NCBI GenBank assembly: GCA_963803805.1
Contig: CAWDOD010000001.1
Location: 64,001-128,000, forward strand
From: an uncultured cyanobacterium
Lineage (GTDB): Bacteria > Cyanobacteriota > Cyanobacteriia > Cyanobacteriales > CAWCAG01
Direction: 5' to 3'
DNA length: 64,000 nt
The stretch's first letter is position 1, and each line of letters opens with the position of its first letter. The position numbers and the translations under genes were made by a program. Positions 1 to 64,000 of the stretch are shown here, in pieces. A model generated the notes under the pieces. The model made no database searches. It saw nothing but the letters and a program-made list of their open reading frames with translations, and was not told the origin of the DNA.

Positions 1-352
1 CATCCACTAACCTTTGACCGACATCACCACCTAGAGCATCTGGTAAGGAAATATTGCTACCGGAAATATCCAAATACTCTTGTTGACAATCCCCTCCTTG
101 AGTGGAAGTAGAAACGACTAAAGGATTTGCATAGTCGCTGTCTATTTGATAAAGATGCAATAAGTGATACTCTTTATCACCTTCTGTAGTAGAAGCAACA
201 ATTCTAGTTTTAGAACCATTAAAAAAACCATCCCAACTAGGAATACAAGCTTCCAGTTCACCAATACTCTGTTGGGCCACAACAGGATGAACCATCACTA
301 CAGCAAGGGCCATAGCTACAGCTATTAAAATTAGTTTGAGTTTATTTTTCAT
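1..352 (-). CDS. Secreted/periplasmic hypothetical protein of the transfer operon (runs off window edge)
   Basis: ATG at 352; MKNKLKLILIAVAMALAVVMVHPVVAQQ... signal-peptide-like start; frame open to position 1; directly downstream of 364..2739. Confidence 0.7.
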   Translation of the reverse strand, partial: MKNKLKLILIAVAMALAVVMVHPVVAQQSIGELEACIPSWDGFFNGSKTRIVASTTEGDKEYHLLHLYQIDSDYANPLVVSTSTQGGDCQQEYLDISGSNISLPDALGGDVGQRLVD

Positions 353-363
353 AACAGTCTTCC

Positions 364-2739
364 CTAATCAATCAAACGGTTGGGATCTACGGCTGCACTT
401 TGAGGAGTACGCCAATTGTCCCCTTGATATTCGTAAACACCAAAATCTAATTGAGGCTGCTTGGTATTTCCAGAACTTCCGGAAGTTCCGAGAAGCTGAC
501 CCTTACCAATTTCATCTCCTACAGAAACCTCAATATTTCCTAAGTGAGAGTAGCGAGTCTTTGTACCATCACCATGAGCTACTACAACCGTTTGCCCATA
601 GCCACCCCAGGATTCAGCACCAATAACTTGCCCCCCATCTGCTGCTTTTATTTGCGTCCCAGTTGGGGTATCAATACTCACACCAGGATGAAAACTACTA
701 CAACCAGAGCAAACTCTCGTTTGTCTACCAAAGTCATCTGCAACTGTATAACCAGATGCAGGGTTAATTAGTTTTCCTGTTACTACTCCTTTTTCACCAA
801 CAGGGTCATCAGGAGTAGCATCAGCAGTATTTGTAACGCTTTTGCTACCCTCACCGATATCACAACTAGGGCTTCCACCAGTACCGTTGTAATACTGTCT
901 TGTCTCTACTCCATATTCGTAAAGATTTAAACTACCAAGGGCATCACTATATCCAGCATCGACCTTAGAACCACTACCACCAAACCACTGCTGGGAAACA
1001 CGTTCAACTAACCGAGGGGTTCCTGGTTGAAACTTTTTACCTGTACGAGGATCAGTTTCTTGCAGTGCATCTTTGATATTACGATTCATCTTATTTCTAA
1101 AAGCTTCATCTTGAGCCGCAGGGGGAAAGAATTTGGCCATTTCAGCTTGGGTAGGTTCATCTCCTGCTGCTACCTCTTTAAGCCACTGCTTACCACCAGA
1201 AACTTGAGCAACCTGGTTTTTAACACTACGGTCGTAGCTCATAATTTGGTATGCTCCTAAAGCGACACCGCAGTTTTTTCCTTTATCAGCACAAGTAGGA
1301 GTACCAACGGCTCTATATCCTCCACTTCCTTGAGATTCAATAGCTGCGATCGCATCTCCCAAACCATCCATAGATAGACCAGCGCTTTCTTGCCCTGAAC
1401 AGGGCCTTTGAGGTGCTTGTCCCGCACTAGCAAGGCTTTTTCCACTGCTACCTTTAGGTTGTTGAGTTAGAAAACTTCGAGCTTGAAGAGCTTGTTTTTC
1501 GCTACCATGAACCTTACGACTTTCTCCTCCCCCCTGAAAGCCATCTAAGCGACCCATAAAAATGGTGTCGTCACGACGGAAACGCAAAAAGGGAGCAGGG
1601 ATAAAGTAAGGGGAACACCCCAAGTCAGGAATCCCCCGCTTACAAATACGGAAGTACATCCTGGTACTGACGTTATCGCTAGTCTCATCCGCTTCCCAAA
1701 CTACTACCTTAAAAGCATCTCCGAAAGGATGTCTCCCAGTTGGCTCAACGCCACCATTGAGATTCCCCAATACTCCAAAACCACCATTAACCTCCTGGTA
1801 CTTACCAGATATCCACTCTGCCCCTTCAAATTCTCCTTGAACCTTCTCCCCAGTATCTTCAGTATCATCTAGTTCTATATGGGAACAGTTATCTCTGCAC
1901 TTGACAGAGAAGCCCTCCTCATTGCTACCACTAACAGTTTGCTTCTGCCCTCCTTCAGCAGGGCCAAATACTTGATCTATTCGAGCTACTGTATTACCAA
2001 CCAAGCCAACAGAGTTAGGCATCTTAGCCAAGGGAACCTGATCTAACCCTGGCACTGTCTCAACAGTGCTACCTTCCCAACGTTGCAAGTCTCCTAATTT
2101 GGTATTCCTCACATTAGGAATATCTGTAATTGCATATTGCCCAAGATTAGCTTGCTCTAACTTCAAATCAGCCACAGCCGGGAATTGTTCAATTACCTGT
2201 CCAATTTCCATGTTGAGAACGTCTCTGCTTCCCCCAGGTAACGACAAAGAAGAAACTAAATCTTTGATTGGTAAAACCTCCTCAACTGTGAAACCCTTTA
2301 GGTAGGGAACAGCTTCTGCTAACTCTCTAATTGCCTGATCTGCTAGCAAGGGAAAATTATCTAAAGCTATTTGACCCAAATCTAGCCCACTGATCATTTC
2401 AATTTGACCAATGGGAAATTCTTGAGTTGACATAGCCGGGGCAATGTCCCCCAGTTTGAGGAATTGAGATGGAGAATCCCCCGATTGCCAAGTACGACTA
2501 AAATCGTAACCTAGAGATTGGTTAAAGCGATCATCAATGCTACCACTACCAATAACTTGCCCAATATTTTTCAGGTTAATCTGCTGGAAGTTAGGAACAA
2601 CTGCACTACTAACTTTCCCACCATTAATACTTTGATAGAGATTAGTTGGTAAAGGCTGAGTGCTTGCAATCGCACTAAAAGGGAAAGAAACAAACAATAC
2701 GATTACTAATAAAAATAGATATGCTACTCGTTTAATCAT
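364..2739 (-). CDS. Conjugation-associated peptidoglycan hydrolase: signal peptide, lysozyme/lytic-transglycosylase-like domain, degenerate C-terminal M23/LytM domain
   Basis: IAAIESQGSGGY...GAYQIM lysozyme-like motifs; GTQIKAADGG..GGYGQTVVVAHG..TRYSHL LytM fold. Confidence 0.8.
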   Translation of the reverse strand: MIKRVAYLFLLVIVLFVSFPFSAIASTQPLPTNLYQSINGGKVSSAVVPNFQQINLKNIGQVIGSGSIDDRFNQSLGYDFSRTWQSGDSPSQFLKLGDIAPAMSTQEFPIGQIEMISGLDLGQIALDNFPLLADQAIRELAEAVPYLKGFTVEEVLPIKDLVSSLSLPGGSRDVLNMEIGQVIEQFPAVADLKLEQANLGQYAITDIPNVRNTKLGDLQRWEGSTVETVPGLDQVPLAKMPNSVGLVGNTVARIDQVFGPAEGGQKQTVSGSNEEGFSVKCRDNCSHIELDDTEDTGEKVQGEFEGAEWISGKYQEVNGGFGVLGNLNGGVEPTGRHPFGDAFKVVVWEADETSDNVSTRMYFRICKRGIPDLGCSPYFIPAPFLRFRRDDTIFMGRLDGFQGGGESRKVHGSEKQALQARSFLTQQPKGSSGKSLASAGQAPQRPCSGQESAGLSMDGLGDAIAAIESQGSGGYRAVGTPTCADKGKNCGVALGAYQIMSYDRSVKNQVAQVSGGKQWLKEVAAGDEPTQAEMAKFFPPAAQDEAFRNKMNRNIKDALQETDPRTGKKFQPGTPRLVERVSQQWFGGSGSKVDAGYSDALGSLNLYEYGVETRQYYNGTGGSPSCDIGEGSKSVTNTADATPDDPVGEKGVVTGKLINPASGYTVADDFGRQTRVCSGCSSFHPGVSIDTPTGTQIKAADGGQVIGAESWGGYGQTVVVAHGDGTKTRYSHLGNIEVSVGDEIGKGQLLGTSGSSGNTKQPQLDFGVYEYQGDNWRTPQSAAVDPNRLID

Positions 2740-2744
2740 GGCTT

Positions 2745-4418
2745 TTAGATATCATAAAAATCTGAAGAAGGTGGTCTTTTTGCTTGGGTACTAAAGATTG
2801 CAGGTGTTTTCTGATGTTCAGTTTCACTAGGAGCTAGTTTGTTTTCTTCTAACTCCCTCGGTTTTTGGAACATCTGTTGAGGCATTTGGGCAAAGCGGCT
2901 TGTATCTTTGGAACAAACTGGTGCTGCAAAGTCAGCTTCTCTGCGAATTTGATACAGATTATCCGAAGTAGATTGATTAGCGCTGGCAGGTTTGAAGTTA
3001 TCCCTTTCAGCTAGCAAGTCTTCTAAAGTTACCTCTGCTGGTCTATCTGCATAGTAGATATTTTCGGCTGTATGGCGTACTGCTTTACCAATTTCTGCTG
3101 GTGTACAACCACGGTACTCTCGAAATAAGACTCGCCACTCATTATCCTCAAAGCTATAACCTGGAAAGTACTTATTCAAATGCAGTTTGAAGATTTCATA
3201 CATTGCCCCAGCATGGGGTAAGTCAAAGAAGAAAACATACTCAAATCTACGGATCAACTCAGGACTAAGAGATTCAATCCGGTTGATTGTCGCAATCATA
3301 ATAGTAGGATCTTCATGCTCCTGCATCCAGGTTAGTAGTTTCCCTACCATTTTTGAAAGCACACCCCCACCAACTCCGGAATCCCAACCTAAAAAGGCTT
3401 TCTCAAATTCATCAAAAAATAGGATACAAGTACCAATCTCGGAACAAAAATCAAAGATATAATCTAAGTTTGCTAAAGACTCATGTATAGTTGGTGCAAC
3501 TAAGCCATTCCAATCACAACTTACTAAGGTGGCTCCAATCTCCTGTGCCGCAAGCTTTGATACTAAAGATTTACCAGTTCCGGGAATTCCCCAAAGTAAC
3601 ATCCCTTTGGGACATACTAAATTCCTCTCTAACTTAGCTTCTGGTTGCAGCAGTTTTTTTATTTTTTTGAAGGTTTCATAAACCAAGTCCATTCCGGCTG
3701 CATGAGGTACATCTGGTTCTCCAGTGATTTGAATGCCCCTCCCCATCAGTTTTTCAACTTTGTAGTCCATGATAAGTTTAGTTACTGATTCGATGGAATC
3801 AGTAACAGCCAAGGAGCGATTTAACACTAATTCAATTTCTCCCCTGGGCAAGCCTACACAAGCTTGGACTAACTGACTTAGATTCTCTCCCTCAAATAGT
3901 TTGCTGTGAACAATTATCTCTTTCACCTCCTGACGACCAGGGAAGCTATGGTGAAGGACAGGGAGAATGGGGTGGAGATTTAAAGGTACTTCAAATTCAT
4001 CGTCTACCAAGATTAAATACTGGTTGTTCTTCGCCTTGAGTTCATAGAAGGCATTGCTTATTTGGGAGCAAAGTAAATTATCTAATTTTTTAATTAAACC
4101 TTCAACGATGAAGATACCTTCTTGAAGAATAGAGAAGCTAGAAATCCCTGCAATAGCATCTACATCTCTACCAAAATTAACCTCACTAGGGTTTATTTGT
4201 AACGAGTTCCCAGAAGTTGTTGACGTTAATTTCTGTAGCTGTTTACCGTAGCCAGGGTTCCAGTAATATAGTGGAAGGTTCAAATCTTGGGCAAAGCTAT
4301 AAAACTTGTTCAGCAAGCCACTGTTGCACATCATGTCAACCACAGGACATTTGATAGCAACTAACTTCGTTCCTCTTTCAGCTAGTTTGGGCCAAGACTC
4401 AACAGTTTTATCTCTCAT
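2745..4418 (-). CDS. Ycf46-like AAA+ ATPase
   Basis: Walker A GIPGTGKS, Walker B FFDEFEK, ATINRIESLSPELIRRF; ATG at 4418 avoids overlap with the upstream gene (track start 4457). Confidence 0.85.
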   Translation of the reverse strand: MRDKTVESWPKLAERGTKLVAIKCPVVDMMCNSGLLNKFYSFAQDLNLPLYYWNPGYGKQLQKLTSTTSGNSLQINPSEVNFGRDVDAIAGISSFSILQEGIFIVEGLIKKLDNLLCSQISNAFYELKAKNNQYLILVDDEFEVPLNLHPILPVLHHSFPGRQEVKEIIVHSKLFEGENLSQLVQACVGLPRGEIELVLNRSLAVTDSIESVTKLIMDYKVEKLMGRGIQITGEPDVPHAAGMDLVYETFKKIKKLLQPEAKLERNLVCPKGMLLWGIPGTGKSLVSKLAAQEIGATLVSCDWNGLVAPTIHESLANLDYIFDFCSEIGTCILFFDEFEKAFLGWDSGVGGGVLSKMVGKLLTWMQEHEDPTIMIATINRIESLSPELIRRFEYVFFFDLPHAGAMYEIFKLHLNKYFPGYSFEDNEWRVLFREYRGCTPAEIGKAVRHTAENIYYADRPAEVTLEDLLAERDNFKPASANQSTSDNLYQIRREADFAAPVCSKDTSRFAQMPQQMFQKPRELEENKLAPSETEHQKTPAIFSTQAKRPPSSDFYDI

Positions 4419-4422
4419 TTTC

Positions 4423-5106
4423 CTATTCCTCAAATTTGCGATCGCCAGATGGAACAACCCACAGAAAACAGTAACCAGACACCGCCTGTTTTCCTAAGTA
4501 GTTAAGAGTTACTCCCAACTGACTTACTTTCTCTTGGCAGCTTCCATCTATTACATCCTCATTCCAACGCAACATATCTCTAGCAAACTCCCCTTGATCG
4601 CTAGTAGCCCATTTCAAAGCTTCTATCTGCTCGTTAGTAAGGGACATCTGTTGCTGCTTAGAAATCTGATACTGAGAATATCCCCATCCCCCAACCAGAC
4701 CTAATCCTAGAGAGGTACAAATGATTGTCCCAGCACCTACCAAAGAAAAGAAGGTCATTTTACTTTTAGACCCTTTAGCTTTCTCCATTGCCCCATCAAC
4801 CAAACTGCTAACAGAGTCACTGATATTTTTCTCAATCCCTTTACTAGCAGCAGATTTATAAGTTTCAAGTCGTTCCATAAGTTGCTCAGTAACATAGTCC
4901 CCAGCAGACTTATATTCTTTGGGTGCTTTTTCAAGGAGAACTTTGAGACTGGAGGTAGAGACTAACAAGGGAAAAACCGGGTCAGTTTCTCTAATTCCAG
5001 TTTGTTTGATTATTTGATAAACCTTATTCTTAAACTCTGCTGATTCTCCTTCTAGGGCTATGTCAATCAGTCCATTGTTATTTTCATTTGTCGTAGTAGC
5101 TGTCAT
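4423..5106 (-). CDS. Membrane protein typical of cyanobacterial plasmid mobilisation operons (DUF6753-like)
   Basis: GIRETDPVFPLL motif, one TM helix, ALKWATSDQGEFAR..WNED..GSC..GYCFLWV C-terminus. Confidence 0.65.
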   Translation of the reverse strand: MTATTTNENNNGLIDIALEGESAEFKNKVYQIIKQTGIRETDPVFPLLVSTSSLKVLLEKAPKEYKSAGDYVTEQLMERLETYKSAASKGIEKNISDSVSSLVDGAMEKAKGSKSKMTFFSLVGAGTIICTSLGLGLVGGWGYSQYQISKQQQMSLTNEQIEALKWATSDQGEFARDMLRWNEDVIDGSCQEKVSQLGVTLNYLGKQAVSGYCFLWVVPSGDRKFEE

Positions 5107-5111
5107 AGTAA

Positions 5112-5969
5112 TTAAGCTGCTTCATTCGCTTTGTTATCTTTATCTTTGTCTTTAGACTGAGATAGCTGATTAAAACCAACAATGTCTTCCAAAAAGCTGA
5201 TTCCCTCTAACATTGCAAAAACTTCTTTCCTAAAATTGACTACTCTCTGGGCTGAAACAATGCCATAACCCGGTTCATCTATGAGTATTTCTTTACCTTC
5301 TAAGAAAGTTAACCCATTCTTGTCTAGAAAGAACTGCTCTTGCGGATAAAGCATAGGCAAATTAACATCCTCAATATCAAACTTGCTAACAGCTTTTTCA
5401 AACTCTTCATCTTTATACAAATACTCGAAGTTTGCTCCTCCAGTTACTCTACCTAGATTCTTGACCAATACATGATGTATATCTTCACCATGCTCTTTTA
5501 AAGAGGTATATAGTAGCTTGATACTTGAATAAGATCCATCTGTAAGAAATAGTTTATAAAGTTCGACATCATACTCTTCTTTCAAGCCGAGAATATCTGA
5601 TTTATTGAGCCAATTATTAACTTGCTCTTCTACATTACTAGGAAGATTGACAATAGTTATCCTATCTAGAGCAGAAGTAAATATCACATCTGGCTCAGCA
5701 ATTCTATACTTACTATCCGAAAATCCTATATATTCGCAGGGAGTGAGGCTGAAGTTGTTAGTTCCTGTATCAGACAAGCCTTGATCATAAATATCTGGCA
5801 ATCGCTCTTTGTCATAAACTATAGCAACATCAGGGTTATCTTGATCTGCCTCTATAAGCTGGTAATTGACCCTCCTATGCCAGAAGTACTCAACCAAGCT
5901 TTTCGTTGCAAAGCTTTTGCCTACTCCGCCTTTCTGACCGCCAACAAATATAATTTTATTTTTATCCAT
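5112..5969 (-). CDS. MobD/ParA-like P-loop NTPase
   Basis: Deviant Walker A GQKGGVGKS, IEADQDNPDV, IVNLP. Confidence 0.75.
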   Translation of the reverse strand: MDKNKIIFVGGQKGGVGKSFATKSLVEYFWHRRVNYQLIEADQDNPDVAIVYDKERLPDIYDQGLSDTGTNNFSLTPCEYIGFSDSKYRIAEPDVIFTSALDRITIVNLPSNVEEQVNNWLNKSDILGLKEEYDVELYKLFLTDGSYSSIKLLYTSLKEHGEDIHHVLVKNLGRVTGGANFEYLYKDEEFEKAVSKFDIEDVNLPMLYPQEQFFLDKNGLTFLEGKEILIDEPGYGIVSAQRVVNFRKEVFAMLEGISFLEDIVGFNQLSQSKDKDKDNKANEAA

Positions 5970-6061
5970 TTCTATAAATACTCCTATTAACTTTTACTAT
6001 TAATTAAATTGAGTTAAGTATTGATACTTTAGTCTGAATGGTTTTTAGCGGAGGTATTTTT

Positions 6062-6220
6062 TTAACTCTCTATTAATTCCAAAATATCCACATCAAGACC
6101 TTTTCTTCCAATGTTTTCCTTAATATCTCCAACTAAATCTTCAATAGCTTTAAGATACGAATAAGTTTTTAATATTTCACTTTCTTGAGGTATAACTTTC
6201 TTCTTGTCATCAATACTCAT
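6062..6220 (-). CDS. Small hypothetical protein (52 aa)
   Basis: MSIDDKKKVIPQESEILK...ELIES*; fills the gap in a co-oriented operon; below the ORF-track cutoff. Confidence 0.45.
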   Translation of the reverse strand: MSIDDKKKVIPQESEILKTYSYLKAIEDLVGDIKENIGRKGLDVDILELIES

Positions 6221-6282
6221 AGCAATACATAATATAAAGTTTAAAAATCATCTAAAGTATAAAACCAAATCACCCTTTAATG

Positions 6283-6747
6283 TTAGCCACCAAACATTTT
6301 CAAGTCTTTATTTTTAACTTCTTTTAATTTGTCTTCAGGCTTTTCATCACTTTCTTTGTCAACAGCCCCTTCATATGTTAACTGCGAACTTGGGTGATCT
6401 ATAAGCTCTGAAATATCTATGCCTAGATTTTCTTTCACCTCTTTTTCTATCTCTGTTATAAGAGTTCTTAAGTCAGCAATTTGTCGGATAGCAGTAAAAA
6501 CAATTTTTCGTTTTACAAGTTCAATATCTTTTTCCTGCTGCTGATTGTTTGAGATGAATTTGTTTATGAGGGCAAAAGTTTCTACCCTATTTTTTATAGC
6601 ATCTGCAATTTGTGTTCTTCTAGTTGATTTATTTTTCCATTTCTTATGAAAATAATCTATGATGACATTATTTTCAGTATCTGCACCCTCTACTGCCGTT
6701 ATTCTGTAAGATAGATATTTTCGTTTTTTGTTAGTAGTATCAGCCAT
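6283..6747 (-). CDS. ParR-like adaptor / DNA-binding protein
   Basis: Small basic-N-terminus protein directly downstream of parM; called from position. Confidence 0.55.
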   Translation of the reverse strand: MADTTNKKRKYLSYRITAVEGADTENNVIIDYFHKKWKNKSTRRTQIADAIKNRVETFALINKFISNNQQQEKDIELVKRKIVFTAIRQIADLRTLITEIEKEVKENLGIDISELIDHPSSQLTYEGAVDKESDEKPEDKLKEVKNKDLKMFGG

Positions 6748-6846
6748 TTTTCTTATCTCATAGATACATCATGCTTTTTGTGATGATAGTTCTATATTTC
6801 AATTTCTGCACTCATCACGCCTGATAGCAGAATAAGAATAAGTTTG

Positions 6847-8022
6847 CTAGTTCGGGGAAGATAATGAAAAATACCTACATGACAAGCAATAAACATCTAT
6901 CAAGCGAAAAGCTAGAATATTTCTATCTTCCTCCTTGCTTACATGAGCAGATTGGTCAAATTCATCTTTAAGCCTTTGCTTAATTTCTTTCTGTATTTTG
7001 TTGCCCCAATATATTGATAACCCTTCAAAAAAACTTGTAATTTCATCTTCCAAATATCTAGCAGTTCCACCGCAAACAACCAACTGATCTATCTGATTGC
7101 GTTTGTCCAAGGTTCCTTTTAACCAGTTCTCAGTTAAGTTCCAGCATTCTTGCCTTGCACTATTTATGCTGTTTAGTATTTGTTTAGATTCAACTTTTTT
7201 GTTTTTAGGCTCTTCACTCCTAACCAAACTAGCTATTACACCAGAAGACGGCTTTGTTTCTTCATCAACTTTGAAAACTTTCTTAGCCAATGAATTTCTA
7301 TCCTGCCCGGAGGTATTTTTAATTACTCTATCTAATATTTGATAGAAGCCGAGATCGGTTGTTTTACCATATTGAATTGCTCCTCTTTGGAAAAATAGCA
7401 ACGAAACATTCCTATGCCCAAAGACTAAAACAGCAATATTCTTGGATTGAAACCAATTTTCACCTTTGTCTTCTGATAAAGAACAAGCCAATCCCCCTCC
7501 CTCTGGGAAACAGACAAAATTCTCTAAAGCTATCTGTATTCTTGTTCCTCGGAAATAAAACCTTTTGAGACTTTTTTCAAGCTGTTCTCTCAACTGTCCA
7601 TGGTTAGAGTATTCACCATGTGGAAGTAATGCAAATACAGATACACTAAACTTTTCATCAGTTGAAGCAAAGTTTTTTGTGATAATAGAGCCGAGGGCTG
7701 CCATAACCTTATGTACTGCTGATTCATACTTAAGACTATTCATACGAACTTTTGCATGAAGTTTTTTGGCTAAAAAACCAACGGCACAAACTGTATCGCT
7801 TCTCTTCTGCTCTTTGATCCAAGCGTCATCTTCTGGATTAGCCTGGTTATAGATACGACCATAACTGTTTAAAGAGCTTTCAGGAGTTTCTAAAACTTCT
7901 GGCTCCATGAAAAGAAGTCTTTTTTTATTTTCATCAGGAAGTCTGTAAATAATTTTTGTCAAACTTGTACCAGGATCAAATCCCAGCATTATATGACGAG
8001 CCACACTACTTAAGTACTCCAA
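6847..8022 (-). CDS. parM: ParM/StbA actin-like partition ATPase
   Basis: GFDPGTSLTK (phosphate 1), FPEGGG, VFGHRNVS (phosphate 2), VCGGTA (adenosine). Confidence 0.88.
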   Translation of the reverse strand: MEYLSSVARHIMLGFDPGTSLTKIIYRLPDENKKRLLFMEPEVLETPESSLNSYGRIYNQANPEDDAWIKEQKRSDTVCAVGFLAKKLHAKVRMNSLKYESAVHKVMAALGSIITKNFASTDEKFSVSVFALLPHGEYSNHGQLREQLEKSLKRFYFRGTRIQIALENFVCFPEGGGLACSLSEDKGENWFQSKNIAVLVFGHRNVSLLFFQRGAIQYGKTTDLGFYQILDRVIKNTSGQDRNSLAKKVFKVDEETKPSSGVIASLVRSEEPKNKKVESKQILNSINSARQECWNLTENWLKGTLDKRNQIDQLVVCGGTARYLEDEITSFFEGLSIYWGNKIQKEIKQRLKDEFDQSAHVSKEEDRNILAFRLIDVYCLSCRYFSLSSPN

Positions 8023-8151
8023 TCTTAGTTTTCAAAAGTTAAGTTGTGGCAAATTTATTTTTTATTTGGTGAATGAATCTTTTATATCACTGTTTTATTT
8101 TAATAGCAACTATTTAATTAGTAGATGGAAAAACTTTTTTTAGTTATAAAC

Positions 8152-8336
8152 AATGTGCGTTTGAAAACACACATTTATTGCGCGAATGTGCGTTTGAAAA
8201 CACACATTTGGAAATATTTATATATTACAATTGTATTACAACAGCTTTTTAAGCTGCTAAATCCAAAGGTACTTGCTGGATGTGCGTTTCCAAACGCACA
8301 TTTATTATACAGATGTGCGTTTTCAAACGCACATCT
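8152..8336. repeat. Four 24-bp palindromes in two pairs (candidate parC centromere or relaxosome site)
   Basis: ATGTGCGTTT-N2-AAAC(A/G)CACAT cores; copies start at 8152, 8185, 8279, 8312. Confidence 0.9.
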
Positions 8337-8754
8337 ATACTTTTTCTCACAAAACTCAGTATTTTGTAGTATACACTTCCCTAACCTCAAGCCATAGTTT
8401 TGTCATACGTTAGTATTTTTGCTTAAATGTTGACTTTGGTATCAACTACTTTCTAAAAGTTTTTTCCTAATGTTTGATCATACTTTTGAATTTTTATTAT
8501 CAAAACTAGAAAACTTTAAAAAACTCTAGGGTTTTATGAATTAACTTTTTTATGTATTAGGGTTGATTTTTTTTATTTTCTTCGGTAATAATATTTGGCA
8601 AGAGATGGTTGCCAACTTCAAACAATTTACTAATTGTGTGATCGCAACTGTTATAACTGTGGTGAATTTGTTTTGCTTTGCAGTCTGATCTGCAATGCTT
8701 ATTTGGTGAATGAATTAGTAGCAAAATAAATCTCAACCCCATAAAAAATGAAAG

Positions 8755-9124
8755 ATGACCAAAACGAAGCCACACCATCAAGTGCGATCGTGTACGCTTT
8801 CAATTCGACTTTCTCCTAGTGAGCGTGGTGAGTTAGTTAACTTTGCAATGTCTTATAACAGCAACGCTAGCAGCTTGTTTCGTGAGATTTGTTTTGACGT
8901 AATAAGGCTGGAAACAAACCAACCCTTACCCTTCTCTATTTCATCAATAATTAAAGATTTGAGAGGCTTATCTAAGTTAGTTGGAAAGCTTGCCTTGGAG
9001 CATCAAGAAGCTGACTCTCGATACTTCAACTTCTTCTATTGAGTTTGTCGAAACTCAATTAGCTGTGACTGTAAAAAAATTGGAAACAATTTCTTCTTCT
9101 AAAGTTTGGTGGAATAAGCGTTGA
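8755..9124 (+). CDS. mobC: MobC-like ribbon-helix-helix relaxosome accessory protein, apparently frameshifted near 9018
   Basis: RSCTLSIRLSPSE...SLFRE RHH motif; +1 frame continues DTSTSSIEFVETQLAVTVKKLE...KR* and ends 4 nt before the relaxase ATG. Confidence 0.6.
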
Positions 9125-9128
9125 GGAA

Positions 9129-11194
9129 ATGATTGGTAACATAGCCAGGATTGGAAGAGACAGCTTTAGTAGAGCGGTTAATTATGTAATGAACCGAGAC
9201 TCTGCTCAACTTATATCGACTAATATGCCTACTGCCTTTCAATAAGAACTACCGAGAGGCAACTCGGTCTTTCAGCAGAATCAGCCAACTAAACAAAAGG
9301 GTCAGAAAAGCCTTTGTACCATGTCTCAATCAGATGCGCTCCAGAGGATGAGAAGCCTTCATCTTTGGAGTGGTCAGAGCTAAGCGAAAGGTATCTGGAG
9401 TTAATGGATTTGCAAGATAATCCTTTTGTTGCCACTACTCACGGAGACAACCATATCCACTTACTAGTAAGTAGAGTAGACGACGACGGTAATTGCTATG
9501 ACTCTTCCTGGGACTACCGCAAATCAGAAAAAGCTTTGAGAACAATTGAAATTGAAGGAGGTTACAAACAAGTTCACTCTAGCTCTGAAGTAGGCAAACG
9601 TAGAGATACTAATGGACAAGTGCATCGTATTAGAAAAGAGCAGAAGGAGTACGACAATGGTTTAAGAGAAGAACCACCAGAGTCAAGTAAACGAACTCAA
9701 TTGCAAAAAGCAATTGAGCAAGGGATAGAGCAATCTTCCTCTGTTGAGGGAATTGAAGAATTTTTAAGCAGACAAAACATCCAAACTAAGCAAACACAAC
9801 AAGGCTGGAGCTTCAAAATAGACAATGTTCCTTTTGCTGGCTACCAACTTGGCAACCACTTTACTTTAAATGCCATTAACGAACAAATGACCAGCCAACA
9901 ACCCTCTCAAAAACCGCAGCAGCGCAGTATGGGTGACATCATGCGGCAAGCTGGACAAGAAGTTAACACTTTAGGACAACAAACTCCAATTGGCAATGGT
10001 GAGTTTGACGGAACTGATTTGTTAGGACTTTCGGGTGTTGTTGTTGGTAATGCTTTAGTAGTTGGTGGGTATGTAAGTGATGCGATCGCAAATTTGAAAG
10101 AGCAGTTTGACGCTAAGGGGGAAAAATTCGACTCTTCGGCAGCTAATGCCAGAGTTAAAAAAGCTATCAACGATTTAGAAGAAGCTGGAGAAAAAGTTGA
10201 CAGTCTCCAGGACAGGATTATTAACAATTATCCTGATGCAGACAGATCAGGTGGCAACGAAAGAGCGAGGAGAGTTAAGTCATCGCGGTATTTTAACCAA
10301 GGTGAAAACGCTAATCCTTTAGCTGATGGTGCTGAACTGATTGATGAGAAAATCCAGATTCTTAGCGAGGAGATTCCTGGTGGGCAAGAACTTGATTCCC
10401 AACCACTAAAAATTGACCGCTCCGTTCCCTTTGATCAGCAGCTAGAAAAAGTAGAGCAAGCTGTTGGTCAAATTGAAAGACGTAGCCAAGAACTTGAGGA
10501 TCTAGTCAACGAAGCAGAATTGGCAGAAAGTAAACAGCGTCAAGAGAAAGTGGAGCAAGTTAATGCAGCGACTGCTGCTACCGCTACTGCTAGCTACATT
10601 GAATCTAGGGCTTCTGTTTATAATCTCCCAAAAGATGAGGAAATAGATACTCGCACCATGGGCAAGATGAAAATGTCCCCAGAAGGCGACTATATAGCTA
10701 TTACCAAAGAAGGTCAAGATACTGACTTTGAAGCAGTTCGCGTTGATGATCAATGGCTTGTTACTAAAGATGAACTTACTCAAGAGGAGAAGGAGCGTTT
10801 AGCCTCCTTACCCCAAACGGATCAAGAGTATGCAGTCCAAGCTAACGGCAGAGATTTAGCTGCTTATTTCCAGCGTAACTGTGCCAAAGAATTATCTAAA
10901 GATAAAGGAGTTATTACCTGGTCTGACAAAAGTAATGAGGAGGTGGATTATAGTTTCGAGGTTGAGCGAGATGGAGACAGAACTACGATTCGAGGCTTCA
11001 AAGCTGGAGAAGCTAACTCAGTATTTGAGGTGGATTTGGATGAAGATGGCACAGCTAAAACTTCTCAATGTGAGATTCCCACCAAACATATAGATGGACT
11101 GTTACGAGAGGAACGTCTTCGAGAGCAACGCCGCTTAGCCAAAGAGAAGAAAGAAGAAGAGAAAAGGACTGGTTTAAGTCTGTCCTTTGATTAA
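9129..11194 (+). CDS. MOBP-type relaxase with long C-terminal extension; two +1 frameshifts near 9238 and 9309
   Basis: MIGNIARIGRDSFSRAVNY (motif I Tyr) from ATG 9129; LYHVSI (motif II) and HGDNHIHLLVSR (HUH motif III) in ORF 9314..11194. Confidence 0.85.
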
Positions 11195-11224
11195 CAACAA
11201 ACCATAAATGATAGGAGTTTTATT

Positions 11225-11809
11225 GTGCAACGAAACAATTTGGCCAAAATGACTTGGTTAGAGGCAGCGAAGAAAAAGTTTAACCTGACTGATAATGATG
11301 TTATATCCATTGCTGTTTGCATTATTTGTGCCTGCTACTTTCTAATTACACAACCCTTAACCTCTTTGGTTTTTACCTTCGCTGCGATCGCAACGGTATC
11401 AGCAAGAGTTATTGTCCGCTCTATTCCAGTTCTAGAAAGAATCATCGGAGCCAGGATAAAAACTTGGCATATCGCCTCAATTATTTCAGCCTGCACAGTT
11501 TTATTCGGAGGTATTCTACATCTTCCGGCTGAAGCTGCCATGTTTCAGGCAATTGAGGATTCAGTTACTGAAGTTTTAAGTGAAAGCGGTATTGATTCTG
11601 GAATTGTAGAAGCAATTTTTACAGTCTTCCGAATCATTGTTATCTTTGCTTTTCTAGCAGGTGGTGTCGCTCTAGCAACACAAGCACTGCAAGGCGGTAA
11701 CTGGCAACCCCTAGCGAGTTTGATGGGTATTGGCATTGGTTTCGTAATTACCATTGAGATTCTTACCCGATTAGTACTTGAGACTGGCGGCGGCGGTGCT
11801 GCTCCCTAA
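11225..11809 (+). CDS. T4SS pilin-like (VirB2-like) membrane protein
   Basis: Hydrophobic leader ending AEA, then two TM helices; directly upstream of the VirB4-like gene. Confidence 0.55.
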   Translation: MQRNNLAKMTWLEAAKKKFNLTDNDVISIAVCIICACYFLITQPLTSLVFTFAAIATVSARVIVRSIPVLERIIGARIKTWHIASIISACTVLFGGILHLPAEAAMFQAIEDSVTEVLSESGIDSGIVEAIFTVFRIIVIFAFLAGGVALATQALQGGNWQPLASLMGIGIGFVITIEILTRLVLETGGGGAAP

Positions 11810-11824
11810 AGAGTTCCGTAAAGG

Positions 11825-14800
11825 ATGTTCAGTCAAGTAAGTATAAGGAAGGAAGGTGGAGTAATGGCTTTAAGAGTAGAAGATCCTGATAAGGAACCAA
11901 TCAAGACCAACCAAATTCTCAATAAAGCTGCATCTGTAGGGCCTATACCTGCTTACCAGTTATTCCCTTGGGCATTTCTTATCTCTGCTAGCTTCTTACT
12001 TACCTACGGAATCACTGATTTAGGTTTTCCCTACTTCATGGGAATATCTACCTGGCTAATCTCTACCTGGTGGGCGCTGACGGGAAATAAAATTTACAAA
12101 TATTTGGATCGTTGGTTTCGTCCACCAGGTGAAAAAACAGGTGGAGACTGGATTAATGCTAAGACTCTTTGGGTTTCTGCCGAAGACAAAGGTAGCTTTC
12201 GTCGCAAACTAAAAAGCAAATTAAAGCCAATCAAAGGGAAAGATGGGAGTAAATATATGCCTTTCCAAGACTACGTTGATCTCCATTGCATTGTCAGCAT
12301 TGAAATGGGTGGACACAAATTTGCTGCCCTGCTACTCAAAAATCATAAGGAGAAAGATGAAGAAAAAGGTTGGTCAGCCGTAATTCCTTTTAGGTTAAAA
12401 GGTTTGCACGACCAATTGTATAACGACGAAATTATCAATCAAGCAGAAGCTATTTCTCAGGCTATGCAGCAAATGCCTGATAAAGAGACTTTGACTATGA
12501 TGATGGGTTGTCGTAGTAGTTCTGAAGATCGTGAAGAGTTTTTAGAACAAATAGCAAGCCAGGAAAACTGCCCTTTTCCTTCTCTAAGAGTACTATTGCA
12601 TAACGAGCAACTTCGTAATCGGCAGTTAGCTCAACAAGGTAATCGTCAGCTTTGGGAACAATACGCTTTTTGTACCTGGACAGGGCGTGTTAACTCTTAT
12701 AAAGATAAAGATATAACTGGCAAGATTACAGGTTTTCTATTTGGTGGAACCAAAAGAATCTGGCGTAAGTTCACTCGTAGCTTTGCTGGTACGGCAAAGT
12801 CTCACCAAAAAGCCTTGTACGCTTCTTTAGCTAAGAACATCTATCAAGATGGGTTTATGCCTTGGCGACTTTTCCTCGAAACTAAATCCCAGCTTGAAAT
12901 TGAGATTTTAAACGAAGAAGAGATTTGGGAATGGCTGTGGTACAGATTTAATAACCGCTCTCCTGAACCAATTCCACAATTAGTTAGTGTCAAAACTAAC
13001 CCTGAAGCACAAGGAGGAATGGAAACAAGCATTCAAGTTAGTAGTGAGTTTGATCCCGCAACAGTATTGATAGATGGTGAAGAGGGACATACAAACTGCC
13101 CCAGCACTAACGGTAGTAGGGAAAGAGTCTATGTTAACCGTAAAGTAGTTGGTGTTCTGGCCATGGAGGAATACCCTCAGCAGTTTCCTAGTTTACGAAA
13201 CTCAATGCAGTGGATGTGGCAACATCTGAGTGACCCTTACACAAGGGATACAGAGGTTTGGGTACAAGTTCAGAACTCCAGCAAAGCAATTGAAAAAGAT
13301 AACTTACAGAAGATAGCTAAGCAATCAACCTCTGCCCACAAAATGTCTGCCAAATATGGTTCTGGACAAGACGTTGCTGCAACCATGAAAGAGAAGCAAT
13401 CCTATGAAGCCCAACGCCGTTTTTACGAAGGTACTCGCCCTTTATATGTTGCTCCAGTATTTCTGGTTTATCGTGATAATTCTCAAGACCTCAATAAAGC
13501 TTGCGCTTTACTATGTAACAGTTTTGGTGGTGCTGTTGTAACCAGAGAGCATAGCATTGCTTGGCGATATTGGTTAGAGACTCTACCTATTAACCAACTA
13601 AGACTACTTTGTTTTGGTGGTGCGCTAACTCAGCGTCGTCCTAAAATCGATTCTGATTCAATACTAGGGCTAATGCCCTTAACTCGTCCTCGTTCTCTTA
13701 GTCCAACTCAAGGGGTTGAATTCTTAACGGATCGTGGCGGACATCCTATAAGTATTGATCTTTTCCCAGATAGTGAAAGAGCCGTAATTATGGCTCGAAG
13801 TGGTGGGGGGAAATCGGTTATGGGGGCAAGGTTTATTCTTGATGCGATCGCAAAAGGTATTCCTGTTGTGTGTATGGATCAAAGTACTGAAGGTAGTGGT
13901 ACTTTTGAACTTATTACTAAGCTATTAGGTGATAAGGGAGCCTACATCAACATATCCAGAGAATCTTTTAACCTAATTCAACCTCCTGACCTTAGACACC
14001 TTGAACCTGAACTACAAGTAGAGAGGTTTGATAGATGGAAAGACTTCATTCGTCAAGCAATTGTTGCTATGGCAATGGGGCAAATTGACAATGAGCAATT
14101 AAGAGAAAGGGTTGATTCCCTAACTATTCAGTTGTTAGAAAACTTCTTTAATGATCAGCAAATAATAGAACGCTATAACGAAGCCTTTGAATATGGTTGG
14201 AAGTCTTCTGCTTGGAAGCGGATGCCCACTTTACATGATTTGTTAGGTTTTTGTAGTAAAGAAAAGCTAGGTTTGCGCTCTTATGAAGATATGGATAAAA
14301 GGGCATTAAATCAGATTGTAGCCCAAATTCAAGCTAAACTAGCTGACCCTAATATAGGTAAAGCTATTGGTAAACCTAGCACTATTTCTCCCTACCCAAT
14401 TATGAAAGTTTTCGCACTTTCTGGGTTAACTAATGAATCTAACAGTTACATTATGAGTTTAGTAGCTCAAATGGCTTGTATTACTACTTCTTTAGCTCAT
14501 AAAAAGAGTCTATTTGTAGGAGATGAATTATCAGTTCTTTTATCCAAAAGAGGCTTTGCTGATATGGTTGGAGAACTGTTTGCTACTGGAAGAAAAGAGG
14601 GAATCAGTTGCTTGATTTTAGCTCAAGATATAGATGCTATTGGTAACTGTTCTGCCGCGCCCAAAATACTACAGAACCTCAACTATATTATTACTGGATC
14701 AACAACAACAGGAGCAGTCGATTCTTACGAGAAAATTCTTGGTTATCCTAGAGAAATTATTGCCAAGAATGCTTCAGAAGGTTTTAGACCAAATTCTTCT

Positions 14801-15079
14801 GAGTATTATACGATGTGGACTGTAGAAGTTGATGGACGTTTTCATACTCCCTTACGCTACTATCCGGGAGCAATGACTTTAGCTGTACTGGCAAATAGTC
14901 AAGATGAAAAAGCCGCTCGTCAGAGAGTTTTAGATGCTTATCCTAGCGATTTAAAAGGTCAATTAGAAGGTTTAAAAGCATTTACCCAAGAGTACATATC
15001 TGCTTTGAGAGGATATAAATCTCTTAAGGCTATTGGGTATGAAGATAATACTAAGAAAAAGCGCATCAAAGTTTCTTAG
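11825..15079 (+). CDS. virB4: VirB4-like T4SS ATPase with N-terminal TM (VirB3-like) region; likely start 11864
   Basis: ARSGGGKS Walker A, FVGDELS Walker B, ATGRKEGISCLILAQD; size and context. Confidence 0.85.
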   Translation: MFSQVSIRKEGGVMALRVEDPDKEPIKTNQILNKAASVGPIPAYQLFPWAFLISASFLLTYGITDLGFPYFMGISTWLISTWWALTGNKIYKYLDRWFRPPGEKTGGDWINAKTLWVSAEDKGSFRRKLKSKLKPIKGKDGSKYMPFQDYVDLHCIVSIEMGGHKFAALLLKNHKEKDEEKGWSAVIPFRLKGLHDQLYNDEIINQAEAISQAMQQMPDKETLTMMMGCRSSSEDREEFLEQIASQENCPFPSLRVLLHNEQLRNRQLAQQGNRQLWEQYAFCTWTGRVNSYKDKDITGKITGFLFGGTKRIWRKFTRSFAGTAKSHQKALYASLAKNIYQDGFMPWRLFLETKSQLEIEILNEEEIWEWLWYRFNNRSPEPIPQLVSVKTNPEAQGGMETSIQVSSEFDPATVLIDGEEGHTNCPSTNGSRERVYVNRKVVGVLAMEEYPQQFPSLRNSMQWMWQHLSDPYTRDTEVWVQVQNSSKAIEKDNLQKIAKQSTSAHKMSAKYGSGQDVAATMKEKQSYEAQRRFYEGTRPLYVAPVFLVYRDNSQDLNKACALLCNSFGGAVVTREHSIAWRYWLETLPINQLRLLCFGGALTQRRPKIDSDSILGLMPLTRPRSLSPTQGVEFLTDRGGHPISIDLFPDSERAVIMARSGGGKSVMGARFILDAIAKGIPVVCMDQSTEGSGTFELITKLLGDKGAYINISRESFNLIQPPDLRHLEPELQVERFDRWKDFIRQAIVAMAMGQIDNEQLRERVDSLTIQLLENFFNDQQIIERYNEAFEYGWKSSAWKRMPTLHDLLGFCSKEKLGLRSYEDMDKRALNQIVAQIQAKLADPNIGKAIGKPSTISPYPIMKVFALSGLTNESNSYIMSLVAQMACITTSLAHKKSLFVGDELSVLLSKRGFADMVGELFATGRKEGISCLILAQDIDAIGNCSAAPKILQNLNYIITGSTTTGAVDSYEKILGYPREIIAKNASEGFRPNSSEYYTMWTVEVDGRFHTPLRYYPGAMTLAVLANSQDEKAARQRVLDAYPSDLKGQLEGLKAFTQEYISALRGYKSLKAIGYEDNTKKKRIKVS

Positions 15080-15085
15080 TTACAA

Positions 15086-15979
15086 GTGTCCCAACTAGCA
15101 AATGCAAGGAGGTCGTTCTCTATTTTAAAAACGAGAAAAACAATCAGCAAACTATTAGCAACACTAGTTGCTTCTTGTTTAATTTCTGCTCCTGCGATCG
15201 CGCAGCAGCAGGGAAACAATAAGAGTACTAATTCAAAAACTACCAAGACAACTCAGCAAGTAGACGCTAACCAAGCAACAGGAAGCTCTGACGGGGACTT
15301 TTTTAGTGGGATTAATTCTGCATTAGATGATGCCTCGGCATTTGTCACTGATGTGCAGAGTGATATTTCCAGTGTCCTCTCTGGTGACTTTTCACCTTTA
15401 GGAGGAGAGGTTGAGCAAATTGCCGAAGATAATTTTGGAGAATTGGGCCTTCCTGATTTTCTAGGGATGGAAGAAGATATTGATAATTCTTCCACTGAAG
15501 CCCTGGCTCCTATATCTGAAGCCCTTGGTATACAGTCTGGTGAAGAGGGTTCCGTAACTTCTCTTAAAGAGTCTCTGAAGACTTCTTTAAACGCCAATGT
15601 TGCAAAGGCACTGTCAAACGATAGTGCTTTAACTAAGGAAGCTCAAGCCGAATCTGCAAAAAAAGCTGATCTTGCTGCTGAAGCCAATGACACCTCCAAA
15701 GAGCTAAGTGAAGAGGCTCAAAACACTGATGTAACTCAACACATCATGCAGGACATCTCCCAACAGATGGCTAAGCAACAAGAAGCCTCGACACTGCTTT
15801 TAGCAGAAGCCCAACAGTCTCGACAAGCTGATGCAATCAACAATCTGTTGTCAGCAGAAGCTCTTGAAGAGTTGAACGGTGCTAATGCTTCTAAGACAAG
15901 GGAGAACTCTAGTATGAGTGAATCCGAGTCTGTTGTTGGAGGACAGATGGGAGTTTTTGGTACAACTATATCTGAGTAG
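15086..15979 (+). CDS. Secreted helical T4SS component (VirB5-like position)
   Basis: Signal peptide ending PAIA; Q/A/E-rich helices, AQNTDVTQHIMQ; lies between VirB4 and VirB6. Confidence 0.55.
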   Translation: MSQLANARRSFSILKTRKTISKLLATLVASCLISAPAIAQQQGNNKSTNSKTTKTTQQVDANQATGSSDGDFFSGINSALDDASAFVTDVQSDISSVLSGDFSPLGGEVEQIAEDNFGELGLPDFLGMEEDIDNSSTEALAPISEALGIQSGEEGSVTSLKESLKTSLNANVAKALSNDSALTKEAQAESAKKADLAAEANDTSKELSEEAQNTDVTQHIMQDISQQMAKQQEASTLLLAEAQQSRQADAINNLLSAEALEELNGANASKTRENSSMSESESVVGGQMGVFGTTISE

Positions 15980-16022
15980 TTTGTAGCTAGTAATTTTGCT
16001 CTCTTTATCTAAGTAGTTGATT

Positions 16023-16057
16023 TGGTAAGGAGGTCAATCTCCTTACCATTTATTTCC
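16023..16057 (+). terminator. Stem-loop with T-rich tail
   Basis: TGGTAAGGAG-gtcaat-CTCCTTACCA followed by TTTATTT. Confidence 0.6.
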
Positions 16058-16067
16058 CTTTTTTAAT

Positions 16068-17171
16068 ATGTTTTTATTTTCTCAAGTACAACCTGGCTCA
16101 GACTTGCTAAGGCAAGGTATAGATGTAGCTCAAAAGACTTCTGCTTCTTGGGATAGCTTATGGGATGAAGCAATTAATCCTTCTAATGGACTCTGGGGAG
16201 GATTGGTTGAGTTGGCATTATTTATTGCAGGCTTATCAATTGTGATTATGGCTGTGCAAATTGCAACTAATTTTCAAAACAACGCCTCTTGGTCTGCGCT
16301 AATTGAATCGTTTATTTGGCCTTTAATTATCATTTTTTTCTTGGGTGGTAGGGGGACGTTTTTAGCTGATTCTGTCCTTGCTGTTCGAGCTATTGGGCAG
16401 CAGCAAGTTACTGAGGTGTTAGAGTCACAATTAGGGAGCGTAACTTTTAAAGATGCTCTAATGCAAGTTAGAGATAACAACATGGCAGCAAACAGAGTGC
16501 ATGAAATTTATGGAGCTTGCCGAAACTTAGCTGAGCCAGAATTTTCCGAATGTATTCAAGATCCCAACAAACAAAGTGAAGCTAGAAGTGAACTGAATCA
16601 AATTCAGGGCGGTGGTTCGGATTTAGATCCAGCTAACAAACTACTTGATAAGATTACTCGTCTTGTACCAGGGGCAGGGGCAGTTAGTACAGCCAAAGAT
16701 GTTGTGGAAGCTGGTGGTATTAAAGAGTTTATGCAGTCAGAGATCATGGACTTGATCATGACCCTCCTCTGGGCATTGCAAACAGCCTTCATCAATATTT
16801 TAGAAGCTTCACTACTTCTAACTGGTGTATTTGCACCAATAGCAATGGGACTATCAATATTACCCTTAGCGGGTAAACCAATCCTTGCTTGGTTTAGTGG
16901 TTTTATTTCTTTGATTGGGGTACAACTGGGATACAACATCATTATTGGTATTGGCGCAACAGTAATGGTAGAAGCAGATGCGGAACTTGCTTCTGATTTG
17001 TCATTTTTACTTTTTCTTTCTATTTTTTCCCCTATTTTATCTGTGTTAATTGCTGGGATGGGAGGAACAGCTTTATTCCAATCTATGTCACGAAATTCGG
17101 CAGCAATGGCATCCAAAGTAGGGGGGACAGTTAGCTCTTTAGTTTTATTACCTGTTAAATATTTCGCATAG
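16068..17171 (+). CDS. VirB6/TrbL-like polytopic T4SS membrane protein
   Basis: Two N-terminal TMs, periplasmic loop with Cys pair, four or more C-terminal TMs, ILEASLLLTGVFAPIAMGLS. Confidence 0.7.
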   Translation: MFLFSQVQPGSDLLRQGIDVAQKTSASWDSLWDEAINPSNGLWGGLVELALFIAGLSIVIMAVQIATNFQNNASWSALIESFIWPLIIIFFLGGRGTFLADSVLAVRAIGQQQVTEVLESQLGSVTFKDALMQVRDNNMAANRVHEIYGACRNLAEPEFSECIQDPNKQSEARSELNQIQGGGSDLDPANKLLDKITRLVPGAGAVSTAKDVVEAGGIKEFMQSEIMDLIMTLLWALQTAFINILEASLLLTGVFAPIAMGLSILPLAGKPILAWFSGFISLIGVQLGYNIIIGIGATVMVEADAELASDLSFLLFLSIFSPILSVLIAGMGGTALFQSMSRNSAAMASKVGGTVSSLVLLPVKYFA

Positions 17172-17182
17172 TGGTTTAGATA

Positions 17183-17926
17183 ATGGCTCAAACAAATAAT
17201 AAAGTCAAAAAAAATAGCAGGTTTGACCTTTTCACTAATTCTTCTGCTGCCCATGAAGGTAAAGTAGTTCTGGCTTTGATGGTTTTAGCAGGTTGCTTTA
17301 TCTGTTTAACTTTTGTAACGGCTTGGATTAGTTTTACTAACCGTGCTTTAGCAGTGCGGGGTCAAACTTTTGTACAACTAAATAATGGTTCTGCTGTTGA
17401 GGCTCAAGAAGAAGATGAGAACTTTCGTAGTGAAGAAGTACTGCAAGAAGCTGTGGCTCGATGGACACAACTAACTTTTGAATGGGATAATACCATTCCA
17501 AACTCTACTGCAACAGACCAAGGCTATGAAGTTGGTAGTGATGGCAGAATAACTAGTCGTGCTTACTTTGCTTCTTATTTGCTAGAAGATGGCGCTCAAG
17601 GTGGCTTTAGAGAAGAGTTTTTAGAGAAGTTGGGAGAATTGACTCCTGGTGCAGTTTTTGATGGCAGTGTCAAAAGCGTGGTTCGTATTTACGACGTTTC
17701 TAAGCCACGTCGTATTGCTCCTGGTAAGTGGGAGGTAGATTTGGTTGCTACCCGCTACCTTCAGGGGCAAACCGACGGTATTGAATTTAACCGCACATTT
17801 ACCCTTCAAGCAGTTAGACCAGCTTCTTTAGCATTGGGGGAAGAAGAGCCTAGCGCTTATCGTCGCCAAATCTATAGCCTTCTTAGTGCTGGTTTGATAA
17901 TTACAGAGATTGTTCCCATACAGTGA
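17183..17926 (+). CDS. VirB8-like T4SS protein
   Basis: Single TM, TFVQLNNG, KWEVDLVATR..FNRTFTLQAV, GLIITEI. Confidence 0.65.
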   Translation: MAQTNNKVKKNSRFDLFTNSSAAHEGKVVLALMVLAGCFICLTFVTAWISFTNRALAVRGQTFVQLNNGSAVEAQEEDENFRSEEVLQEAVARWTQLTFEWDNTIPNSTATDQGYEVGSDGRITSRAYFASYLLEDGAQGGFREEFLEKLGELTPGAVFDGSVKSVVRIYDVSKPRRIAPGKWEVDLVATRYLQGQTDGIEFNRTFTLQAVRPASLALGEEEPSAYRRQIYSLLSAGLIITEIVPIQ

Positions 17927-17936
17927 AGTTAAGAAT

Positions 17937-19703
17937 ATGGCAAATGAAGTCAAAGAAGAAGCAGTTGTAGAATCAAGAATTGGAACATCTCAAGATGGAG
18001 AGCTTTCTCCTGAAGATGAAAAAGCTCTTGCTGGATTAGAAACCGACAGTCCCTCAACTGCTGAAACTGAAGCAGAAGAGGAGGAGGTAGCTTTACTCTC
18101 AGAAGAGTATCAGTACCCACAAGATGTTGAAGATCCAGAGGAACGGGATGATTCTCAATCTCCTGTTTCTCGTACTGTTGTTGTTGCAGTAATTTCTGGT
18201 CTTATTGTTGGTTTGGGAGCTTTAATTGCTATTTTTGTCGGAGGTGTTGGTTGGGGTGACAAAGCAGCAGAACCTGAACCAGCAGAAGATACTACTGTTT
18301 TTGAAGAGGAGCAGAGGGAGAATGAAGCTGCTAGGTATCAAACTGAGCTAGCCTTGAGTGATCAGCAAGCAGCACAGGAAGGAGAAGAAGATAACCCGGA
18401 GACTCCTGAAGGGGAAGGAGGAGCTACTACTGTCGTTGCGGCTGGGGATACTCAAGCTGAAGGTGAGGAATCTACATCTGATGATTCTACTTCCTATAGT
18501 TCACCTAGTCGTAGTAGTGGCGGTAGTAGTGGGAGTAGTTCTAACACTACTTCTTATACTCCACCCAGTCGCAGTAGTGGCGGTAGTAGTTCATCTTATA
18601 CCCCACCACCAGCTTCTACTCCTTCTTCAGCACGGACAACTCCATCCTTTTCTTCTGGTAATGGTGGCAATGACAATGACAACGGTTCCTTTTCACCTCC
18701 ACCAACTCCAGAACCTCAAGATCCTCTAGAGCAATGGCAATTGTTAGCTTCTTTAGGTGAGGAAGGGGCTATTTTGCAAGAAGCAGAAGCGGTTGAGGAG
18801 GCTAACGAGAGTAGTAGAAGTAGAAGTGAAAGTGGTAACAATGGTGGTAACTCTGCTCCTGCTTTTACAGGAAAAGGGGGAGGTAATAGGGGCGTTTCCC
18901 AAGTAACTATCGGCAATCCGCAATCTCCTTCTAGAAGTAACTTTAGAAGTAGGGGTGCAAGGGGGATTATTAATCGCCGTAAGGCAAGAGATTTTTCTAG
19001 TAACACTGGTGGTAATCAATCTAACAATCAGCCTCAACGTTATCAAATTCCTATTGGTTCTGTTGCTAGAGGAAAGGTTTCTGTTCCTATCGTTTGGAGT
19101 AGTGGTGAGAGCGGATCTCTAACTCAAGGTCGCTTTACGATTACTTTAGCAGAACCGTTGCGGGCAGCAAATGGAGATGTAGCTCTACCCAGAGGAACAG
19201 TGATTGTTACTCAAGCGCAGAGTATAGCTAGTAATGGGTTAGTTAGCCAGTTCCCTATTGCGATCGCATATCGTGATCGCAGGGGAAATTTGCTTCAACA
19301 AGAAATTCCCCCTGATAGCTTTTCGATTCGGGGCAGTAATAATGCTCCTTTAATAGCTCGGAATTTACGAGATCCTGGAGATGCGATCGCGCAGCAGGAT
19401 CTTTTAGTTGGGATTTTGGGGGCTGGCGCTCGTGCTACTGAACTTATTAATGAGCCTGATGAGGAGTTTGTTGATCAACGTGATACTCGCTTTTCCTCAA
19501 CTAGCCGCCGCTCTACTACAAGGGAAGATAGAGATATTTTAGCTGCTGCTTTTGAAGGTTTTTTCGGTATCACTAGGGATAGGTTAGTTGAGCGCTCAAA
19601 CCAAGCGACACAGGAGTTGTTGAACAGACAACCAGTCTTTGTTGTTGATCAAGGGACTGGGGTTACGGTTATTGTTAATAGCTTTTTGGAGGTTAATAGG
19701 TGA
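17937..19703 (+). CDS. VirB10/TrbI-like T4SS core protein
   Basis: Acidic N-terminus, TM, S/P-rich linker, C-terminal IPIGSVARG..ALPRGT..GTGVTVIVNSFL. Confidence 0.8.
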   Translation: MANEVKEEAVVESRIGTSQDGELSPEDEKALAGLETDSPSTAETEAEEEEVALLSEEYQYPQDVEDPEERDDSQSPVSRTVVVAVISGLIVGLGALIAIFVGGVGWGDKAAEPEPAEDTTVFEEEQRENEAARYQTELALSDQQAAQEGEEDNPETPEGEGGATTVVAAGDTQAEGEESTSDDSTSYSSPSRSSGGSSGSSSNTTSYTPPSRSSGGSSSSYTPPPASTPSSARTTPSFSSGNGGNDNDNGSFSPPPTPEPQDPLEQWQLLASLGEEGAILQEAEAVEEANESSRSRSESGNNGGNSAPAFTGKGGGNRGVSQVTIGNPQSPSRSNFRSRGARGIINRRKARDFSSNTGGNQSNNQPQRYQIPIGSVARGKVSVPIVWSSGESGSLTQGRFTITLAEPLRAANGDVALPRGTVIVTQAQSIASNGLVSQFPIAIAYRDRRGNLLQQEIPPDSFSIRGSNNAPLIARNLRDPGDAIAQQDLLVGILGAGARATELINEPDEEFVDQRDTRFSSTSRRSTTREDRDILAAAFEGFFGITRDRLVERSNQATQELLNRQPVFVVDQGTGVTVIVNSFLEVNR

Positions 19704-20401
19704 AAAATTTATGGAGTTTGTTATGTTTCTCTTTTTTGGCTATTCCTACTATTGCTAATGCTCAACCAGATGTGGGGGTAGACATTATTGAAGAAGTTAC
19801 TCAAGTGCAAATTTTTCCTGGTCGCGCTAGTGCTATTCAGTTTCCCAATGATGAGGTAATTTCTTACATCTTACTTGCGGATCAAAGTAAGATTGTTTAT
19901 ACCACTAATGCGCCATTAGAAACTGGTTTGGCTCAAATGGTGTTTTTAAGGCTCATTGACCCACTTTTTATCCCTGGTACAACGTCACCGCCAGAGAGTT
20001 TGACTACTGTAGAAACTGAGACTGATGTAGGTCAGATTTACGCCCCTGTTACTAACTTATCAGTTGTGACTGTAGATGAATCTGATAATCAGATACTCTA
20101 CGTTTTTAACTTAGTTCCCAACTCTGCAAACCTCCCAGAAGGGAATAATGGAGTTGAGCTTTTACTGGCTACAGCAGGGTCAAATATTGACTTAAATGGT
20201 GTTCAACTTATTGATGTGCAAATAGGGTTAGAATTAGCTATTGAAAGGGAGTATACCGAGCCTGATGATCCTATTGTGAGAAGGTTGAGAAGGTTAATAG
20301 AGATGGCTATTGAATCGGAGCGTTCTATTGCTGATCTTGCTGATGAACTAAATATCAATGGGGAAGTTATTCTTAGTTTGGTTGAGATTGCTCAAGATTG
20401 A
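19700..20401 (+). CDS. VirB9-like secreted T4SS protein
   Basis: Signal peptide; VQIFPGRASAIQF..ISYILLADQSKI; GTGA-type overlap with VirB10. Confidence 0.6.
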   Translation: MKNLWSLLCFSFLAIPTIANAQPDVGVDIIEEVTQVQIFPGRASAIQFPNDEVISYILLADQSKIVYTTNAPLETGLAQMVFLRLIDPLFIPGTTSPPESLTTVETETDVGQIYAPVTNLSVVTVDESDNQILYVFNLVPNSANLPEGNNGVELLLATAGSNIDLNGVQLIDVQIGLELAIEREYTEPDDPIVRRLRRLIEMAIESERSIADLADELNINGEVILSLVEIAQD

Positions 20402-20439
20402 TTGGTAGAATTTGTCTTTAGGAATTACCTGGTTCTATC

Positions 20440-20883
20440 ATGAGTAATAAAAAACCCAATATAGCAGCAGAGGTTGTATCTGGAATTGCTGCCTACAAAC
20501 TACTTAGTTTTCTCATACCTCTACTTTTGTTTTTCGGGGCTATATTTCTTTTTAGTATAGGGAGGGAGAGAGTTGAAACTCCCTATGAACCACTGGGGAT
20601 TAGCTGTAGAAACATGAGAAACAAACATAAAACAGGTCATGCACTTAGTGGAGTTCGTGGTATTGAACCTTCAGTTGAAAAAGTTCTTAAAGAAGTTAAG
20701 ATAGAGATTGAAGCAGGTACTATTGAAGGGGACGCTGAATTTCAAAAGTTGGTTGAGGAATGGGTTGTCATTCATGCTGATATTCCCCAACGAAATACTC
20801 CCAAAGTTTTAGAATGGGAAAAAAGGTTTACTGAAGTTTGTGGGTTAGCGATAATAGATAATAGTGATTATTTTGATGAATAG
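20440..20883 (+). CDS. Hypothetical membrane-anchored protein
   Basis: 147-aa ORF, one N-terminal TM, last gene of the T4SS run. Confidence 0.6.
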   Translation: MSNKKPNIAAEVVSGIAAYKLLSFLIPLLLFFGAIFLFSIGRERVETPYEPLGISCRNMRNKHKTGHALSGVRGIEPSVEKVLKEVKIEIEAGTIEGDAEFQKLVEEWVVIHADIPQRNTPKVLEWEKRFTEVCGLAIIDNSDYFDE

Positions 20884-20959
20884 TTTGGCTCAAAGTATAT
20901 GGTTATTAAATCGTTGCGATCGCAGGTTTGAAGAATTGCATCGCATTAAAATTAAGCGA

Positions 20960-21001
20960 AACAGACCTTGATTAGCTTGAATTTCCCAAACAAGGTCTGT
21001 T
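20960..21001. terminator. Inverted repeat between convergent genes
   Basis: AACAGACCTTG...CAAGGTCTGTT 11-bp arms. Confidence 0.5.
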
Positions 21002-21031
21002 AGTTTTTTCTCATTACTGGGGAGTAAAATA

Positions 21032-22831
21032 TCAATTTTGTGTTCCATTTAATGAGTCTTTGAAGCTAACTTTGGTACTTAATATCCAAAGACGAAATAG
21101 TTCAATAGTAATAGAATACTTACCTTCTTTATTGGTCACTATCTCATTATGAATCAGAAGTTCTAAATCCGATGATAACAGTTCCTCTGATTCAGATTTT
21201 TTTGTTCTCTCAATTAATTCTTCTAAAGTTATTCCTTGTTTTTTACTAGCTATTGACTTTAGAACTTCTTCGGCTGATTTAGTTGTAAGGTCAAAAAGTA
21301 AGATGCTTTCTGACCATAGCTGCTTAAAACAATACTCTCCATACTTTGTACTAAATAATTTTCCGTCATCAATTAACTTATTCACATCGTCGCTAGTAAA
21401 TGAATAATTTCTGACCGCACTTTGTTTGGTTTTGTCACCATAGTGTACAAGAAGATATCCTATAATTTGTACAGAGAAAGGATGCCCATGGGTTAGCTCG
21501 TATATTATTTTTACTGCTTCATCAGTATATGTTCTAAACTCCTTTAAAACAGCATCAGTTTCCTGTAAAGATAGAAAGCTAACTCCAACAGGAACTAAGT
21601 CAGAGAAGAAGTCTGTCAAGTCAGTAACAGCAATATCAGAAGCGGTAAACGCTCCATAATATTGTGTACAGCAAACAGCCAACCCTACTCCAGAGGGTAC
21701 ACATCTTTGTAGGTAATCTATAAAATCATCAGAAATATATCCTTCTGATATCAAATCTAACAGTACTTCAAACTCATCTAAGGCGATAATTAGTTTTTTT
21801 GAATGTTCCTTCTCTACTTTTGCTAGATAGACTCTGAAGGTATCATAGGGCTGTTCTAACATCTCTTCATTGCTAGGAAAGGTAATAGCCGTAGCATCAG
21901 CAATACTATCTGCGATCGCAATTAATAATTCATCATCTTCAGGAAATTGATTTAAACGAGCAACAGCTTTTAAATCGAGGTAAGCAACTGCTACCTTATT
22001 AATCAAACGTTGGGAGGCATAATGTATTAATGAAGTTTTGCCTATGCCAGGTTGCCCGAATATAATTGTTGAAGACTTGTTGTCCCTCATCCAAAATTTC
22101 TCAAGTTTTCGTAAAATATTTTCTCTACCTTTAAATTGCTGTCTAGTCTCTTTGACATGAACAGGAATTAACTTGTTTAGAAAACTTGTCAAGTTAGGGA
22201 TAGGAAGATTAGGGAAAACAGACTCTACTGATTTACTTGTACAGCAAATAGCAAATGCCACTTTAGGTGATAAACATTCTTGCAGATAGTCTGGTAGATT
22301 GCGAGGAAGCCTGTCTTTCATGATTAGTTCTAGCAAAACCTCAAACTTATCCAAAACAATAACTAAATTGCCTTTAAGTTCAGCTTCTACTTCTGTTAAG
22401 TAATTTTTGAAAATTATGTAGGGCTGTTCCAGCATTTGTTGTTCACTAGGAGGGGCAATAGCTGTAACCTCAGCAATACTACTTGTAATTGCAAGCAACA
22501 ACTCGCGAATTCCGCCACCTCCTAGAGCAAAGTTCGGTAAGTTAAGGTAAGCAACAGTTGCTTCTGTTGTAGATAAAAGATGGGTAATGTGTTGTATCAA
22601 AGGGCTTTTTTTCGGGTAAGGCTTACTATGGACGATAAGCGTCGGTTGGACAGTTTGCGCTTTCCAATATTCCTGAAGCTTTTGAAGATAAGGAAATAGC
22701 CCTTGAAACTGATTTTCAGGGCCAATACTGTCTAGTGTGTAGGGATTATCTTGCTCTATTAATTCCTTAACTGCTGTAGAAGGTATCATCAAATCTATTA
22801 TTGCCTGTAAAGGGTTTACATTTTGTGTCAT
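21032..22831 (-). CDS. STAND-like ATPase with internally duplicated NTPase domain (first copy degenerate)
   Basis: Second domain GQPGIGKTS, ALDEFE, LTHGHPF; first domain has SKPYPKKS at the P-loop and VLDKFE. Confidence 0.8.
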   Translation of the reverse strand: MTQNVNPLQAIIDLMIPSTAVKELIEQDNPYTLDSIGPENQFQGLFPYLQKLQEYWKAQTVQPTLIVHSKPYPKKSPLIQHITHLLSTTEATVAYLNLPNFALGGGGIRELLLAITSSIAEVTAIAPPSEQQMLEQPYIIFKNYLTEVEAELKGNLVIVLDKFEVLLELIMKDRLPRNLPDYLQECLSPKVAFAICCTSKSVESVFPNLPIPNLTSFLNKLIPVHVKETRQQFKGRENILRKLEKFWMRDNKSSTIIFGQPGIGKTSLIHYASQRLINKVAVAYLDLKAVARLNQFPEDDELLIAIADSIADATAITFPSNEEMLEQPYDTFRVYLAKVEKEHSKKLIIALDEFEVLLDLISEGYISDDFIDYLQRCVPSGVGLAVCCTQYYGAFTASDIAVTDLTDFFSDLVPVGVSFLSLQETDAVLKEFRTYTDEAVKIIYELTHGHPFSVQIIGYLLVHYGDKTKQSAVRNYSFTSDDVNKLIDDGKLFSTKYGEYCFKQLWSESILLFDLTTKSAEEVLKSIASKKQGITLEELIERTKKSESEELLSSDLELLIHNEIVTNKEGKYSITIELFRLWILSTKVSFKDSLNGTQN

Positions 22832-22851
22832 TTTAGTATCCTATAAATAGT

Positions 22852-22998
22852 CTAGTTGTGTTGTGCAGCAGTCACTACTTTTAGTAACTCTAAACTATCT
22901 TCAATTAATTGGTTGTTGCTGTGTAGTGCAGCTTTATCTTCTAAAGAATCTAATACCCTCGATGGTGGGTAAAACTTAGTTGATAGTTGAGTAAGCAT
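22852..22998 (-). pseudogene. 5'-truncated copy of ORF 24965..25390
   Basis: MLTQLSTKFYPPSRVLDSLEDKAALHSNNQLIEDSLELLK matches the C-terminus of 24965..25390. Confidence 0.7.
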
Positions 22999-23096
22999 AT
23001 TTGTCCTTGTTAAATTAATTATACTTACTACTCCTCGATAAGATAAAAACGTTATACTAACTTTAGGTTAAAGTTATGCAAAAATGAAGCAAAATC

Positions 23097-23351
23097 ATGA
23101 ATGATTTAATCAATAAAATCAACTATAACCTACTTTCTAAAATTTTCCTTACTTGGCTTTTTATCTTCCCTTCATTCGTAGGAATAGGTACTCTTTCAAT
23201 CTACGCTTTAGAGCGTTATTTTGGCATCGTTACAGTCGAGATTGATCTACTATTACAAGTTAGCGCTTTTGTTGCTGCAATTGTTATTAGCTTCTTTCTT
23301 TTTATTCTTTTTACGAAACTTGCCGCTTTTGTTATTTCCTTTTGGGAGTAA
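23097..23351 (+). CDS. Small two-TM membrane protein
   Basis: 84 aa, two hydrophobic helices. Confidence 0.55.
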   Translation: MNDLINKINYNLLSKIFLTWLFIFPSFVGIGTLSIYALERYFGIVTVEIDLLLQVSAFVAAIVISFFLFILFTKLAAFVISFWE

Positions 23352-23388
23352 AATTAAGCTGTTTACTCACTATTATCTTGTTCTTCTA

Positions 23389-24951
23389 TTACTGTTCAAT
23401 TTGCCATAGATGCAATAACTCAATAGTAACAGAATATCTTCCTTCTTTGCTTACAATCACTTCACTTTCCTGTAAAAATTTAAGGACAGACAACAACATA
23501 TCTTTAGATATTGTATCTCCTGGCATTTTATATATCGAGCTTTTACTTAGCTTTTCTAATGTAAGCCCTTGCTGTTTACAAGCTAGCAAACTTAGAGTTT
23601 CTTGAGACGTAATTGTAAACGATGGAAACATAATACTTTGCAGCCATAATTGGCAAAAGAAATGCTGCCCATATTTTGAATTAAATATTTCTTTTTTCTC
23701 AACTACCATATCTACGTTGTCCTTGGTAAAAGAGTAGTTTTTGAACATACTTTGCCCGATATCATTACTCTGATTGTGACGTAGACTATTACTGTAACGC
23801 ACTAAGATATGCCCTATAGCTTGTATTAAATAGGGGTGTCCATTAGTTAATTGATATACTCTTTCTATAGCTTCTTCTGTATATTTTCTAGATGCTCTTA
23901 GAACAGCGCTGGTTTCTTGTCGAGACATGAAACTAACATGAATAGGGATTAGATAGCTAAAGAAGCTTACTAAGCCGGGAATGGGGAGTTCTTGGGCAAG
24001 GAACTTAACCAGGTTTTGAGTACAACAAATAGCAAAACCTAGTTTGGGAGATATACATTCTTGTAAGTAAGTTATGAAAGTTTTGGAGATACTACCTTCT
24101 AATATTCTATTTATGAGTATTTCAAAGTCATCTAAGGCAATGATTAGGCTTCCTTGCAGTTGTTTTAAGTAAGCCTTAAAGCTTTTATGAGGTTCAACTA
24201 AAAACGCTTTTTTAGTAGGAAGAGGGACTTTAGTTACTTGGGCAATATTACTTGCGATCGCAAATAATAGTTTACCTTCTTGTGGTTCTAAGCTAACGTA
24301 GCTTATTACTTCTAAGTTAAGGTAAGCAATTTTTACCTCTTCGCTAAAATATTGGCTGGCATAACGTATTAGTGAAGTCTTCCCTATACCAGCTATTCCA
24401 TAGATAATTACTGATTCCACCTTATTTTTTGTCCAGATAGTCTTAAGTAAACGTAAGATATCTTCCCTACCATGAAACTGGTCTTTAGACCCAACACTGG
24501 TTAAAGTATAGGGGTTACTTTGCTCTACTAACTTTTTCTTCGTCACAAAGGAAGCAGGATAACAAGTAACGTCTCTGCTGAACTCTACATACTCCTGCTT
24601 ATATTCTTCCTGTTCAAGCCAATAGGATTGGCCAGGGCGTATAGGAAAAAGATTGAAAGTTTCTCCAGCTTCCCATTCGTACTTAGGATTCCATTCGTAC
24701 TTAGAACAAATACTAGAACCAGTATCCAAAATTCTCCATTGCTGCCAGGGAAATCTTCTATAAACTAAGGTAGAGAAAAACAATCTTAGAGCATAAGATT
24801 TACCCAGAGTAAGTTTGTCAAGATGAAAAGTACTTGTAGGTGATTTGAAACTAACATCATGCCAAAAAACCTCAACAACTGTGTAGGAAGTTATTGAATT
24901 AAGTAAATTTTTTATGAAGCTAAGAGCGGCAAAGCCTTTTTCATATATCAT
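23389..24951 (-). CDS. STAND-like ATPase
   Basis: FHGRE, GIAGIGKTS, ALDDFE, LTNGHPYLIQ, C-terminal winged-helix-like region. Confidence 0.8.
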   Translation of the reverse strand: MIYEKGFAALSFIKNLLNSITSYTVVEVFWHDVSFKSPTSTFHLDKLTLGKSYALRLFFSTLVYRRFPWQQWRILDTGSSICSKYEWNPKYEWEAGETFNLFPIRPGQSYWLEQEEYKQEYVEFSRDVTCYPASFVTKKKLVEQSNPYTLTSVGSKDQFHGREDILRLLKTIWTKNKVESVIIYGIAGIGKTSLIRYASQYFSEEVKIAYLNLEVISYVSLEPQEGKLLFAIASNIAQVTKVPLPTKKAFLVEPHKSFKAYLKQLQGSLIIALDDFEILINRILEGSISKTFITYLQECISPKLGFAICCTQNLVKFLAQELPIPGLVSFFSYLIPIHVSFMSRQETSAVLRASRKYTEEAIERVYQLTNGHPYLIQAIGHILVRYSNSLRHNQSNDIGQSMFKNYSFTKDNVDMVVEKKEIFNSKYGQHFFCQLWLQSIMFPSFTITSQETLSLLACKQQGLTLEKLSKSSIYKMPGDTISKDMLLSVLKFLQESEVIVSKEGRYSVTIELLHLWQIEQ

Positions 24952-24964
24952 TTGTCACAATCTT

Positions 24965-25390
24965 TCAATTATATTGTGCAGAAGCTACTAGTTTTAGTAA
25001 CTCTAAACTATCTTCAATTAATTGGTCATTGCTGTGTAGTGCAGCTTTACCTTCTAAAGCATCTAATATTCTTGATGGTGGGTAAAACTTAGTTGATAGT
25101 TGAGCAAGCATATTTGCCCTTGTTAAATTAATTATACCTACTACTCCTTGAACAGAATTAGCAGTTTTAATAAAATGCAAATTCTGCTCAATATCCATAT
25201 TTGCCTTTAGTACTATGGGTATTATTTCTAAGTCGGTTCTAGCGAGGTAATAGTTAAATAACGGTAATGTGACATTACTAACTTCTTCTACTGCTTTAGT
25301 GTGACTCTCTAAGCTTTGAGCATGAGATAACAAGGCATTGGTAAATAGAAAAACGACTAACCCTATGCAAGTTTGTTCTAAGATAAACAT
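24965..25390 (-). CDS. Hypothetical protein with N-terminal hydrophobic segment
   Basis: 141-aa ORF co-oriented with the ATPase; partial paralog at 22852. Confidence 0.6.
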   Translation of the reverse strand: MFILEQTCIGLVVFLFTNALLSHAQSLESHTKAVEEVSNVTLPLFNYYLARTDLEIIPIVLKANMDIEQNLHFIKTANSVQGVVGIINLTRANMLAQLSTKFYPPSRILDALEGKAALHSNDQLIEDSLELLKLVASAQYN

Positions 25391-25474
25391 TATTACTTTT
25401 TATTAGTTAGGTCATTGCTAAAACAATTATACATTTGCTAGAATAAAAGTCACTCATATTTATAGTTTTTTAGC

Positions 25475-25753
25475 GTGGGTAGATTTGAAGATCGTCAGCA
25501 TAAAAAGCAGCAACTGGACAAAATAAATTCAGTTGCTAATTCGGTTTTCAATATTTGCAATTGGTTCATTTGCTATTTCTGTTTGCTTCTTGTACTTATT
25601 CTGTTTTTCTCAGAGAGCGAAGATCCTGAAATTGTCTATTTTCTAACTGGGCTTTTACTTCTGGGATTTGCCGCTTGTCCGCTTATAGACTTTGAGAAGT
25701 ATTGGTTTTTAAAGTGCGTGACTGGGGTACTTGGAATTATTTTACTTAGTTGA
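25475..25753 (+). CDS. Small membrane protein
   Basis: 92 aa, about three hydrophobic helices. Confidence 0.5.
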   Translation: MGRFEDRQHKKQQLDKINSVANSVFNICNWFICYFCLLLVLILFFSESEDPEIVYFLTGLLLLGFAACPLIDFEKYWFLKCVTGVLGIILLS

Positions 25754-25914
25754 ATCTATTTCTTTTTTCTTGAGAAACTTTAGTAAAAACTTGGAGAAGT
25801 TGCCTATAGTTAGTCCAAAGATAGCCGCTAAAAAAAATAGCAATAGGAAAGGATATTCTTCTGGAAACTCTACTTTAGGCGGGAGAATAATTACAGTAGT
25901 TGCAATAAAAGCCA

Positions 25915-26166
25915 ATGACTATTACACAATCTATAATTTTTGCTTTCTTTGGTTTACTAAGCTCTTTGGCCATCTACTATCTGTTTGGCTATGTCATGGA
26001 TACCGTTGCTGGATCAGACTTCTTTTTAGGGCGAGATCGCTTGAGGCTTTTCTGTTGGAATGCAATGAATAATTCAAGAATTATGATAGCAATAGTAATA
26101 GCAATAATTTGTACGTTTGCCTTCTCTTTTGCTATTATGGAGATAGTTCTTGATATCTTTAACTAG
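25915..26166 (+). CDS. Small two-TM membrane protein
   Basis: 83 aa, two hydrophobic helices. Confidence 0.5.
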   Translation: MTITQSIIFAFFGLLSSLAIYYLFGYVMDTVAGSDFFLGRDRLRLFCWNAMNNSRIMIAIVIAIICTFAFSFAIMEIVLDIFN

Positions 26167-26168
26167 CT

Positions 26169-27659
26169 TTAAGCTAATTCGTAGTGAGGTTTTTCTTGAA
26201 GTATCCAGAGACGGAATAATTCGATAGCAATTACCCATCTTTCTTCCCTGTTTACAATAATTTCGCTTTCTTCTAATATGTCTAAACTTGAGGAAAGAAG
26301 ATTATCTGATATGTCCCTGGTGATTGCATCAAGCTTTGTCCTTAATTCTTCATAAGTCAAACCTTCTGGTTCAGAGGATAAAATAACAGTGATTTTTTGA
26401 AAGGCTAAGCAGTCCGAAGCTTTTCGCCACAAGAACCTAAAGTAGGTAGCCCCAGAGTTCAAAATTTTTCCTTCTGCAAAAACTTCATCTAAATGTTTAC
26501 CGGTGAAGAATCTAACCTTCGGATAACGGCTTACCAACTGAAAACCTATTGTTTGTACTAGAAGGGGCTGTCCATTGGTAAGCTGATATATTTTTTCGAC
26601 TACATCGTCCGTGTAATGTCTAAATTGAGTTAGAACGGTGCGAGTTTCTTCTAAAGATAAGAAGCCTCTGACTTGGATAGGGACTAACTTATCAAAGAAG
26701 TTTTTAAAGTAAGTGCGAAACATTTTCTCTGGACTGTGGCCAGCAATAACGGCAAAGCCAGTCTTTGAGGATATGCACTCTGCCAAATAGTCCGTGAATG
26801 TCTCAGGAATCTTCTCTTCTCTAATCCATATTTGTAATTTTTCAAACTCATTCAGGGTAATGATTAAGTTACTTTGTAGTTGTTCTTCTAATGTGGCTAA
26901 GTAGCCTCTAAAGGCTTCGTAAGGCTGTTCTAGTATCTCTTTGTCAGAGGGAGGCTTAATTGCTGTTGCCTCTTGAATACTATCTGCGATCGCTAGTAAG
27001 AATTCGCCTACCATTTGTCCTTCTGAGTTCAGGCTACCTAGAATTTGTAGATTGAAGTCAGCAACTATAACTTTTGGATAGAAGTTGTAGGCAGCGTTGC
27101 GTACCAAAGAAGTTTTACCAGTTCGACGCTGACCATAGATTAGTGTTGATTGTACTTTTTCCCTTGTCCAAAACTCTTTAAGCCGTATAAGGGCTTCCTC
27201 TCTACCTTTAAAGTTATCTTTAGTGACAACAGAATTGGGTCTATAGGGGTTTGCTTCTTTAAACTGATGTTGCATATTTAGACGAAGTAATTCAGCATTC
27301 AAGTACCATCTATTTTCTTTTTGTTGAACTATTCCAATATTCTGGAGTTCTCTTAGTTGGCAGTCAACTTCCAACAAAGAAGATTGGTTCAACTCAGTTG
27401 ATGTGTAACCTTCTTTCCTCGGAAAATATGTTGCGACATAGGTTTTTTTTGGGCGAATGGCGAAGAAATCAAACTCATCATTGAACTTCCATAGATATTC
27501 GGAGCCAGGGTCTAAAACCCTCCATTTTTCCCAAGGAAGTAGTCTAAAAATAGTTAAGAACTCTTCATCAATTTGGTTGTCATTAATAAAGGCTTTCCAA
27601 CTAACTTCAACTACGGAGTAAGGGAGAATTGTTTTGAGTGAGTCGAGTAAGTTTTTCAT
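26169..27659 (-). CDS. STAND-like ATPase
   Basis: NPY..FKGRE, GQRRTGKTS, TLNEFE, LTNGQPLLVQ, IELFRLWI. Confidence 0.82.
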   Translation of the reverse strand: MKNLLDSLKTILPYSVVEVSWKAFINDNQIDEEFLTIFRLLPWEKWRVLDPGSEYLWKFNDEFDFFAIRPKKTYVATYFPRKEGYTSTELNQSSLLEVDCQLRELQNIGIVQQKENRWYLNAELLRLNMQHQFKEANPYRPNSVVTKDNFKGREEALIRLKEFWTREKVQSTLIYGQRRTGKTSLVRNAAYNFYPKVIVADFNLQILGSLNSEGQMVGEFLLAIADSIQEATAIKPPSDKEILEQPYEAFRGYLATLEEQLQSNLIITLNEFEKLQIWIREEKIPETFTDYLAECISSKTGFAVIAGHSPEKMFRTYFKNFFDKLVPIQVRGFLSLEETRTVLTQFRHYTDDVVEKIYQLTNGQPLLVQTIGFQLVSRYPKVRFFTGKHLDEVFAEGKILNSGATYFRFLWRKASDCLAFQKITVILSSEPEGLTYEELRTKLDAITRDISDNLLSSSLDILEESEIIVNREERWVIAIELFRLWILQEKPHYELA

Positions 27660-28999
27660 AGTTTTTGTGCCTCTTTGCTTAAAATAAAAGGGACTACGTT
27701 GGTTAAGGGACGACTGTATTTAGCGATTAATTTTAAATCAGGAGAGAAAAAGATAAAACTAATTGCTAAATTTGATTGAATCAGAGAGTGTAATTCAGAT
27801 AGGAGGCTCTCTTTATTTATTTTCTCTTGCTCTATGGCTGCATCTATATTATTAAAGCTATCAATACAAGCTAGTATCTTTTTATTAGGCTGTTGTTCAA
27901 AAACTTCATCTAACCAGTCGTCTAATGTAAAATAAATATTTTCTTGAGGATCGTAATTTAAAACTGGTAATTTACTGTTGTTTTGATTACAAATAGATGT
28001 TGTAAAGTAGCGCCAGAAACCTTCTTCACTTTCTAGAATTTCTGAATTGAGGTTTAGATAAGCAAATAAATAGTCGTCTGGAAGTTCGTCTTGTAATTGC
28101 TTGAGAAATAGCTCTTTGTCACTATTTTCATAACTATACAACCATAAACTATTACTTCTTTCTATATGTTTAACTATATGATTTGTATTAGTTAGCTTAT
28201 CAAAGGCAAATTTGAGGTTTTTCTCAAAGTATGAGTTGTCGGGGCAGTTGAAAGCTCGTTCTTCAAGAATTTCCAACCACCTTACAAATGTTTCATAATA
28301 TTTATCTATAGATTCTTTGTATGAATTGTTAGTAGCTTTTGTATTAGCTTGTATTTGCAAAAATAATATATCTTCTCTTTCTACCTCGACTACATTCTCT
28401 ACTCCGTCTACTTTGCAAATTAATACGATTAGGTTTGTTACTAAGTCCCTTTCATAATCTTCTTTGATAACAACACAAAATTTCCCTTTTTTTATTTCTA
28501 CTAGAAGGTGATAGAAAGAAGGTGAAACAGGAGGATTAAGCTCAACTTTACTTTTAAGCTTGAAGTTTGCTACTTCTTTCTCATACTCTTGTCTTTCTTG
28601 AGTATGCTTGTACATTTCGCTTTGTGATCTCTCACTAACAAGCTCTAAATCGAATTCTAACTCTCTTTTGTCAGTTTCAAGCTTAATTTCAGGCTGCATA
28701 TTTTCTACAGTGTTACTTGGGGGATTTTTAACTCTCTTACCTATTTTTATGGCTGTAATTAAACTTTTGATAGCTAGATAAAAAACTAATGCAACTGCAA
28801 CTGTATTGATTATTATTAAGCTAGTTAGAAGCGGATAATCGCTGACTAAACTAGTAAGTTTTGAGCTTGCACTGACATTGTTTGCTTGAGTAGTTGATAG
28901 TTGATTAGCCATGGTTATTACTCTTTCTGTCTTTATTACTAAGTCTATCAAATGTAAGTTTAAGGCTCTCTTCAAGATACGAGTTATCAGTACAATCAA
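27656..28999 (-). CDS. TM / coiled-coil protein with degenerate NTPase domain
   Basis: One TM; C-terminal ILACIDSFN Walker-B-like segment but no intact Walker A; overlaps the next ATPase start. Confidence 0.6.
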   Translation of the reverse strand: MIVLITRILKRALNLHLIDLVIKTERVITMANQLSTTQANNVSASSKLTSLVSDYPLLTSLIIINTVAVALVFYLAIKSLITAIKIGKRVKNPPSNTVENMQPEIKLETDKRELEFDLELVSERSQSEMYKHTQERQEYEKEVANFKLKSKVELNPPVSPSFYHLLVEIKKGKFCVVIKEDYERDLVTNLIVLICKVDGVENVVEVEREDILFLQIQANTKATNNSYKESIDKYYETFVRWLEILEERAFNCPDNSYFEKNLKFAFDKLTNTNHIVKHIERSNSLWLYSYENSDKELFLKQLQDELPDDYLFAYLNLNSEILESEEGFWRYFTTSICNQNNSKLPVLNYDPQENIYFTLDDWLDEVFEQQPNKKILACIDSFNNIDAAIEQEKINKESLLSELHSLIQSNLAISFIFFSPDLKLIAKYSRPLTNVVPFILSKEAQKL

Positions 29000-29195
29000 C
29001 TGCTCGTTTTTCTAACACAATATTTAACTGTTCCTATCAATACAAATAGATTTTTACTATACACAGTAAACTCTATATCTATACTTAATAAAAGATTAGA
29101 GGAAGTATTCTTACTATGAGAGCTTAATTCAAGTCTCAAAACCTTTATAAATTCAAAACTTGAAGTAAAGCTATCAATAGGAAAAGTATTCAATA

Positions 29196-30145
29196 TTAAT
29201 CCCATCTTTCTACTGTTTGGCGGTGTATCCAGCTACTTAACTTTTCATCTTCAACATATCCTTTTAAACCAGAATCTACCCAGATATGCAGTTTATCCAA
29301 ACATCCCAACTCTGAAGCAGCGCTTTCTATGTCTTGCCACTGCTGAATAAAATTACTGGCCCAGGATTTCTGCTTTGTTACTGACTTTACAAAGTCTAGC
29401 CCTGCTGCTAGCATTCTTTGCCCATTAGTTCCTCTGGCGTTAATAGGTTCCCAGAAGATAACTTCTGGGGAAAACTGCATCACTTTCTCTAAATGCACTT
29501 TGAAATCGTCTTTACCCATAGATGGTGGAGTAGGTGCGATCGCAACGTATAGGCGACAGCCTGCTTTATGCCCTTTTAATAAAGCTCGGTAGCGCGTGGA
29601 AGGTAGTGGTGCAAAAGGTTCTATTTTACGGCTGAGTGCGTCATCTAGATAGGGTAAACTCATGCCAACTGTAATATTAGGATGAACGAGAATGTCAATG
29701 TCTTTTATCCACAAGGGAGAACGGGTGAGGATTCTCACCCGTTTATCGTATTTGAGGAGAATTTCTATTGTTTGGCGAGTGATGGCTGCTGTTGCAGCAT
29801 TCTGGTAAGGGTCGGTGGTGGAGCAAAGCAAAACTACACCCTGTCCAGAATTGGTAGTTTGCCAAGTTCTTTTACTTTTGAGTATTGCTTCTAGCTTCTC
29901 TGCTACTTGTTCTCGGACGAAGAGGTAGTTGCCCCAGTCTAGTTGGGGATTCTCCACCCCTCTACTTTGTAGTTCCTGGGAACGAATTCTTATTACAGGG
30001 GTAGAAGGCACGTAGCAGAATGTGCAGCCGTGCAAGCAGCCGCTTGCTATGTTGATTACATAGTCACACAATCCTTTTTTACTTAGATTGCTTTGCTGAA
30101 GAAAGGACGCTGACTAGTATGAAGGGCGTAGTATTTTATTTCCAT
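29196..30145 (-). CDS. Radical SAM protein, SplB/spore-photoproduct-lyase-like; frameshift near 30105
   Basis: GCLHGCTFCY CxxxCxxC, STTDPYQ, ILTRSP; ATG at 30145 is one base out of frame with QSNLSKKGLCDYVIN. Confidence 0.8.
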
Positions 30146-30210
30146 GATTTAGAAGGTTTGCTCATTGTTTTAATTTGGTTTAGAAGTAGTGCTTAAAATG
30201 CTACTGTGCT

Positions 30211-31233
30211 TTATAACTTTTCTAGGTACTTTTCAACTAAAGGAGGGTACGTTTTTAGAAGAGCAAATGGTAATTTTTTTCCTTTATAAGCTGGATGGCT
30301 TTTACCTGACTGTATTTCTCTCGAAGTAGCTACATCAGGTAGTGTTTGGTATAGTTGCGGAAAGAACTCTGACTTTAAAATGGTAGGTATAGAGTTAAGA
30401 ACCTCCTTTCTAGTAATTGTCTTTCTAAACCATCTCCTTGGGCTAGATAATTCAATTAGATTGAGACACATTAATTGAATTAGATAAGGATGGCCAGCAG
30501 TTTGACGAATTATTTCTTCTACGGCTGCGGGTTCGTAAACCTTACTAGGAAAGTCAAGAGTGGGATTCTCTATCAACTCACGAGACTCTGCTTTCTCTAA
30601 GTAAGGAAGGTGGAGATACTCTGTACTAATTAAACAGTCGCTCCAGTGATAGGGAAGCTGTTCAAAAGTTTGGGAACTGGTAAAGAACAATTGCCATTTC
30701 GCACGATGTTGGATTAGATAGCGAAATAGACCAAGTATGGCTGTAATATTTTTTCTTTTCGTTAGTTTTTCAAGGTATTCAACATCATCTAAACAGAGAA
30801 GAAAGCGTTTACTAGGAAAAGCTTTTTCTATTGCCATAAACCAGCTTTGCATGGCAAGGAATGGTTCACGTGAGAGGTTTTCTTCATCTGGTTTTGGTAG
30901 TTCGTAGTTGAATGGTTTTGGTAATTCGTAGCTAGATGCAGTAATTTTATTTATGAAATATTTTACTAACTCTAAGGAATTTTCAATTTTTACTGTCTTA
31001 TCAAGTTTGAAACTTGAGATTAATGGAATAACTTCAAGGCTCAAACTTCGAGGCAAATGATTTAGTAAAGATGTTTTACCAACACCTTTAATACCGTGTA
31101 TGAAGTAGCTCATTGGAGGAATAAGCTTATGTTCAGTAGTTAGCCTTTTAAGTATTTCTCTCCTACCTTTGAATAAGTGAGAGTTGGAGTTTAAAGTTAA
31201 GGCTTCTTCGGTGTAATATGCTGTTGTTTTCAT
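30211..31233 (-). CDS. STAND-like ATPase
   Basis: FKGRR, GIKGVGKTS, CLDDVE, QTAGHPYLIQL. Confidence 0.8.
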   Translation of the reverse strand: MKTTAYYTEEALTLNSNSHLFKGRREILKRLTTEHKLIPPMSYFIHGIKGVGKTSLLNHLPRSLSLEVIPLISSFKLDKTVKIENSLELVKYFINKITASSYELPKPFNYELPKPDEENLSREPFLAMQSWFMAIEKAFPSKRFLLCLDDVEYLEKLTKRKNITAILGLFRYLIQHRAKWQLFFTSSQTFEQLPYHWSDCLISTEYLHLPYLEKAESRELIENPTLDFPSKVYEPAAVEEIIRQTAGHPYLIQLMCLNLIELSSPRRWFRKTITRKEVLNSIPTILKSEFFPQLYQTLPDVATSREIQSGKSHPAYKGKKLPFALLKTYPPLVEKYLEKL

Positions 31234-31344
31234 TAGACATCTCCAGAAAAGAGGGAACAGGGAACGGGGAACGGGGAACAGAGGAGAATAATTGACGATT
31301 TCGGTATGAGAATTGATTCTGTTTTTAATTCTTGGAGATGTCTA
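31234..31344. mobile_element. 111-bp MITE-like element with terminal inverted repeats and internal heptamer repeats
   Basis: TAGACATCTCCA ... TGGAGATGTCTA; internal GGGAAC(A/G) tandem copies; TA at both ends. Confidence 0.75.
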
Positions 31345-31518
31345 TTAGTATAAAACTCTGATTATTTCTACTTTTCCTTCTTCGTTAACAAAGATGGAGG
31401 TTTGAGTTGCCCATGAAAAGGCTAATACTATTACCAAGGTTGTTGTGATACCGAATATAGTCCCTGCAAGGAAACTATGTAGATGGGAAGAGCTAGAGCT
31501 TGTGTTTTTGCTTTCCAT
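31345..31518 (-). CDS. Small single-TM protein (57 aa)
   Basis: MESKNTSSSSSHLHSFLAGTIFGITTTLVIVLAFSWA...LY*. Confidence 0.5.
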   Translation of the reverse strand: MESKNTSSSSSHLHSFLAGTIFGITTTLVIVLAFSWATQTSIFVNEEGKVEIIRVLY

Positions 31519-31560
31519 GATTAAAATGGTATTAGGTTATCTTGTTGGAAGTGAAAGAAG

Positions 31561-31782
31561 ATGGAACTTTGGTTTTACCAGATACACTTAGAATTGTTAG
31601 ATAAGGTAAGTTGTTATATTTATAAGCCAAGCGGTGATCCTCAAAAACTAACGAAAGAAATTATTGAAAAACACCCTGATAAAACCTTTGTCATATCAGC
31701 AAGAACAGAGGAGAAAGCTAAAGAGTTTCTTGAAAACATTATTAAACCTCAATTGCAAGAATATTTTGTGCAAGGTGGATAA
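31561..31782 (+). CDS. Hypothetical protein
   Basis: 73-aa ORF with natural composition. Confidence 0.55.
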   Translation: MELWFYQIHLELLDKVSCYIYKPSGDPQKLTKEIIEKHPDKTFVISARTEEKAKEFLENIIKPQLQEYFVQGG

Positions 31783-31789
31783 ATTAAGG

Positions 31790-32569
31790 TTAGGTTGTTT
31801 CAGTAAAAGAGGGAAGTATTCTTAGTTCTTTCATACAATTGCTTAGTATCGATGCAATACGCTTGGTTTCTTTATTATTGTGTTCTGATTTGGCTTTGTC
31901 AGTAATACGGATTAAGAAGTTGCTAGGGTCACTACGCAGTGATCCAAGGGCAAAAGGAAAAGCTTTCTCCCATTCTGGTTTGTTTATATGTTCGTCTATT
32001 ACTTGGTCAACAAGCTTGTTTTCGGCTATATATCTACCAGTAAAATAATGTTGCAAGGTAGGATCTATGAAGGAATAGCCAGAGGGAGTATTAATGAGTA
32101 TTCCTTGATAATCTTCAAAGAGATTAAGAATATCTCCTGCTTCTAAATTAGGAAAGTTGAGGTTTTGCTCTATTGAGCTATTGATTATTGCTATAACTTC
32201 ATTTTTTGGTAAAGTTACTGTTGCATTTAGAGTATATTTGTAAGCTAACTCTGATAAAAGTAGCATTTCTAATTCAGGGTATATATTTCTAAGTTCAGTA
32301 GGATGTAACTGCCTATAGTCGAGTTTGTGTAATAGTAAGTATAAAGCTTCTTCATATATTAAAGAGTCGCTTTTATAAGTTGAATTAAAGTCGGTTGGTG
32401 AAATTGAAGTGTGTTCACAAACATAACAGCGCAAGACTGAATTGAAGTAGCTTTTAGGATTAAGTAAATCCTGAACACAATCGCCGTTCCCCATTGCAGT
32501 TAGTATTGGCTTGAAAGCTGCTGTGTCTGTTTGAAGTAATTTTTTGAGATTGGATTGTTGTTTAATCAT
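31790..32569 (-). CDS. Stand-alone NACHT-associated (post-NTPase helical / winged-helix) fragment
   Basis: GILINTPSGYSFIDPTLQHYFTGRYI resembles NACHT C-terminal F.H.TLQEYFTA motif; no P-loop. Confidence 0.55.
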   Translation of the reverse strand: MIKQQSNLKKLLQTDTAAFKPILTAMGNGDCVQDLLNPKSYFNSVLRCYVCEHTSISPTDFNSTYKSDSLIYEEALYLLLHKLDYRQLHPTELRNIYPELEMLLLSELAYKYTLNATVTLPKNEVIAIINSSIEQNLNFPNLEAGDILNLFEDYQGILINTPSGYSFIDPTLQHYFTGRYIAENKLVDQVIDEHINKPEWEKAFPFALGSLRSDPSNFLIRITDKAKSEHNNKETKRIASILSNCMKELRILPSFTETT

Positions 32570-32576
32570 TTTGTAC

Positions 32577-33035
32577 CTAAATTGTATTAATATTTAACTT
32601 AGCTATTTTTGTATTTTGGAGAAGATCGCTTAGACTTTTACATAAACTTTCTGGAATAACGATACCACTTTCTTCAAACTCAAAAGTTTTTGAAGAAAGG
32701 TAAAAATATACATAGAAATTATAAATTTCCCCTAAGCAGTGCTTTTCATGTATTGATTTCCCTAACTCTTCTATAAGTAAAATAGCTGCTTTTTCTAAAA
32801 ACTTAAGATAGCCATTTTCTCCATATGGAAAACAAGGTTCAGTTTCCCAGCGAATTTGTACTGTAATTACTGCTACTTCTGGTTCTTTTCCTAATAGCTT
32901 TAGTATCCAGTTTAGTAAAAACTTCCCTTCATAGTACCAACTATCAAGATCACCAGCTAGCTTATAAACGCCTGGATGAACACGTCCTCCAATGTATCTT
33001 TTCCAACCTTTGTGTCTAAGTTTCATAATTGACAA
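32577..33035 (-). CDS. Hypothetical protein
   Basis: 152-aa ORF directly downstream of rep. Confidence 0.55.
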   Translation of the reverse strand: MSIMKLRHKGWKRYIGGRVHPGVYKLAGDLDSWYYEGKFLLNWILKLLGKEPEVAVITVQIRWETEPCFPYGENGYLKFLEKAAILLIEELGKSIHEKHCLGEIYNFYVYFYLSSKTFEFEESGIVIPESLCKSLSDLLQNTKIAKLNINTI

Positions 33036-33047
33036 ATTGATAAAAGG

Positions 33048-36000
33048 TCAAATCGCTGCAACCCACTGTCTGATTAAGGCTTGCTTGCTCTTAGTTAGTA
33101 ATTTGCAAGCTTGGTTGAGCTTCTTCCTTGTAAAGGTAGCTGCTAACTTCCCGTTGGAGTAGAGAGAGTTTTTTAAGTCTTCTGGGGAGTAGCAGTTGCT
33201 CAATAAATTTGTAGCAGCCTCAACTTCCGGGACTAGCAATCTCGCTATTTGTGGTACTTCGTAATATTGGTTAAAGAACATAGCAGACTGTTCTGGATGA
33301 AGTTCTAATTGCTCGAAAATAAGGAGATATCTAGAATCTAACTCTAATGTTGCTAGTAGTCTAGCTATCTTCTCAGTATCTCCTGAATCAATAGCTTGCA
33401 GGAAAGACTTGATGGTTATTTTAGAAGAATTTTCTGGTTGTGTAACCAGTGATTCTTCGGGTTGTTGAGTTTGTAGCAACACTTGTATAGCAGGGGATTG
33501 CAGATACTCGTTACAAAACAGCTTTGCAGCCTCTGGAAACTCATCAAGCTGACCATAGACTAGTTGCCATCTTTGTTCAATCTTAAGCCCTTTCAGGAAG
33601 CTACAAACTGCTTCTAAGCTTTTGTTGATAGCTGATATAAAGTTCTCTAAAAGAGCTTGCTGTTGTTGTTCGATTTCTTTTTGGAGTTTTTCTTCATCTC
33701 TCTTCAACCAGAATGCAAACACTTCTTCTCTTTCATCCCAGATAGGAATTGCATTGCCTTCTTCATCAAAAACTGGTTTGTTGTCTTCGTCTTTCTCCCA
33801 ACTGGGCATTACTGGGCCGTAGATTCTTACTTGCTTGCCTCTACCTCCTTCTTTCCCTAGCAAGGGGACATCTAGTCCAACTAACTTAAGTAGTTGTTTA
33901 AATATGGTTACTGGAGAGGAATTGGGATTGATGGTAACGCCTAACCATTCTTTGATTGCTGGGGCTTTTTCTATACAGACTTGCTGGAACTGAATTAGAT
34001 CAGGGTCATCGTTACGGTGCATCTGTTTTTTGGCAAAGCGAAGTTTGGTAAAGCCGATTTCATCTAAACCTAAAACTTTGGCCCATTTCTGGCTTTTATT
34101 TAAGTCGGGGGAGAAGTACTGCCCCTCAAATATTTGTGCCTGGGCGCTTCTTCTTGATTTGTGGGGTAAATGGGCGCGTCCAGCTTCTAGTTGGTAGTCA
34201 AGGTTCCAAAGCTTGTATAAGCCGGCCTCATCACGTTCTACTAAATCTGCCGTAACTGGTAAGCCGTATTTGAGCTTGATTATGCCTTTTTTTAGCTCCT
34301 TCTGTTCTTGGGGTGTTCTGGTTTGTTGATCTTGCAGGGTCTGTATTTCTTCTTCATTTTTATCGTTTGCACCCTCAACCCCCCGGCAATACCTTTGGTA
34401 GTTGGAGTTTCTGATTGTTTTAATTTCGGATTTTTTATTTTTGGCCGTTGCAGAATCATTCTCAACTTCTATAACTTCGTATCCTTCCTCTTTAATGCCG
34501 ATGAGAACTGATTCTCTGTAGGTAGACATTTCTAAGTTTATTAGCGCCGCCATTCGACACCAGGTTTGGAGCGCTGCGGGACAAACTTCTATTAGTTCTT
34601 CATCGTCGAAGAATGCTCCAGATTGAATGAGTAAGTTTAGGTGCTGCTTGGTTTTGTTTTGCTGGCTAGCATAGAGTGATTTACTGCTGGTTGAGCCATT
34701 ACCAACTTTTTTAGAACCAGTTTTACTAGACCAAAAATAGCGAGGAACATTCTCTCTTACTCTTCTCAAAGACTGCCTAACACTATTTTCTGTCTGGACT
34801 CCGTAGGCTATGCCCCAAACACTATCAAAGTGACCCCTAACATCGAAACTTATCCCTGTCTCGATAATTGGGGAAGCGACGACAATATCGTACTGGGGTA
34901 GGATTTCGTTGAGGTTAGCCATACTACCATAGGCCGCATGGTTGGGATCTGCTAGGGTATCTTTGTCTATACGGAGGATTGAATACTGCCTCTTTTTAAA
35001 ATTGTGTAGAAGTAAACAACCAAGCAGAATACTTTTTTGCATCGCTAACCAAATAATTGGTAACTCATTATTTTGCGATCGCAGGCTTAGTAATTTGGTT
35101 TCTAAAGTTTGGGTTCCCCAGGCTGATTTGGCTTGTTGCCCACTTAGGCAGATGAAGGCTTTACCTCCATTTAGTACGTGTTTTTCCAGATCATTTATCA
35201 GATGACCAGGATTATTTTCTGTGTAGTTGTAAAGTTTTGTTTTCTTCTTTCTCTGGTCATCGGCTACGATGGTGAGAGTTTTAACTTTATGTCCGATGAT
35301 TTTTTGGTAGAAATTAACGGTCATGTCGTTGAGATCGGCACTGATGAGGATGACTTTGCCTCCAGTGGCAATGATGTAACGAATTATCTCTTTAAGTCTT
35401 TGGAGAATTGGGACACGTTTTTTTCTTACTTCTGTATTGGCATTTAGTAGATGCCAGAGGCTTTGATCTGCTTCATCTAAAAGCAACCAACAGCCATGAA
35501 GCGACTCTAATTCTTCTTCATTCCTAGCTACTTTGAGTAAAGAATCGTAACAAAGAACTTTGCCAAAACAACCTTCGTATTCGTCGGCTTCTTTTTCATT
35601 AACATTCATTAAGGAAAAGCGGTTAGCTTGGGCATTATTGAGAGTTTGGCGGTGGGTGAGGCTAATGGTTTTACCACCGTTTTGCTGGTGTTGAGCAATT
35701 TTTTCCGCTACCGATTCGGTTTTTCCGGCCCCTTTAGGAGCGCGGAGGAGAATTAGTTGGTTGTCGGCGAAGTCGGTTAAATCTCCTAAGTAGGGAGATT
35801 TGTCAGTTAAGCGGATGACTTGATCTGGTTTCTTGGAGAGGCGTTTTTTGTAGTTTAACCAGAATGAGTGTAGGGATTGAGCAGAATCAACTACTAATTC
35901 AAAGGTTTCTGCCCCTACGTTATAGATAAAGTCGTCACAACCTTTACCGAACTTATTGTCCCAGTTCGTAACAAAAACGTCACAACCTTCTTTTTTAAAG

Positions 36001-36731
36001 AGTCTTCCGGTTTTACGAGTTGCGATCGCGACGTTTTTGATGGTTTTTTGCTTTGTATCCTCATCGAAAGCGAAGATGATTTTTCTACCTTTGGTGGCGA
36101 ATATTTCTAAGTCGGGGATAAGCTTTGCTTTACCAATTTTCTGCCCTAAGTCATCTTTGGGAGCGCGGTAGCCTCCGTAGATGCCGGGAAGCCCTATTGC
36201 TGCGTAGCCTTGGGAGATTAAACAGGCGGTTTTTTTGGCCGCTTCTGTAATGGTGAGGGGGACTTGGGATTTAATTACCCATCTCCAAAAACCTAGTGCT
36301 TGTCCCTCTACTACTTTGATATTTTCCGGGAGGGGTCGGTCGTAGCGGGCCGCGACCATTTTCCAAATTTTTAGGGACACCTTGGGGCAGAATATCCTTG
36401 TTGGAGTTTTGGGAGGATGTTCGTATTTTATTTGTTTTCTTTTACCGTATTCGACCCAGGAACGGGGGTGATCTGGTTTGAAACAACCCCAAGTCATCTC
36501 ATGGTGGGTCAAAGGATCTACTCCATTAAACCAAAAGCCACCTTTTTCAGTGTGGGCATATTTGGTTAGGTAGTGTCTTCTTACCCTACCGTCGTTACGA
36601 CGTTCTGATCTGGGTAGAGAACCAAGCAGCGCATCGAGAGCGGCGGCTCCTTCTAAGGAGTGGAAATTTAATGAGGCGATCTCTGGGGCGATCGCACTTT
36701 TTAGTAGTTCTTCTTGATGCTCTGATTTCAT
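33048..36731 (-). CDS. Cyanobacterial plasmid replication protein (DUF3854 primase-like domain plus SF2-like helicase; CyRepA1 type)
   Basis: KYEHPPK, ITEAAKKTACLISQGYAAIGLPGI, AFDED, KGCDD; APKGAGKT, LLDEAD, SPIIETGISFD, QSLRRVR. Confidence 0.9.
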   Translation of the reverse strand: MKSEHQEELLKSAIAPEIASLNFHSLEGAAALDALLGSLPRSERRNDGRVRRHYLTKYAHTEKGGFWFNGVDPLTHHEMTWGCFKPDHPRSWVEYGKRKQIKYEHPPKTPTRIFCPKVSLKIWKMVAARYDRPLPENIKVVEGQALGFWRWVIKSQVPLTITEAAKKTACLISQGYAAIGLPGIYGGYRAPKDDLGQKIGKAKLIPDLEIFATKGRKIIFAFDEDTKQKTIKNVAIATRKTGRLFKKEGCDVFVTNWDNKFGKGCDDFIYNVGAETFELVVDSAQSLHSFWLNYKKRLSKKPDQVIRLTDKSPYLGDLTDFADNQLILLRAPKGAGKTESVAEKIAQHQQNGGKTISLTHRQTLNNAQANRFSLMNVNEKEADEYEGCFGKVLCYDSLLKVARNEEELESLHGCWLLLDEADQSLWHLLNANTEVRKKRVPILQRLKEIIRYIIATGGKVILISADLNDMTVNFYQKIIGHKVKTLTIVADDQRKKKTKLYNYTENNPGHLINDLEKHVLNGGKAFICLSGQQAKSAWGTQTLETKLLSLRSQNNELPIIWLAMQKSILLGCLLLHNFKKRQYSILRIDKDTLADPNHAAYGSMANLNEILPQYDIVVASPIIETGISFDVRGHFDSVWGIAYGVQTENSVRQSLRRVRENVPRYFWSSKTGSKKVGNGSTSSKSLYASQQNKTKQHLNLLIQSGAFFDDEELIEVCPAALQTWCRMAALINLEMSTYRESVLIGIKEEGYEVIEVENDSATAKNKKSEIKTIRNSNYQRYCRGVEGANDKNEEEIQTLQDQQTRTPQEQKELKKGIIKLKYGLPVTADLVERDEAGLYKLWNLDYQLEAGRAHLPHKSRRSAQAQIFEGQYFSPDLNKSQKWAKVLGLDEIGFTKLRFAKKQMHRNDDPDLIQFQQVCIEKAPAIKEWLGVTINPNSSPVTIFKQLLKLVGLDVPLLGKEGGRGKQVRIYGPVMPSWEKDEDNKPVFDEEGNAIPIWDEREEVFAFWLKRDEEKLQKEIEQQQQALLENFISAINKSLEAVCSFLKGLKIEQRWQLVYGQLDEFPEAAKLFCNEYLQSPAIQVLLQTQQPEESLVTQPENSSKITIKSFLQAIDSGDTEKIARLLATLELDSRYLLIFEQLELHPEQSAMFFNQYYEVPQIARLLVPEVEAATNLLSNCYSPEDLKNSLYSNGKLAATFTRKKLNQACKLLTKSKQALIRQWVAAI

Positions 36732-36820
36732 CTTAGGATTACCTTTTTGGGTGGTAGTCCTTAAGCTCAGTTTTTGAAAAACGCTATCTCGATTTCATCC
36801 GGAGATTATCACTTAACAAG

Positions 36821-36850
36821 TTGACAAATTCCGGAATTTGTCATTAATAT
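36821..36850 (+). promoter_or_regulatory. Sigma70-type promoter overlapped by a perfect 22-bp palindrome
   Basis: TTGACA at 36821, TAATAT at 36845; TGACAAATTCC-GGAATTTGTCA at 36822-36843. Confidence 0.65.
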
Positions 36851-36855
36851 AAGAA

Positions 36856-37075
36856 TTAACAAACAAGTTTAGAAAAACAGGTGTTGGCAAATACAAAAGT
36901 TTTCTATTCTTGAAGTTGGAAATCGAGTACCGTATTACTTACTCCTTAAGGACTAGCTTAAACAGTTGTGACATCCTGCTTAAGTAGAAAGTCATAGTGA
37001 TATCGTTACTGATATATGATTCCGAACCGAACCCGTCTCTTTAACTAGGGGCGGGTTTTGTTCGGTTTTCTTTTT
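36856..37075 (+). ncRNA. Putative ~210-nt counter-transcribed RNA upstream of rep
   Basis: ORF-free stretch bounded by the promoter above and a + strand intrinsic terminator. Confidence 0.45.
37030..37075 (+). terminator. Rho-independent terminator
   Basis: AACCCGTCTCT-ttaact-AGGGGCGGGTT; the two G-U pairs form only on the + strand; T-rich tail follows. Confidence 0.75.
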
Positions 37076-37441
37076 AAGTGTTTTGGTTGGCATCTTCCCA
37101 GTTATCAAAAATTGGGGATTCTCTAGCTAAGAAAGATAACAATCTCGCGTCAACTTCAACTGGAGTTGGCGAGTCACAAAATTGCTGCTTCTCTATGGTA
37201 GAGATAACTAACTCCACAGCCGCCTCTCGTTCGGTGTGACCAACGGCAATGGCCCCACGAACGTAACGACAACAGATTTGTATGGTTTAAAGTCTCAGGG
37301 GATACCCCGCGACTGAAGTTTTTAGGTTGTTTTGGGTGACATCAAAACGCATAAGGCAAGGATACACCATAAGTTACCAAGATTGCCAACTATTATTTGT
37401 CCAAATAATTAATTATTTACTCCAAAAAGGTAATTTTTCCT

Positions 37442-37768
37442 TCAATCGAGCGCATTACTAATAGCTTTTCCCAAGCTGTTCAGGGTACGATCACGAACAA
37501 AATCTGCTGCTGCTCTAGCACTCTCTGCCAGAATTGTATCTGTGTTAGGGGTTAGTTTGAGAGCGCTCCCTAAGTACCCTAAAGATTTGCAATAACAATC
37601 TGATAGGTTTGTTGAAGAAAGTCGTTTTACTACCCCATAATCGCCAGAATGGAACGCTTTGAGGGCTTTCTGGTGTAAATCTGTTTCTGGTTTTCCTAGT
37701 GTTTCAAGAATTGCATTAACAGCTTGTTGAACTCGTTCTTTAGTTAGTTCAGGTGTTGTTGTAATCAT
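37442..37768 (-). CDS. Hypothetical helical protein
   Basis: 108-aa ORF co-oriented with 37782..38333. Confidence 0.7.
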   Translation of the reverse strand: MITTTPELTKERVQQAVNAILETLGKPETDLHQKALKAFHSGDYGVVKRLSSTNLSDCYCKSLGYLGSALKLTPNTDTILAESARAAADFVRDRTLNSLGKAISNALD

Positions 37769-37781
37769 TTTTGAGAGTATC

Positions 37782-38333
37782 CTATTGCTGATAGTCGTTT
37801 AATTTGTCCCTAGCTATTTGGGGGAAATAAGCAGATTCCCAGTTATCAGCTAAATGGGAACGAATTATTCTACCTACTATTTGGGGATAGGAATCGCGAT
37901 AGATAATATGGGCTACCCTTAGTAGCACAAAGTTGTAGCGCGATAGCTTGATAGTGTTATATCCCCTTCTGTACTGTGAATCTTTCGGAAGAGGTGGGAT
38001 AGAGTCAATTGGTGATCTTCCGAAGTCTGGGAATTTATTCCCGTAGGGGGGCAAATCGTCTTCAGACTTGTCTCTAAGAGTAGTGAAATGCTTTGATGTA
38101 GTTATTCCTCTGGCTTTAGCATCAAGAATTCCCGCTCTGACATAGTAGTCGCGGTAACGCCTGAAGAATCCCTGTAGACAATTTTTTACAATTGAACTCT
38201 TGTCGTAATCTAGCTCTTCACAAGCCAGCATTAGTTTTTCCCAATCTTCGTCCAAAACAAGAACGTGACTGATCCTTAGTTCCTTGATCACAGTTTCATT
38301 GCAATAGCAGGTATTATGTCTCAATTTTCGCAT
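37782..38333 (-). CDS. Hypothetical protein with two RHH-like segments
   Basis: HVLVLDEDWEKL...DKSSIVKNCL and YNTIKLSRYNFVLL...SYPQIVGRII strand-helix-helix patterns. Confidence 0.6.
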   Translation of the reverse strand: MRKLRHNTCYCNETVIKELRISHVLVLDEDWEKLMLACEELDYDKSSIVKNCLQGFFRRYRDYYVRAGILDAKARGITTSKHFTTLRDKSEDDLPPYGNKFPDFGRSPIDSIPPLPKDSQYRRGYNTIKLSRYNFVLLRVAHIIYRDSYPQIVGRIIRSHLADNWESAYFPQIARDKLNDYQQ

Positions 38334-38487
38334 GAGTAGGTAACTACTGTAACATTTTAGTGTCTTTTTAAGCTACTAAAATGAATTACTTTTTCATCTT
38401 TGTGAAAGATTATGCTATAAGAAGAAGGCGAACAAAATTGGCAGCCAACAATTCAACCAAAATGGTAGCCAATAAAGGTGACACAAA

Positions 38488-38673
38488 ATGGCTAAAAACT
38501 TTACAGAGACAGGATTAAACAACATGGAAACTACAGATTACCAAGATAAAAACGAGGCAGAGGTGGCTACCACCTTTACCAAAAAAGAGTTAATCGCCAA
38601 ACTTGGCAGGTCAGATAGATGTGTCAGGGGATGGATCAAAACCGTAAAAGATGCTTATTCCTTCAAGCTGTGA
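38488..38673 (+). pseudogene. Truncated paralog (HTH part only) of 39347..40099
   Basis: METTDYQDKNEAEVATTFTKK..LGRSDRCVRGWIK near-identical, then early stop. Confidence 0.7.
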
Positions 38674-38808
38674 TCTCATTATGTTAAGCAAACTAGTGAT
38701 TACAGGTCGCAAATTGAGGTACATCAGTCAGTAAGGAGGACACAGGATGGTCAAAAGCTTTATGGAAATAGGATTTTAAAATATGGCATTAGAAGTTCTT
38801 GTAACTTA

Positions 38809-39129
38809 TTATTCATCCTCATCTTCATCTTCAAACCTAGTACGATGGCTGCGACTAGCCTCTTCGTAATAATCCCGAATTCCAGATATTACTTCTTGCT
38901 CACTTATACCTAAAGATTCAGCTTTCCTTCTAATAGCTTCTTCTGTGACTTCAGCATTAGCACGAAGCCATTCCAACAAAGCTGATTGTAGGATGTCTGC
39001 TTTGGTGAGTCCTAATATTCCACCAGAAACCATGACTTGATGATAAAGCTCGCGAGAAATAGAACCACGCATCTGCTGTTTGCTGGTTGTAATGACCTTT
39101 TCAGTCTTCTTGCTGCCTTTTTTTGCCAT
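38809..39129 (-). CDS. Ribbon-helix-helix regulator
   Basis: QQMRGSISRELYHQV...LTKADILQSALLEWL; divergent from the 39347 operon. Confidence 0.65.
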   Translation of the reverse strand: MAKKGSKKTEKVITTSKQQMRGSISRELYHQVMVSGGILGLTKADILQSALLEWLRANAEVTEEAIRRKAESLGISEQEVISGIRDYYEEASRSHRTRFEDEDEDE

Positions 39130-39199
39130 TTCCTATTAACTGCATTGCTTGCTCTCTTACATATCATACCGCCCTTAAATGATTTGTAGATTCTGTTTG

Positions 39200-39249
39200 A
39201 GTACTCAGCAAGTACTTGATGAATATTTGCTGAGTACTTGACAAGTACT
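39200..39249. promoter_or_regulatory. Phased operator array: five palindromic hexamers at 11-bp period
   Basis: AGTACT at 39200, 39211, 39233, 39244 and AATATT at 39222. Confidence 0.75.
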
Positions 39250-39346
39250 TAGGGAAGCGATACTTTAAAAAAAAGCTGGCTACCACGATGGCAATAGTGG
39301 CAGCCAACAATTCAACCAAAATGGTAGCCAATAAAGGTGACACAAA

Positions 39347-40099
39347 ATGGCTAAAAACCTTACAGAGAAAAGATTTAAAAACATGGAAACCACAGACTAC
39401 CAAGATAAAAACGAGGCAGAGGTGGCTACCACCTTTACCAAGAAAGACTTAATCTCCGAACTTGGCAGGTCAGATAGATGTGTCAGGGGATGGATTAAAG
39501 TAGCAAGAAATGCTTATCACTGGATGCCTGAGAAGGAATTAGTGATCAAAGATGGCAAACGTCATGTATACACCGCTTTTATTCTTGAGCAATTGAAAGC
39601 TATCAAATCTCACCTTGAAGCTGGTGGGACAATCGAGACTTGGGAGAACTCTGTAGTTCAACCTGTCAAGAAAGAGGTTGAGGAGGAAGTAAAGACTGTT
39701 CCCAGTTCAGCTATTGAAATACTAGGACAGCAGCTAGAAATCGGGTTAGATATTCCTACAATTCACACCACCGAGGGCTTAGTTGATCTAAATGCTTTAG
39801 AAACTTTCGGCACAGAAGCCTTAACTCACAACCAGGAAGAATTAGTTGCTGAACAAGAACGGTTAGCAAGAACTAAAAATAAAGTTGCAGATGGTTTGTT
39901 GTCTTTGGCTAAGCAAATCTTCACCAATCAAGTTGCTGAAGAAACTGAAAGGCAGACGGATTTAGAGAAAGCTAGCGCAGAAGGTTTTAACCAAGAACTT
40001 CTAAGAATACAAGCTTATGAGGGTGGAAAGATGGAAGCTCGTAAAGCTTATCAGAAAGTCAAAGCAAGCGTGGGAAAGTCTTCCTCTGCTCAGTCCTAA
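39347..40099 (+). CDS. HTH plus coiled-coil protein (250 aa); predicted -1 frameshift isoform of 281 aa ending at 40191
   Basis: FTKKDLISELGRSDRCVRGWIK HTH; E/Q/K-rich helices; G_GGA_AAG at 40072-40078. Confidence 0.8.
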   Translation: MAKNLTEKRFKNMETTDYQDKNEAEVATTFTKKDLISELGRSDRCVRGWIKVARNAYHWMPEKELVIKDGKRHVYTAFILEQLKAIKSHLEAGGTIETWENSVVQPVKKEVEEEVKTVPSSAIEILGQQLEIGLDIPTIHTTEGLVDLNALETFGTEALTHNQEELVAEQERLARTKNKVADGLLSLAKQIFTNQVAEETERQTDLEKASAEGFNQELLRIQAYEGGKMEARKAYQKVKASVGKSSSAQS

Positions 40100-40134
40100 T
40101 TCTGCTACTGCTTGCAGTAGGAATGGGAATGGGA
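40072..40134 (+). other. Programmed -1 ribosomal frameshift signal (slippery heptamer plus downstream hairpin)
   Basis: In-phase G GGA AAG; hairpin core CTACTGC-TT-GCAGTAG at 40105-40120, extendable by ATTC/GAAT and TCCT/GGGA. Confidence 0.65.
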
Positions 40135-40159
40135 TATTACCTTGCGAACCACAACAACA

Positions 40160-40249
40160 ATGAAACAACAAACCATCAAAATCAGCATTGAACTCGCTCT
40201 ATGGCTTCTTACTATTGCAGCTATTCATTACTTGAGCAATCGCCCATGA
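40160..40249 (+). CDS. 29-aa hydrophobic peptide
   Basis: MKQQTIKISIELALWLLTIAAIHYLSNRP*; ATGA overlap with the next gene. Confidence 0.55.
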   Translation: MKQQTIKISIELALWLLTIAAIHYLSNRP

Positions 40250-40419
40250 TAGCCAAGAACGATAGTAGCGAATACAAACAGATAAATGGTTGTGTTCCAA
40301 AAGAGATAGCCATTAAATTCAAAGTTACCTGTCAGTTCTTGGAAATTCCTGTGAGTGAGGGAGTAGAACGAGCATTGTTTTTGTGGCTGTTTTGGATCGA
40401 AATACAGAAGGAGCAATAG
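40246..40419 (+). CDS. Small RHH protein (57 aa)
   Basis: YKQINGCVPKEIAIKFK...VSEGVERALFLWL; start coupled by ATGA (track start 40201). Confidence 0.65.
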   Translation: MIAKNDSSEYKQINGCVPKEIAIKFKVTCQFLEIPVSEGVERALFLWLFWIEIQKEQ

Positions 40420-40470
40420 TTGGCAAAGACTATCGCTCCAAACTCAATAATAACCTAACCAATTGTAACC

Positions 40471-40626
40471 ATGAATACTCCAGGTATCAAAACATTAATA
40501 GGAGTTTGTTGCATCGCCACTGCGATCGCAATACTTGTTGGAGGCATTTTTATAGCTATTGATGCTAATTCGGCTACTGCTAACAGTAACTCAACAAGCC
40601 AGACAAGAGGGAGTAGCAGAAGGTAG
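40471..40626 (+). CDS. 51-aa single-TM / signal peptide protein ending RGSSRR
   Basis: MNTPGIKTLIGVCCIATAIAILVGGIFIAIDANSATANSNSTSQTRGSSRR*. Confidence 0.6.
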   Translation: MNTPGIKTLIGVCCIATAIAILVGGIFIAIDANSATANSNSTSQTRGSSRR

Positions 40627-40706
40627 ATAGGAAAAAGCAGCCGGGGAGTGTCGTCCGAAGTATGTCAAAAATCCGGCTGCAATAGGATTCATTACTGGTA
40701 ACTATT

Positions 40707-40901
40707 ATGGACGAAAACAAAAGCGCTTTGCAAAAAGAGGCTCCTTATTTGCTAAAGCTTCAAGAAAATTTATCTCAAGCTTCCTTTGAAAAACTCAAAG
40801 CGAAGAGGATGCAATTGATGAATCAGCTTAGAGAACTACAAGTTGACTACCAAGCTTATGTACAGACTTGGTTGAACTTGTACTCCGATTCCGATAACTA
40901 A
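40707..40901 (+). CDS. Small coiled-coil protein
   Basis: 64-aa heptad-rich ORF within the operon. Confidence 0.65.
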   Translation: MDENKSALQKEAPYLLKLQENLSQASFEKLKAKRMQLMNQLRELQVDYQAYVQTWLNLYSDSDN

Positions 40902-40924
40902 AAATCAACAATTAGGAGATTAAA

Positions 40925-41602
40925 ATGGTAAGAAGAAAAGCAGAAATAGAAGCAGAATTAGCAGCAAAAAACGAACGGTTGCAGGAAGTGCTTGGTGAGC
41001 TAAAGGAGGCAAAGAATCAGCTTCAACCGACTAAACCTAGTAAGCTTGCCCAAACGAAGGTTCCGGGTTTACCTAACTTTACCCCTAAAACTTCAAAGGG
41101 TATGATTCCCCAGTTCAATGAAGGGGATTTCGTAATCAAAGACCCTTTAAACCCAAAGCTACCAACTGTATCCATCGAGCAGCATGAGGAGGCTGTTGAG
41201 AATTATAAGGGGGCAAATCGCGCTCTTGATCTTTATGGAATGGGTTTTGACACCACAGGCAAAATGTTTAGTGTTGTTGGCAAACGAGCTAAAGCTGTTG
41301 GTGCTGGTATTGATGCTGTAACCGAAACAGAAAAAACTAGGGGAGCTTTCCTTAACTATTTAGGGCAGTTGCAGTCTAACCAACAATCTGCGATCGCATT
41401 AAACGCAGCAACATATAAAACGGGGATAGACTCTCAATCAGCAGCATTCACCATAACTGGACTGGACTACTCTTTGCAGGAAGCTGAAGTGAAGAGTCAG
41501 CTTGCTTTAGGTAAGTTAGCAGAAACTAGCAACAAACTCAGATTACTCAAAGAATCTTTGGGTAACGATTTTATTGAAGCCAAAGCAGAAGAAACCGTGT
41601 AA
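40925..41602 (+). CDS. Coiled-coil / helical hypothetical protein
   Basis: 225 aa, good RBS (AGGAG). Confidence 0.75.
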   Translation: MVRRKAEIEAELAAKNERLQEVLGELKEAKNQLQPTKPSKLAQTKVPGLPNFTPKTSKGMIPQFNEGDFVIKDPLNPKLPTVSIEQHEEAVENYKGANRALDLYGMGFDTTGKMFSVVGKRAKAVGAGIDAVTETEKTRGAFLNYLGQLQSNQQSAIALNAATYKTGIDSQSAAFTITGLDYSLQEAEVKSQLALGKLAETSNKLRLLKESLGNDFIEAKAEETV

Positions 41603-41611
41603 AAGGAGTAA

Positions 41612-43789
41612 ATGATGATGAAACTTGATAAGAAAAAAGAAGAAGCTTTTTTTCTTATTACTTCTGCCTTGCTGGGGACTGGCATCGGTTTTGCAATAGG
41701 ATTTGGGGTCAAAGCATCTCCAGTTGTAGTAGCTGCTGTAGCGGCTGCTGGAGGCTTGCCGGCAGCCTTAATTACCTACCAGGTATCAGATAGTAGAAAT
41801 AGTAGGAAGCACCTACAAGAGGTCAAAAAACTTAATCAGGCCCATCGGAAGGAATTAAAAGAAGCTAAAGCCAAACTAGTTAAGTCTTCTAATCAATTGG
41901 AGAGGATATTTTATGCTAATACCTGTTTAGAAAAAGAAAATAGGGTTATTCCTAGGTTGAGGAAGGAAATAGCTGATTTATCTGCTGACTTAGAAGCAAG
42001 AATAGAAGCAATTAAGGTACTAGAAGAAGCAAACGAAACCTGGGAAGAAGGTTTTGATGACTTGTTAGAGAAGCAGTCAAACTCTAAGGCTCAACTGCTT
42101 GCTCAGCAAAGAGTTAGGGAAGAGCTTGTTTCTGTTTTTGACCATCATAACGGCTTTACTAAAAAAGCTATGAGTATAGCTTCGCAGATGGGGAAATTAG
42201 TAGAGGAAGCTGAGGGTAAAAATGATGCTTTGATCCTCAAAGATAAAGATGCAATGCTTCATTTTATGGATTCCTTAGAAGATTCTGGTAAGACTATGGC
42301 AGAAGCTAAGGCGGCATTTGCTGAAGAGAAGAATATCCTCAATGCCAAAATTCTTCATTTGGAGCGTCAGAATAAAGGTGAGTTGTTAGAGCCAGAATAT
42401 GGCCAACACGGCTATGATATTCCGGCTCAAATAGCTACTGATATTTGCCGAATCCTATGGAATAAGCATCAAGTACCTTTGAGGTTAGAAGGGGTAGAAA
42501 CCTCTAGAAGTGGGTTAAGTACAGCAGGATATGGTTATGGGGGTAATCAAGATTCTACCCAGCTTGTTAGCTTTATTAAAGACAAATCAAAAGCTCTTTG
42601 TGAACAGTTAGGGATTCATAAAATAACCAAGGTTGAGAAACTTGCGATCGCACCAGTGATTGCAGTTAGTTTTTTACGTGAATCAGTATTGAAAGAATCT
42701 GAGATTAAACTTCTGATTGGGAGTGGGGAAGAGTTCTTGAATTATGTAGTTAACCACCCAATCAGGTATAGGTTGATAGCAGATCCTGGTGAGGGTAAAA
42801 CTCCTACTACGGCTGTTATGTTATCGGCAATTCTTAAGTCTGGTTGCAAGACGGGTAACGTTCCCAATGGGCGCAAAGTTCCTCATACTTTAGTAGACGT
42901 TAGCTATCCAGATAGATACAGTTCTATTAAGGATGAAGAATATCCTTTAGATCGTTTTCTAAAGTATGCAACTACAAGAGAAGCAGTTAACAGCTTCAAT
43001 CAGGCTATTGAGGAATGGGAATATAGAAAAACTCATTTAGATTATGCTAAAAAGGTTTTTCAGATTCTTTTCTGGGATGAATTTGACAATACGATAAGTA
43101 GTGCTTCTAGTCCTAAAGATGTTGCTAACTCTCTTAAGATTTTACTAAAAGAAGGAGGACATTCCAACATTGGTTGGATACTCTCTGGACAGTCAGTAAT
43201 GACTCGTCAGATACCGGGCTTTACTAACGATGATCGGAGTTTGTTTACTGAAATAGTTATTGGTATTCCTAAAATTAGGAAATATTTACAAAACTATGGG
43301 AGAAAGCTAGGGGACAAAGTTAACAAAAAGCTATTAGAGAATCTTGATAGTATTGACGACTACGTTACTAGCAGAAATAGCAATATTGTCGATTCAGCTA
43401 GATTATTAAGAGTTAGTTTAGTAGTTGATAGCAAATCACCAAAACTTTTCTTCCTTCCTAACTTTGACTTAGCTAACTTTGACGAGGAAGCTATTAGAAA
43501 CTCAGAGAATGTAGCGAAACAAATTAGAAATGGAAGCTACCAAAGTAGATCCCAGACTAATGGGGGAGCAAAAGCTAAAAGCCAGTCAGGTCAACTGGTT
43601 AACCTATCCCAAGATTTGCCCCCACAAATGACTATAGAGGTACAACCCCAAACCCCAATTAGTAAGAAGATACCTTGTTGTCCTAAGTGTAACAGTACCA
43701 ACTTAGGGAAGAAATCAGCTAAGAGGTATTTATGTAAAGATTGTAGAAAAACTACAGGTGAACATTTGGTTAATTGGAAGAAAGTTTAG
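41612..43789 (+). CDS. Membrane-anchored coiled-coil FtsK/HerA-like ATPase with C-terminal Zn ribbon
   Basis: Two N-terminal TMs, long coiled coil, ADPGEGKT Walker A, LFWDEFD Walker B, ILSGQS, CPKC..CKDC. Confidence 0.7.
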   Translation: MMMKLDKKKEEAFFLITSALLGTGIGFAIGFGVKASPVVVAAVAAAGGLPAALITYQVSDSRNSRKHLQEVKKLNQAHRKELKEAKAKLVKSSNQLERIFYANTCLEKENRVIPRLRKEIADLSADLEARIEAIKVLEEANETWEEGFDDLLEKQSNSKAQLLAQQRVREELVSVFDHHNGFTKKAMSIASQMGKLVEEAEGKNDALILKDKDAMLHFMDSLEDSGKTMAEAKAAFAEEKNILNAKILHLERQNKGELLEPEYGQHGYDIPAQIATDICRILWNKHQVPLRLEGVETSRSGLSTAGYGYGGNQDSTQLVSFIKDKSKALCEQLGIHKITKVEKLAIAPVIAVSFLRESVLKESEIKLLIGSGEEFLNYVVNHPIRYRLIADPGEGKTPTTAVMLSAILKSGCKTGNVPNGRKVPHTLVDVSYPDRYSSIKDEEYPLDRFLKYATTREAVNSFNQAIEEWEYRKTHLDYAKKVFQILFWDEFDNTISSASSPKDVANSLKILLKEGGHSNIGWILSGQSVMTRQIPGFTNDDRSLFTEIVIGIPKIRKYLQNYGRKLGDKVNKKLLENLDSIDDYVTSRNSNIVDSARLLRVSLVVDSKSPKLFFLPNFDLANFDEEAIRNSENVAKQIRNGSYQSRSQTNGGAKAKSQSGQLVNLSQDLPPQMTIEVQPQTPISKKIPCCPKCNSTNLGKKSAKRYLCKDCRKTTGEHLVNWKKV

Positions 43790-43795
43790 CTTAAC

Positions 43796-43833
43796 AAGGT
43801 GATAAGCAAATTTGTTTGTCACCTTAAGTTTTA
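43796..43833 (+). terminator. Stem-loop ending the 39347-43789 operon
   Basis: AAGGTGATAAGC-aaattt-GTTTGTCACCTT with G-U pairs. Confidence 0.6.
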
Positions 43834-43983
43834 AGCAAGCTTTATATTTAGTTCTTTTCAAAAACTAGAATAAACTAACTTCCAAAAGTGTAGACTCAGG
43901 TATTTTTAACTTTTGCTTCAGTCAGCTTACTAAAAGAAAGAGACAAGCTACCTGAAGAAGCAGTAATTTATTAAAGCAATATT

Positions 43984-44430
43984 ATGACTCGCTACCGAGA
44001 ATATCTATATTCAAAAGAATGGCAAAATAACCATAGAGTCTGGTTGAAGAAAGCCAACCACAGATGCTGTATACTTCCTTGGTTAAAATTGGGACAAGTT
44101 AAGGGAAAGTACCATCCTTACTCAATCCACCATACCAATTATGAAAACCTTGGCTCCGAGAAGTTTGGGCATGATGTTTTACCTGTATCTCGGTTTACCC
44201 ATCGGTTTATTATTCATGGTGTTTTATCAGGTTTTAAGCGTCCTTCTGAACAAAAGATATATCCTAACTTACCTCAAAGAATTGCCCATAATTGGGGACG
44301 ATTAGTTTTAAATAGACCTGCTCAATGCTTACTCATAGGTTTATTAGCAAGTCTTGTTTGGACATTTAATTGGGCTTATTCAGTGGCGATAATTTTGTTC
44401 TATACAGGTTTACAAGTTTGGTTTGACTAA
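43984..44430 (+). CDS. HNH-like nuclease with hydrophobic C-terminus
   Basis: YREYLYSKEW...IHHTNYENLGSE...DVLPVSRFTHRFIIH. Confidence 0.6.
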   Translation: MTRYREYLYSKEWQNNHRVWLKKANHRCCILPWLKLGQVKGKYHPYSIHHTNYENLGSEKFGHDVLPVSRFTHRFIIHGVLSGFKRPSEQKIYPNLPQRIAHNWGRLVLNRPAQCLLIGLLASLVWTFNWAYSVAIILFYTGLQVWFD

Positions 44431-45385
44431 CTATAGAATTTTACAACTATTAGATATGCAATACGATCAACCAGACTATCTACCTAAATTCAATCAAACT
44501 AGGGGCTATATTCCTAGTAGTTTTAATTTAATAAGAGCGTTCAACGAGCTTTGTCTTGAACCTCAATTTCTTAGCGATCAGTACTACCAAGCTTGTAGTC
44601 GATTAGGAGTTACTTGGAGCCAGTGCCAAGGAATTAAGTATTACCTTCAGTTATATAAGCTTTGTCGAGAAGTTAAAGGTAAGCTTTATCCCACAGGATT
44701 AGGTACTAATTTACTTCACGAATGGGACGGCTGCTTAGAGAATATTAATTCTCTTTATTTGCTGCATTGGAAGTCTCTACAATCACCTTGTTATTCTGCT
44801 TCTCTTTGGTGTCTCTTTTTTCAAAGTAACTTCTCTGAATTCACTAAGCAGGAACTCATTTTAGGCTTACAAAGGTTTGTTAAAAGCGAGAAACTAAATG
44901 TAGCTCGCTCTTCTATTATTTGCGATTGTGATTGGTTAATTAATAGTTATAGCCACGATTATTCTTGGACTAAAAGCCCCTTCAACCGCTTCCAGGGAAA
45001 GGTTAGCCTTGATGTGCTTCATACAACGAATAAATTTAACCAACAGAAAACATACATTTGGGAGTTCCTCAAACAAGGAAAACCGGATGTAGATGAGGCA
45101 GTAATTCTGGCTGCTTGTTTGGAGTTTGCAGGTAGTCGTGGATTAATTTCTTTGACAAATCTTACTTATGCACCTGGCTCTCCGGGTAGGGCTTTTAAGT
45201 TGCTGCATGACCTAGCCTTAACAGAGAAGCTGGAGCGGGTGATTAAAGATTGGCAACTACACTCAGAGGTGCAGTTACTTGTAGATGAAAATAACGCGGT
45301 TAGTCTCCAGGTATTAGTTGAGCCTAAAAAATTCGCATTTGAGGTACTAAATAAATATTATGAGCATTACTGCCATGAAGGATGA
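44423..45385 (+). CDS. DUF4007 (SspB-like) protein
   Basis: WDGCLENINSLYLLHW...FSEFT...ISLTNLTYAPGSPGRAFKL. Confidence 0.7.
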   Translation: MTNYRILQLLDMQYDQPDYLPKFNQTRGYIPSSFNLIRAFNELCLEPQFLSDQYYQACSRLGVTWSQCQGIKYYLQLYKLCREVKGKLYPTGLGTNLLHEWDGCLENINSLYLLHWKSLQSPCYSASLWCLFFQSNFSEFTKQELILGLQRFVKSEKLNVARSSIICDCDWLINSYSHDYSWTKSPFNRFQGKVSLDVLHTTNKFNQQKTYIWEFLKQGKPDVDEAVILAACLEFAGSRGLISLTNLTYAPGSPGRAFKLLHDLALTEKLERVIKDWQLHSEVQLLVDENNAVSLQVLVEPKKFAFEVLNKYYEHYCHEG

Positions 45386-46334
45386 CGTAAGGGCTTACTT
45401 AGATTCTATTGGTAGAGTTTCTCTGCTTAAAGCTGATGAAGAGGTACTGTTGGCTAAGGAGATTGCTCACTCTTCTAAGTTAAAAGTAGTTGGTGAGGAG
45501 CTTGCTAATGAATTAGGGCGACAACCAACTAAATCAGAGTGGGCTAGGGCTGTTGGTTTATCTGTAGACGAACTTGTTTATAAGTTAGAACTAGGGCAAA
45601 GCGCCAGAGACAAAATGATTAAAGCCAACTTGCGCTTAGTTGTCAAGATGGCAAAGAAGTATACCGGCCGTGGCTTGGATTTTATGGATCTAATTCAGGA
45701 AGGTAATCTTGGGCTGTTCAAAGCAGTAGAAATGTTTGATTACCGCAAGGGTTATAAGTTTTCTACTTATGCTTATTGGTGGATTTTTCAGTCTATTAAT
45801 CGGGGCATTGCTCAAAGGGGAAGAATAATTCGTTTGCCTGTTCATTTGCAGGAGAAGTACACCAAGATAAACAAGGCAACAGGGAGGCTTGCCAGGAAAT
45901 TAGGGTGCTATCCTTCCCTGGCAGAATTATCTCTTGAGGCAAGAATAGAGCCAGAGGAACTTGAGAGATTGAGAAAATGCTTTGCGAGTGTTGCCTCTTT
46001 AAATATTAAGATTGGAGAAGAGCAAGACAAGGAACTTCTCGACTTCATCGCTACTGATGCACCGGATGAAGAATTAATTCAAACTGAACTTGAAGAAAAG
46101 GTTGCTCAACTGTTAAGAGAAGTTCTCAATCCACAGGAAGAGGAAGTTCTTCGTTTACGCTACCGCATTGGGCAAAAACAGCCTAGCAATAGCGAAAAAC
46201 CAATCAGCCTGAAAAAAGTGGGTGAGGCGATGAATAACATCTCAAGAGAGAGAGTGCGACAGATTGAGGCGAAAGCTTTTGAAAAGCTGAAAAATGAAGA
46301 AGCTTTTTGGGAACTAATTGAATTTTTACGTTAG
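45360..46334 (+). CDS. RpoD-family (group 2-like) sigma-70 factor
   Basis: DDVRAYL..IGR, ANLRLVV, DLIQEGNLGL, GYKFSTYAYWWI, SRERVRQIE. Confidence 0.92.
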   Translation: MSITAMKDDVRAYLDSIGRVSLLKADEEVLLAKEIAHSSKLKVVGEELANELGRQPTKSEWARAVGLSVDELVYKLELGQSARDKMIKANLRLVVKMAKKYTGRGLDFMDLIQEGNLGLFKAVEMFDYRKGYKFSTYAYWWIFQSINRGIAQRGRIIRLPVHLQEKYTKINKATGRLARKLGCYPSLAELSLEARIEPEELERLRKCFASVASLNIKIGEEQDKELLDFIATDAPDEELIQTELEEKVAQLLREVLNPQEEEVLRLRYRIGQKQPSNSEKPISLKKVGEAMNNISRERVRQIEAKAFEKLKNEEAFWELIEFLR

Positions 46335-46408
46335 GAGGGGCAGCGCAACGGGACGATCATCCGACGCTAACCCCAACGACAACCAAGCAAGAGAAGGTTG
46401 ACAAAACT

Positions 46409-47896
46409 ATGATAGCAACAACAACTGATACTGAACCAATCGTTTTATCCCTATTTAGTGGGGTAGGAGGCTTAGATTTGGGTTTCCATGCCCAAGGATT
46501 AGAAATTGCGATCGCAATCGAGGCTGATGAAAATGCAGCTTCTCAATACCAGAAGAATTTCCCAAAAACTAAGGTAATTCAAGAGGATATTAGTCAAGTA
46601 AAAGTTAAGGATATTGCTAAGCTTTTAGACCCGCAGCGCCCTTTGATTATTATTGGTGGGCCACCTTGTCAGGGATTCTCTCAAGCAGGGACGAGGGAGG
46701 TAGATGATCCGCGTAACTTGATGATTGGGGAGTTTTTACGGTTTGTGGTTGAATTGAAACCTACTTTCTTTATCATGGAGAATGTCACAGGAGTATTAAT
46801 TCCTCGTTACAAGGAATTAATTGAGGGGTATCGTACCTCGGTAACAGAAGCTGGCTATCAACTTAGTGAATGGGTTTTAAATGCTGTTGATTTCGGTGTT
46901 CCCCAGAATCGGAAGCGGTTATTTTGGGTTGGAGGGCTTGAAGAGAAGCTGATTGCACCTCCTCCGGCTTATTCGGAACCAACAACTGTTAGGGCTGCAA
47001 TCGCAGATTTAGTGGGATACGATGAGGCGACTTGGACTAGGGATAAGCGAGGGGAATTTGCTCAATATCTTCTGGAAATTTTTCCTCCTATTACTGGTTG
47101 GGATGAATCGAGGTTAAGTAATTGCCAGCAGACTAATCACTCCTTAAAGGTAATTAAACGGTTTAAAGCTACTCCTAACGGTCAGTTAGAGCCGATTAGT
47201 CACTTTTATCGTCTTGACTGGGAAGGGGTTGCACCAACTGTCCGGGCTGGTGGTCGGGATAGGCATACGGCTACACGTCCAATTCATCCCCAAGAACATC
47301 GGGTCGTTACTCCCAGGGAAGCTGCACGGTTGCAGTCTTTTCCTGACTGGTTTGAGTTCTCAACTCCTAAAACCCATGCCCACCAGCAGATTGGTAACGC
47401 AGTACCTCCTTTATTAGCTTATTTTATTGCTGGAGTTGTTAAGAGGAGTTTTCCTGATCCTGCTGATAGTTTAGTTGAGCAGTTGAATTGGTTGCAGCAG
47501 CAGTTGCAGGAGAAAGATAAGGTTATTGAAAAGCTACAAGCTAATCTTGAACAACTGAAGAAAGTAAATGTACTTAGGGATGAGGAACTTTACTCTGGGG
47601 CTAAGGTATTGGTGCTTGAAGATGATTACTGGCAGGGCTGCACGGGGGTAGTTACTGGCAGAAATGGTGGTGGTTGGTGGGTAAATTTAGATGCAAGTTG
47701 TACAGGGAACGATGTGATTAGTCGTGTCGTTTTCAAGGCACGGCAGTTAACAGCTAATTTACCTGATTTTAATAGCTTGGTTTTTCAAGCACACAAGCAG
47801 CGTTATGCCAATGAGAATGAGAGGTTGCGCTTTAGACTGAATGGTTTGCAAAAAAGACTTGAAGAATTTGAAACTAACGAAAGGAAGGCTAGTTAG
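46409..47896 (+). CDS. DNA (cytosine-5) methyltransferase with C-terminal extension
   Basis: LFSGVGG, GGPPCQGFS, MENV, PQNRKR, EAARLQSFPD, IGNAVPP. Confidence 0.92.
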   Translation: MIATTTDTEPIVLSLFSGVGGLDLGFHAQGLEIAIAIEADENAASQYQKNFPKTKVIQEDISQVKVKDIAKLLDPQRPLIIIGGPPCQGFSQAGTREVDDPRNLMIGEFLRFVVELKPTFFIMENVTGVLIPRYKELIEGYRTSVTEAGYQLSEWVLNAVDFGVPQNRKRLFWVGGLEEKLIAPPPAYSEPTTVRAAIADLVGYDEATWTRDKRGEFAQYLLEIFPPITGWDESRLSNCQQTNHSLKVIKRFKATPNGQLEPISHFYRLDWEGVAPTVRAGGRDRHTATRPIHPQEHRVVTPREAARLQSFPDWFEFSTPKTHAHQQIGNAVPPLLAYFIAGVVKRSFPDPADSLVEQLNWLQQQLQEKDKVIEKLQANLEQLKKVNVLRDEELYSGAKVLVLEDDYWQGCTGVVTGRNGGGWWVNLDASCTGNDVISRVVFKARQLTANLPDFNSLVFQAHKQRYANENERLRFRLNGLQKRLEEFETNERKAS

Positions 47897-48487
47897 ATGA
47901 GTAATGAACCTATGAGTACGGATGTGGTTTTGGGTGGAGATGCTACCCAGGATGATTGGTTGGTTGAGACTTCGACTCAAAATGACTTAAGGAGTAAGAT
48001 TAGGAACTACTGTCTCAACTTCGAGACTAGGGGTATGGGGTTAAATAAACTGTGTGAGATTTCTTTAGAGTATTTGATGGAAAGCATTGAATATAGTGAT
48101 GTTCAAGGAGTACTTGAACAGAGTGATGTCTCACAGCGAGATGTTGACTGCTGGTTACACAATGGTTACGAATTGAATGTTAATTTCTTTGAAAATGTAG
48201 CTTATGAATCTAGCTTTTTGAGTGAGGATGCTTTCAATACTTTAAAGAGTAAGCTAGCTCGGTGGTGCGAGTACCTACCGGAAGAGAAGGGAATTGCGAT
48301 CGCTAAAAATCTTATTGGTTGGAAGGTATACTTTTTTGAAGAGAATGATTTTATTTGGGCGCTTCAAGAAAGTGTGGATACAAGTAGTAGCACGGGGGAT
48401 ATTAATTTTAGTGTGGGCAAGGAGAATGCAATGGCTTTAGAAGCGTTGCTGAAAGACAATGATATTCCTTATTCTACTGGGAGTTAA
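47897..48487 (+). CDS. Acidic hypothetical protein, paralog of 50554..51132
   Basis: Shared DWLV..., LCE.SL, EEKGI.IA..LI, KENAMALE.LLK...IPYS. Confidence 0.75.
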   Translation: MSNEPMSTDVVLGGDATQDDWLVETSTQNDLRSKIRNYCLNFETRGMGLNKLCEISLEYLMESIEYSDVQGVLEQSDVSQRDVDCWLHNGYELNVNFFENVAYESSFLSEDAFNTLKSKLARWCEYLPEEKGIAIAKNLIGWKVYFFEENDFIWALQESVDTSSSTGDINFSVGKENAMALEALLKDNDIPYSTGS

Positions 48488-48601
48488 GGGACTGTGGACT
48501 TATACAGTCTTGAAAATATCGCTACAGAGATGATAGGGGAGCAGAAGGTTTCTGTTCGGTTCCGGAATTGTCTCTGTAGTTTCCTTGCGGAAGCCTATGG
48601 A

Positions 48602-49938
48602 TTGACACTCCCCTGCCTAAAGGCGAGGGGATTCTTCCTTCATAGACCCAGCTTGTTTAGACAGGTTTTCACCAATCCAAATAGAGGCTAAATCTCCAGA
48701 AGCGTGAGTTCCCGTATGCCCTACGGTACTTAAGGCTCGATTCAGAATATTAATGGCTGCGTTATGGTCGCGGTCTAGAGTACATCCACACTGACACGTA
48801 TGTGTGCGAGTACTCAGAGATTTTTTGACCGTTGCACCACAACTAGAGCAATCTTGGGATGTGTAAGCCGGATTAACCGCAACGGTCGTCTTGCCGAATA
48901 CCTTCCCGTAGCGCTCTAGCCAAGTTCTGAACTGATACCAACCTACATCATTAATCGATTTAGCCAGACAGTGATTTTTAACCAAATTCCGAACTCTCAA
49001 GTCTTCATAAGCTACCAAATCGTTAGACTGGATTACGCACCGTGCCAATTTTACGGCATGGTCTTTACGTTGCCTACTTATCTTAAGATGCTGTCTACCG
49101 AGTCGATTAATCGCTTTTTTGCGGTTAGCAGAACCTTTCTTTTTGCGAGAAACCCGACGCTGATGAAACTTCGTGCGTTCCTCTCCTAAGCGATAGAATC
49201 TAGGGTTAGGAACTGTTTCGCTGTTGGAGTCGGTATAAAACTCCTTCAGTCCCACGTCTAACCCAATTGCCCGTCCACTTGGGTTGATGGACTCTTCCCG
49301 TTCTACTTTCACGCAGAACTGGACATAATAACCATCAGCACGACGAATAATGCGAACACGCTTAATAGAGTCGATATCGTAGAAGTGGAGGTCGTAACCA
49401 CCTTTGAGCTTGAGTTTACCAATTCCCTTCTTGTCGGTGAAACTGATGTGCTTTCGCTCCTCGGACAATTTCCAACCACTAACTTTGTACTCAACAGAGC
49501 GCGTGTTCTGCTTGAATTTCGGATAGCCTTTTTTACCTACTACTTTCAGTTTGCAGTTAGCGTAGAATCGTAAAATACTTGACCATGCACGCTCTACTGA
49601 GGTTTGGCAAGCGTGAGAATTTAGTTCTTTGACAAAAGAAAACTCGGTTCTAAGTTTGGTGTTGTAGCGAAAAATCTCTTTTTTGCCAATGTTGTGATTA
49701 TCCATCCAATATCGTAGACATTTGTTCCGAACAAACTGTGCGGTACGAATAGCTTCTAGGATTGCTGAAGATTGCTGTGGGTTGGGGTAGGCTTTAAATT
49801 CTAAGACTATCACTCTTGATCAACCTGTTTATCGCGCTTCAGATTGATTCTACAATATCACCGCCTCAAACTTCCACTCTATCTGACCAACCCTCAAAGT
49901 CCCCCTAGAAGGGGGAGGCTTGAAACCCATTATCTTTG
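48602..49938 (-). mobile_element. Non-autonomous IS200/IS605-family (IS1341-like) element, tnpB only
   Basis: Right end ...GAATCCCCTCGCCTTTAGGCAGGGGAGTGTCAA with hairpin; left-end hairpin CCCCCTTCTAGGGGG; target motif TTGAC adjacent; no TSD. Confidence 0.88.
48617..49813 (-). CDS. tnpB: RNA-guided endonuclease TnpB
   Basis: N-terminal HTH, RuvC GLDVG / AYEDL / DRDHNAA, CSSC..CQCG zinc finger. Confidence 0.95.
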   Translation of the reverse strand: MIVLEFKAYPNPQQSSAILEAIRTAQFVRNKCLRYWMDNHNIGKKEIFRYNTKLRTEFSFVKELNSHACQTSVERAWSSILRFYANCKLKVVGKKGYPKFKQNTRSVEYKVSGWKLSEERKHISFTDKKGIGKLKLKGGYDLHFYDIDSIKRVRIIRRADGYYVQFCVKVEREESINPSGRAIGLDVGLKEFYTDSNSETVPNPRFYRLGEERTKFHQRRVSRKKKGSANRKKAINRLGRQHLKISRQRKDHAVKLARCVIQSNDLVAYEDLRVRNLVKNHCLAKSINDVGWYQFRTWLERYGKVFGKTTVAVNPAYTSQDCSSCGATVKKSLSTRTHTCQCGCTLDRDHNAAINILNRALSTVGHTGTHASGDLASIWIGENLSKQAGSMKEESPRL

Positions 49939-50553
49939 GTCAAGCAGCGCTGGACAAAAGCAGAGGGAGAACTAGCAGTTAGGGAAACAGTTGCTGCCGC
50001 CGCTTACTTAGCCTCCCAAAGGGAAAGCATTTATCCCTTTCGTCCGTTACTTGGATGTCAAGGCGTGGATACCGAGCAATATAAACGTTGTGTAGCAGAA
50101 GTACTTAATCATGCTCAAAGTACTGATGTGATTGGGCTTGGGGGATGGTGTATTCTAGGTCGTAAGAAAAGCTATTTACCTGTATTTGAGGAAACTACTA
50201 GGGAAGTAATTCCTATGATTGCTGAAGCGGGTTGTACTCAAGTACATATTTTCGGCGTAACTTGGTACAAGCCGTCTCCAGGATTCCCTGTACCTCCGCT
50301 CCAGAGGTTACTGCATGAGTGTGACAAATTTGGTATTTCGGCATCTACAGATGGTACTTCCCCTATAGGAAGTGCTTTGTGGAAGAATATTAAGAAATCG
50401 GGGGCAGATTTTAACTATTGGAGACATAATTTGGCTTGGGTTAAGGCCAAATTAGCTACTTTAAGAGAGTCTTCAGAGTATCAGAAGTGTAGCAAAGAAG
50501 ACTATATTAGTAAGCAATTACGCTTGTTTTAAAAAATCAATAGGGGAGTTATT

Positions 50554-51132
50554 ATGAGCAACACGTCAACGAACGATTGGCTTGTTAGCGACTCATCTCA
50601 AGACAGTTTGAAAAAAAAGATTGAAGGCTATTGTGGTGATTTTGAAGTGGTCAGTTTAGCTTTAGATAAATTGTGCGAACTTTCGTTAATTTGGTTAGTA
50701 AGTAATGCCAACGAAGCTACTATTCCAGCAGCAGTTGCGGTGGGTTGTATTCCTTACCCAGATATAGATACTAATAATGGCCAGAATAACACGGGGGAAG
50801 ATATTATTTTGCTTGGTGTTGAAAATCTTCCTTTATTTAAAGATGTTGAGTATAAGCCTAGTCTTTTAAATAAGGGAGCTTTTGAGGATTTAAAGAATTT
50901 GTTAAGTGATTGGCGCGACGATCTTTCGGAGGAAGAAGGAATTAGGATAGCTAGGCATCTCATTTGTTTATTAGTAGATTCGTTGGACGAGGATCAGTTT
51001 CTAAATGTGCTTCAAGATAATGTAAATGTAGCTAGTGAGGGAAGCGAGGTTACTTTTGGCATTGCCAAGGAAAACGCTATGGCTTTAGAATCACTCCTAA
51101 AAGAGTGGGAAATACCTTACTCCGTTATGTAA
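50554..51132 (+). CDS. Acidic hypothetical protein, paralog of 47897..48487
   Basis: See paralog; RBS GGGGAG. Confidence 0.75.
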   Translation: MSNTSTNDWLVSDSSQDSLKKKIEGYCGDFEVVSLALDKLCELSLIWLVSNANEATIPAAVAVGCIPYPDIDTNNGQNNTGEDIILLGVENLPLFKDVEYKPSLLNKGAFEDLKNLLSDWRDDLSEEEGIRIARHLICLLVDSLDEDQFLNVLQDNVNVASEGSEVTFGIAKENAMALESLLKEWEIPYSVM

Positions 51133-51178
51133 TTTTCTTGAAACAAAATATACTCTACTCTATCTTGCAGCTTTTTGG

Positions 51179-51685
51179 TTATGTCCTCTTTCTTCCTTCA
51201 GGGCTAATAACATCTTCAGTTAATAATCGTTTACGAACTTTAGCAACCGTAACATCGGAAACGAAGCCTAACTCTTTTGCGATCGCACGGTTGCTTTTAT
51301 TACTCATCTCGCCACGTAGAGCTTGTTCTACTCTCTTGGCTTTTTCTTCATAGACTTCTTTTTTTAGGAGTGTAAGTAGTTCACACTTCTGCTCAAAGTT
51401 TAAAGAGTTGATTATTGCATTTAGGTATTGTTTTGCTGGTACTTCCTCTTGGGTTGTGTCGGCTGTTTTTTCTTCTTCCTTGATTAGCCAAGCTGGTTTA
51501 CCAACGACATATAATTTTGATTTACTACGGGTTAAAGCTACATACAGAAGATTATCTTCCTGTTGCCGTTGCCATTGCGTTTGGTTCCGCCAAGTTAGAG
51601 GGAGGTCGTTGGCTTGGAGTATGAAAATACGCTCTCCTTCTAAACCTTTGGCTCTATGTACTGTAGAGAGAGTTACGGTGGGCAA
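51179..51685 (-). pseudogene. UvrD/SF1 helicase C-terminal remnant fused to an HTH
   Basis: VTLSTVHRAKGLE and NLLYVALTRSK (motifs V and VI) only; SNRAIAKELGFVSDVTVAKVR HTH. Confidence 0.7.
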
Positions 51686-52047
51686 TTAAATCTAATTTTT
51701 GAGCAATCTTTTTGTATTTCTTACTATCAACTAAATTATAAGTATTTCTTAGCTTTAAATATTACTTAGTTAGTTGCCATCCAGCACTGTGGAGAGTGGA
51801 AATTGAACTTTTCCATTCTATGCCAAATTTCCTTACTAAATCTTGAGAGTTAGCCTTGCCAAAAACAATAATTTTAATTCTGCTATACTTTGTATCATTG
51901 CTTTTCAGAGCTTTTGCTATCATCTCTAAAGTAGTACTTTTACCACTTCCTGCTACAGCATTACAAATAGCATTTCCTTAGAATCTTCCTACAGTGTAGC
52001 CTAACTGAAATTGAACTCTTTTATTGTTAGTATAAAAGCCAAAGAAA

Positions 52048-52395
52048 ATGAATAGCAACGACGATAACCCCTTTGTCAATGGTAATTGTCCCTATGGAGG
52101 GAATTGCATTGACAATGCTTCACCTCCTGATTGCGCCATCAATAACTACTGCTTTAACTTTAAGTCTCCCCAGGAGAAAACAGACTGGGAAAAAGACTAC
52201 TTAAGCTATTCGTATTATGCCTCTTACGGCGGATTCAAATTTGGAGGTAGCACTCCAGAGGAATCCCAAGATAAAGCTTATAGCTACTATAAGTCAAGCA
52301 CTCCAGTAAGTGAAAGAGATGGAGAGCCAGAGATCAAAGTGTTCACAAGTGAAGGTAAGCAAATTGAAAAAAAGGTAATTTGGGGAAGAGACTAA
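52048..52395 (+). CDS. Hypothetical protein with Cys-rich N-terminus
   Basis: 115 aa; CPYGGNC...C....C. Confidence 0.6.
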   Translation: MNSNDDNPFVNGNCPYGGNCIDNASPPDCAINNYCFNFKSPQEKTDWEKDYLSYSYYASYGGFKFGGSTPEESQDKAYSYYKSSTPVSERDGEPEIKVFTSEGKQIEKKVIWGRD

Positions 52396-52439
52396 ATTAG
52401 TAACTTTTCTCTTTCCTTCATCTTCATTGTGTATAAAGT

Positions 52440-52471
52440 TCAAGACACCGGATATTCCTCCGGTGTCTTGA
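52440..52471. terminator. Bidirectional terminator-like hairpin
   Basis: TCAAGACACCGGA-tattcc-TCCGGTGTCTTGA between convergent genes. Confidence 0.75.
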
Positions 52472-52495
52472 TTTGATAGTAAGTTTGTAGATTAA

Positions 52496-53485
52496 TCAGC
52501 TAGGGCCGTCACTTTCTCCGTAGGCTCCTAATGGTAGTTCCCAGTTGTCAACTTTGATGTCGTAGTGAAGATCCCAATCAGGATCTCTTAGCTCTTTGAT
52601 TATTTCTGGTGTTAGTCCGGCATAGGGTATTCCAGAATTTGCGATCGCAGCAATACTGGTTTTTACTCCTTTGCTACTAGGTGGTTTGATAGTTTGGCTA
52701 CTTCCTTCTTCTTTCCGAGCTATTGCTTCAAAGCGCTCTGGCATTGCCTTCTTAGCACTGGCAAACTGGTTTTTATTGCCGAAGATACAGAAGGCACAAC
52801 TTAGTCTTGCAAAGCCTGCTCTGTAAGCCGGGGAAGGGTTTATTTTGTATAGTTCTATCATGAACCATACCTGTTGCTCCTTCCACTTGTGTATAGGTCG
52901 CCATCTGTCTACGTGGCGAAGTAGTTTGGGGTTATTGCGACAATCGCTTTCATGGGGTTCTAGCTCTTGGTATTTAGCTCTTGCAGTAGATTCTTCGGCT
53001 CTTTCTCCAGAGATTACTAGGGTTCTGGAGTTATTAAATCTAGGTTGGTTGACGATTGCAGTCTTAGCAACACATATCTTCAGGATAGCGCTGCACCATC
53101 TTCCTTTGTTGATATTTCCTAGAGCAGGGAAGATACCGCGAGTTAGCCCCTTGCCTCTATTACCTCCTGCTTTTGTAAGCCCTATGGGAGTCTCGAAGTA
53201 GGTAGGTAGGCTTTTTTCATTATTTCTCTCTAATTCTCTTTTAAATCCCCCTTCTTTCCAGGAGAAGTAGATGGGGATATCGAAGTGCTTGGCTACCGCT
53301 CTACAGTAGCCTATGGCATGGGGCCAATCCATAAACTCCTCAGACTTACCATCGACAAGGTGATGCCAAATTTCTATTTTCTCCTTGGGAACTCCCAGGA
53401 ATAGCAGGTATAGAAGGGATGCAAGGCTATCTTTGCCCCCTGAGAAGAATACTATGTAGCGGTCGTAGTTTAGATAGTCTTGCAT
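52496..53485 (-). CDS. PAPS reductase family (PP-loop, Fe-S) protein
   Basis: FSGGKDS, RWCSAILK, GERAEESTARA, RLSCAFCIF. Confidence 0.88.
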   Translation of the reverse strand: MQDYLNYDRYIVFFSGGKDSLASLLYLLFLGVPKEKIEIWHHLVDGKSEEFMDWPHAIGYCRAVAKHFDIPIYFSWKEGGFKRELERNNEKSLPTYFETPIGLTKAGGNRGKGLTRGIFPALGNINKGRWCSAILKICVAKTAIVNQPRFNNSRTLVISGERAEESTARAKYQELEPHESDCRNNPKLLRHVDRWRPIHKWKEQQVWFMIELYKINPSPAYRAGFARLSCAFCIFGNKNQFASAKKAMPERFEAIARKEEGSSQTIKPPSSKGVKTSIAAIANSGIPYAGLTPEIIKELRDPDWDLHYDIKVDNWELPLGAYGESDGPS

Positions 53486-53709
53486 TTGTTACAAAGCTGA
53501 ATGTTGTTTTTATATGCAATTTGTTGCGTATAGCTATGTTATAGTATATGATTGAGAAATGCAAGGTTTTTTCGCTTTTTTCTGAAACTGTTGCAATTAC
53601 TACAATATAGATAAGGCAGGAGTTTGCATAGAATATTAATCTTGGTATTGCACGAATATTTCATGGTAGGATACAAGTGCAATGAGCAGTTGTCCATCTA
53701 GAAGAAATT

Positions 53710-54462
53710 ATGAGTATTATCAAACAGATTGTAGGTGAAGAAGCTTACAACAATGCTCCTGATGACAATGTTTGGGAAGAGGAGAAAACAAGTCAGCAGG
53801 AGAGAGTGGAGGAATTGCAGTTGGAGTTGTTTAAATTTTTACCACCCACATTGTCTAAAGATTTACCTGGAAAGCAAGCCTTAAGCAATGCTCCGTTGTT
53901 TAAGGATTTACCTACTGCAAGGTATTCCTGCATTGTTGTAGATCCGCCTTGGTTCTACAGGCTAAGGAATAAAGATAAAAGTCACCGTAATAAAATACCT
54001 TATCCACCAATGGCTATTGAGGATATTCTCAAGCTACCAGTCCCTGATCTCTGTAGCGAACAGGGGACAGTACTTTGGTTATGGTTTACTAACAACCATA
54101 TGATTGAAGCTGGACGTTGTATAGAGGAGTGGGGATTCACTCTCAAAACTATACTCACTTGGGAAAAAATTTCCCAGTCTGGTAAAACCCGAATAGGGAC
54201 GGGTCATTGGCTAAGGAATGCTACAGAGCATTGTGTTTTAGCAACCAAGGGTAAAGTTCCCAGTTTTTCTCACCTCCGGAAGCTGACTAATCAGCCGACG
54301 ATCCTACACGCTCTAAGACGTGAGCATTCTAGGAAACCAGAGAAGTTTTTTACTTTAGTCGAGGGACTTTGTGAAGGGCCAAGACTGGAAATGTTTGCTA
54401 GGGAGAAGCGTCCAGGGTGGGATGCTTGGGGGAATGAAACGGAGAAATTTGAATGCCTATAA
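53710..54462 (+). CDS. MT-A70 family N6-adenine methyltransferase
   Basis: VVDPPW, LWLWFTN, GTGHWLRNATEH, REHSRKP, LEMFAR..GWDAWGNE. Confidence 0.9.
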   Translation: MSIIKQIVGEEAYNNAPDDNVWEEEKTSQQERVEELQLELFKFLPPTLSKDLPGKQALSNAPLFKDLPTARYSCIVVDPPWFYRLRNKDKSHRNKIPYPPMAIEDILKLPVPDLCSEQGTVLWLWFTNNHMIEAGRCIEEWGFTLKTILTWEKISQSGKTRIGTGHWLRNATEHCVLATKGKVPSFSHLRKLTNQPTILHALRREHSRKPEKFFTLVEGLCEGPRLEMFAREKRPGWDAWGNETEKFECL

Positions 54463-54884
54463 TCATTAGAAAATATAACCCAACACTTTTAAATACTCCT
54501 GGAGTAATTTATTGTGCTAGGAAGAGTCAGGATTTAGGTTTAGGAAATCCTTTTTCTCATTTAAAAAATAGTAGAGCCAAGTTTCAGGTTAATACTTTAG
54601 AGGAATCTCTTAAGGAATATAGGAGATGGTTGTGGAAGCTTATCAAGTTTTTTGAAGGTGGGCAAGTACAACTAGAAAGCTGGGAGCAGTTATATTTGAA
54701 TAGAGTTGTCAACTTAGCGAAGGAAATTAGAGAAGGCAAAGTTGATACTTTGGTTTGTTTTTGCGTTAACAAAAGCAACTATAATTACGATAAGTATTCT
54801 GTTAAACAATGCCATACAGAAATACTGTATGGAGCTTGCTGTTACTTACAACGTAAAGGAGATGAAATAAAGTTAGACAAGTAA
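54453..54884 (+). CDS. DUF4326-like protein
   Basis: VIYCAR..LGNPF...YRRWL...LVCFC...CHTEIL. Confidence 0.7.
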   Translation: MPIIIRKYNPTLLNTPGVIYCARKSQDLGLGNPFSHLKNSRAKFQVNTLEESLKEYRRWLWKLIKFFEGGQVQLESWEQLYLNRVVNLAKEIREGKVDTLVCFCVNKSNYNYDKYSVKQCHTEILYGACCYLQRKGDEIKLDK

Positions 54885-54946
54885 CAGAAGCATAAACAGA
54901 AAACTGATTTTTTGATAAAATTAAACAACAACTACTTACTTAGAAA

Positions 54947-55486
54947 ATGGGACATAGACTTGATAACTGGTTACAAGAATTAAATAGTGAAGCGGCAGCA
55001 GACGAATATGATGTCTTGTGTCGCTCTTTGCGAAGGAAAAAAGGCTTTGGTCTATTTTTTGTGCAGTGTAACTCAGAGGAAAGAAAAAGCATTGAAGAAA
55101 GCTTGCATCTAGATATTCAGGATAAAGAAATTGCTGTTTTAAACCTTACTAAACCTATTAATAGCCTCTATGATGAAGTTGAAGCAGTTTCTGGTATAGA
55201 TGAAGCTAATATCTTGTTCATTTCTGGATTAGAATATTCTTTTTGTGAATATGAAAAATCTGTTTATGAAGGTAGCTTTTCTGATGGTAAGAAGGAGCTT
55301 TCTCACGATTGGCGAGGTGTTCCTCGCTTTCTAGGTCATCTGAACTTACAAAGGGATAGATTTCGAGAAGACTTTGATCTTTCTTTTGTTTTCTTTCTTG
55401 ACCCTTCTAGCATTGACTATTTTATTAGACGCGCTCCTGATTTATTTGATTGGAGAAATGGTCTTTATCGGTTTGGTTCTACTTAG
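54947..55486 (+). CDS. Stand-alone inactive NTPase-like domain normally N-terminal to cyanobacterial TPR proteins
   Basis: GFGLFFVQC, ILFISGLE, HLNLQRDRFREDF, FIRRAPDLFDWR; stops straight after the domain. Confidence 0.6.
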   Translation: MGHRLDNWLQELNSEAAADEYDVLCRSLRRKKGFGLFFVQCNSEERKSIEESLHLDIQDKEIAVLNLTKPINSLYDEVEAVSGIDEANILFISGLEYSFCEYEKSVYEGSFSDGKKELSHDWRGVPRFLGHLNLQRDRFREDFDLSFVFFLDPSSIDYFIRRAPDLFDWRNGLYRFGST

Positions 55487-55517
55487 AATATTTCATTTTT
55501 TGTCAAGGTCTAGGTAA

Positions 55518-56033
55518 TTGAAATCATTTTTCTTTGATGAGACTATGACTTTAAAGGTACTTTTACTATCAGTGCATCCAGAACATTCAAATAATATATT
55601 TAATGGCTCTAAGTCAGTTGAGTTGAGGCGCACTAAACCCAAACTTGAAGAAAGAGATATTATAATTGTTTACGCTTCTTCTCCTAAGAAATCGATTGTT
55701 GGTATTGTAACTGTAAAAGAAGTTGTTAGAAAGCCAGTAGAGCAGCTTTGGTTAGATGTTGAAGATAAAGCTGGTATTTCTTATGAGAAATTCACGAATT
55801 ATTTTTCTGGACGTTCTACTGGTTGTGGTATTTTTTTGCATAAAAGGTTTCGATGTCTACAGACTATTAGCCTTGAAGAATTACGCCAAAACTGGGATAA
55901 CTTTCATCCTCCCCAAAGTTATCGTTATTTGAAACCGGATGAGATAGAAATTTTTAAGGAGAAGTTTGATTGTGATGTTTACAAAATTTGTCAGCAGAGC
56001 CAAACTTTTTTGAGTTCTACTCAAAGCAAATGA
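55518..56033 (+). CDS. ASCH domain protein (likely start 55545)
   Basis: LLSVHPEH..IFNGSKSVELRR, VYASSP, FHPPQSYRY. Confidence 0.85.
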   Translation: MKSFFFDETMTLKVLLLSVHPEHSNNIFNGSKSVELRRTKPKLEERDIIIVYASSPKKSIVGIVTVKEVVRKPVEQLWLDVEDKAGISYEKFTNYFSGRSTGCGIFLHKRFRCLQTISLEELRQNWDNFHPPQSYRYLKPDEIEIFKEKFDCDVYKICQQSQTFLSSTQSK

Positions 56034-56117
56034 AAAGTCAGATGTAGTTAGATTTTCACGGAAATACTCGGTTTAAGTCTAATATGCGATCGCTAACCTT
56101 CCAAGTTATGTTTAAAC

Positions 56118-56855
56118 TTAAGGCAGAGATTCACAAGCAATACCATCTTGATCACGATCTAGCTGGTGAGGGTCGCTGGGGTCAGAATCTAGTAGGGACT
56201 GCGCTTCTGCTTTGCTACCGAAGTCGGAACAGTTATAGTCGTTGTTAGGGTTAGATTCTACTGTTGAATCTGGAATCGTTTTATCTTCTGTGTTAGATTT
56301 TTGCTTGCGAAAGTCCCAAGGCATAGTGGGATTATCTTGATTCCAAAAAGCAAGTTTTTGCTCTTGGGCTTTAGTCTCAGCGTCCAAATAGAGTTGTTGA
56401 GTATCGCTGCAACTATTAAGGTACTGTCGATAAACGACTGCCTGCCCTTCTTCAACCATTTGCAGGTTAATAGACTTAGTACCAACATAAACTTCAGCTA
56501 CGGTACGACCATAGCGGTCTTGTTCTATTTCTCGTAGTTTTACAACTTGTCCTTTGGGTAAAAGTTCTTGGAGCCTATCTCGTGATTGACTTCCCCAAGG
56601 AGACTGGGTAGTTTCAGGAGCATCTATACAAGCGAGTCTTATGGTCGTATTTTCCCCTTCGAGATTAACTCGGAGGGTATCTCCATCTCCAGTGCTGATT
56701 ACTGTAGCTTCGAGTAGATTAGATGTCTCTAAAGGTAAGGGGCTTTGTGAGGGTTGTGGGGGGTTTTGCTCTTGGGATGTATTTGTAGAGTTGCTTGAAG
56801 ACTGACATCCAAGCATAAGTAAAAGAAGTGGTAAGAGCAAAAAAGTTTTTCTCAT
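56118..56855 (-). CDS. Thermonuclease (SNase) lipoprotein with Excalibur domain
   Basis: Lipobox [29 protein letters not shown]...[11 protein letters not shown]. Confidence 0.92.
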
Positions 56856-57124
56856 AAGGTTAACTGTAGTCAGAATCTTCTTTTGGGGTGAAGGAAAAAT
56901 TACCCCACCTCCTTTATTATTTCATCAAAAGCTTCACGTACAAGGCATCAAAGGTTTGGGCTGGTTTGATAACTGTAACTAATTCAGCAAGACAGCGATC
57001 GCAACTCTTGTGTGAATTAGTAAAGGTGTTTTCGCAGAAGAATCTTGCCCTACCAGGGTGTAGTTGTGTAAGCTCATTTTCTCAACCAAGACATTAAGAT
57101 ACTTTCAACTAAAGCGAAGACTTC

Positions 57125-57337
57125 TCAAATAAGCAGCTGCTGGCAAGGAATATTATCTGCAATGGTAGATGTTACATAAGCATCTTTTATAAGAATGCTG
57201 TCTTCTGGTGAAGCATCAAACTCGATTGAACTGCCAGGTGAAAGAAATCTTTCTAAGCCAACAATCACAACGATCTGAAAAGCATTCGTAGTGTTTTCAT
57301 AGCGGCAACGTAATTGTTCCATTGTGCTATCCCTCAT
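57125..57337 (-). CDS. DUF1830-like small protein
   Basis: CRYENTTNAFQIV...LERFLSPG..IEFDA...IADNIPCQQL. Confidence 0.65.
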   Translation of the reverse strand: MRDSTMEQLRCRYENTTNAFQIVVIVGLERFLSPGSSIEFDASPEDSILIKDAYVTSTIADNIPCQQLLI

Positions 57338-57436
57338 AAGTAAGGTTAAATGACATTACATTTATCCTCACTCATTGCTGTAGCACTTACTGCTTTAGTT
57401 GCTTTAGGACTTAGACGATGCTGTTTAGGCTAACAA

Positions 57437-57495
57437 GTCTGACTTTCTTCTACTGTCTGACTTAGTGTCTGTCTTTATTCTTGCCCGCCTGACTT
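57437..57495. repeat. Four 9-bp direct repeats in a divergent promoter
   Basis: G(T/C)CTG(A/T)CTT at 57437, 57455, 57467, 57487. Confidence 0.55.
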
Positions 57496-57564
57496 ACACA
57501 GAGATTGTTAATATCGAGAAAAAATCTAGTAACATTAAACGAACAACATTTGGATGCTTAAGAT

Positions 57565-60500
57565 ATGAGCCGCTCTGTCTGTATTAAGTCTGAATTCATC
57601 GCAAAAGTTAAAAATGCACTTAAGCACAGAAATCTGAGTCAGAAGGCATTGGCAGATCATCTTTTATTTTGTCGCTCTACAGTGAATAAATTTTGCAATG
57701 GCAAAGCAGTAGACCGCAGCAAGGCCCAGGAAATTTGCTTTAGATTAGAATTAGACTTGGAAGAAATAACAGGTTATTCCCATCCAATACCAGGCATTAA
57801 AAGAAGAGTGGACTGGGGAAAGGCAATAGATACGTCTGATCTCTCTGCACGAGAAGAAGAACTAAATGTACTGGAGCAGAGAATTGTTGAGGATAACTGT
57901 AGGGTAGTTCTAATTGAAGGAATGCAAGGGATGGGCAAAACAAATCTCTCCTATCGATTAGGTAAGCAGATCCAACAGCATTTTGATTTTATTATTTGGA
58001 GATCACTAGATGACTATGCTTCTTCTGAAGAATTATTCGCCGATTTACTTGAATTTTTTACCGCAGGAGAGCCAGGAGAAGAATCTTTAGTGAGCGACGA
58101 AGAAAGTTGGAGAACTTTGACTTCATACTTAAAGAAATATCGTTGCTTGCTAATTTTCCCAAACACTGATTTTTTCCTACAAGATTACGCCTTACATCAA
58201 AGATATGGGAAGTTTGTGAAATGGATGATAGAAGAGCAAGGAAAAAGTTGCCTAATTATAACTAGTGATATTGAACCTAAAGAAATCGTTCAATTAAGAG
58301 GAAATAAATTTCTTCATTGCATAAAAATAGAGCCGTTAATAGTTTCTGAAATTAAAAAGATTTTTAATGATATTGGAATTTTTAGTGGTTCTAGTGAAGA
58401 TTGGATTGCATTGCAGGAAACCTACTCTGGCAATCCATTTGTTCTGAAAAATATAGCAGTTAATATTCATCAATCATTTGGCGGAAATATAACTAATTTT
58501 ATTAATTTTGCTGAAGTCGTTTTTAATGGAGTTGAAAAATTTCTTGACCTTCAAATAGGTTATCTTTCAAAAGAAGAGGAAACTTTAATGTATTGGTTGG
58601 CAATTTATCGACATCCTATAAATTTATTTGAGTTGAATGATATTGTTTCAAGTTTTTCTCGTGATCGCCTTTTATCTACTGTCAAAAACCTCCGTCTACG
58701 CTTTTTTGTTGAATCTGATGGAGAAAGTATCCTTGTTCAACCACCCATGATTCAGGAGTTTTTCGTTAAACGATTAATCAATCAGATTACTGAAGAAATT
58801 ATTGATGAAAGACTTTCGTTATTAGATGCTTTTCCTTTATTAATTGCAGCTAAAAAAAGAACTGTGCAAAAAGATCAAGAGAAATTTATTCTCAAGCCAA
58901 TAATTGTTCGCCTTAGAAATGAATTAGGCACAGATAGACACGTTGAAACTTGCTTAAGAAAAATTCTTAGCCAGCATCAGAACTTGATGAATCAGGCTAC
59001 TGGTTATGCAAATGGAAATATTGTCAATCTACTTACTCAATTAGATATTATTAGTTTCAATGGTCACAACCTCTCTAACCTAGTTATCAGAAATGCTGAT
59101 TTCAGAGATGTAAATTTGCATAATGTAGATTTTTATAAGAGCGATCTTTCAGATTCCATTTTCTTGAATTCCTTTAGTAATGTCTTGTCAGTAGCCTTTA
59201 GTCCTGATGGTCAATTTCTAGCAATAGGAGATACAAATGATAATATTTATATCTGGAAATTAACTGAAGGAAAGCTTATTCTGAAACATATTTTTACCAG
59301 CCATAACTATTGGGTAAGAACCGTGGTATTTAGTCCTGATAGTAAGGTTATTGCTAGTGGTGGTGAGGATGGAACAATTTATTTGAGAGCAATTGAGACA
59401 GGAAAAGAGCTAGTTAATTTTGATGGACATATTGATAGGGTTCGATCAGTAGCCTTCAGTTCAAATGGCCAACTTCTAGCAAGTGGTGGTGATGACAAAA
59501 CAGTTAGAATTTGGGATTTAACTCGGAATGAACTTATCCATGTTTTAATAGAACATCAAGACAAAGTTAGATCAGTCGTTTTTCATCCCGTAGATAATGT
59601 CTTAATTAGTTTGAGTCAAGATAACAAAATTTGTTTATGGGCAATTAGCTCTCAATCCGTAAGATTGAAAAAATCATTTAAACTTCAAGAAAATGGTAAG
59701 AACATCACACGCACACTTGCTATTAGTCCAGATGGAAAAATTTTAGCTAGCGGTAGTGATGATGGTGTAGTACGTTTTTGGAATCCAGAAACAGGGGCAT
59801 TTATCAAAAATCTTGAACATCGTCATACTAACTGGATTAGAAGTATTGCTTTTAGTCCCAAAGGAGATCAATTAGCTAGTGCGGGCGAGGACAGATTAAT
59901 TTACTTATGGAATGCTATTACAGGTGAATGCCTACATACCTTACGTGGTCATACTGGACGAGTTTGGTCTGTTGCATTTCATCCCTTTGAATCATGGCTG
60001 GCTAGCGGGGATGATAGACTAAAAGTTAAGCTTTGGCACACTGAAACGAGCGAGTGTCTAAGAGGGTTCAAAGGATATAGTCAAGAGACAAGACCTATTA
60101 CGTTTAGTCCTGATGGAGAGAATTTAGCAACTGGTAACAACTATTCGATTGTGGATTTAAAGAATAGTTCGACAGGAGAAACAAAATCATTTCTCCGGAC
60201 ATATAGTGGAAACATTTGGTCACTTGCATTTAGTCCAGATGCTCATAGGTTGGTAGGAGGAAGCGATGATACAATGATTAGAATATGGGATCTTCTCCAG
60301 CCAAAAAAACCTCCTGAAACTTTGAAAGGACACGGTAATTGGGTAAGGACAGTTGCCTGTAGTAGAAATGGAAAATTGGTTGCAAGCGGTAGTGACGACA
60401 AAACTGTGAGGTTGTGGGATGCTTACGATTCTAAGTGCTTGCATACTTTCACTGGACATACCGATTGGGTTCGTGCAGTCTTTTTTCATCCTAAAAATTC

Positions 60501-61074
60501 AGTGTTGGCAAGTGGTAGCGACGATGGAACAGTCAAACTATGGGATCTTGATTCTTATAAGTTAATTGGAACGTTAAAGGCGAATCAACACCAAATCTGG
60601 ACGATATCGATTCATCCAGAGAAAGATATACTAGCTAGTGGAAGTAATGACAACACTATCAACATTTGGGATCTCCAAGAGCAACGGCTACTGATGACTC
60701 TTAAAGAGCATCGAAACTGGATTTCATCTCTCGCTTTCAGTGCTGACGGTAGATGGCTAGCAAGCGGGAGTTATGACAGCACGATACGTCTTTGGGAGCT
60801 TTCATCAGATCAATATATTTGTCGTAAAATCCTCCAAGGACACGGAAAAGCCGTTATTTCAGTATCTTTTCATCCTAAGCAACCGAGGTTGGTAAGTACT
60901 AGTAAAGATGGCAGTATTAAGTTGTGGGATATTGAAACAGGGGATGTATTAGATACCTGGCGCTCATTAAGACCTTATGAAGGTTTAAACATTACCGAAG
61001 TTACTGGTATAACGTCAACCCAAAAATTATGTTTAAAGGCCTTAGGCGCAGTAGAGTGCAAGAGTCCTTTTTAA
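57565..61074 (+). CDS. HTH - NB-ARC - pentapeptide - WD40 repeat protein (STAND)
   Basis: LSQKALA..RSTVNKF HTH; GMQGMGKT; YSGNPFVLK; more than a dozen GH...SVAFSPDG..LASGSDD.TVRLWD repeats. Confidence 0.92.
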   Translation: MSRSVCIKSEFIAKVKNALKHRNLSQKALADHLLFCRSTVNKFCNGKAVDRSKAQEICFRLELDLEEITGYSHPIPGIKRRVDWGKAIDTSDLSAREEELNVLEQRIVEDNCRVVLIEGMQGMGKTNLSYRLGKQIQQHFDFIIWRSLDDYASSEELFADLLEFFTAGEPGEESLVSDEESWRTLTSYLKKYRCLLIFPNTDFFLQDYALHQRYGKFVKWMIEEQGKSCLIITSDIEPKEIVQLRGNKFLHCIKIEPLIVSEIKKIFNDIGIFSGSSEDWIALQETYSGNPFVLKNIAVNIHQSFGGNITNFINFAEVVFNGVEKFLDLQIGYLSKEEETLMYWLAIYRHPINLFELNDIVSSFSRDRLLSTVKNLRLRFFVESDGESILVQPPMIQEFFVKRLINQITEEIIDERLSLLDAFPLLIAAKKRTVQKDQEKFILKPIIVRLRNELGTDRHVETCLRKILSQHQNLMNQATGYANGNIVNLLTQLDIISFNGHNLSNLVIRNADFRDVNLHNVDFYKSDLSDSIFLNSFSNVLSVAFSPDGQFLAIGDTNDNIYIWKLTEGKLILKHIFTSHNYWVRTVVFSPDSKVIASGGEDGTIYLRAIETGKELVNFDGHIDRVRSVAFSSNGQLLASGGDDKTVRIWDLTRNELIHVLIEHQDKVRSVVFHPVDNVLISLSQDNKICLWAISSQSVRLKKSFKLQENGKNITRTLAISPDGKILASGSDDGVVRFWNPETGAFIKNLEHRHTNWIRSIAFSPKGDQLASAGEDRLIYLWNAITGECLHTLRGHTGRVWSVAFHPFESWLASGDDRLKVKLWHTETSECLRGFKGYSQETRPITFSPDGENLATGNNYSIVDLKNSSTGETKSFLRTYSGNIWSLAFSPDAHRLVGGSDDTMIRIWDLLQPKKPPETLKGHGNWVRTVACSRNGKLVASGSDDKTVRLWDAYDSKCLHTFTGHTDWVRAVFFHPKNSVLASGSDDGTVKLWDLDSYKLIGTLKANQHQIWTISIHPEKDILASGSNDNTINIWDLQEQRLLMTLKEHRNWISSLAFSADGRWLASGSYDSTIRLWELSSDQYICRKILQGHGKAVISVSFHPKQPRLVSTSKDGSIKLWDIETGDVLDTWRSLRPYEGLNITEVTGITSTQKLCLKALGAVECKSPF

Positions 61075-61144
61075 ACGAAGTCCGGTTTAACTGCTCGATA
61101 CTGTTACTCAAGTGAAGACAAAGAATTTTACAGTCCCCAGTTGT

Positions 61145-61498
61145 TTACTTTTCAATGTCGTCTACCCAGTTGCAATTAGGACAGTTCCACTCATCCTTTG
61201 GTAAACAAATTCCACCAAAATCAAAACCACACTCAGGGCAAATTCCAGTGAAGAAGGGATGATTGTTTAAAATATCTAACTGCTCTTCTCTGGTGTACTT
61301 GGGAGTGTGTAAGATTAACTCGCCATTGTAGTAACTAGCCCCTTGAGGTTCCCATAGTTCATCTGATTTTTCTAGCTCTGGGTTTGGTTTAAAGTCTGAG
61401 CAGCTATTTTCCTCAATGCCATAAGGATGTATGGCGCAAACGATGTGGGGGTTTCTAGAATAAAACAAGCAGCGATCGCAATCTGAAATTTTGCCCAT
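61145..61498 (-). CDS. Cys-rich cyanobacterial protein (DUF6464-like, Zn ribbon)
   Basis: CDRCLFYSRNPHIVCAIHPYG..C; HPFFTGICPEC..CPNC; ATG at 61498 preferred. Confidence 0.7.
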   Translation of the reverse strand: MGKISDCDRCLFYSRNPHIVCAIHPYGIEENSCSDFKPNPELEKSDELWEPQGASYYNGELILHTPKYTREEQLDILNNHPFFTGICPECGFDFGGICLPKDEWNCPNCNWVDDIEK

Positions 61499-61548
61499 TT
61501 GAGTATTAAGGTAGATTTTAGAACAAATTCTTTCGGAATTAGTATTGA

Positions 61549-62191
61549 CTAAAAAGGTACAAAAAATGGCTTTTGTTTCCAAATATACTTGCTAATGGGA
61601 ATGTTATCGAGGATTTCAGTGCCATCGACAACACGGAAAACTTTGCCTCTACCTTTTTTGAGAAATTCCTGGGGCAAGACAAATCTTTCTCGAAACAGGA
61701 ATATAAGAATAAACAGCTTCCTGCCTTGTCTGAGGGCTGCTTTAGCTTGAATCAAACTACCGCTCGTATCGGAAGCCTCCACGATCACCGTCGCTTGACA
61801 TAGTTTTATTGCGCTCTGGGAAAAATCCTCGATTACTTCTGTAATCTCGTTGAGAATAAAAGTAAAAAGGCACTTGGCTAACGAGAAGATGAGTTTGAGA
61901 TATTTTCTGTTGCAACTGGCGATTTGAGCGAGGGTAGTACTCATTAAGGGGAGTTCCTATAACTCCTATAGTTCTACCCCCAGCTTCAAGAGCAGCTAGA
62001 TGTGCAGCAGTATCTATACCTTCTGCCAAGCCGCTCATAACTGTAATGTTGTTATTAACAAGTAAACGTGCTAACTTCTTAGCTCGTCTTAAGCCTTCAG
62101 GAGATGCTTTACGGGCCCCCACCACCGAAACAATCTTAGTGTGGAGTAGATCGAGAATTCCTTGATAGTTTAGCAAAGCTGATTCCTCCAC
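61549..62191 (-). pseudogene. dprA: DprA/Smf DNA-processing protein, truncated and frameshifted
   Basis: VSVVGARKAS, SGLAEGIDTAAH, FPERNKTMS then frame switch to QATVIVEASDTSGSLIQA. Confidence 0.8.
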
Positions 62192-62594
62192 TATTCATAG
62201 CTTTTGTGCTTGAGTCTAACAGGAGTATAGCTTTCAAGAGTTAGATTAATTAATCTGCGATCGCATGATTAATCATTATAAGAATGCGTAGACAAAGCCT
62301 GTCATAGGCATGGCTAACAGCTAATAGCTAATAGTATATAAATACCAACTTCCTTTGCTCTTTCTAATTAGTCGTGAGAATTCATCTTCTTTGTACTAAT
62401 TTTTCTGTCTCCCTACTAGAAATAACACTCTCCCTCCTTTATTTACTCACTTTCTAACTTTAAACCTGGAAAAGATTTTTTTGTAAAGGAATGTTGCAGA
62501 AAAGGCAAAGCTTAAAATCTCCCAGTTCCCTAATTTGTGAAAATACTCATGAAGTTAGACAATAAAGCCAGCATGAATTACGGAAGTAACTTTC

Positions 62595-63575
62595 ATGGTG
62601 GAACGTTTGTTGGGAGAAAACCAAGAGGGGAGTCTCAGGTTAAGGACACCCCTTCCTTTAGCTTGCCACCCAGCAGAAGTTTATTTAGATAGTTTGGCTC
62701 CTGGTTCGAGGACGACCATGAGGCAAGCTCTAAATGCGATCGCGTCCATATTAACCAACGGAGAATGTGATGCCCTCTCCTTAGATTGGTCGAAATTACG
62801 TTATGTCCATACAGCCACAGTTCGGTCTGTACTAGTAAAAAAGAAATTAGCCCCAGCAACCACTAATAAAATGTTGTGTGCCTTGCGTAGAGTGTTAGGG
62901 GAGGCGCAAAAGTTAGACTTAATCTCTAGTAGTGACTATACCAAAGCTATTAGTATTAGTAACGTTAAAGAAGACTCCCGGTTGAGGGGACGTTTAATAC
63001 AGCGTGAAGAAGTAGCCTTACTTTTGGAATTATTAGAAGAAGGGAGAAATAAAAAAGAACCAGGATACGCTCAACCCATTGATATTAGGGATATGGCTTT
63101 AATTGCCATATTGAGGGGAGGAGGGCTACGGCGTAATGAAGTAGTCAGGTTGGAGTTGAAAGACTTTAACCCCAGGACAGGAGCAGTGGAAGTGCGCCAG
63201 GGTAAGGGGGGTAAAAGTAGAATTGTTTATTTGCCAGAGGTGGCGGTGGAGTTGGTGATTAAATGGTTAGGTATTAGAGGGCGTAAGAGTGGGGCTTTGT
63301 TATGTCCAGTGGTTAAGGGAGGAAAAATAGTAATTCGCCACATTAGTGCGGATGCGGTGGGTAAGACTTTGCAAAGATTGGGGAAAAAGGCTGGGTTAGC
63401 TTCTTTTTCAGCCCATGATTTTCGGAGGACATTTTGTTCTGAACTGTTGGATTTGGGTGCAGATATAGTGACGGTGCAGAAGTTAGCAGGTCATGCTTCT
63501 CCTGCTACTACAGCGATTTATGACCGTCGGGGGGAAGAGGTGAAGCGTTCTGCTATTCGGAAAATGAAGTTTTAG
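62595..63575 (+). CDS. Tyrosine recombinase / integrase (XerC/D-like)
   Basis: GLRRNE, GKGGKSR, HDFRRT, GHASPATTAIYD. Confidence 0.93.
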   Translation: MVERLLGENQEGSLRLRTPLPLACHPAEVYLDSLAPGSRTTMRQALNAIASILTNGECDALSLDWSKLRYVHTATVRSVLVKKKLAPATTNKMLCALRRVLGEAQKLDLISSSDYTKAISISNVKEDSRLRGRLIQREEVALLLELLEEGRNKKEPGYAQPIDIRDMALIAILRGGGLRRNEVVRLELKDFNPRTGAVEVRQGKGGKSRIVYLPEVAVELVIKWLGIRGRKSGALLCPVVKGGKIVIRHISADAVGKTLQRLGKKAGLASFSAHDFRRTFCSELLDLGADIVTVQKLAGHASPATTAIYDRRGEEVKRSAIRKMKF

Positions 63576-63715
63576 AGGGTGGGTATCTGCTCGTTAAAAT
63601 AGAGCCAAGGGTTTTTCCCACCTTACTAGTGGTTTGTCCAGATTGTAACTATCAAGTGTACGACCCTTAACCTTTACCCCTTAACCGTCAATTGAAAATT
63701 GACAGAATACTAGCC

Positions 63716-64000
63716 ATGTCTGTTGCCAAAGAATTAGCACCTAAGCAAAATAGCCCAGAAGTAGAGGAACAAACCTCATCTGGGGAAACTTGGAGGGAAC
63801 AGCGAGAAGATGTTATCTTTCCTCCTGGTGACTTGTACAGTGATGAACCCCCCTTGGAAACTGAACTGCATCTACGGCAAATAATTATCTTGCTGCAAAG
63901 CCTCGAATGGTTATGGAAAGATAGAAACGATTTCTATAGTGCTGGTAATCTTACCATTTACTATAGTCCTAACCAGAAGAAGTCAGAAGACTTTCGCGGC
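63716..64000 (+). CDS. Uma2 (DUF820) family endonuclease, runs off window edge
   Basis: FPPGDLYSDEPPLETELHLRQ...GNLTIYYS...DFRG. Confidence 0.85.
   Translation, partial: MSVAKELAPKQNSPEVEEQTSSGETWREQREDVIFPPGDLYSDEPPLETELHLRQIIILLQSLEWLWKDRNDFYSAGNLTIYYSPNQKKSEDFRG

Follow-up and report, generated by a model that had tools for sequence, protein, structure and literature searches.

The window analysed here, a stretch of 64,000 nucleotides from an uncultured cyanobacterium, raises the question of what is encoded by the operon and divergent gene at 38809..43833, for which an earlier note had proposed a role in DNA translocation or spreading. The open reading frames claimed for this region were all recovered where they had been placed, and they are given here together with the neighbouring features.

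33048..36731, minus strand: CyRepA1-family plasmid replication protein (DUF3854 and helicase), divergent from the operon
38433..38673, plus strand: partial duplicate of the operon leader and the first ~59 codons of the 250-aa gene, a direct repeat
38809..39129, minus strand: divergent 106-aa gene; acidic tail; putative ribbon-helix-helix (RHH) repressor
39200..39249, no strand assigned: four AGTACT palindromes in the divergent promoter region
39347..40099, plus strand: first operon gene, 250 aa; putative DNA-binding protein with a helical C-terminal half
40142..40249, plus strand: doubtful 35-aa ORF from TTG (29 aa from an internal ATG), overlapping the 72-aa gene
40201..40419, plus strand: 72-aa protein, putative second RHH-like regulator
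40471..40626, plus strand: 51-aa peptide; hydrophobic N-terminal segment (signal or TM); C-terminal ...RGSSRR
40707..40901, plus strand: 64-aa acidic helical protein, directly 5' of the 225-aa gene
40925..41602, plus strand: 225-aa protein; short N-terminal helix, disordered stretch with conserved DPLNP and one uninterrupted helix of ~128 residues
41612..43789, plus strand: 725-aa ATPase (ORF; fold model, motif alignment, hydropathy)
43789..43836, plus strand: terminator-like hairpin closing the operon, immediately after the ATPase stop codon
43984..44430, plus strand: downstream 148-aa protein with marginally hydrophobic C-terminal segments

The operon is a conserved and hitherto undescribed module on the plasmids of filamentous cyanobacteria. 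We tentatively view it as a plasmid backbone module centred on a membrane-anchored, FtsK-like pump for double-stranded DNA, a view to which we give somewhat less than an even chance.

The 725-aa ATPase begins with hydrophobic helices (residues ~11–56, Kyte-Doolittle 19-residue mean up to 1.95), followed by a coiled coil of ~200 aa (~60–260), an FtsK-like alpha domain with a RecA-type motor (~261–640), a disordered linker and a zinc ribbon (~686–725). Hydropathy, profile and motif evidence agree on the order of two TM segments, coiled coil and P-loop that the earlier note had read. Profile positions ~38–260 matched coiled-coil proteins only, and a membrane anchor was found in 92 of the 94 full-length representatives of the family, which comprises 591 cluster representatives at E ≤ 1e-3. 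The motifs ADPGEGKT, WDEFD and SGQS are all present as claimed, and their key residues (G135, K136 and T140; E230 and D232; G266, Q267 and S268, numbered on the 465-aa ATPase piece) are invariant or at least 90% conserved among 36 aligned homologues. As Walker A, Walker B and GQS are conserved in these homologues, the ATPase is likely to be an active enzyme. The proposed terminal zinc ribbon was also recovered, the C-terminal CxxC...CxxC forming a small beta ribbon in the fold model, and it matched the IS1/IS1595 zinc-binding models weakly (E 0.0017).

A confident AlphaFold model of ATPase residues 261–725 (pLDDT 84.9) was compared with the PDB using Foldseek, and the best matches to the motor were the FtsK motor domains 2iut (E 4.8e-11), 6t8g and 2ius; TcpA of pCW3 was also matched (6o1x, E 2.5e-9). 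An independent all-against-all structural aligner placed TcpA at the top (Z 14.4 over 291 aligned residues), with FtsK next at Z 13.7, and only the TcpA and FtsK matches also covered model residues 5–100, the N-terminal alpha-like domain. By fold, the ATPase is FtsK/HerA-like, which favours the reading of the earlier note. The next matches were EssC/EccC (Z 12.6–13.3), DndH-C (Z 13.1), VirB4, HerA and TrwB, the first two being near-equal to FtsK and TcpA and representing protein-secretion and defence-linked ATPases, respectively; TdpAB, HerA-Sir2 and STIV2 B204 (Z 10.6) were matched as well. The Pfam model FtsK_SpoIIIE did not match the 725-aa protein even at E ≤ 10, whereas in a control the same model detected the host's own FtsK at 4.1e-43. 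The hhalign comparison of the ATPase with the host FtsK gave a probability of only 0.13, and no sequence-level membership of FtsK, TraB or any Spd family was found for the operon. The likeness of the ATPase to FtsK is, as modelled, structural only.

Since the modelled fold resembles those of the DNA pumps FtsK, TraB and TcpA, the ATPase may carry plasmid DNA from cell to cell with no need of the usual conjugation apparatus, and the best reading of the module, which we hold provisionally and at a little under even odds, is a putative TraB/TdtA-like machine for the export or spreading of double-stranded DNA. The N-terminal helical hairpin would insert into the cytoplasmic membrane, and the long coiled coil and the FtsK-type alpha/beta motor would allow the protein to form an oligomer, presumably a ring. 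The plasmid would be targeted either by the C-terminal zinc ribbon or by the DNA-binding proteins of the operon on the phased repeat array. The ATPase would drive the double-stranded plasmid DNA outward, leaving the cell for an adjacent cell within the filament or for a recipient filament, by a route independent of the T4SS, and the hairpin-ended linear plasmid of most relatives could be threaded end-first. Diverse Spd-like accessory and envelope parts might be supplied by the 225-aa protein with its long helix, the acidic 64-aa protein and the small hydrophobic peptide(s), and a kil-kor style repression of the operon would come from the divergent small protein(s) acting at the AGTACT array. 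Cyanobacteria have two membranes, and it counts against export that searches of Pfam and NCBIfam recognised neither a peptidoglycan hydrolase nor an outer-membrane part or channel among the products of the operon.

Two parallels are proposed for the cyanobacterial module and its ATPase, namely TraB/Spd conjugation and spreading in Streptomyces and the DNA-pushing step of TdtA in Thermus. PMC4447253 describes, for Streptomyces, an FtsK-like TraB, a small repressor and short cis repeats, together with three to seven small and varied spd genes, whose operons have stop codons that overlap start codons. The tdtA operon of Thermus encodes nucleases required for transfer, according to PMC5365140, and a nuclease gene likewise directly follows the cyanobacterial ATPase gene in 34 of 45 loci.

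The conservation of gene order that had been predicted across plasmids holds over 50 related loci, many of which are closely related Nostoc plasmids and not independent (median pairwise ATPase identity 66%). The 225-aa gene lies immediately 5' of the ATPase gene in 40 of the 41 loci whose upstream sequence extends to 800 nt or more, likewise in 12 metagenome loci, and its product is the best conserved of the partners that the ATPase has.

The strongest context of the locus, absent from the earlier note, is the one with CyRepA and protelomerase genes. The replication protein was identified by NCBIfam NF042913 (1.4e-116) and Pfam DUF3854 (1.9e-47), and of the 27 related loci with at least 8 kb of upstream sequence, 25 have a CyRepA-like gene there, in the opposite orientation. 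A protelomerase is encoded downstream of the module in 32/35 loci and is absent from this window. The module is a backbone partner of the CyRepA replicon and, in most relatives, of the protelomerase, whose presence implies hairpin-ended linear plasmids.

The location between replication gene and protelomerase would also suit segregation or septal clearance, in which a membrane-anchored pump moves or holds the mostly linear plasmid copies across the closing septum in an FtsK/SpoIIIE-like manner, with the phased repeats as centromere and the small DNA-binding proteins as its binding proteins. N15-type linear plasmid prophages carry partition operons at this very place, FtsK, the closest fold match with Foldseek, natively performs septal DNA segregation, and the helically phased array adjoining a divergent small putative DNA-binding gene resembles parC/ParR-type centromeres. 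Moreover, a scan of 19 proteins encoded beyond the first 3.5 kb of the 21.9-kb Nostoc plasmid pNPM10 gave no match to a ParA, ParM or TubZ family. We nevertheless consider segregation unlikely. In Leptolyngbya boryana, the plasmid pLBY has a clear ParA (AAA_31, 5.1e-33) with a small partner 1.5 kb from its module copy, and weak actin-like genes occur on Calothrix p8 and in the window, so a partition role is less needed for the module. The ParMR system attributed earlier to the window's plasmid is weakly supported, by actin-like matches at E 2.7e-8 to 0.004. In addition, we infer that a septum would hardly trap a plasmid of 16–45 kb, a conserved peptide with a signal-like N-terminus is unexpected in a partition system, and no partition type is known to use an FtsK-like motor.

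Directly 3' of the ATPase gene, at the position of the 148-aa gene, a GIY-YIG/T5orf172 nuclease gene is found in 34 of 45 other loci, and in the window an SspB/DUF4007-like gene (44423-45385) follows the ATPase. Taken with the fold matches to EssC/EccC, DndH-C, TdpAB and HerA-Sir2, these neighbours would fit an ATPase that powers plasmid-borne immunity or exclusion in the style of DndH- or HerA-linked nucleases, or a T7SS-like secretion for which the small helical proteins and the signal-like peptide could be substrates. Such a role in defence, exclusion or protein export is improbable in our view, as the PADLOC models gave no meaningful match to any operon protein and the synteny with the replication gene across very divergent plasmids is unlike that of mobile defence islands. 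EssC/EccC have three P-loop domains, unlike the single one of the ATPase, and matches to the WXG100 or LXG families were absent in Pfam and NCBIfam.

The named hosts of the module are all cyanobacteria, nearly all of filamentous genera, and in a 401-genome sample of the phylum the nine genomes carrying the ATPase family were all among the 101 with HetR. The expected correlation with multicellular hosts holds within these samples, but it may simply be the host range of one plasmid lineage, whose kin are not independent. In two PLSDB searches, plasmids with homologues were typed as non-mobilizable in 12/12 and 10/11 cases (22/23 rows), in favour of a module that needs no T4SS, both lists including plasmid p8 of Calothrix sp. 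PCC 7716 and three Fischerella plasmids; many of the PLSDB plasmids with the module are only 16–45 kb in size.

This typing bears on the possibility that the ATPase is a TcpA-like coupling protein that feeds the plasmid into a type IV secretion channel, whether that channel is its own or provided in trans. TcpA tops the exhaustive structural search, the pair of N-terminal membrane helices ahead of a cytoplasmic NTPase corresponds to T4CP topology, and a T4SS is present in the window. Even so, coupling seems very unlikely indeed, given the non-mobilizable plasmids, the absence of relaxase and VirB4 from the small plasmids scanned, and a canonical VirD4/TraG-type protein (TraG-D_C 5.4e-25) encoded beside the T4SS genes on the same contig, just outside the window. 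The latter protein also bears out the separation of the module from the T4SS. The T4SS of the window includes a relaxase and a VirB4/TraC-like ATPase, and a second transfer route on its plasmid would therefore be redundant, which weighs against the export reading.

Among the small proteins, we infer the RHH fold of the 106-aa protein from a sequence pattern, the sole basis of that reading; searches of Pfam, NCBIfam, PHROGs, PADLOC and PDB sequences supported neither the 106-aa and 72-aa proteins as RHH nor the 250-aa protein as HTH. The latter gave a weak language-model atlas lead to MerR-type HTH clusters (score 0.87, 179 shared features, N-terminal), and its positional homologues in loci L009, L010, L039 and L042 share the motif FT.K.L....S.R.V..W/Y....A..W.PE. 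The TM segment considered possible for it was not recovered, its hydropathy reaching a maximum of 0.75. Of the 29-aa TM peptide, the ORF is present, but its one marginally hydrophobic segment (1.64) was not confirmed as TM, and no conserved counterpart of the 35/29-aa ORF was seen in related loci. Homologues of the 72-aa protein in L001, L010, L018 and L036 (33–48% identity) lie on the opposite strand in divergent position, and a chromosomal homologue is present on contig C2 (E 5e-8). The 51-aa TM peptide proved strongly hydrophobic (hydropathy 2.77), and at least 12 related loci encode at its position a ~45–60-aa peptide that is hydrophobic at the N-terminus and bears an (H)RGxxRR motif at the C-terminus. 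An acidic protein of 58–66 aa with the C-terminal motif L[EQ][IV].[YF]Q adjoins the 225-aa gene upstream, with 41 distinct sequences counted among the 52 loci holding that gene. The AlphaFold model of the 225-aa protein (16 sequences; pLDDT 72.1, pTM 0.27) places helices at 5–31 and 84–211.

One of the MerR-like clusters to which the atlas links the 250-aa protein has Terminase_5 in 74% of its members (score 0.84). This would suit virus-like packaging or vesicle export, a scheme in which the putative HTH protein would play the part of a small terminase, the small hairpin-ended replicons would be capsid-less or membrane-enclosed elements, and their DNA would be loaded by the ATPase into particles or vesicles. 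Linear replicons with a protelomerase are typical of N15-like phage-plasmids, and the matches in BFVD included a 712-aa Nodularia phage protein (E 3.6e-9) as well as FtsK-like proteins of phages and A32-type packaging ATPases, alongside the fold match to STIV2 B204. We rate packaging as very unlikely, since no capsid, portal or other virion protein was matched with PHROG, none of 31 IMG/VR pattern matches encodes a relative, a tblastn search of 50,697 phage records with three members of the family returned nothing, and the 16–22-kb plasmids have no capsid-size gene of a recognisable family.

In the divergent promoter region, the operator array claimed before was found as AGTACT at 39200, 39211, 39233 and 39244 (spacing 11, 22 and 11 nt); the whole 64-kb window holds 25 such sites, four of them within these 50 nt. 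The array may serve as operator, as centromere or as clt-like site. It is the sole repeat array and sits in the promoter, and it may be an operator only; the 3' end of the ATPase gene was searched for a clt-like repeat and showed none. The Symploca locus L010 has at the same place a different helically phased array of five 11-nt repeats (spacing 22, 11, 22 and 25). At the other end of the operon, the proposed terminator forms a hairpin of -20.7 kcal/mol (z -4.1, 0/200 shuffles as stable) with an inverted repeat at 43796-43825. The 148-aa protein beyond it may be associated with the operon; it gave a very weak HNH-like PHROG match (E 0.029), and a homologue (E 3.4e-34) lies directly 3' of the ATPase in the metagenome locus L073. 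Upstream, a 159-nt direct repeat (38433-38591 and 39292-39450, 93% identical) marks the partial duplicate, which ends in a 61-aa ORF (38488-38673) with 76% identity to the 250-aa protein over 59 aa, and the 106-aa gene is bracketed by this duplicate and the real copy.

Every reading frame that an earlier note had listed for the module was found in the sequence. Seven frames lie on the plus strand and one diverges from them:

38809-39129, minus strand, open reading frame of the 106-aa gene
39347-40099, plus strand, open reading frame of the 250-aa gene
40142-40249, plus strand, doubtful open reading frame of 35 or 29 aa
40201-40419, plus strand, open reading frame of the 72-aa gene
40471-40626, plus strand, open reading frame of the 51-aa gene
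40707-40901, plus strand, open reading frame of the 64-aa gene
40925-41602, plus strand, open reading frame of the 225-aa gene
41612-43789, plus strand, open reading frame of the 725-aa gene (the ATPase)

The operator array and the operon terminator claimed for the module were likewise recovered. Four phased AGTACT palindromes lie in the divergent promoter region (39200, 39211, 39233 and 39244; spacing 11, 22 and 11 nt), the entire 64-kb window holding only 25 such sites, and a stable hairpin (-20.7 kcal/mol, z -4.1) stands directly past the last stop codon. Upstream of the first operon gene of the Symploca locus (L010, 6449-6605), two 18-nt palindromes and five 11-nt direct repeats (spacing 22, 11, 22 and 25) were observed, which share the position and helical phasing of the window array but differ from it in sequence. 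Phased arrays beside the operon are present in both loci, and the small RHH- or HTH-like proteins that neighbour them are putative. A duplication covers the leader and the first ~59 codons of the 250-aa gene (38433-38673 and 39292-39530, 93% over 159 nt), so that the divergent 106-aa gene is flanked by direct repeats, which could be an insertion mark or a recombination scar.

The search of the eight operon proteins against Pfam, NCBIfam, PHROG and PADLOC returned no meaningful family match, and three of the small ones matched no PDB sequence. As these searches lent the RHH and HTH labels of the small proteins no support, the labels are regarded as guesses from sequence pattern. The 250-aa protein gave a sub-threshold lead to MerR-type HTH proteins in a protein atlas; the transmembrane segment suggested for it was not borne out by hydropathy, which revealed no hydrophobic segment. 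Of the two proposed membrane peptides, the 51-aa product is clearly hydrophobic by the same measure, whereas the 29/35-aa frame is marginal only.

The small genes keep their positions among the related loci, and their sequences evolve too fast for BLAST. An acidic helical protein of 58-66 aa, with 41 distinct sequences, immediately precedes the 225-aa gene. A peptide of ~50 aa, hydrophobic at its N-terminus and with (H)RGxxRR at its C-terminus, is encoded in at least 12 loci, the window included; members of this ~45-60-aa family (window 40471-40626; 8534-8689 of the Nostoc plasmid locus L001; L015, L018, L022, L031, L033, L035 and others) have a signal-like N-terminus and a proline-rich middle, and the family matches no known one. 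The first operon gene in the Nostoc linckia, Symploca and Caldora loci encodes an HTH-type protein with a common motif. Two helical proteins of L001 (365-1081 and 8693-8881) gave sub-threshold Pfam matches to Snf7 (E 5.5e-4) and the CdvA coiled coil (E 6.5e-3), families that both act in membrane scission; the matches are probably coiled-coil noise.

The model of the 225-aa protein (pLDDT 72, pTM 0.27) consists of a short helix, a disordered segment that holds an invariant DPLNP-type motif, and a single helix of ~128 residues. Being essentially one long helix, it had no Foldseek match at E≤0.001, and the protein atlas returned nothing for the sequence (best score 0.78). Complex prediction for the ATPase with this protein scored 0.00 in two runs, both made without controls, a score that speaks neither for nor against an interaction.

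The 725-aa ATPase begins with a hydrophobic stretch (residues 11-56) that fits two membrane helices by hydropathy and recurs in 92 of 94 full-length family representatives. The next ~200 residues look like a coiled coil, where the family profile matches only coiled-coil proteins. The remainder (residues 261-725, renumbered in the model) was modelled from an alignment of 36 homologues, with pLDDT 84.9 and pTM 0.67. The predicted motor has an alpha domain ahead of its RecA-like beta domain, as in FtsK/SpoIIIE, and is followed by a disordered linker (model residues 383-424) and a small four-cysteine beta ribbon. This ribbon takes the place of the gamma winged helix with which FtsK reads polar DNA motifs; its match to zinc ribbons of the IS1/InsA type has E 0.0017 for the window protein and exceeds the Pfam cut-off for two relatives. 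The Walker A lysine (GK[ST]), the Walker B acidic pair (DE.D) and GQS are conserved across the 36 sequences; we take GQS, with its polar residue following the sensor strand, to be the sensor motif.

In the PDB, the top Foldseek matches were motor domains of FtsK (2iut, E 4.8e-11; 6t8g; 2ius), followed by the FtsK-like coupling protein TcpA of pCW3 (E 2.5e-9) and then by EssC/EccC, HerA and RecA-like proteins. An exhaustive structural alignment against 48,161 chains ranked TcpA (Z 14.4), FtsK (Z 13.7), EssC D3 and EccC (both Z 13.3) ahead of DndH-C (Z 13.1), VirB4 (Z 12.7), HerA (~Z 11) and TrwB (Z 10.9). Matches to FtsK, TcpA, EssC, HerA, VirB4 and TrwB all had a Foldseek probability of 1.00 and Z of 10-14. 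The first ~100 model residues, i.e., the domain before the RecA core, were aligned only by FtsK (model 8-370) and TcpA (model 5-373), the other matches beginning near model residue 100. Judged from this model, the closest fold relatives of the ATPase are dsDNA translocases, and a RecA-type P-loop core with conserved Walker A and B motifs places its fold in the FtsK/HerA superfamily.

The proposed FtsK/HerA likeness thus stands by fold; by sequence it does not. PF01580 (FtsK_SpoIIIE) did not match the ATPase at E≤0.1, nor at E≤10 in a search of its own genome, where the same model found the chromosomal FtsK of the host at 4.1e-43 (148.8 bits). The family profile aligned to the host FtsK with an hhalign probability of 0.13, and none of 49 distant family members matched PF01580. 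PDB sequence searches with the ATPase alone or with the family profile returned no FtsK, the latter search being swamped by coiled-coil matches because full-length columns were retained. Since no link to FtsK exists at the sequence level, the ATPase is considered a sequence-orphan branch of the FtsK/HerA superfamily.

With FtsK/SpoIIIE, the septal translocases of chromosomes, the ATPase shares the motor fold of alpha and beta domains (Foldseek E 4.8e-11 to 1e-9). It also has the same order of parts, in which a membrane anchor is followed by a long linker, the motor and a small, flexibly linked C-terminal domain, but it is recognised by neither the Pfam FtsK_SpoIIIE model nor hhalign. FtsK has four membrane helices, a disordered linker and a gamma wHTH, whereas the cyanobacterial protein has two hydrophobic helices, a coiled coil and a zinc ribbon; it is also plasmid-borne, unlike the canonical chromosomal FtsK that the host retains. 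TcpA of Clostridium perfringens pCW3 (6o1x) is the best match of the exhaustive alignment, the domain ahead of the RecA core included, and a pair of N-terminal membrane helices is common to both proteins. TcpA acts together with a complete Tcp T4SS and a relaxase; most carrier plasmids of the cyanobacterial ATPase, in contrast, have neither, and the one T4SS plasmid has its own VirD4-type protein.

The EssC/EccC proteins of type VII secretion resemble the ATPase in their FtsK-like P-loop fold (Z 12.6-13.3) and membrane anchor. EssC and EccC have three tandem ATPase domains, whereas the cyanobacterial protein has a single P-loop ATPase domain, no FHA domain and a plasmid-backbone context. Pfam and NCBIfam detected no WXG100 family and no WXG100-type neighbours of the kind found in EssC/EccC systems. 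We regard a function in defence or secretion as distinctly unlikely.

The HMM search of 1.84 billion cluster representatives retrieved 591 for the ATPase family at E≤1e-3 and 107 at E≤1e-30; 94 of the best 150 were at least 640 aa long. Homologues in PLSDB lie on 12 plasmids (seven from Nostoc, three from Fischerella, one each from Tolypothrix and Calothrix), all 12 typed as non-mobilizable. A search with a distant family member gave 11 plasmids (Fischerella, Leptolyngbya, Calothrix, Nostoc, Anabaena cylindrica PCC 7122 and Rivularia), of which ten were so typed. Over both searches 22 of 23 plasmid rows are non-mobilizable, the Calothrix p8 plasmid and three Fischerella plasmids being counted in both sets. 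Neither a relaxase nor VirB4 was present among the proteins scanned from two small plasmids.

With one genome per species, 47 loci were collected, all cyanobacterial and the majority from Nostoc, the rest from Anabaena, Nodularia, Scytonema, Mojavia, Symploca, Caldora, Coleofasciculus and Zarconia, together with three MAG contigs bearing Microcystaceae or Chroococcales labels. One of these is probably mis-binned, its copy being 94% identical to those of Nostoc. A megablast of the locus against PLSDB gave no match, and a metagenome scan with a single protein returned nothing; the scan with an alignment yielded 21 loci, all of them at 60% or less over a fragment. None of 31 pattern matches in IMG/VR was confirmed, and tblastn of three family members against phage records found no match; virus-like packaging, the reading on which these searches and the PHROG result bear, is considered very unlikely.

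Gene order was counted over 50 loci outside the window (three from PLSDB and 47 genome contigs, with L013 and L014 being a single contig read in both directions) and restricted to those with adequate flanking sequence. The conservation foreseen for the module is evident: the 225-aa gene lies directly 5' of the ATPase gene in 40/41 loci and a CyRepA-like replication gene upstream on the opposite strand in 25/27, while a GIY-YIG/T5orf172 nuclease gene lies directly 3' in 34/45 and a ResT/TelK-type protelomerase gene farther downstream in 32/35. The nuclease and protelomerase identities were taken from Pfam on the related loci L001 and L002. A role of the ATPase in telomere resolution was considered and dropped, because an intact protelomerase is missing near the window copy and near some relatives; moreover, protelomerases are not known to need an ATPase.

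Three loci deserve mention for their arrangement. The 25,366-bp Nodularia MAG contig read as L013 and L014 carries the module twice, in opposite orientation and at identical coordinates from either end, as would be expected from assembly around a hairpin telomere. Plasmid4 of Nostoc linckia NIES-25 (L009, 36 kb) has two divergent ATPase paralogues (9152-11374 and 18816-21167), 41% and 27% identical to the window ATPase. In pANACY.06 of Anabaena cylindrica PCC 7122 (L085, 7001-8317), an ATPase-like stretch without a listed CDS follows a GIY-YIG gene and adjoins the CyRepA1 gene; it may be a pseudogene or merely unannotated, as pseudogenes are omitted from the PLSDB table.

The window belongs to a 159,974-bp contig of a 5.3-Mb genome, and a CyRepA1 replication gene adjoins the operon (1.4e-116). 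The same contig encodes a relaxase, a TraC/VirB4-like ATPase (4.6e-11), a weak TrbI match and, just beyond the window, a canonical VirD4/TraG coupling protein (TraG-D_C 5.4e-25), in agreement with the view that the operon is additional to the T4SS. PF02534 and PF12696 match another gene (~60.7-61.9 kb of the contig), not the 725-aa ATPase. A coupling role within a T4SS, for which the structural match to TcpA could speak, is considered highly improbable: the sequence models of the VirD4/TraG/TrwB class miss the ATPase, and most carrier plasmids have no T4SS and no relaxase.

No intact protelomerase was found on this contig. Two broken ResT/TelK remnants with stop codons or shifted frames (17047-17418 and 10009-10516 of the contig, outside the window) hint that the contig derives from a hairpin-ended linear plasmid or has fused with one. 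The large plasmid therefore looks like a fusion that acquired its CyRepA-plus-operon backbone from a linear-plasmid lineage.

Partition or septal segregation of the plasmid would agree with the site of the operon between replication and telomere genes and with its centromere-like repeats. It is nevertheless an unlikely function, given that a clear ParA is encoded on pLBY beside its copy of the module, that actin-like candidates occur on Calothrix p8 and in the window (FcmB 2.7e-8; ParM chains E 0.003-0.004), and that the operon includes a peptide with a signal-like N-terminus. The only NTPase of the operon has the FtsK-like fold; Pfam and NCBIfam matched no ParA, actin or tubulin family within it, and an NTPase of the ParA, ParM or TubZ class is absent from it.

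Host range was analysed in 401 genomes drawn evenly from the phylum, with a carrier threshold of E≤1e-10. Nine genomes carry the ATPase family, the window's own included, and 101 carry HetR, which marks filamentous cyanobacteria. The expected correlation with multicellular hosts was observed: all nine carriers are HetR-positive (6e-77 for HetR of the window's genome), and the family is absent from the 300 HetR-negative genomes. The nine carriers fall into just four family codes, so the distribution is clustered and does not represent nine independent events.

The earlier note had proposed a septal DNA pumping, spreading or segregation machine analogous to that of Streptomyces plasmids. There, a single FtsK-like protein, TraB, transports double-stranded plasmids from hypha to hypha, and diverse small Spd proteins spread them across cross-walls (PMC4447253). 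The cyanobacterial module resembles the TraB/Spd/TraR-KorA plasmids (pSVH1, pIJ101) in having a membrane-associated FtsK-like ATPase on small plasmids of a filamentous multicellular host, an operon of short, fast-evolving accessory genes, some for membrane proteins, a small repressor gene (putative here) with short cis repeats, and neither relaxase nor T4SS (PMC4447253). A membrane-associated FtsK-like ATPase on plasmids without relaxase and T4SS is accordingly what was found here (22 of 23 PLSDB rows non-mobilizable). The differences are also considerable. TraB shares no sequence similarity with the ATPase; it has no coiled coil of ~200 aa between anchor and motor, and its C-terminal wHTH reads 8-bp clt direct repeats, whereas the cyanobacterial protein ends in a zinc ribbon. 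At 43700-44100, around the 3' end of the ATPase gene, clt-like repeats were absent; only short two- or three-copy repeat families, which may be due to chance, occur there and upstream of CyRepA, so that the AGTACT set of the promoter was the one array detected. The repressor is of the GntR type in Streptomyces and a putative small RHH-like protein here, the cyanobacterial host has two membranes, and its plasmids are mostly protelomerase-type linear replicons. Transfer, finally, is what TraB does and a putative activity of the cyanobacterial module.

A second precedent is TdtA of Thermus thermophilus ICEth1 (transjugation), a hexameric ATPase of the membrane that drives dsDNA out of the donor independently of a T4SS and whose short operon, carried by a mobile element, also encodes nucleases (PMC5365140). 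In the cyanobacterial loci, too, a nuclease gene mostly follows the ATPase gene; the accessory genes differ, and a replicating plasmid stands in place of an integrative conjugative element, the two systems being compared by description.

Fold, architecture, synteny and distribution were computed, and all that goes beyond these is our inference. We tentatively favour a plasmid-borne dsDNA pump of the TraB/Spd or TdtA kind, because all the features with precedents lead there, namely the anchor, the FtsK-type motor, the nucleic-acid-type zinc ribbon on a flexible linker, the neighbouring nuclease, the DNA-binding-like proteins, the phased repeat array, the tiny envelope-directed products, the plasmids without relaxase and T4SS, and the restriction to filamentous hosts. 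In such a pump, a hairpin-ended linear plasmid could enter the ring end-first. It is conceivable, though doubtful, that filamentous cyanobacteria carry a T4SS-independent conjugation and spreading system of the Streptomyces kind, in which a membrane-anchored FtsK-like ring encoded by the plasmid would thread mostly hairpin-ended linear plasmids from cell to cell as dsDNA. The dsDNA would pass along the filament, possibly via the septal junction region; plasmids might also be passed to other filaments, whose cells would perhaps take up the DNA by their competence machinery, as in Thermus transjugation. Such a system would account for the movement of the many 'non-mobilizable' cyanobacterial plasmids and would be the first for dsDNA conjugation beyond the monoderm and Thermus lineages.

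The module belongs with known DNA translocases by fold, whereas its sequence, architecture and partners are new. A search of the literature outside subscription journals found nothing published on an FtsK-like module of cyanobacterial plasmids; a term search of PMC8600333, on cyanobacterial plasmids, gave 0 mentions of FtsK or TraB, and the passages retrieved by term from the preprint 10.1101/2024.11.13.623437, on telomeric transposons, do not mention the module. Although typing tools class the carrier plasmids as non-mobilizable, such plasmids occur commonly in Nostoc, Fischerella, Calothrix, Leptolyngbya and relatives. Should the module pump DNA for transfer or spread, multicellular cyanobacteria, symbiotic Nostoc included, would have an unrecognised route of gene flow. 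The module would then represent a second, independent recruitment of FtsK-type motors to plasmid movement in filamentous bacteria, and CyRepA plus the operon would form a compact cassette for self-spreading vectors in hard-to-transform strains. Even with another function, a large family of protelomerase-type linear plasmids has its backbone defined by the operon, which also defines a new sequence-orphan FtsK/HerA branch with 591 cluster representatives.

Several further genes were identified in the window. Downstream of the operon lies a gene for an SspB/DUF4007-like protein (44423-45385; PADLOC SspB 1e-36), followed straight away by a complete group-2-like sigma-70 factor with regions 1.2, 2, 3 and 4 (45360-46334). 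With the genes for a PAPS-reductase-domain protein (52496-53485), an MT-A70 methylase (53710-54462) and a C5 cytosine methylase (46409-47896), the SspB-like gene has the look of an island for DNA modification or defence. A further defence cluster may be formed at 21032-31233 by four consecutive ATPase_2/STAND-type NTPase genes and a radical SAM gene. A TnpB/IS605-type gene and a gene for a 1169-aa WD40-repeat protein are located at 48617-49813 and 57565-61074, respectively.
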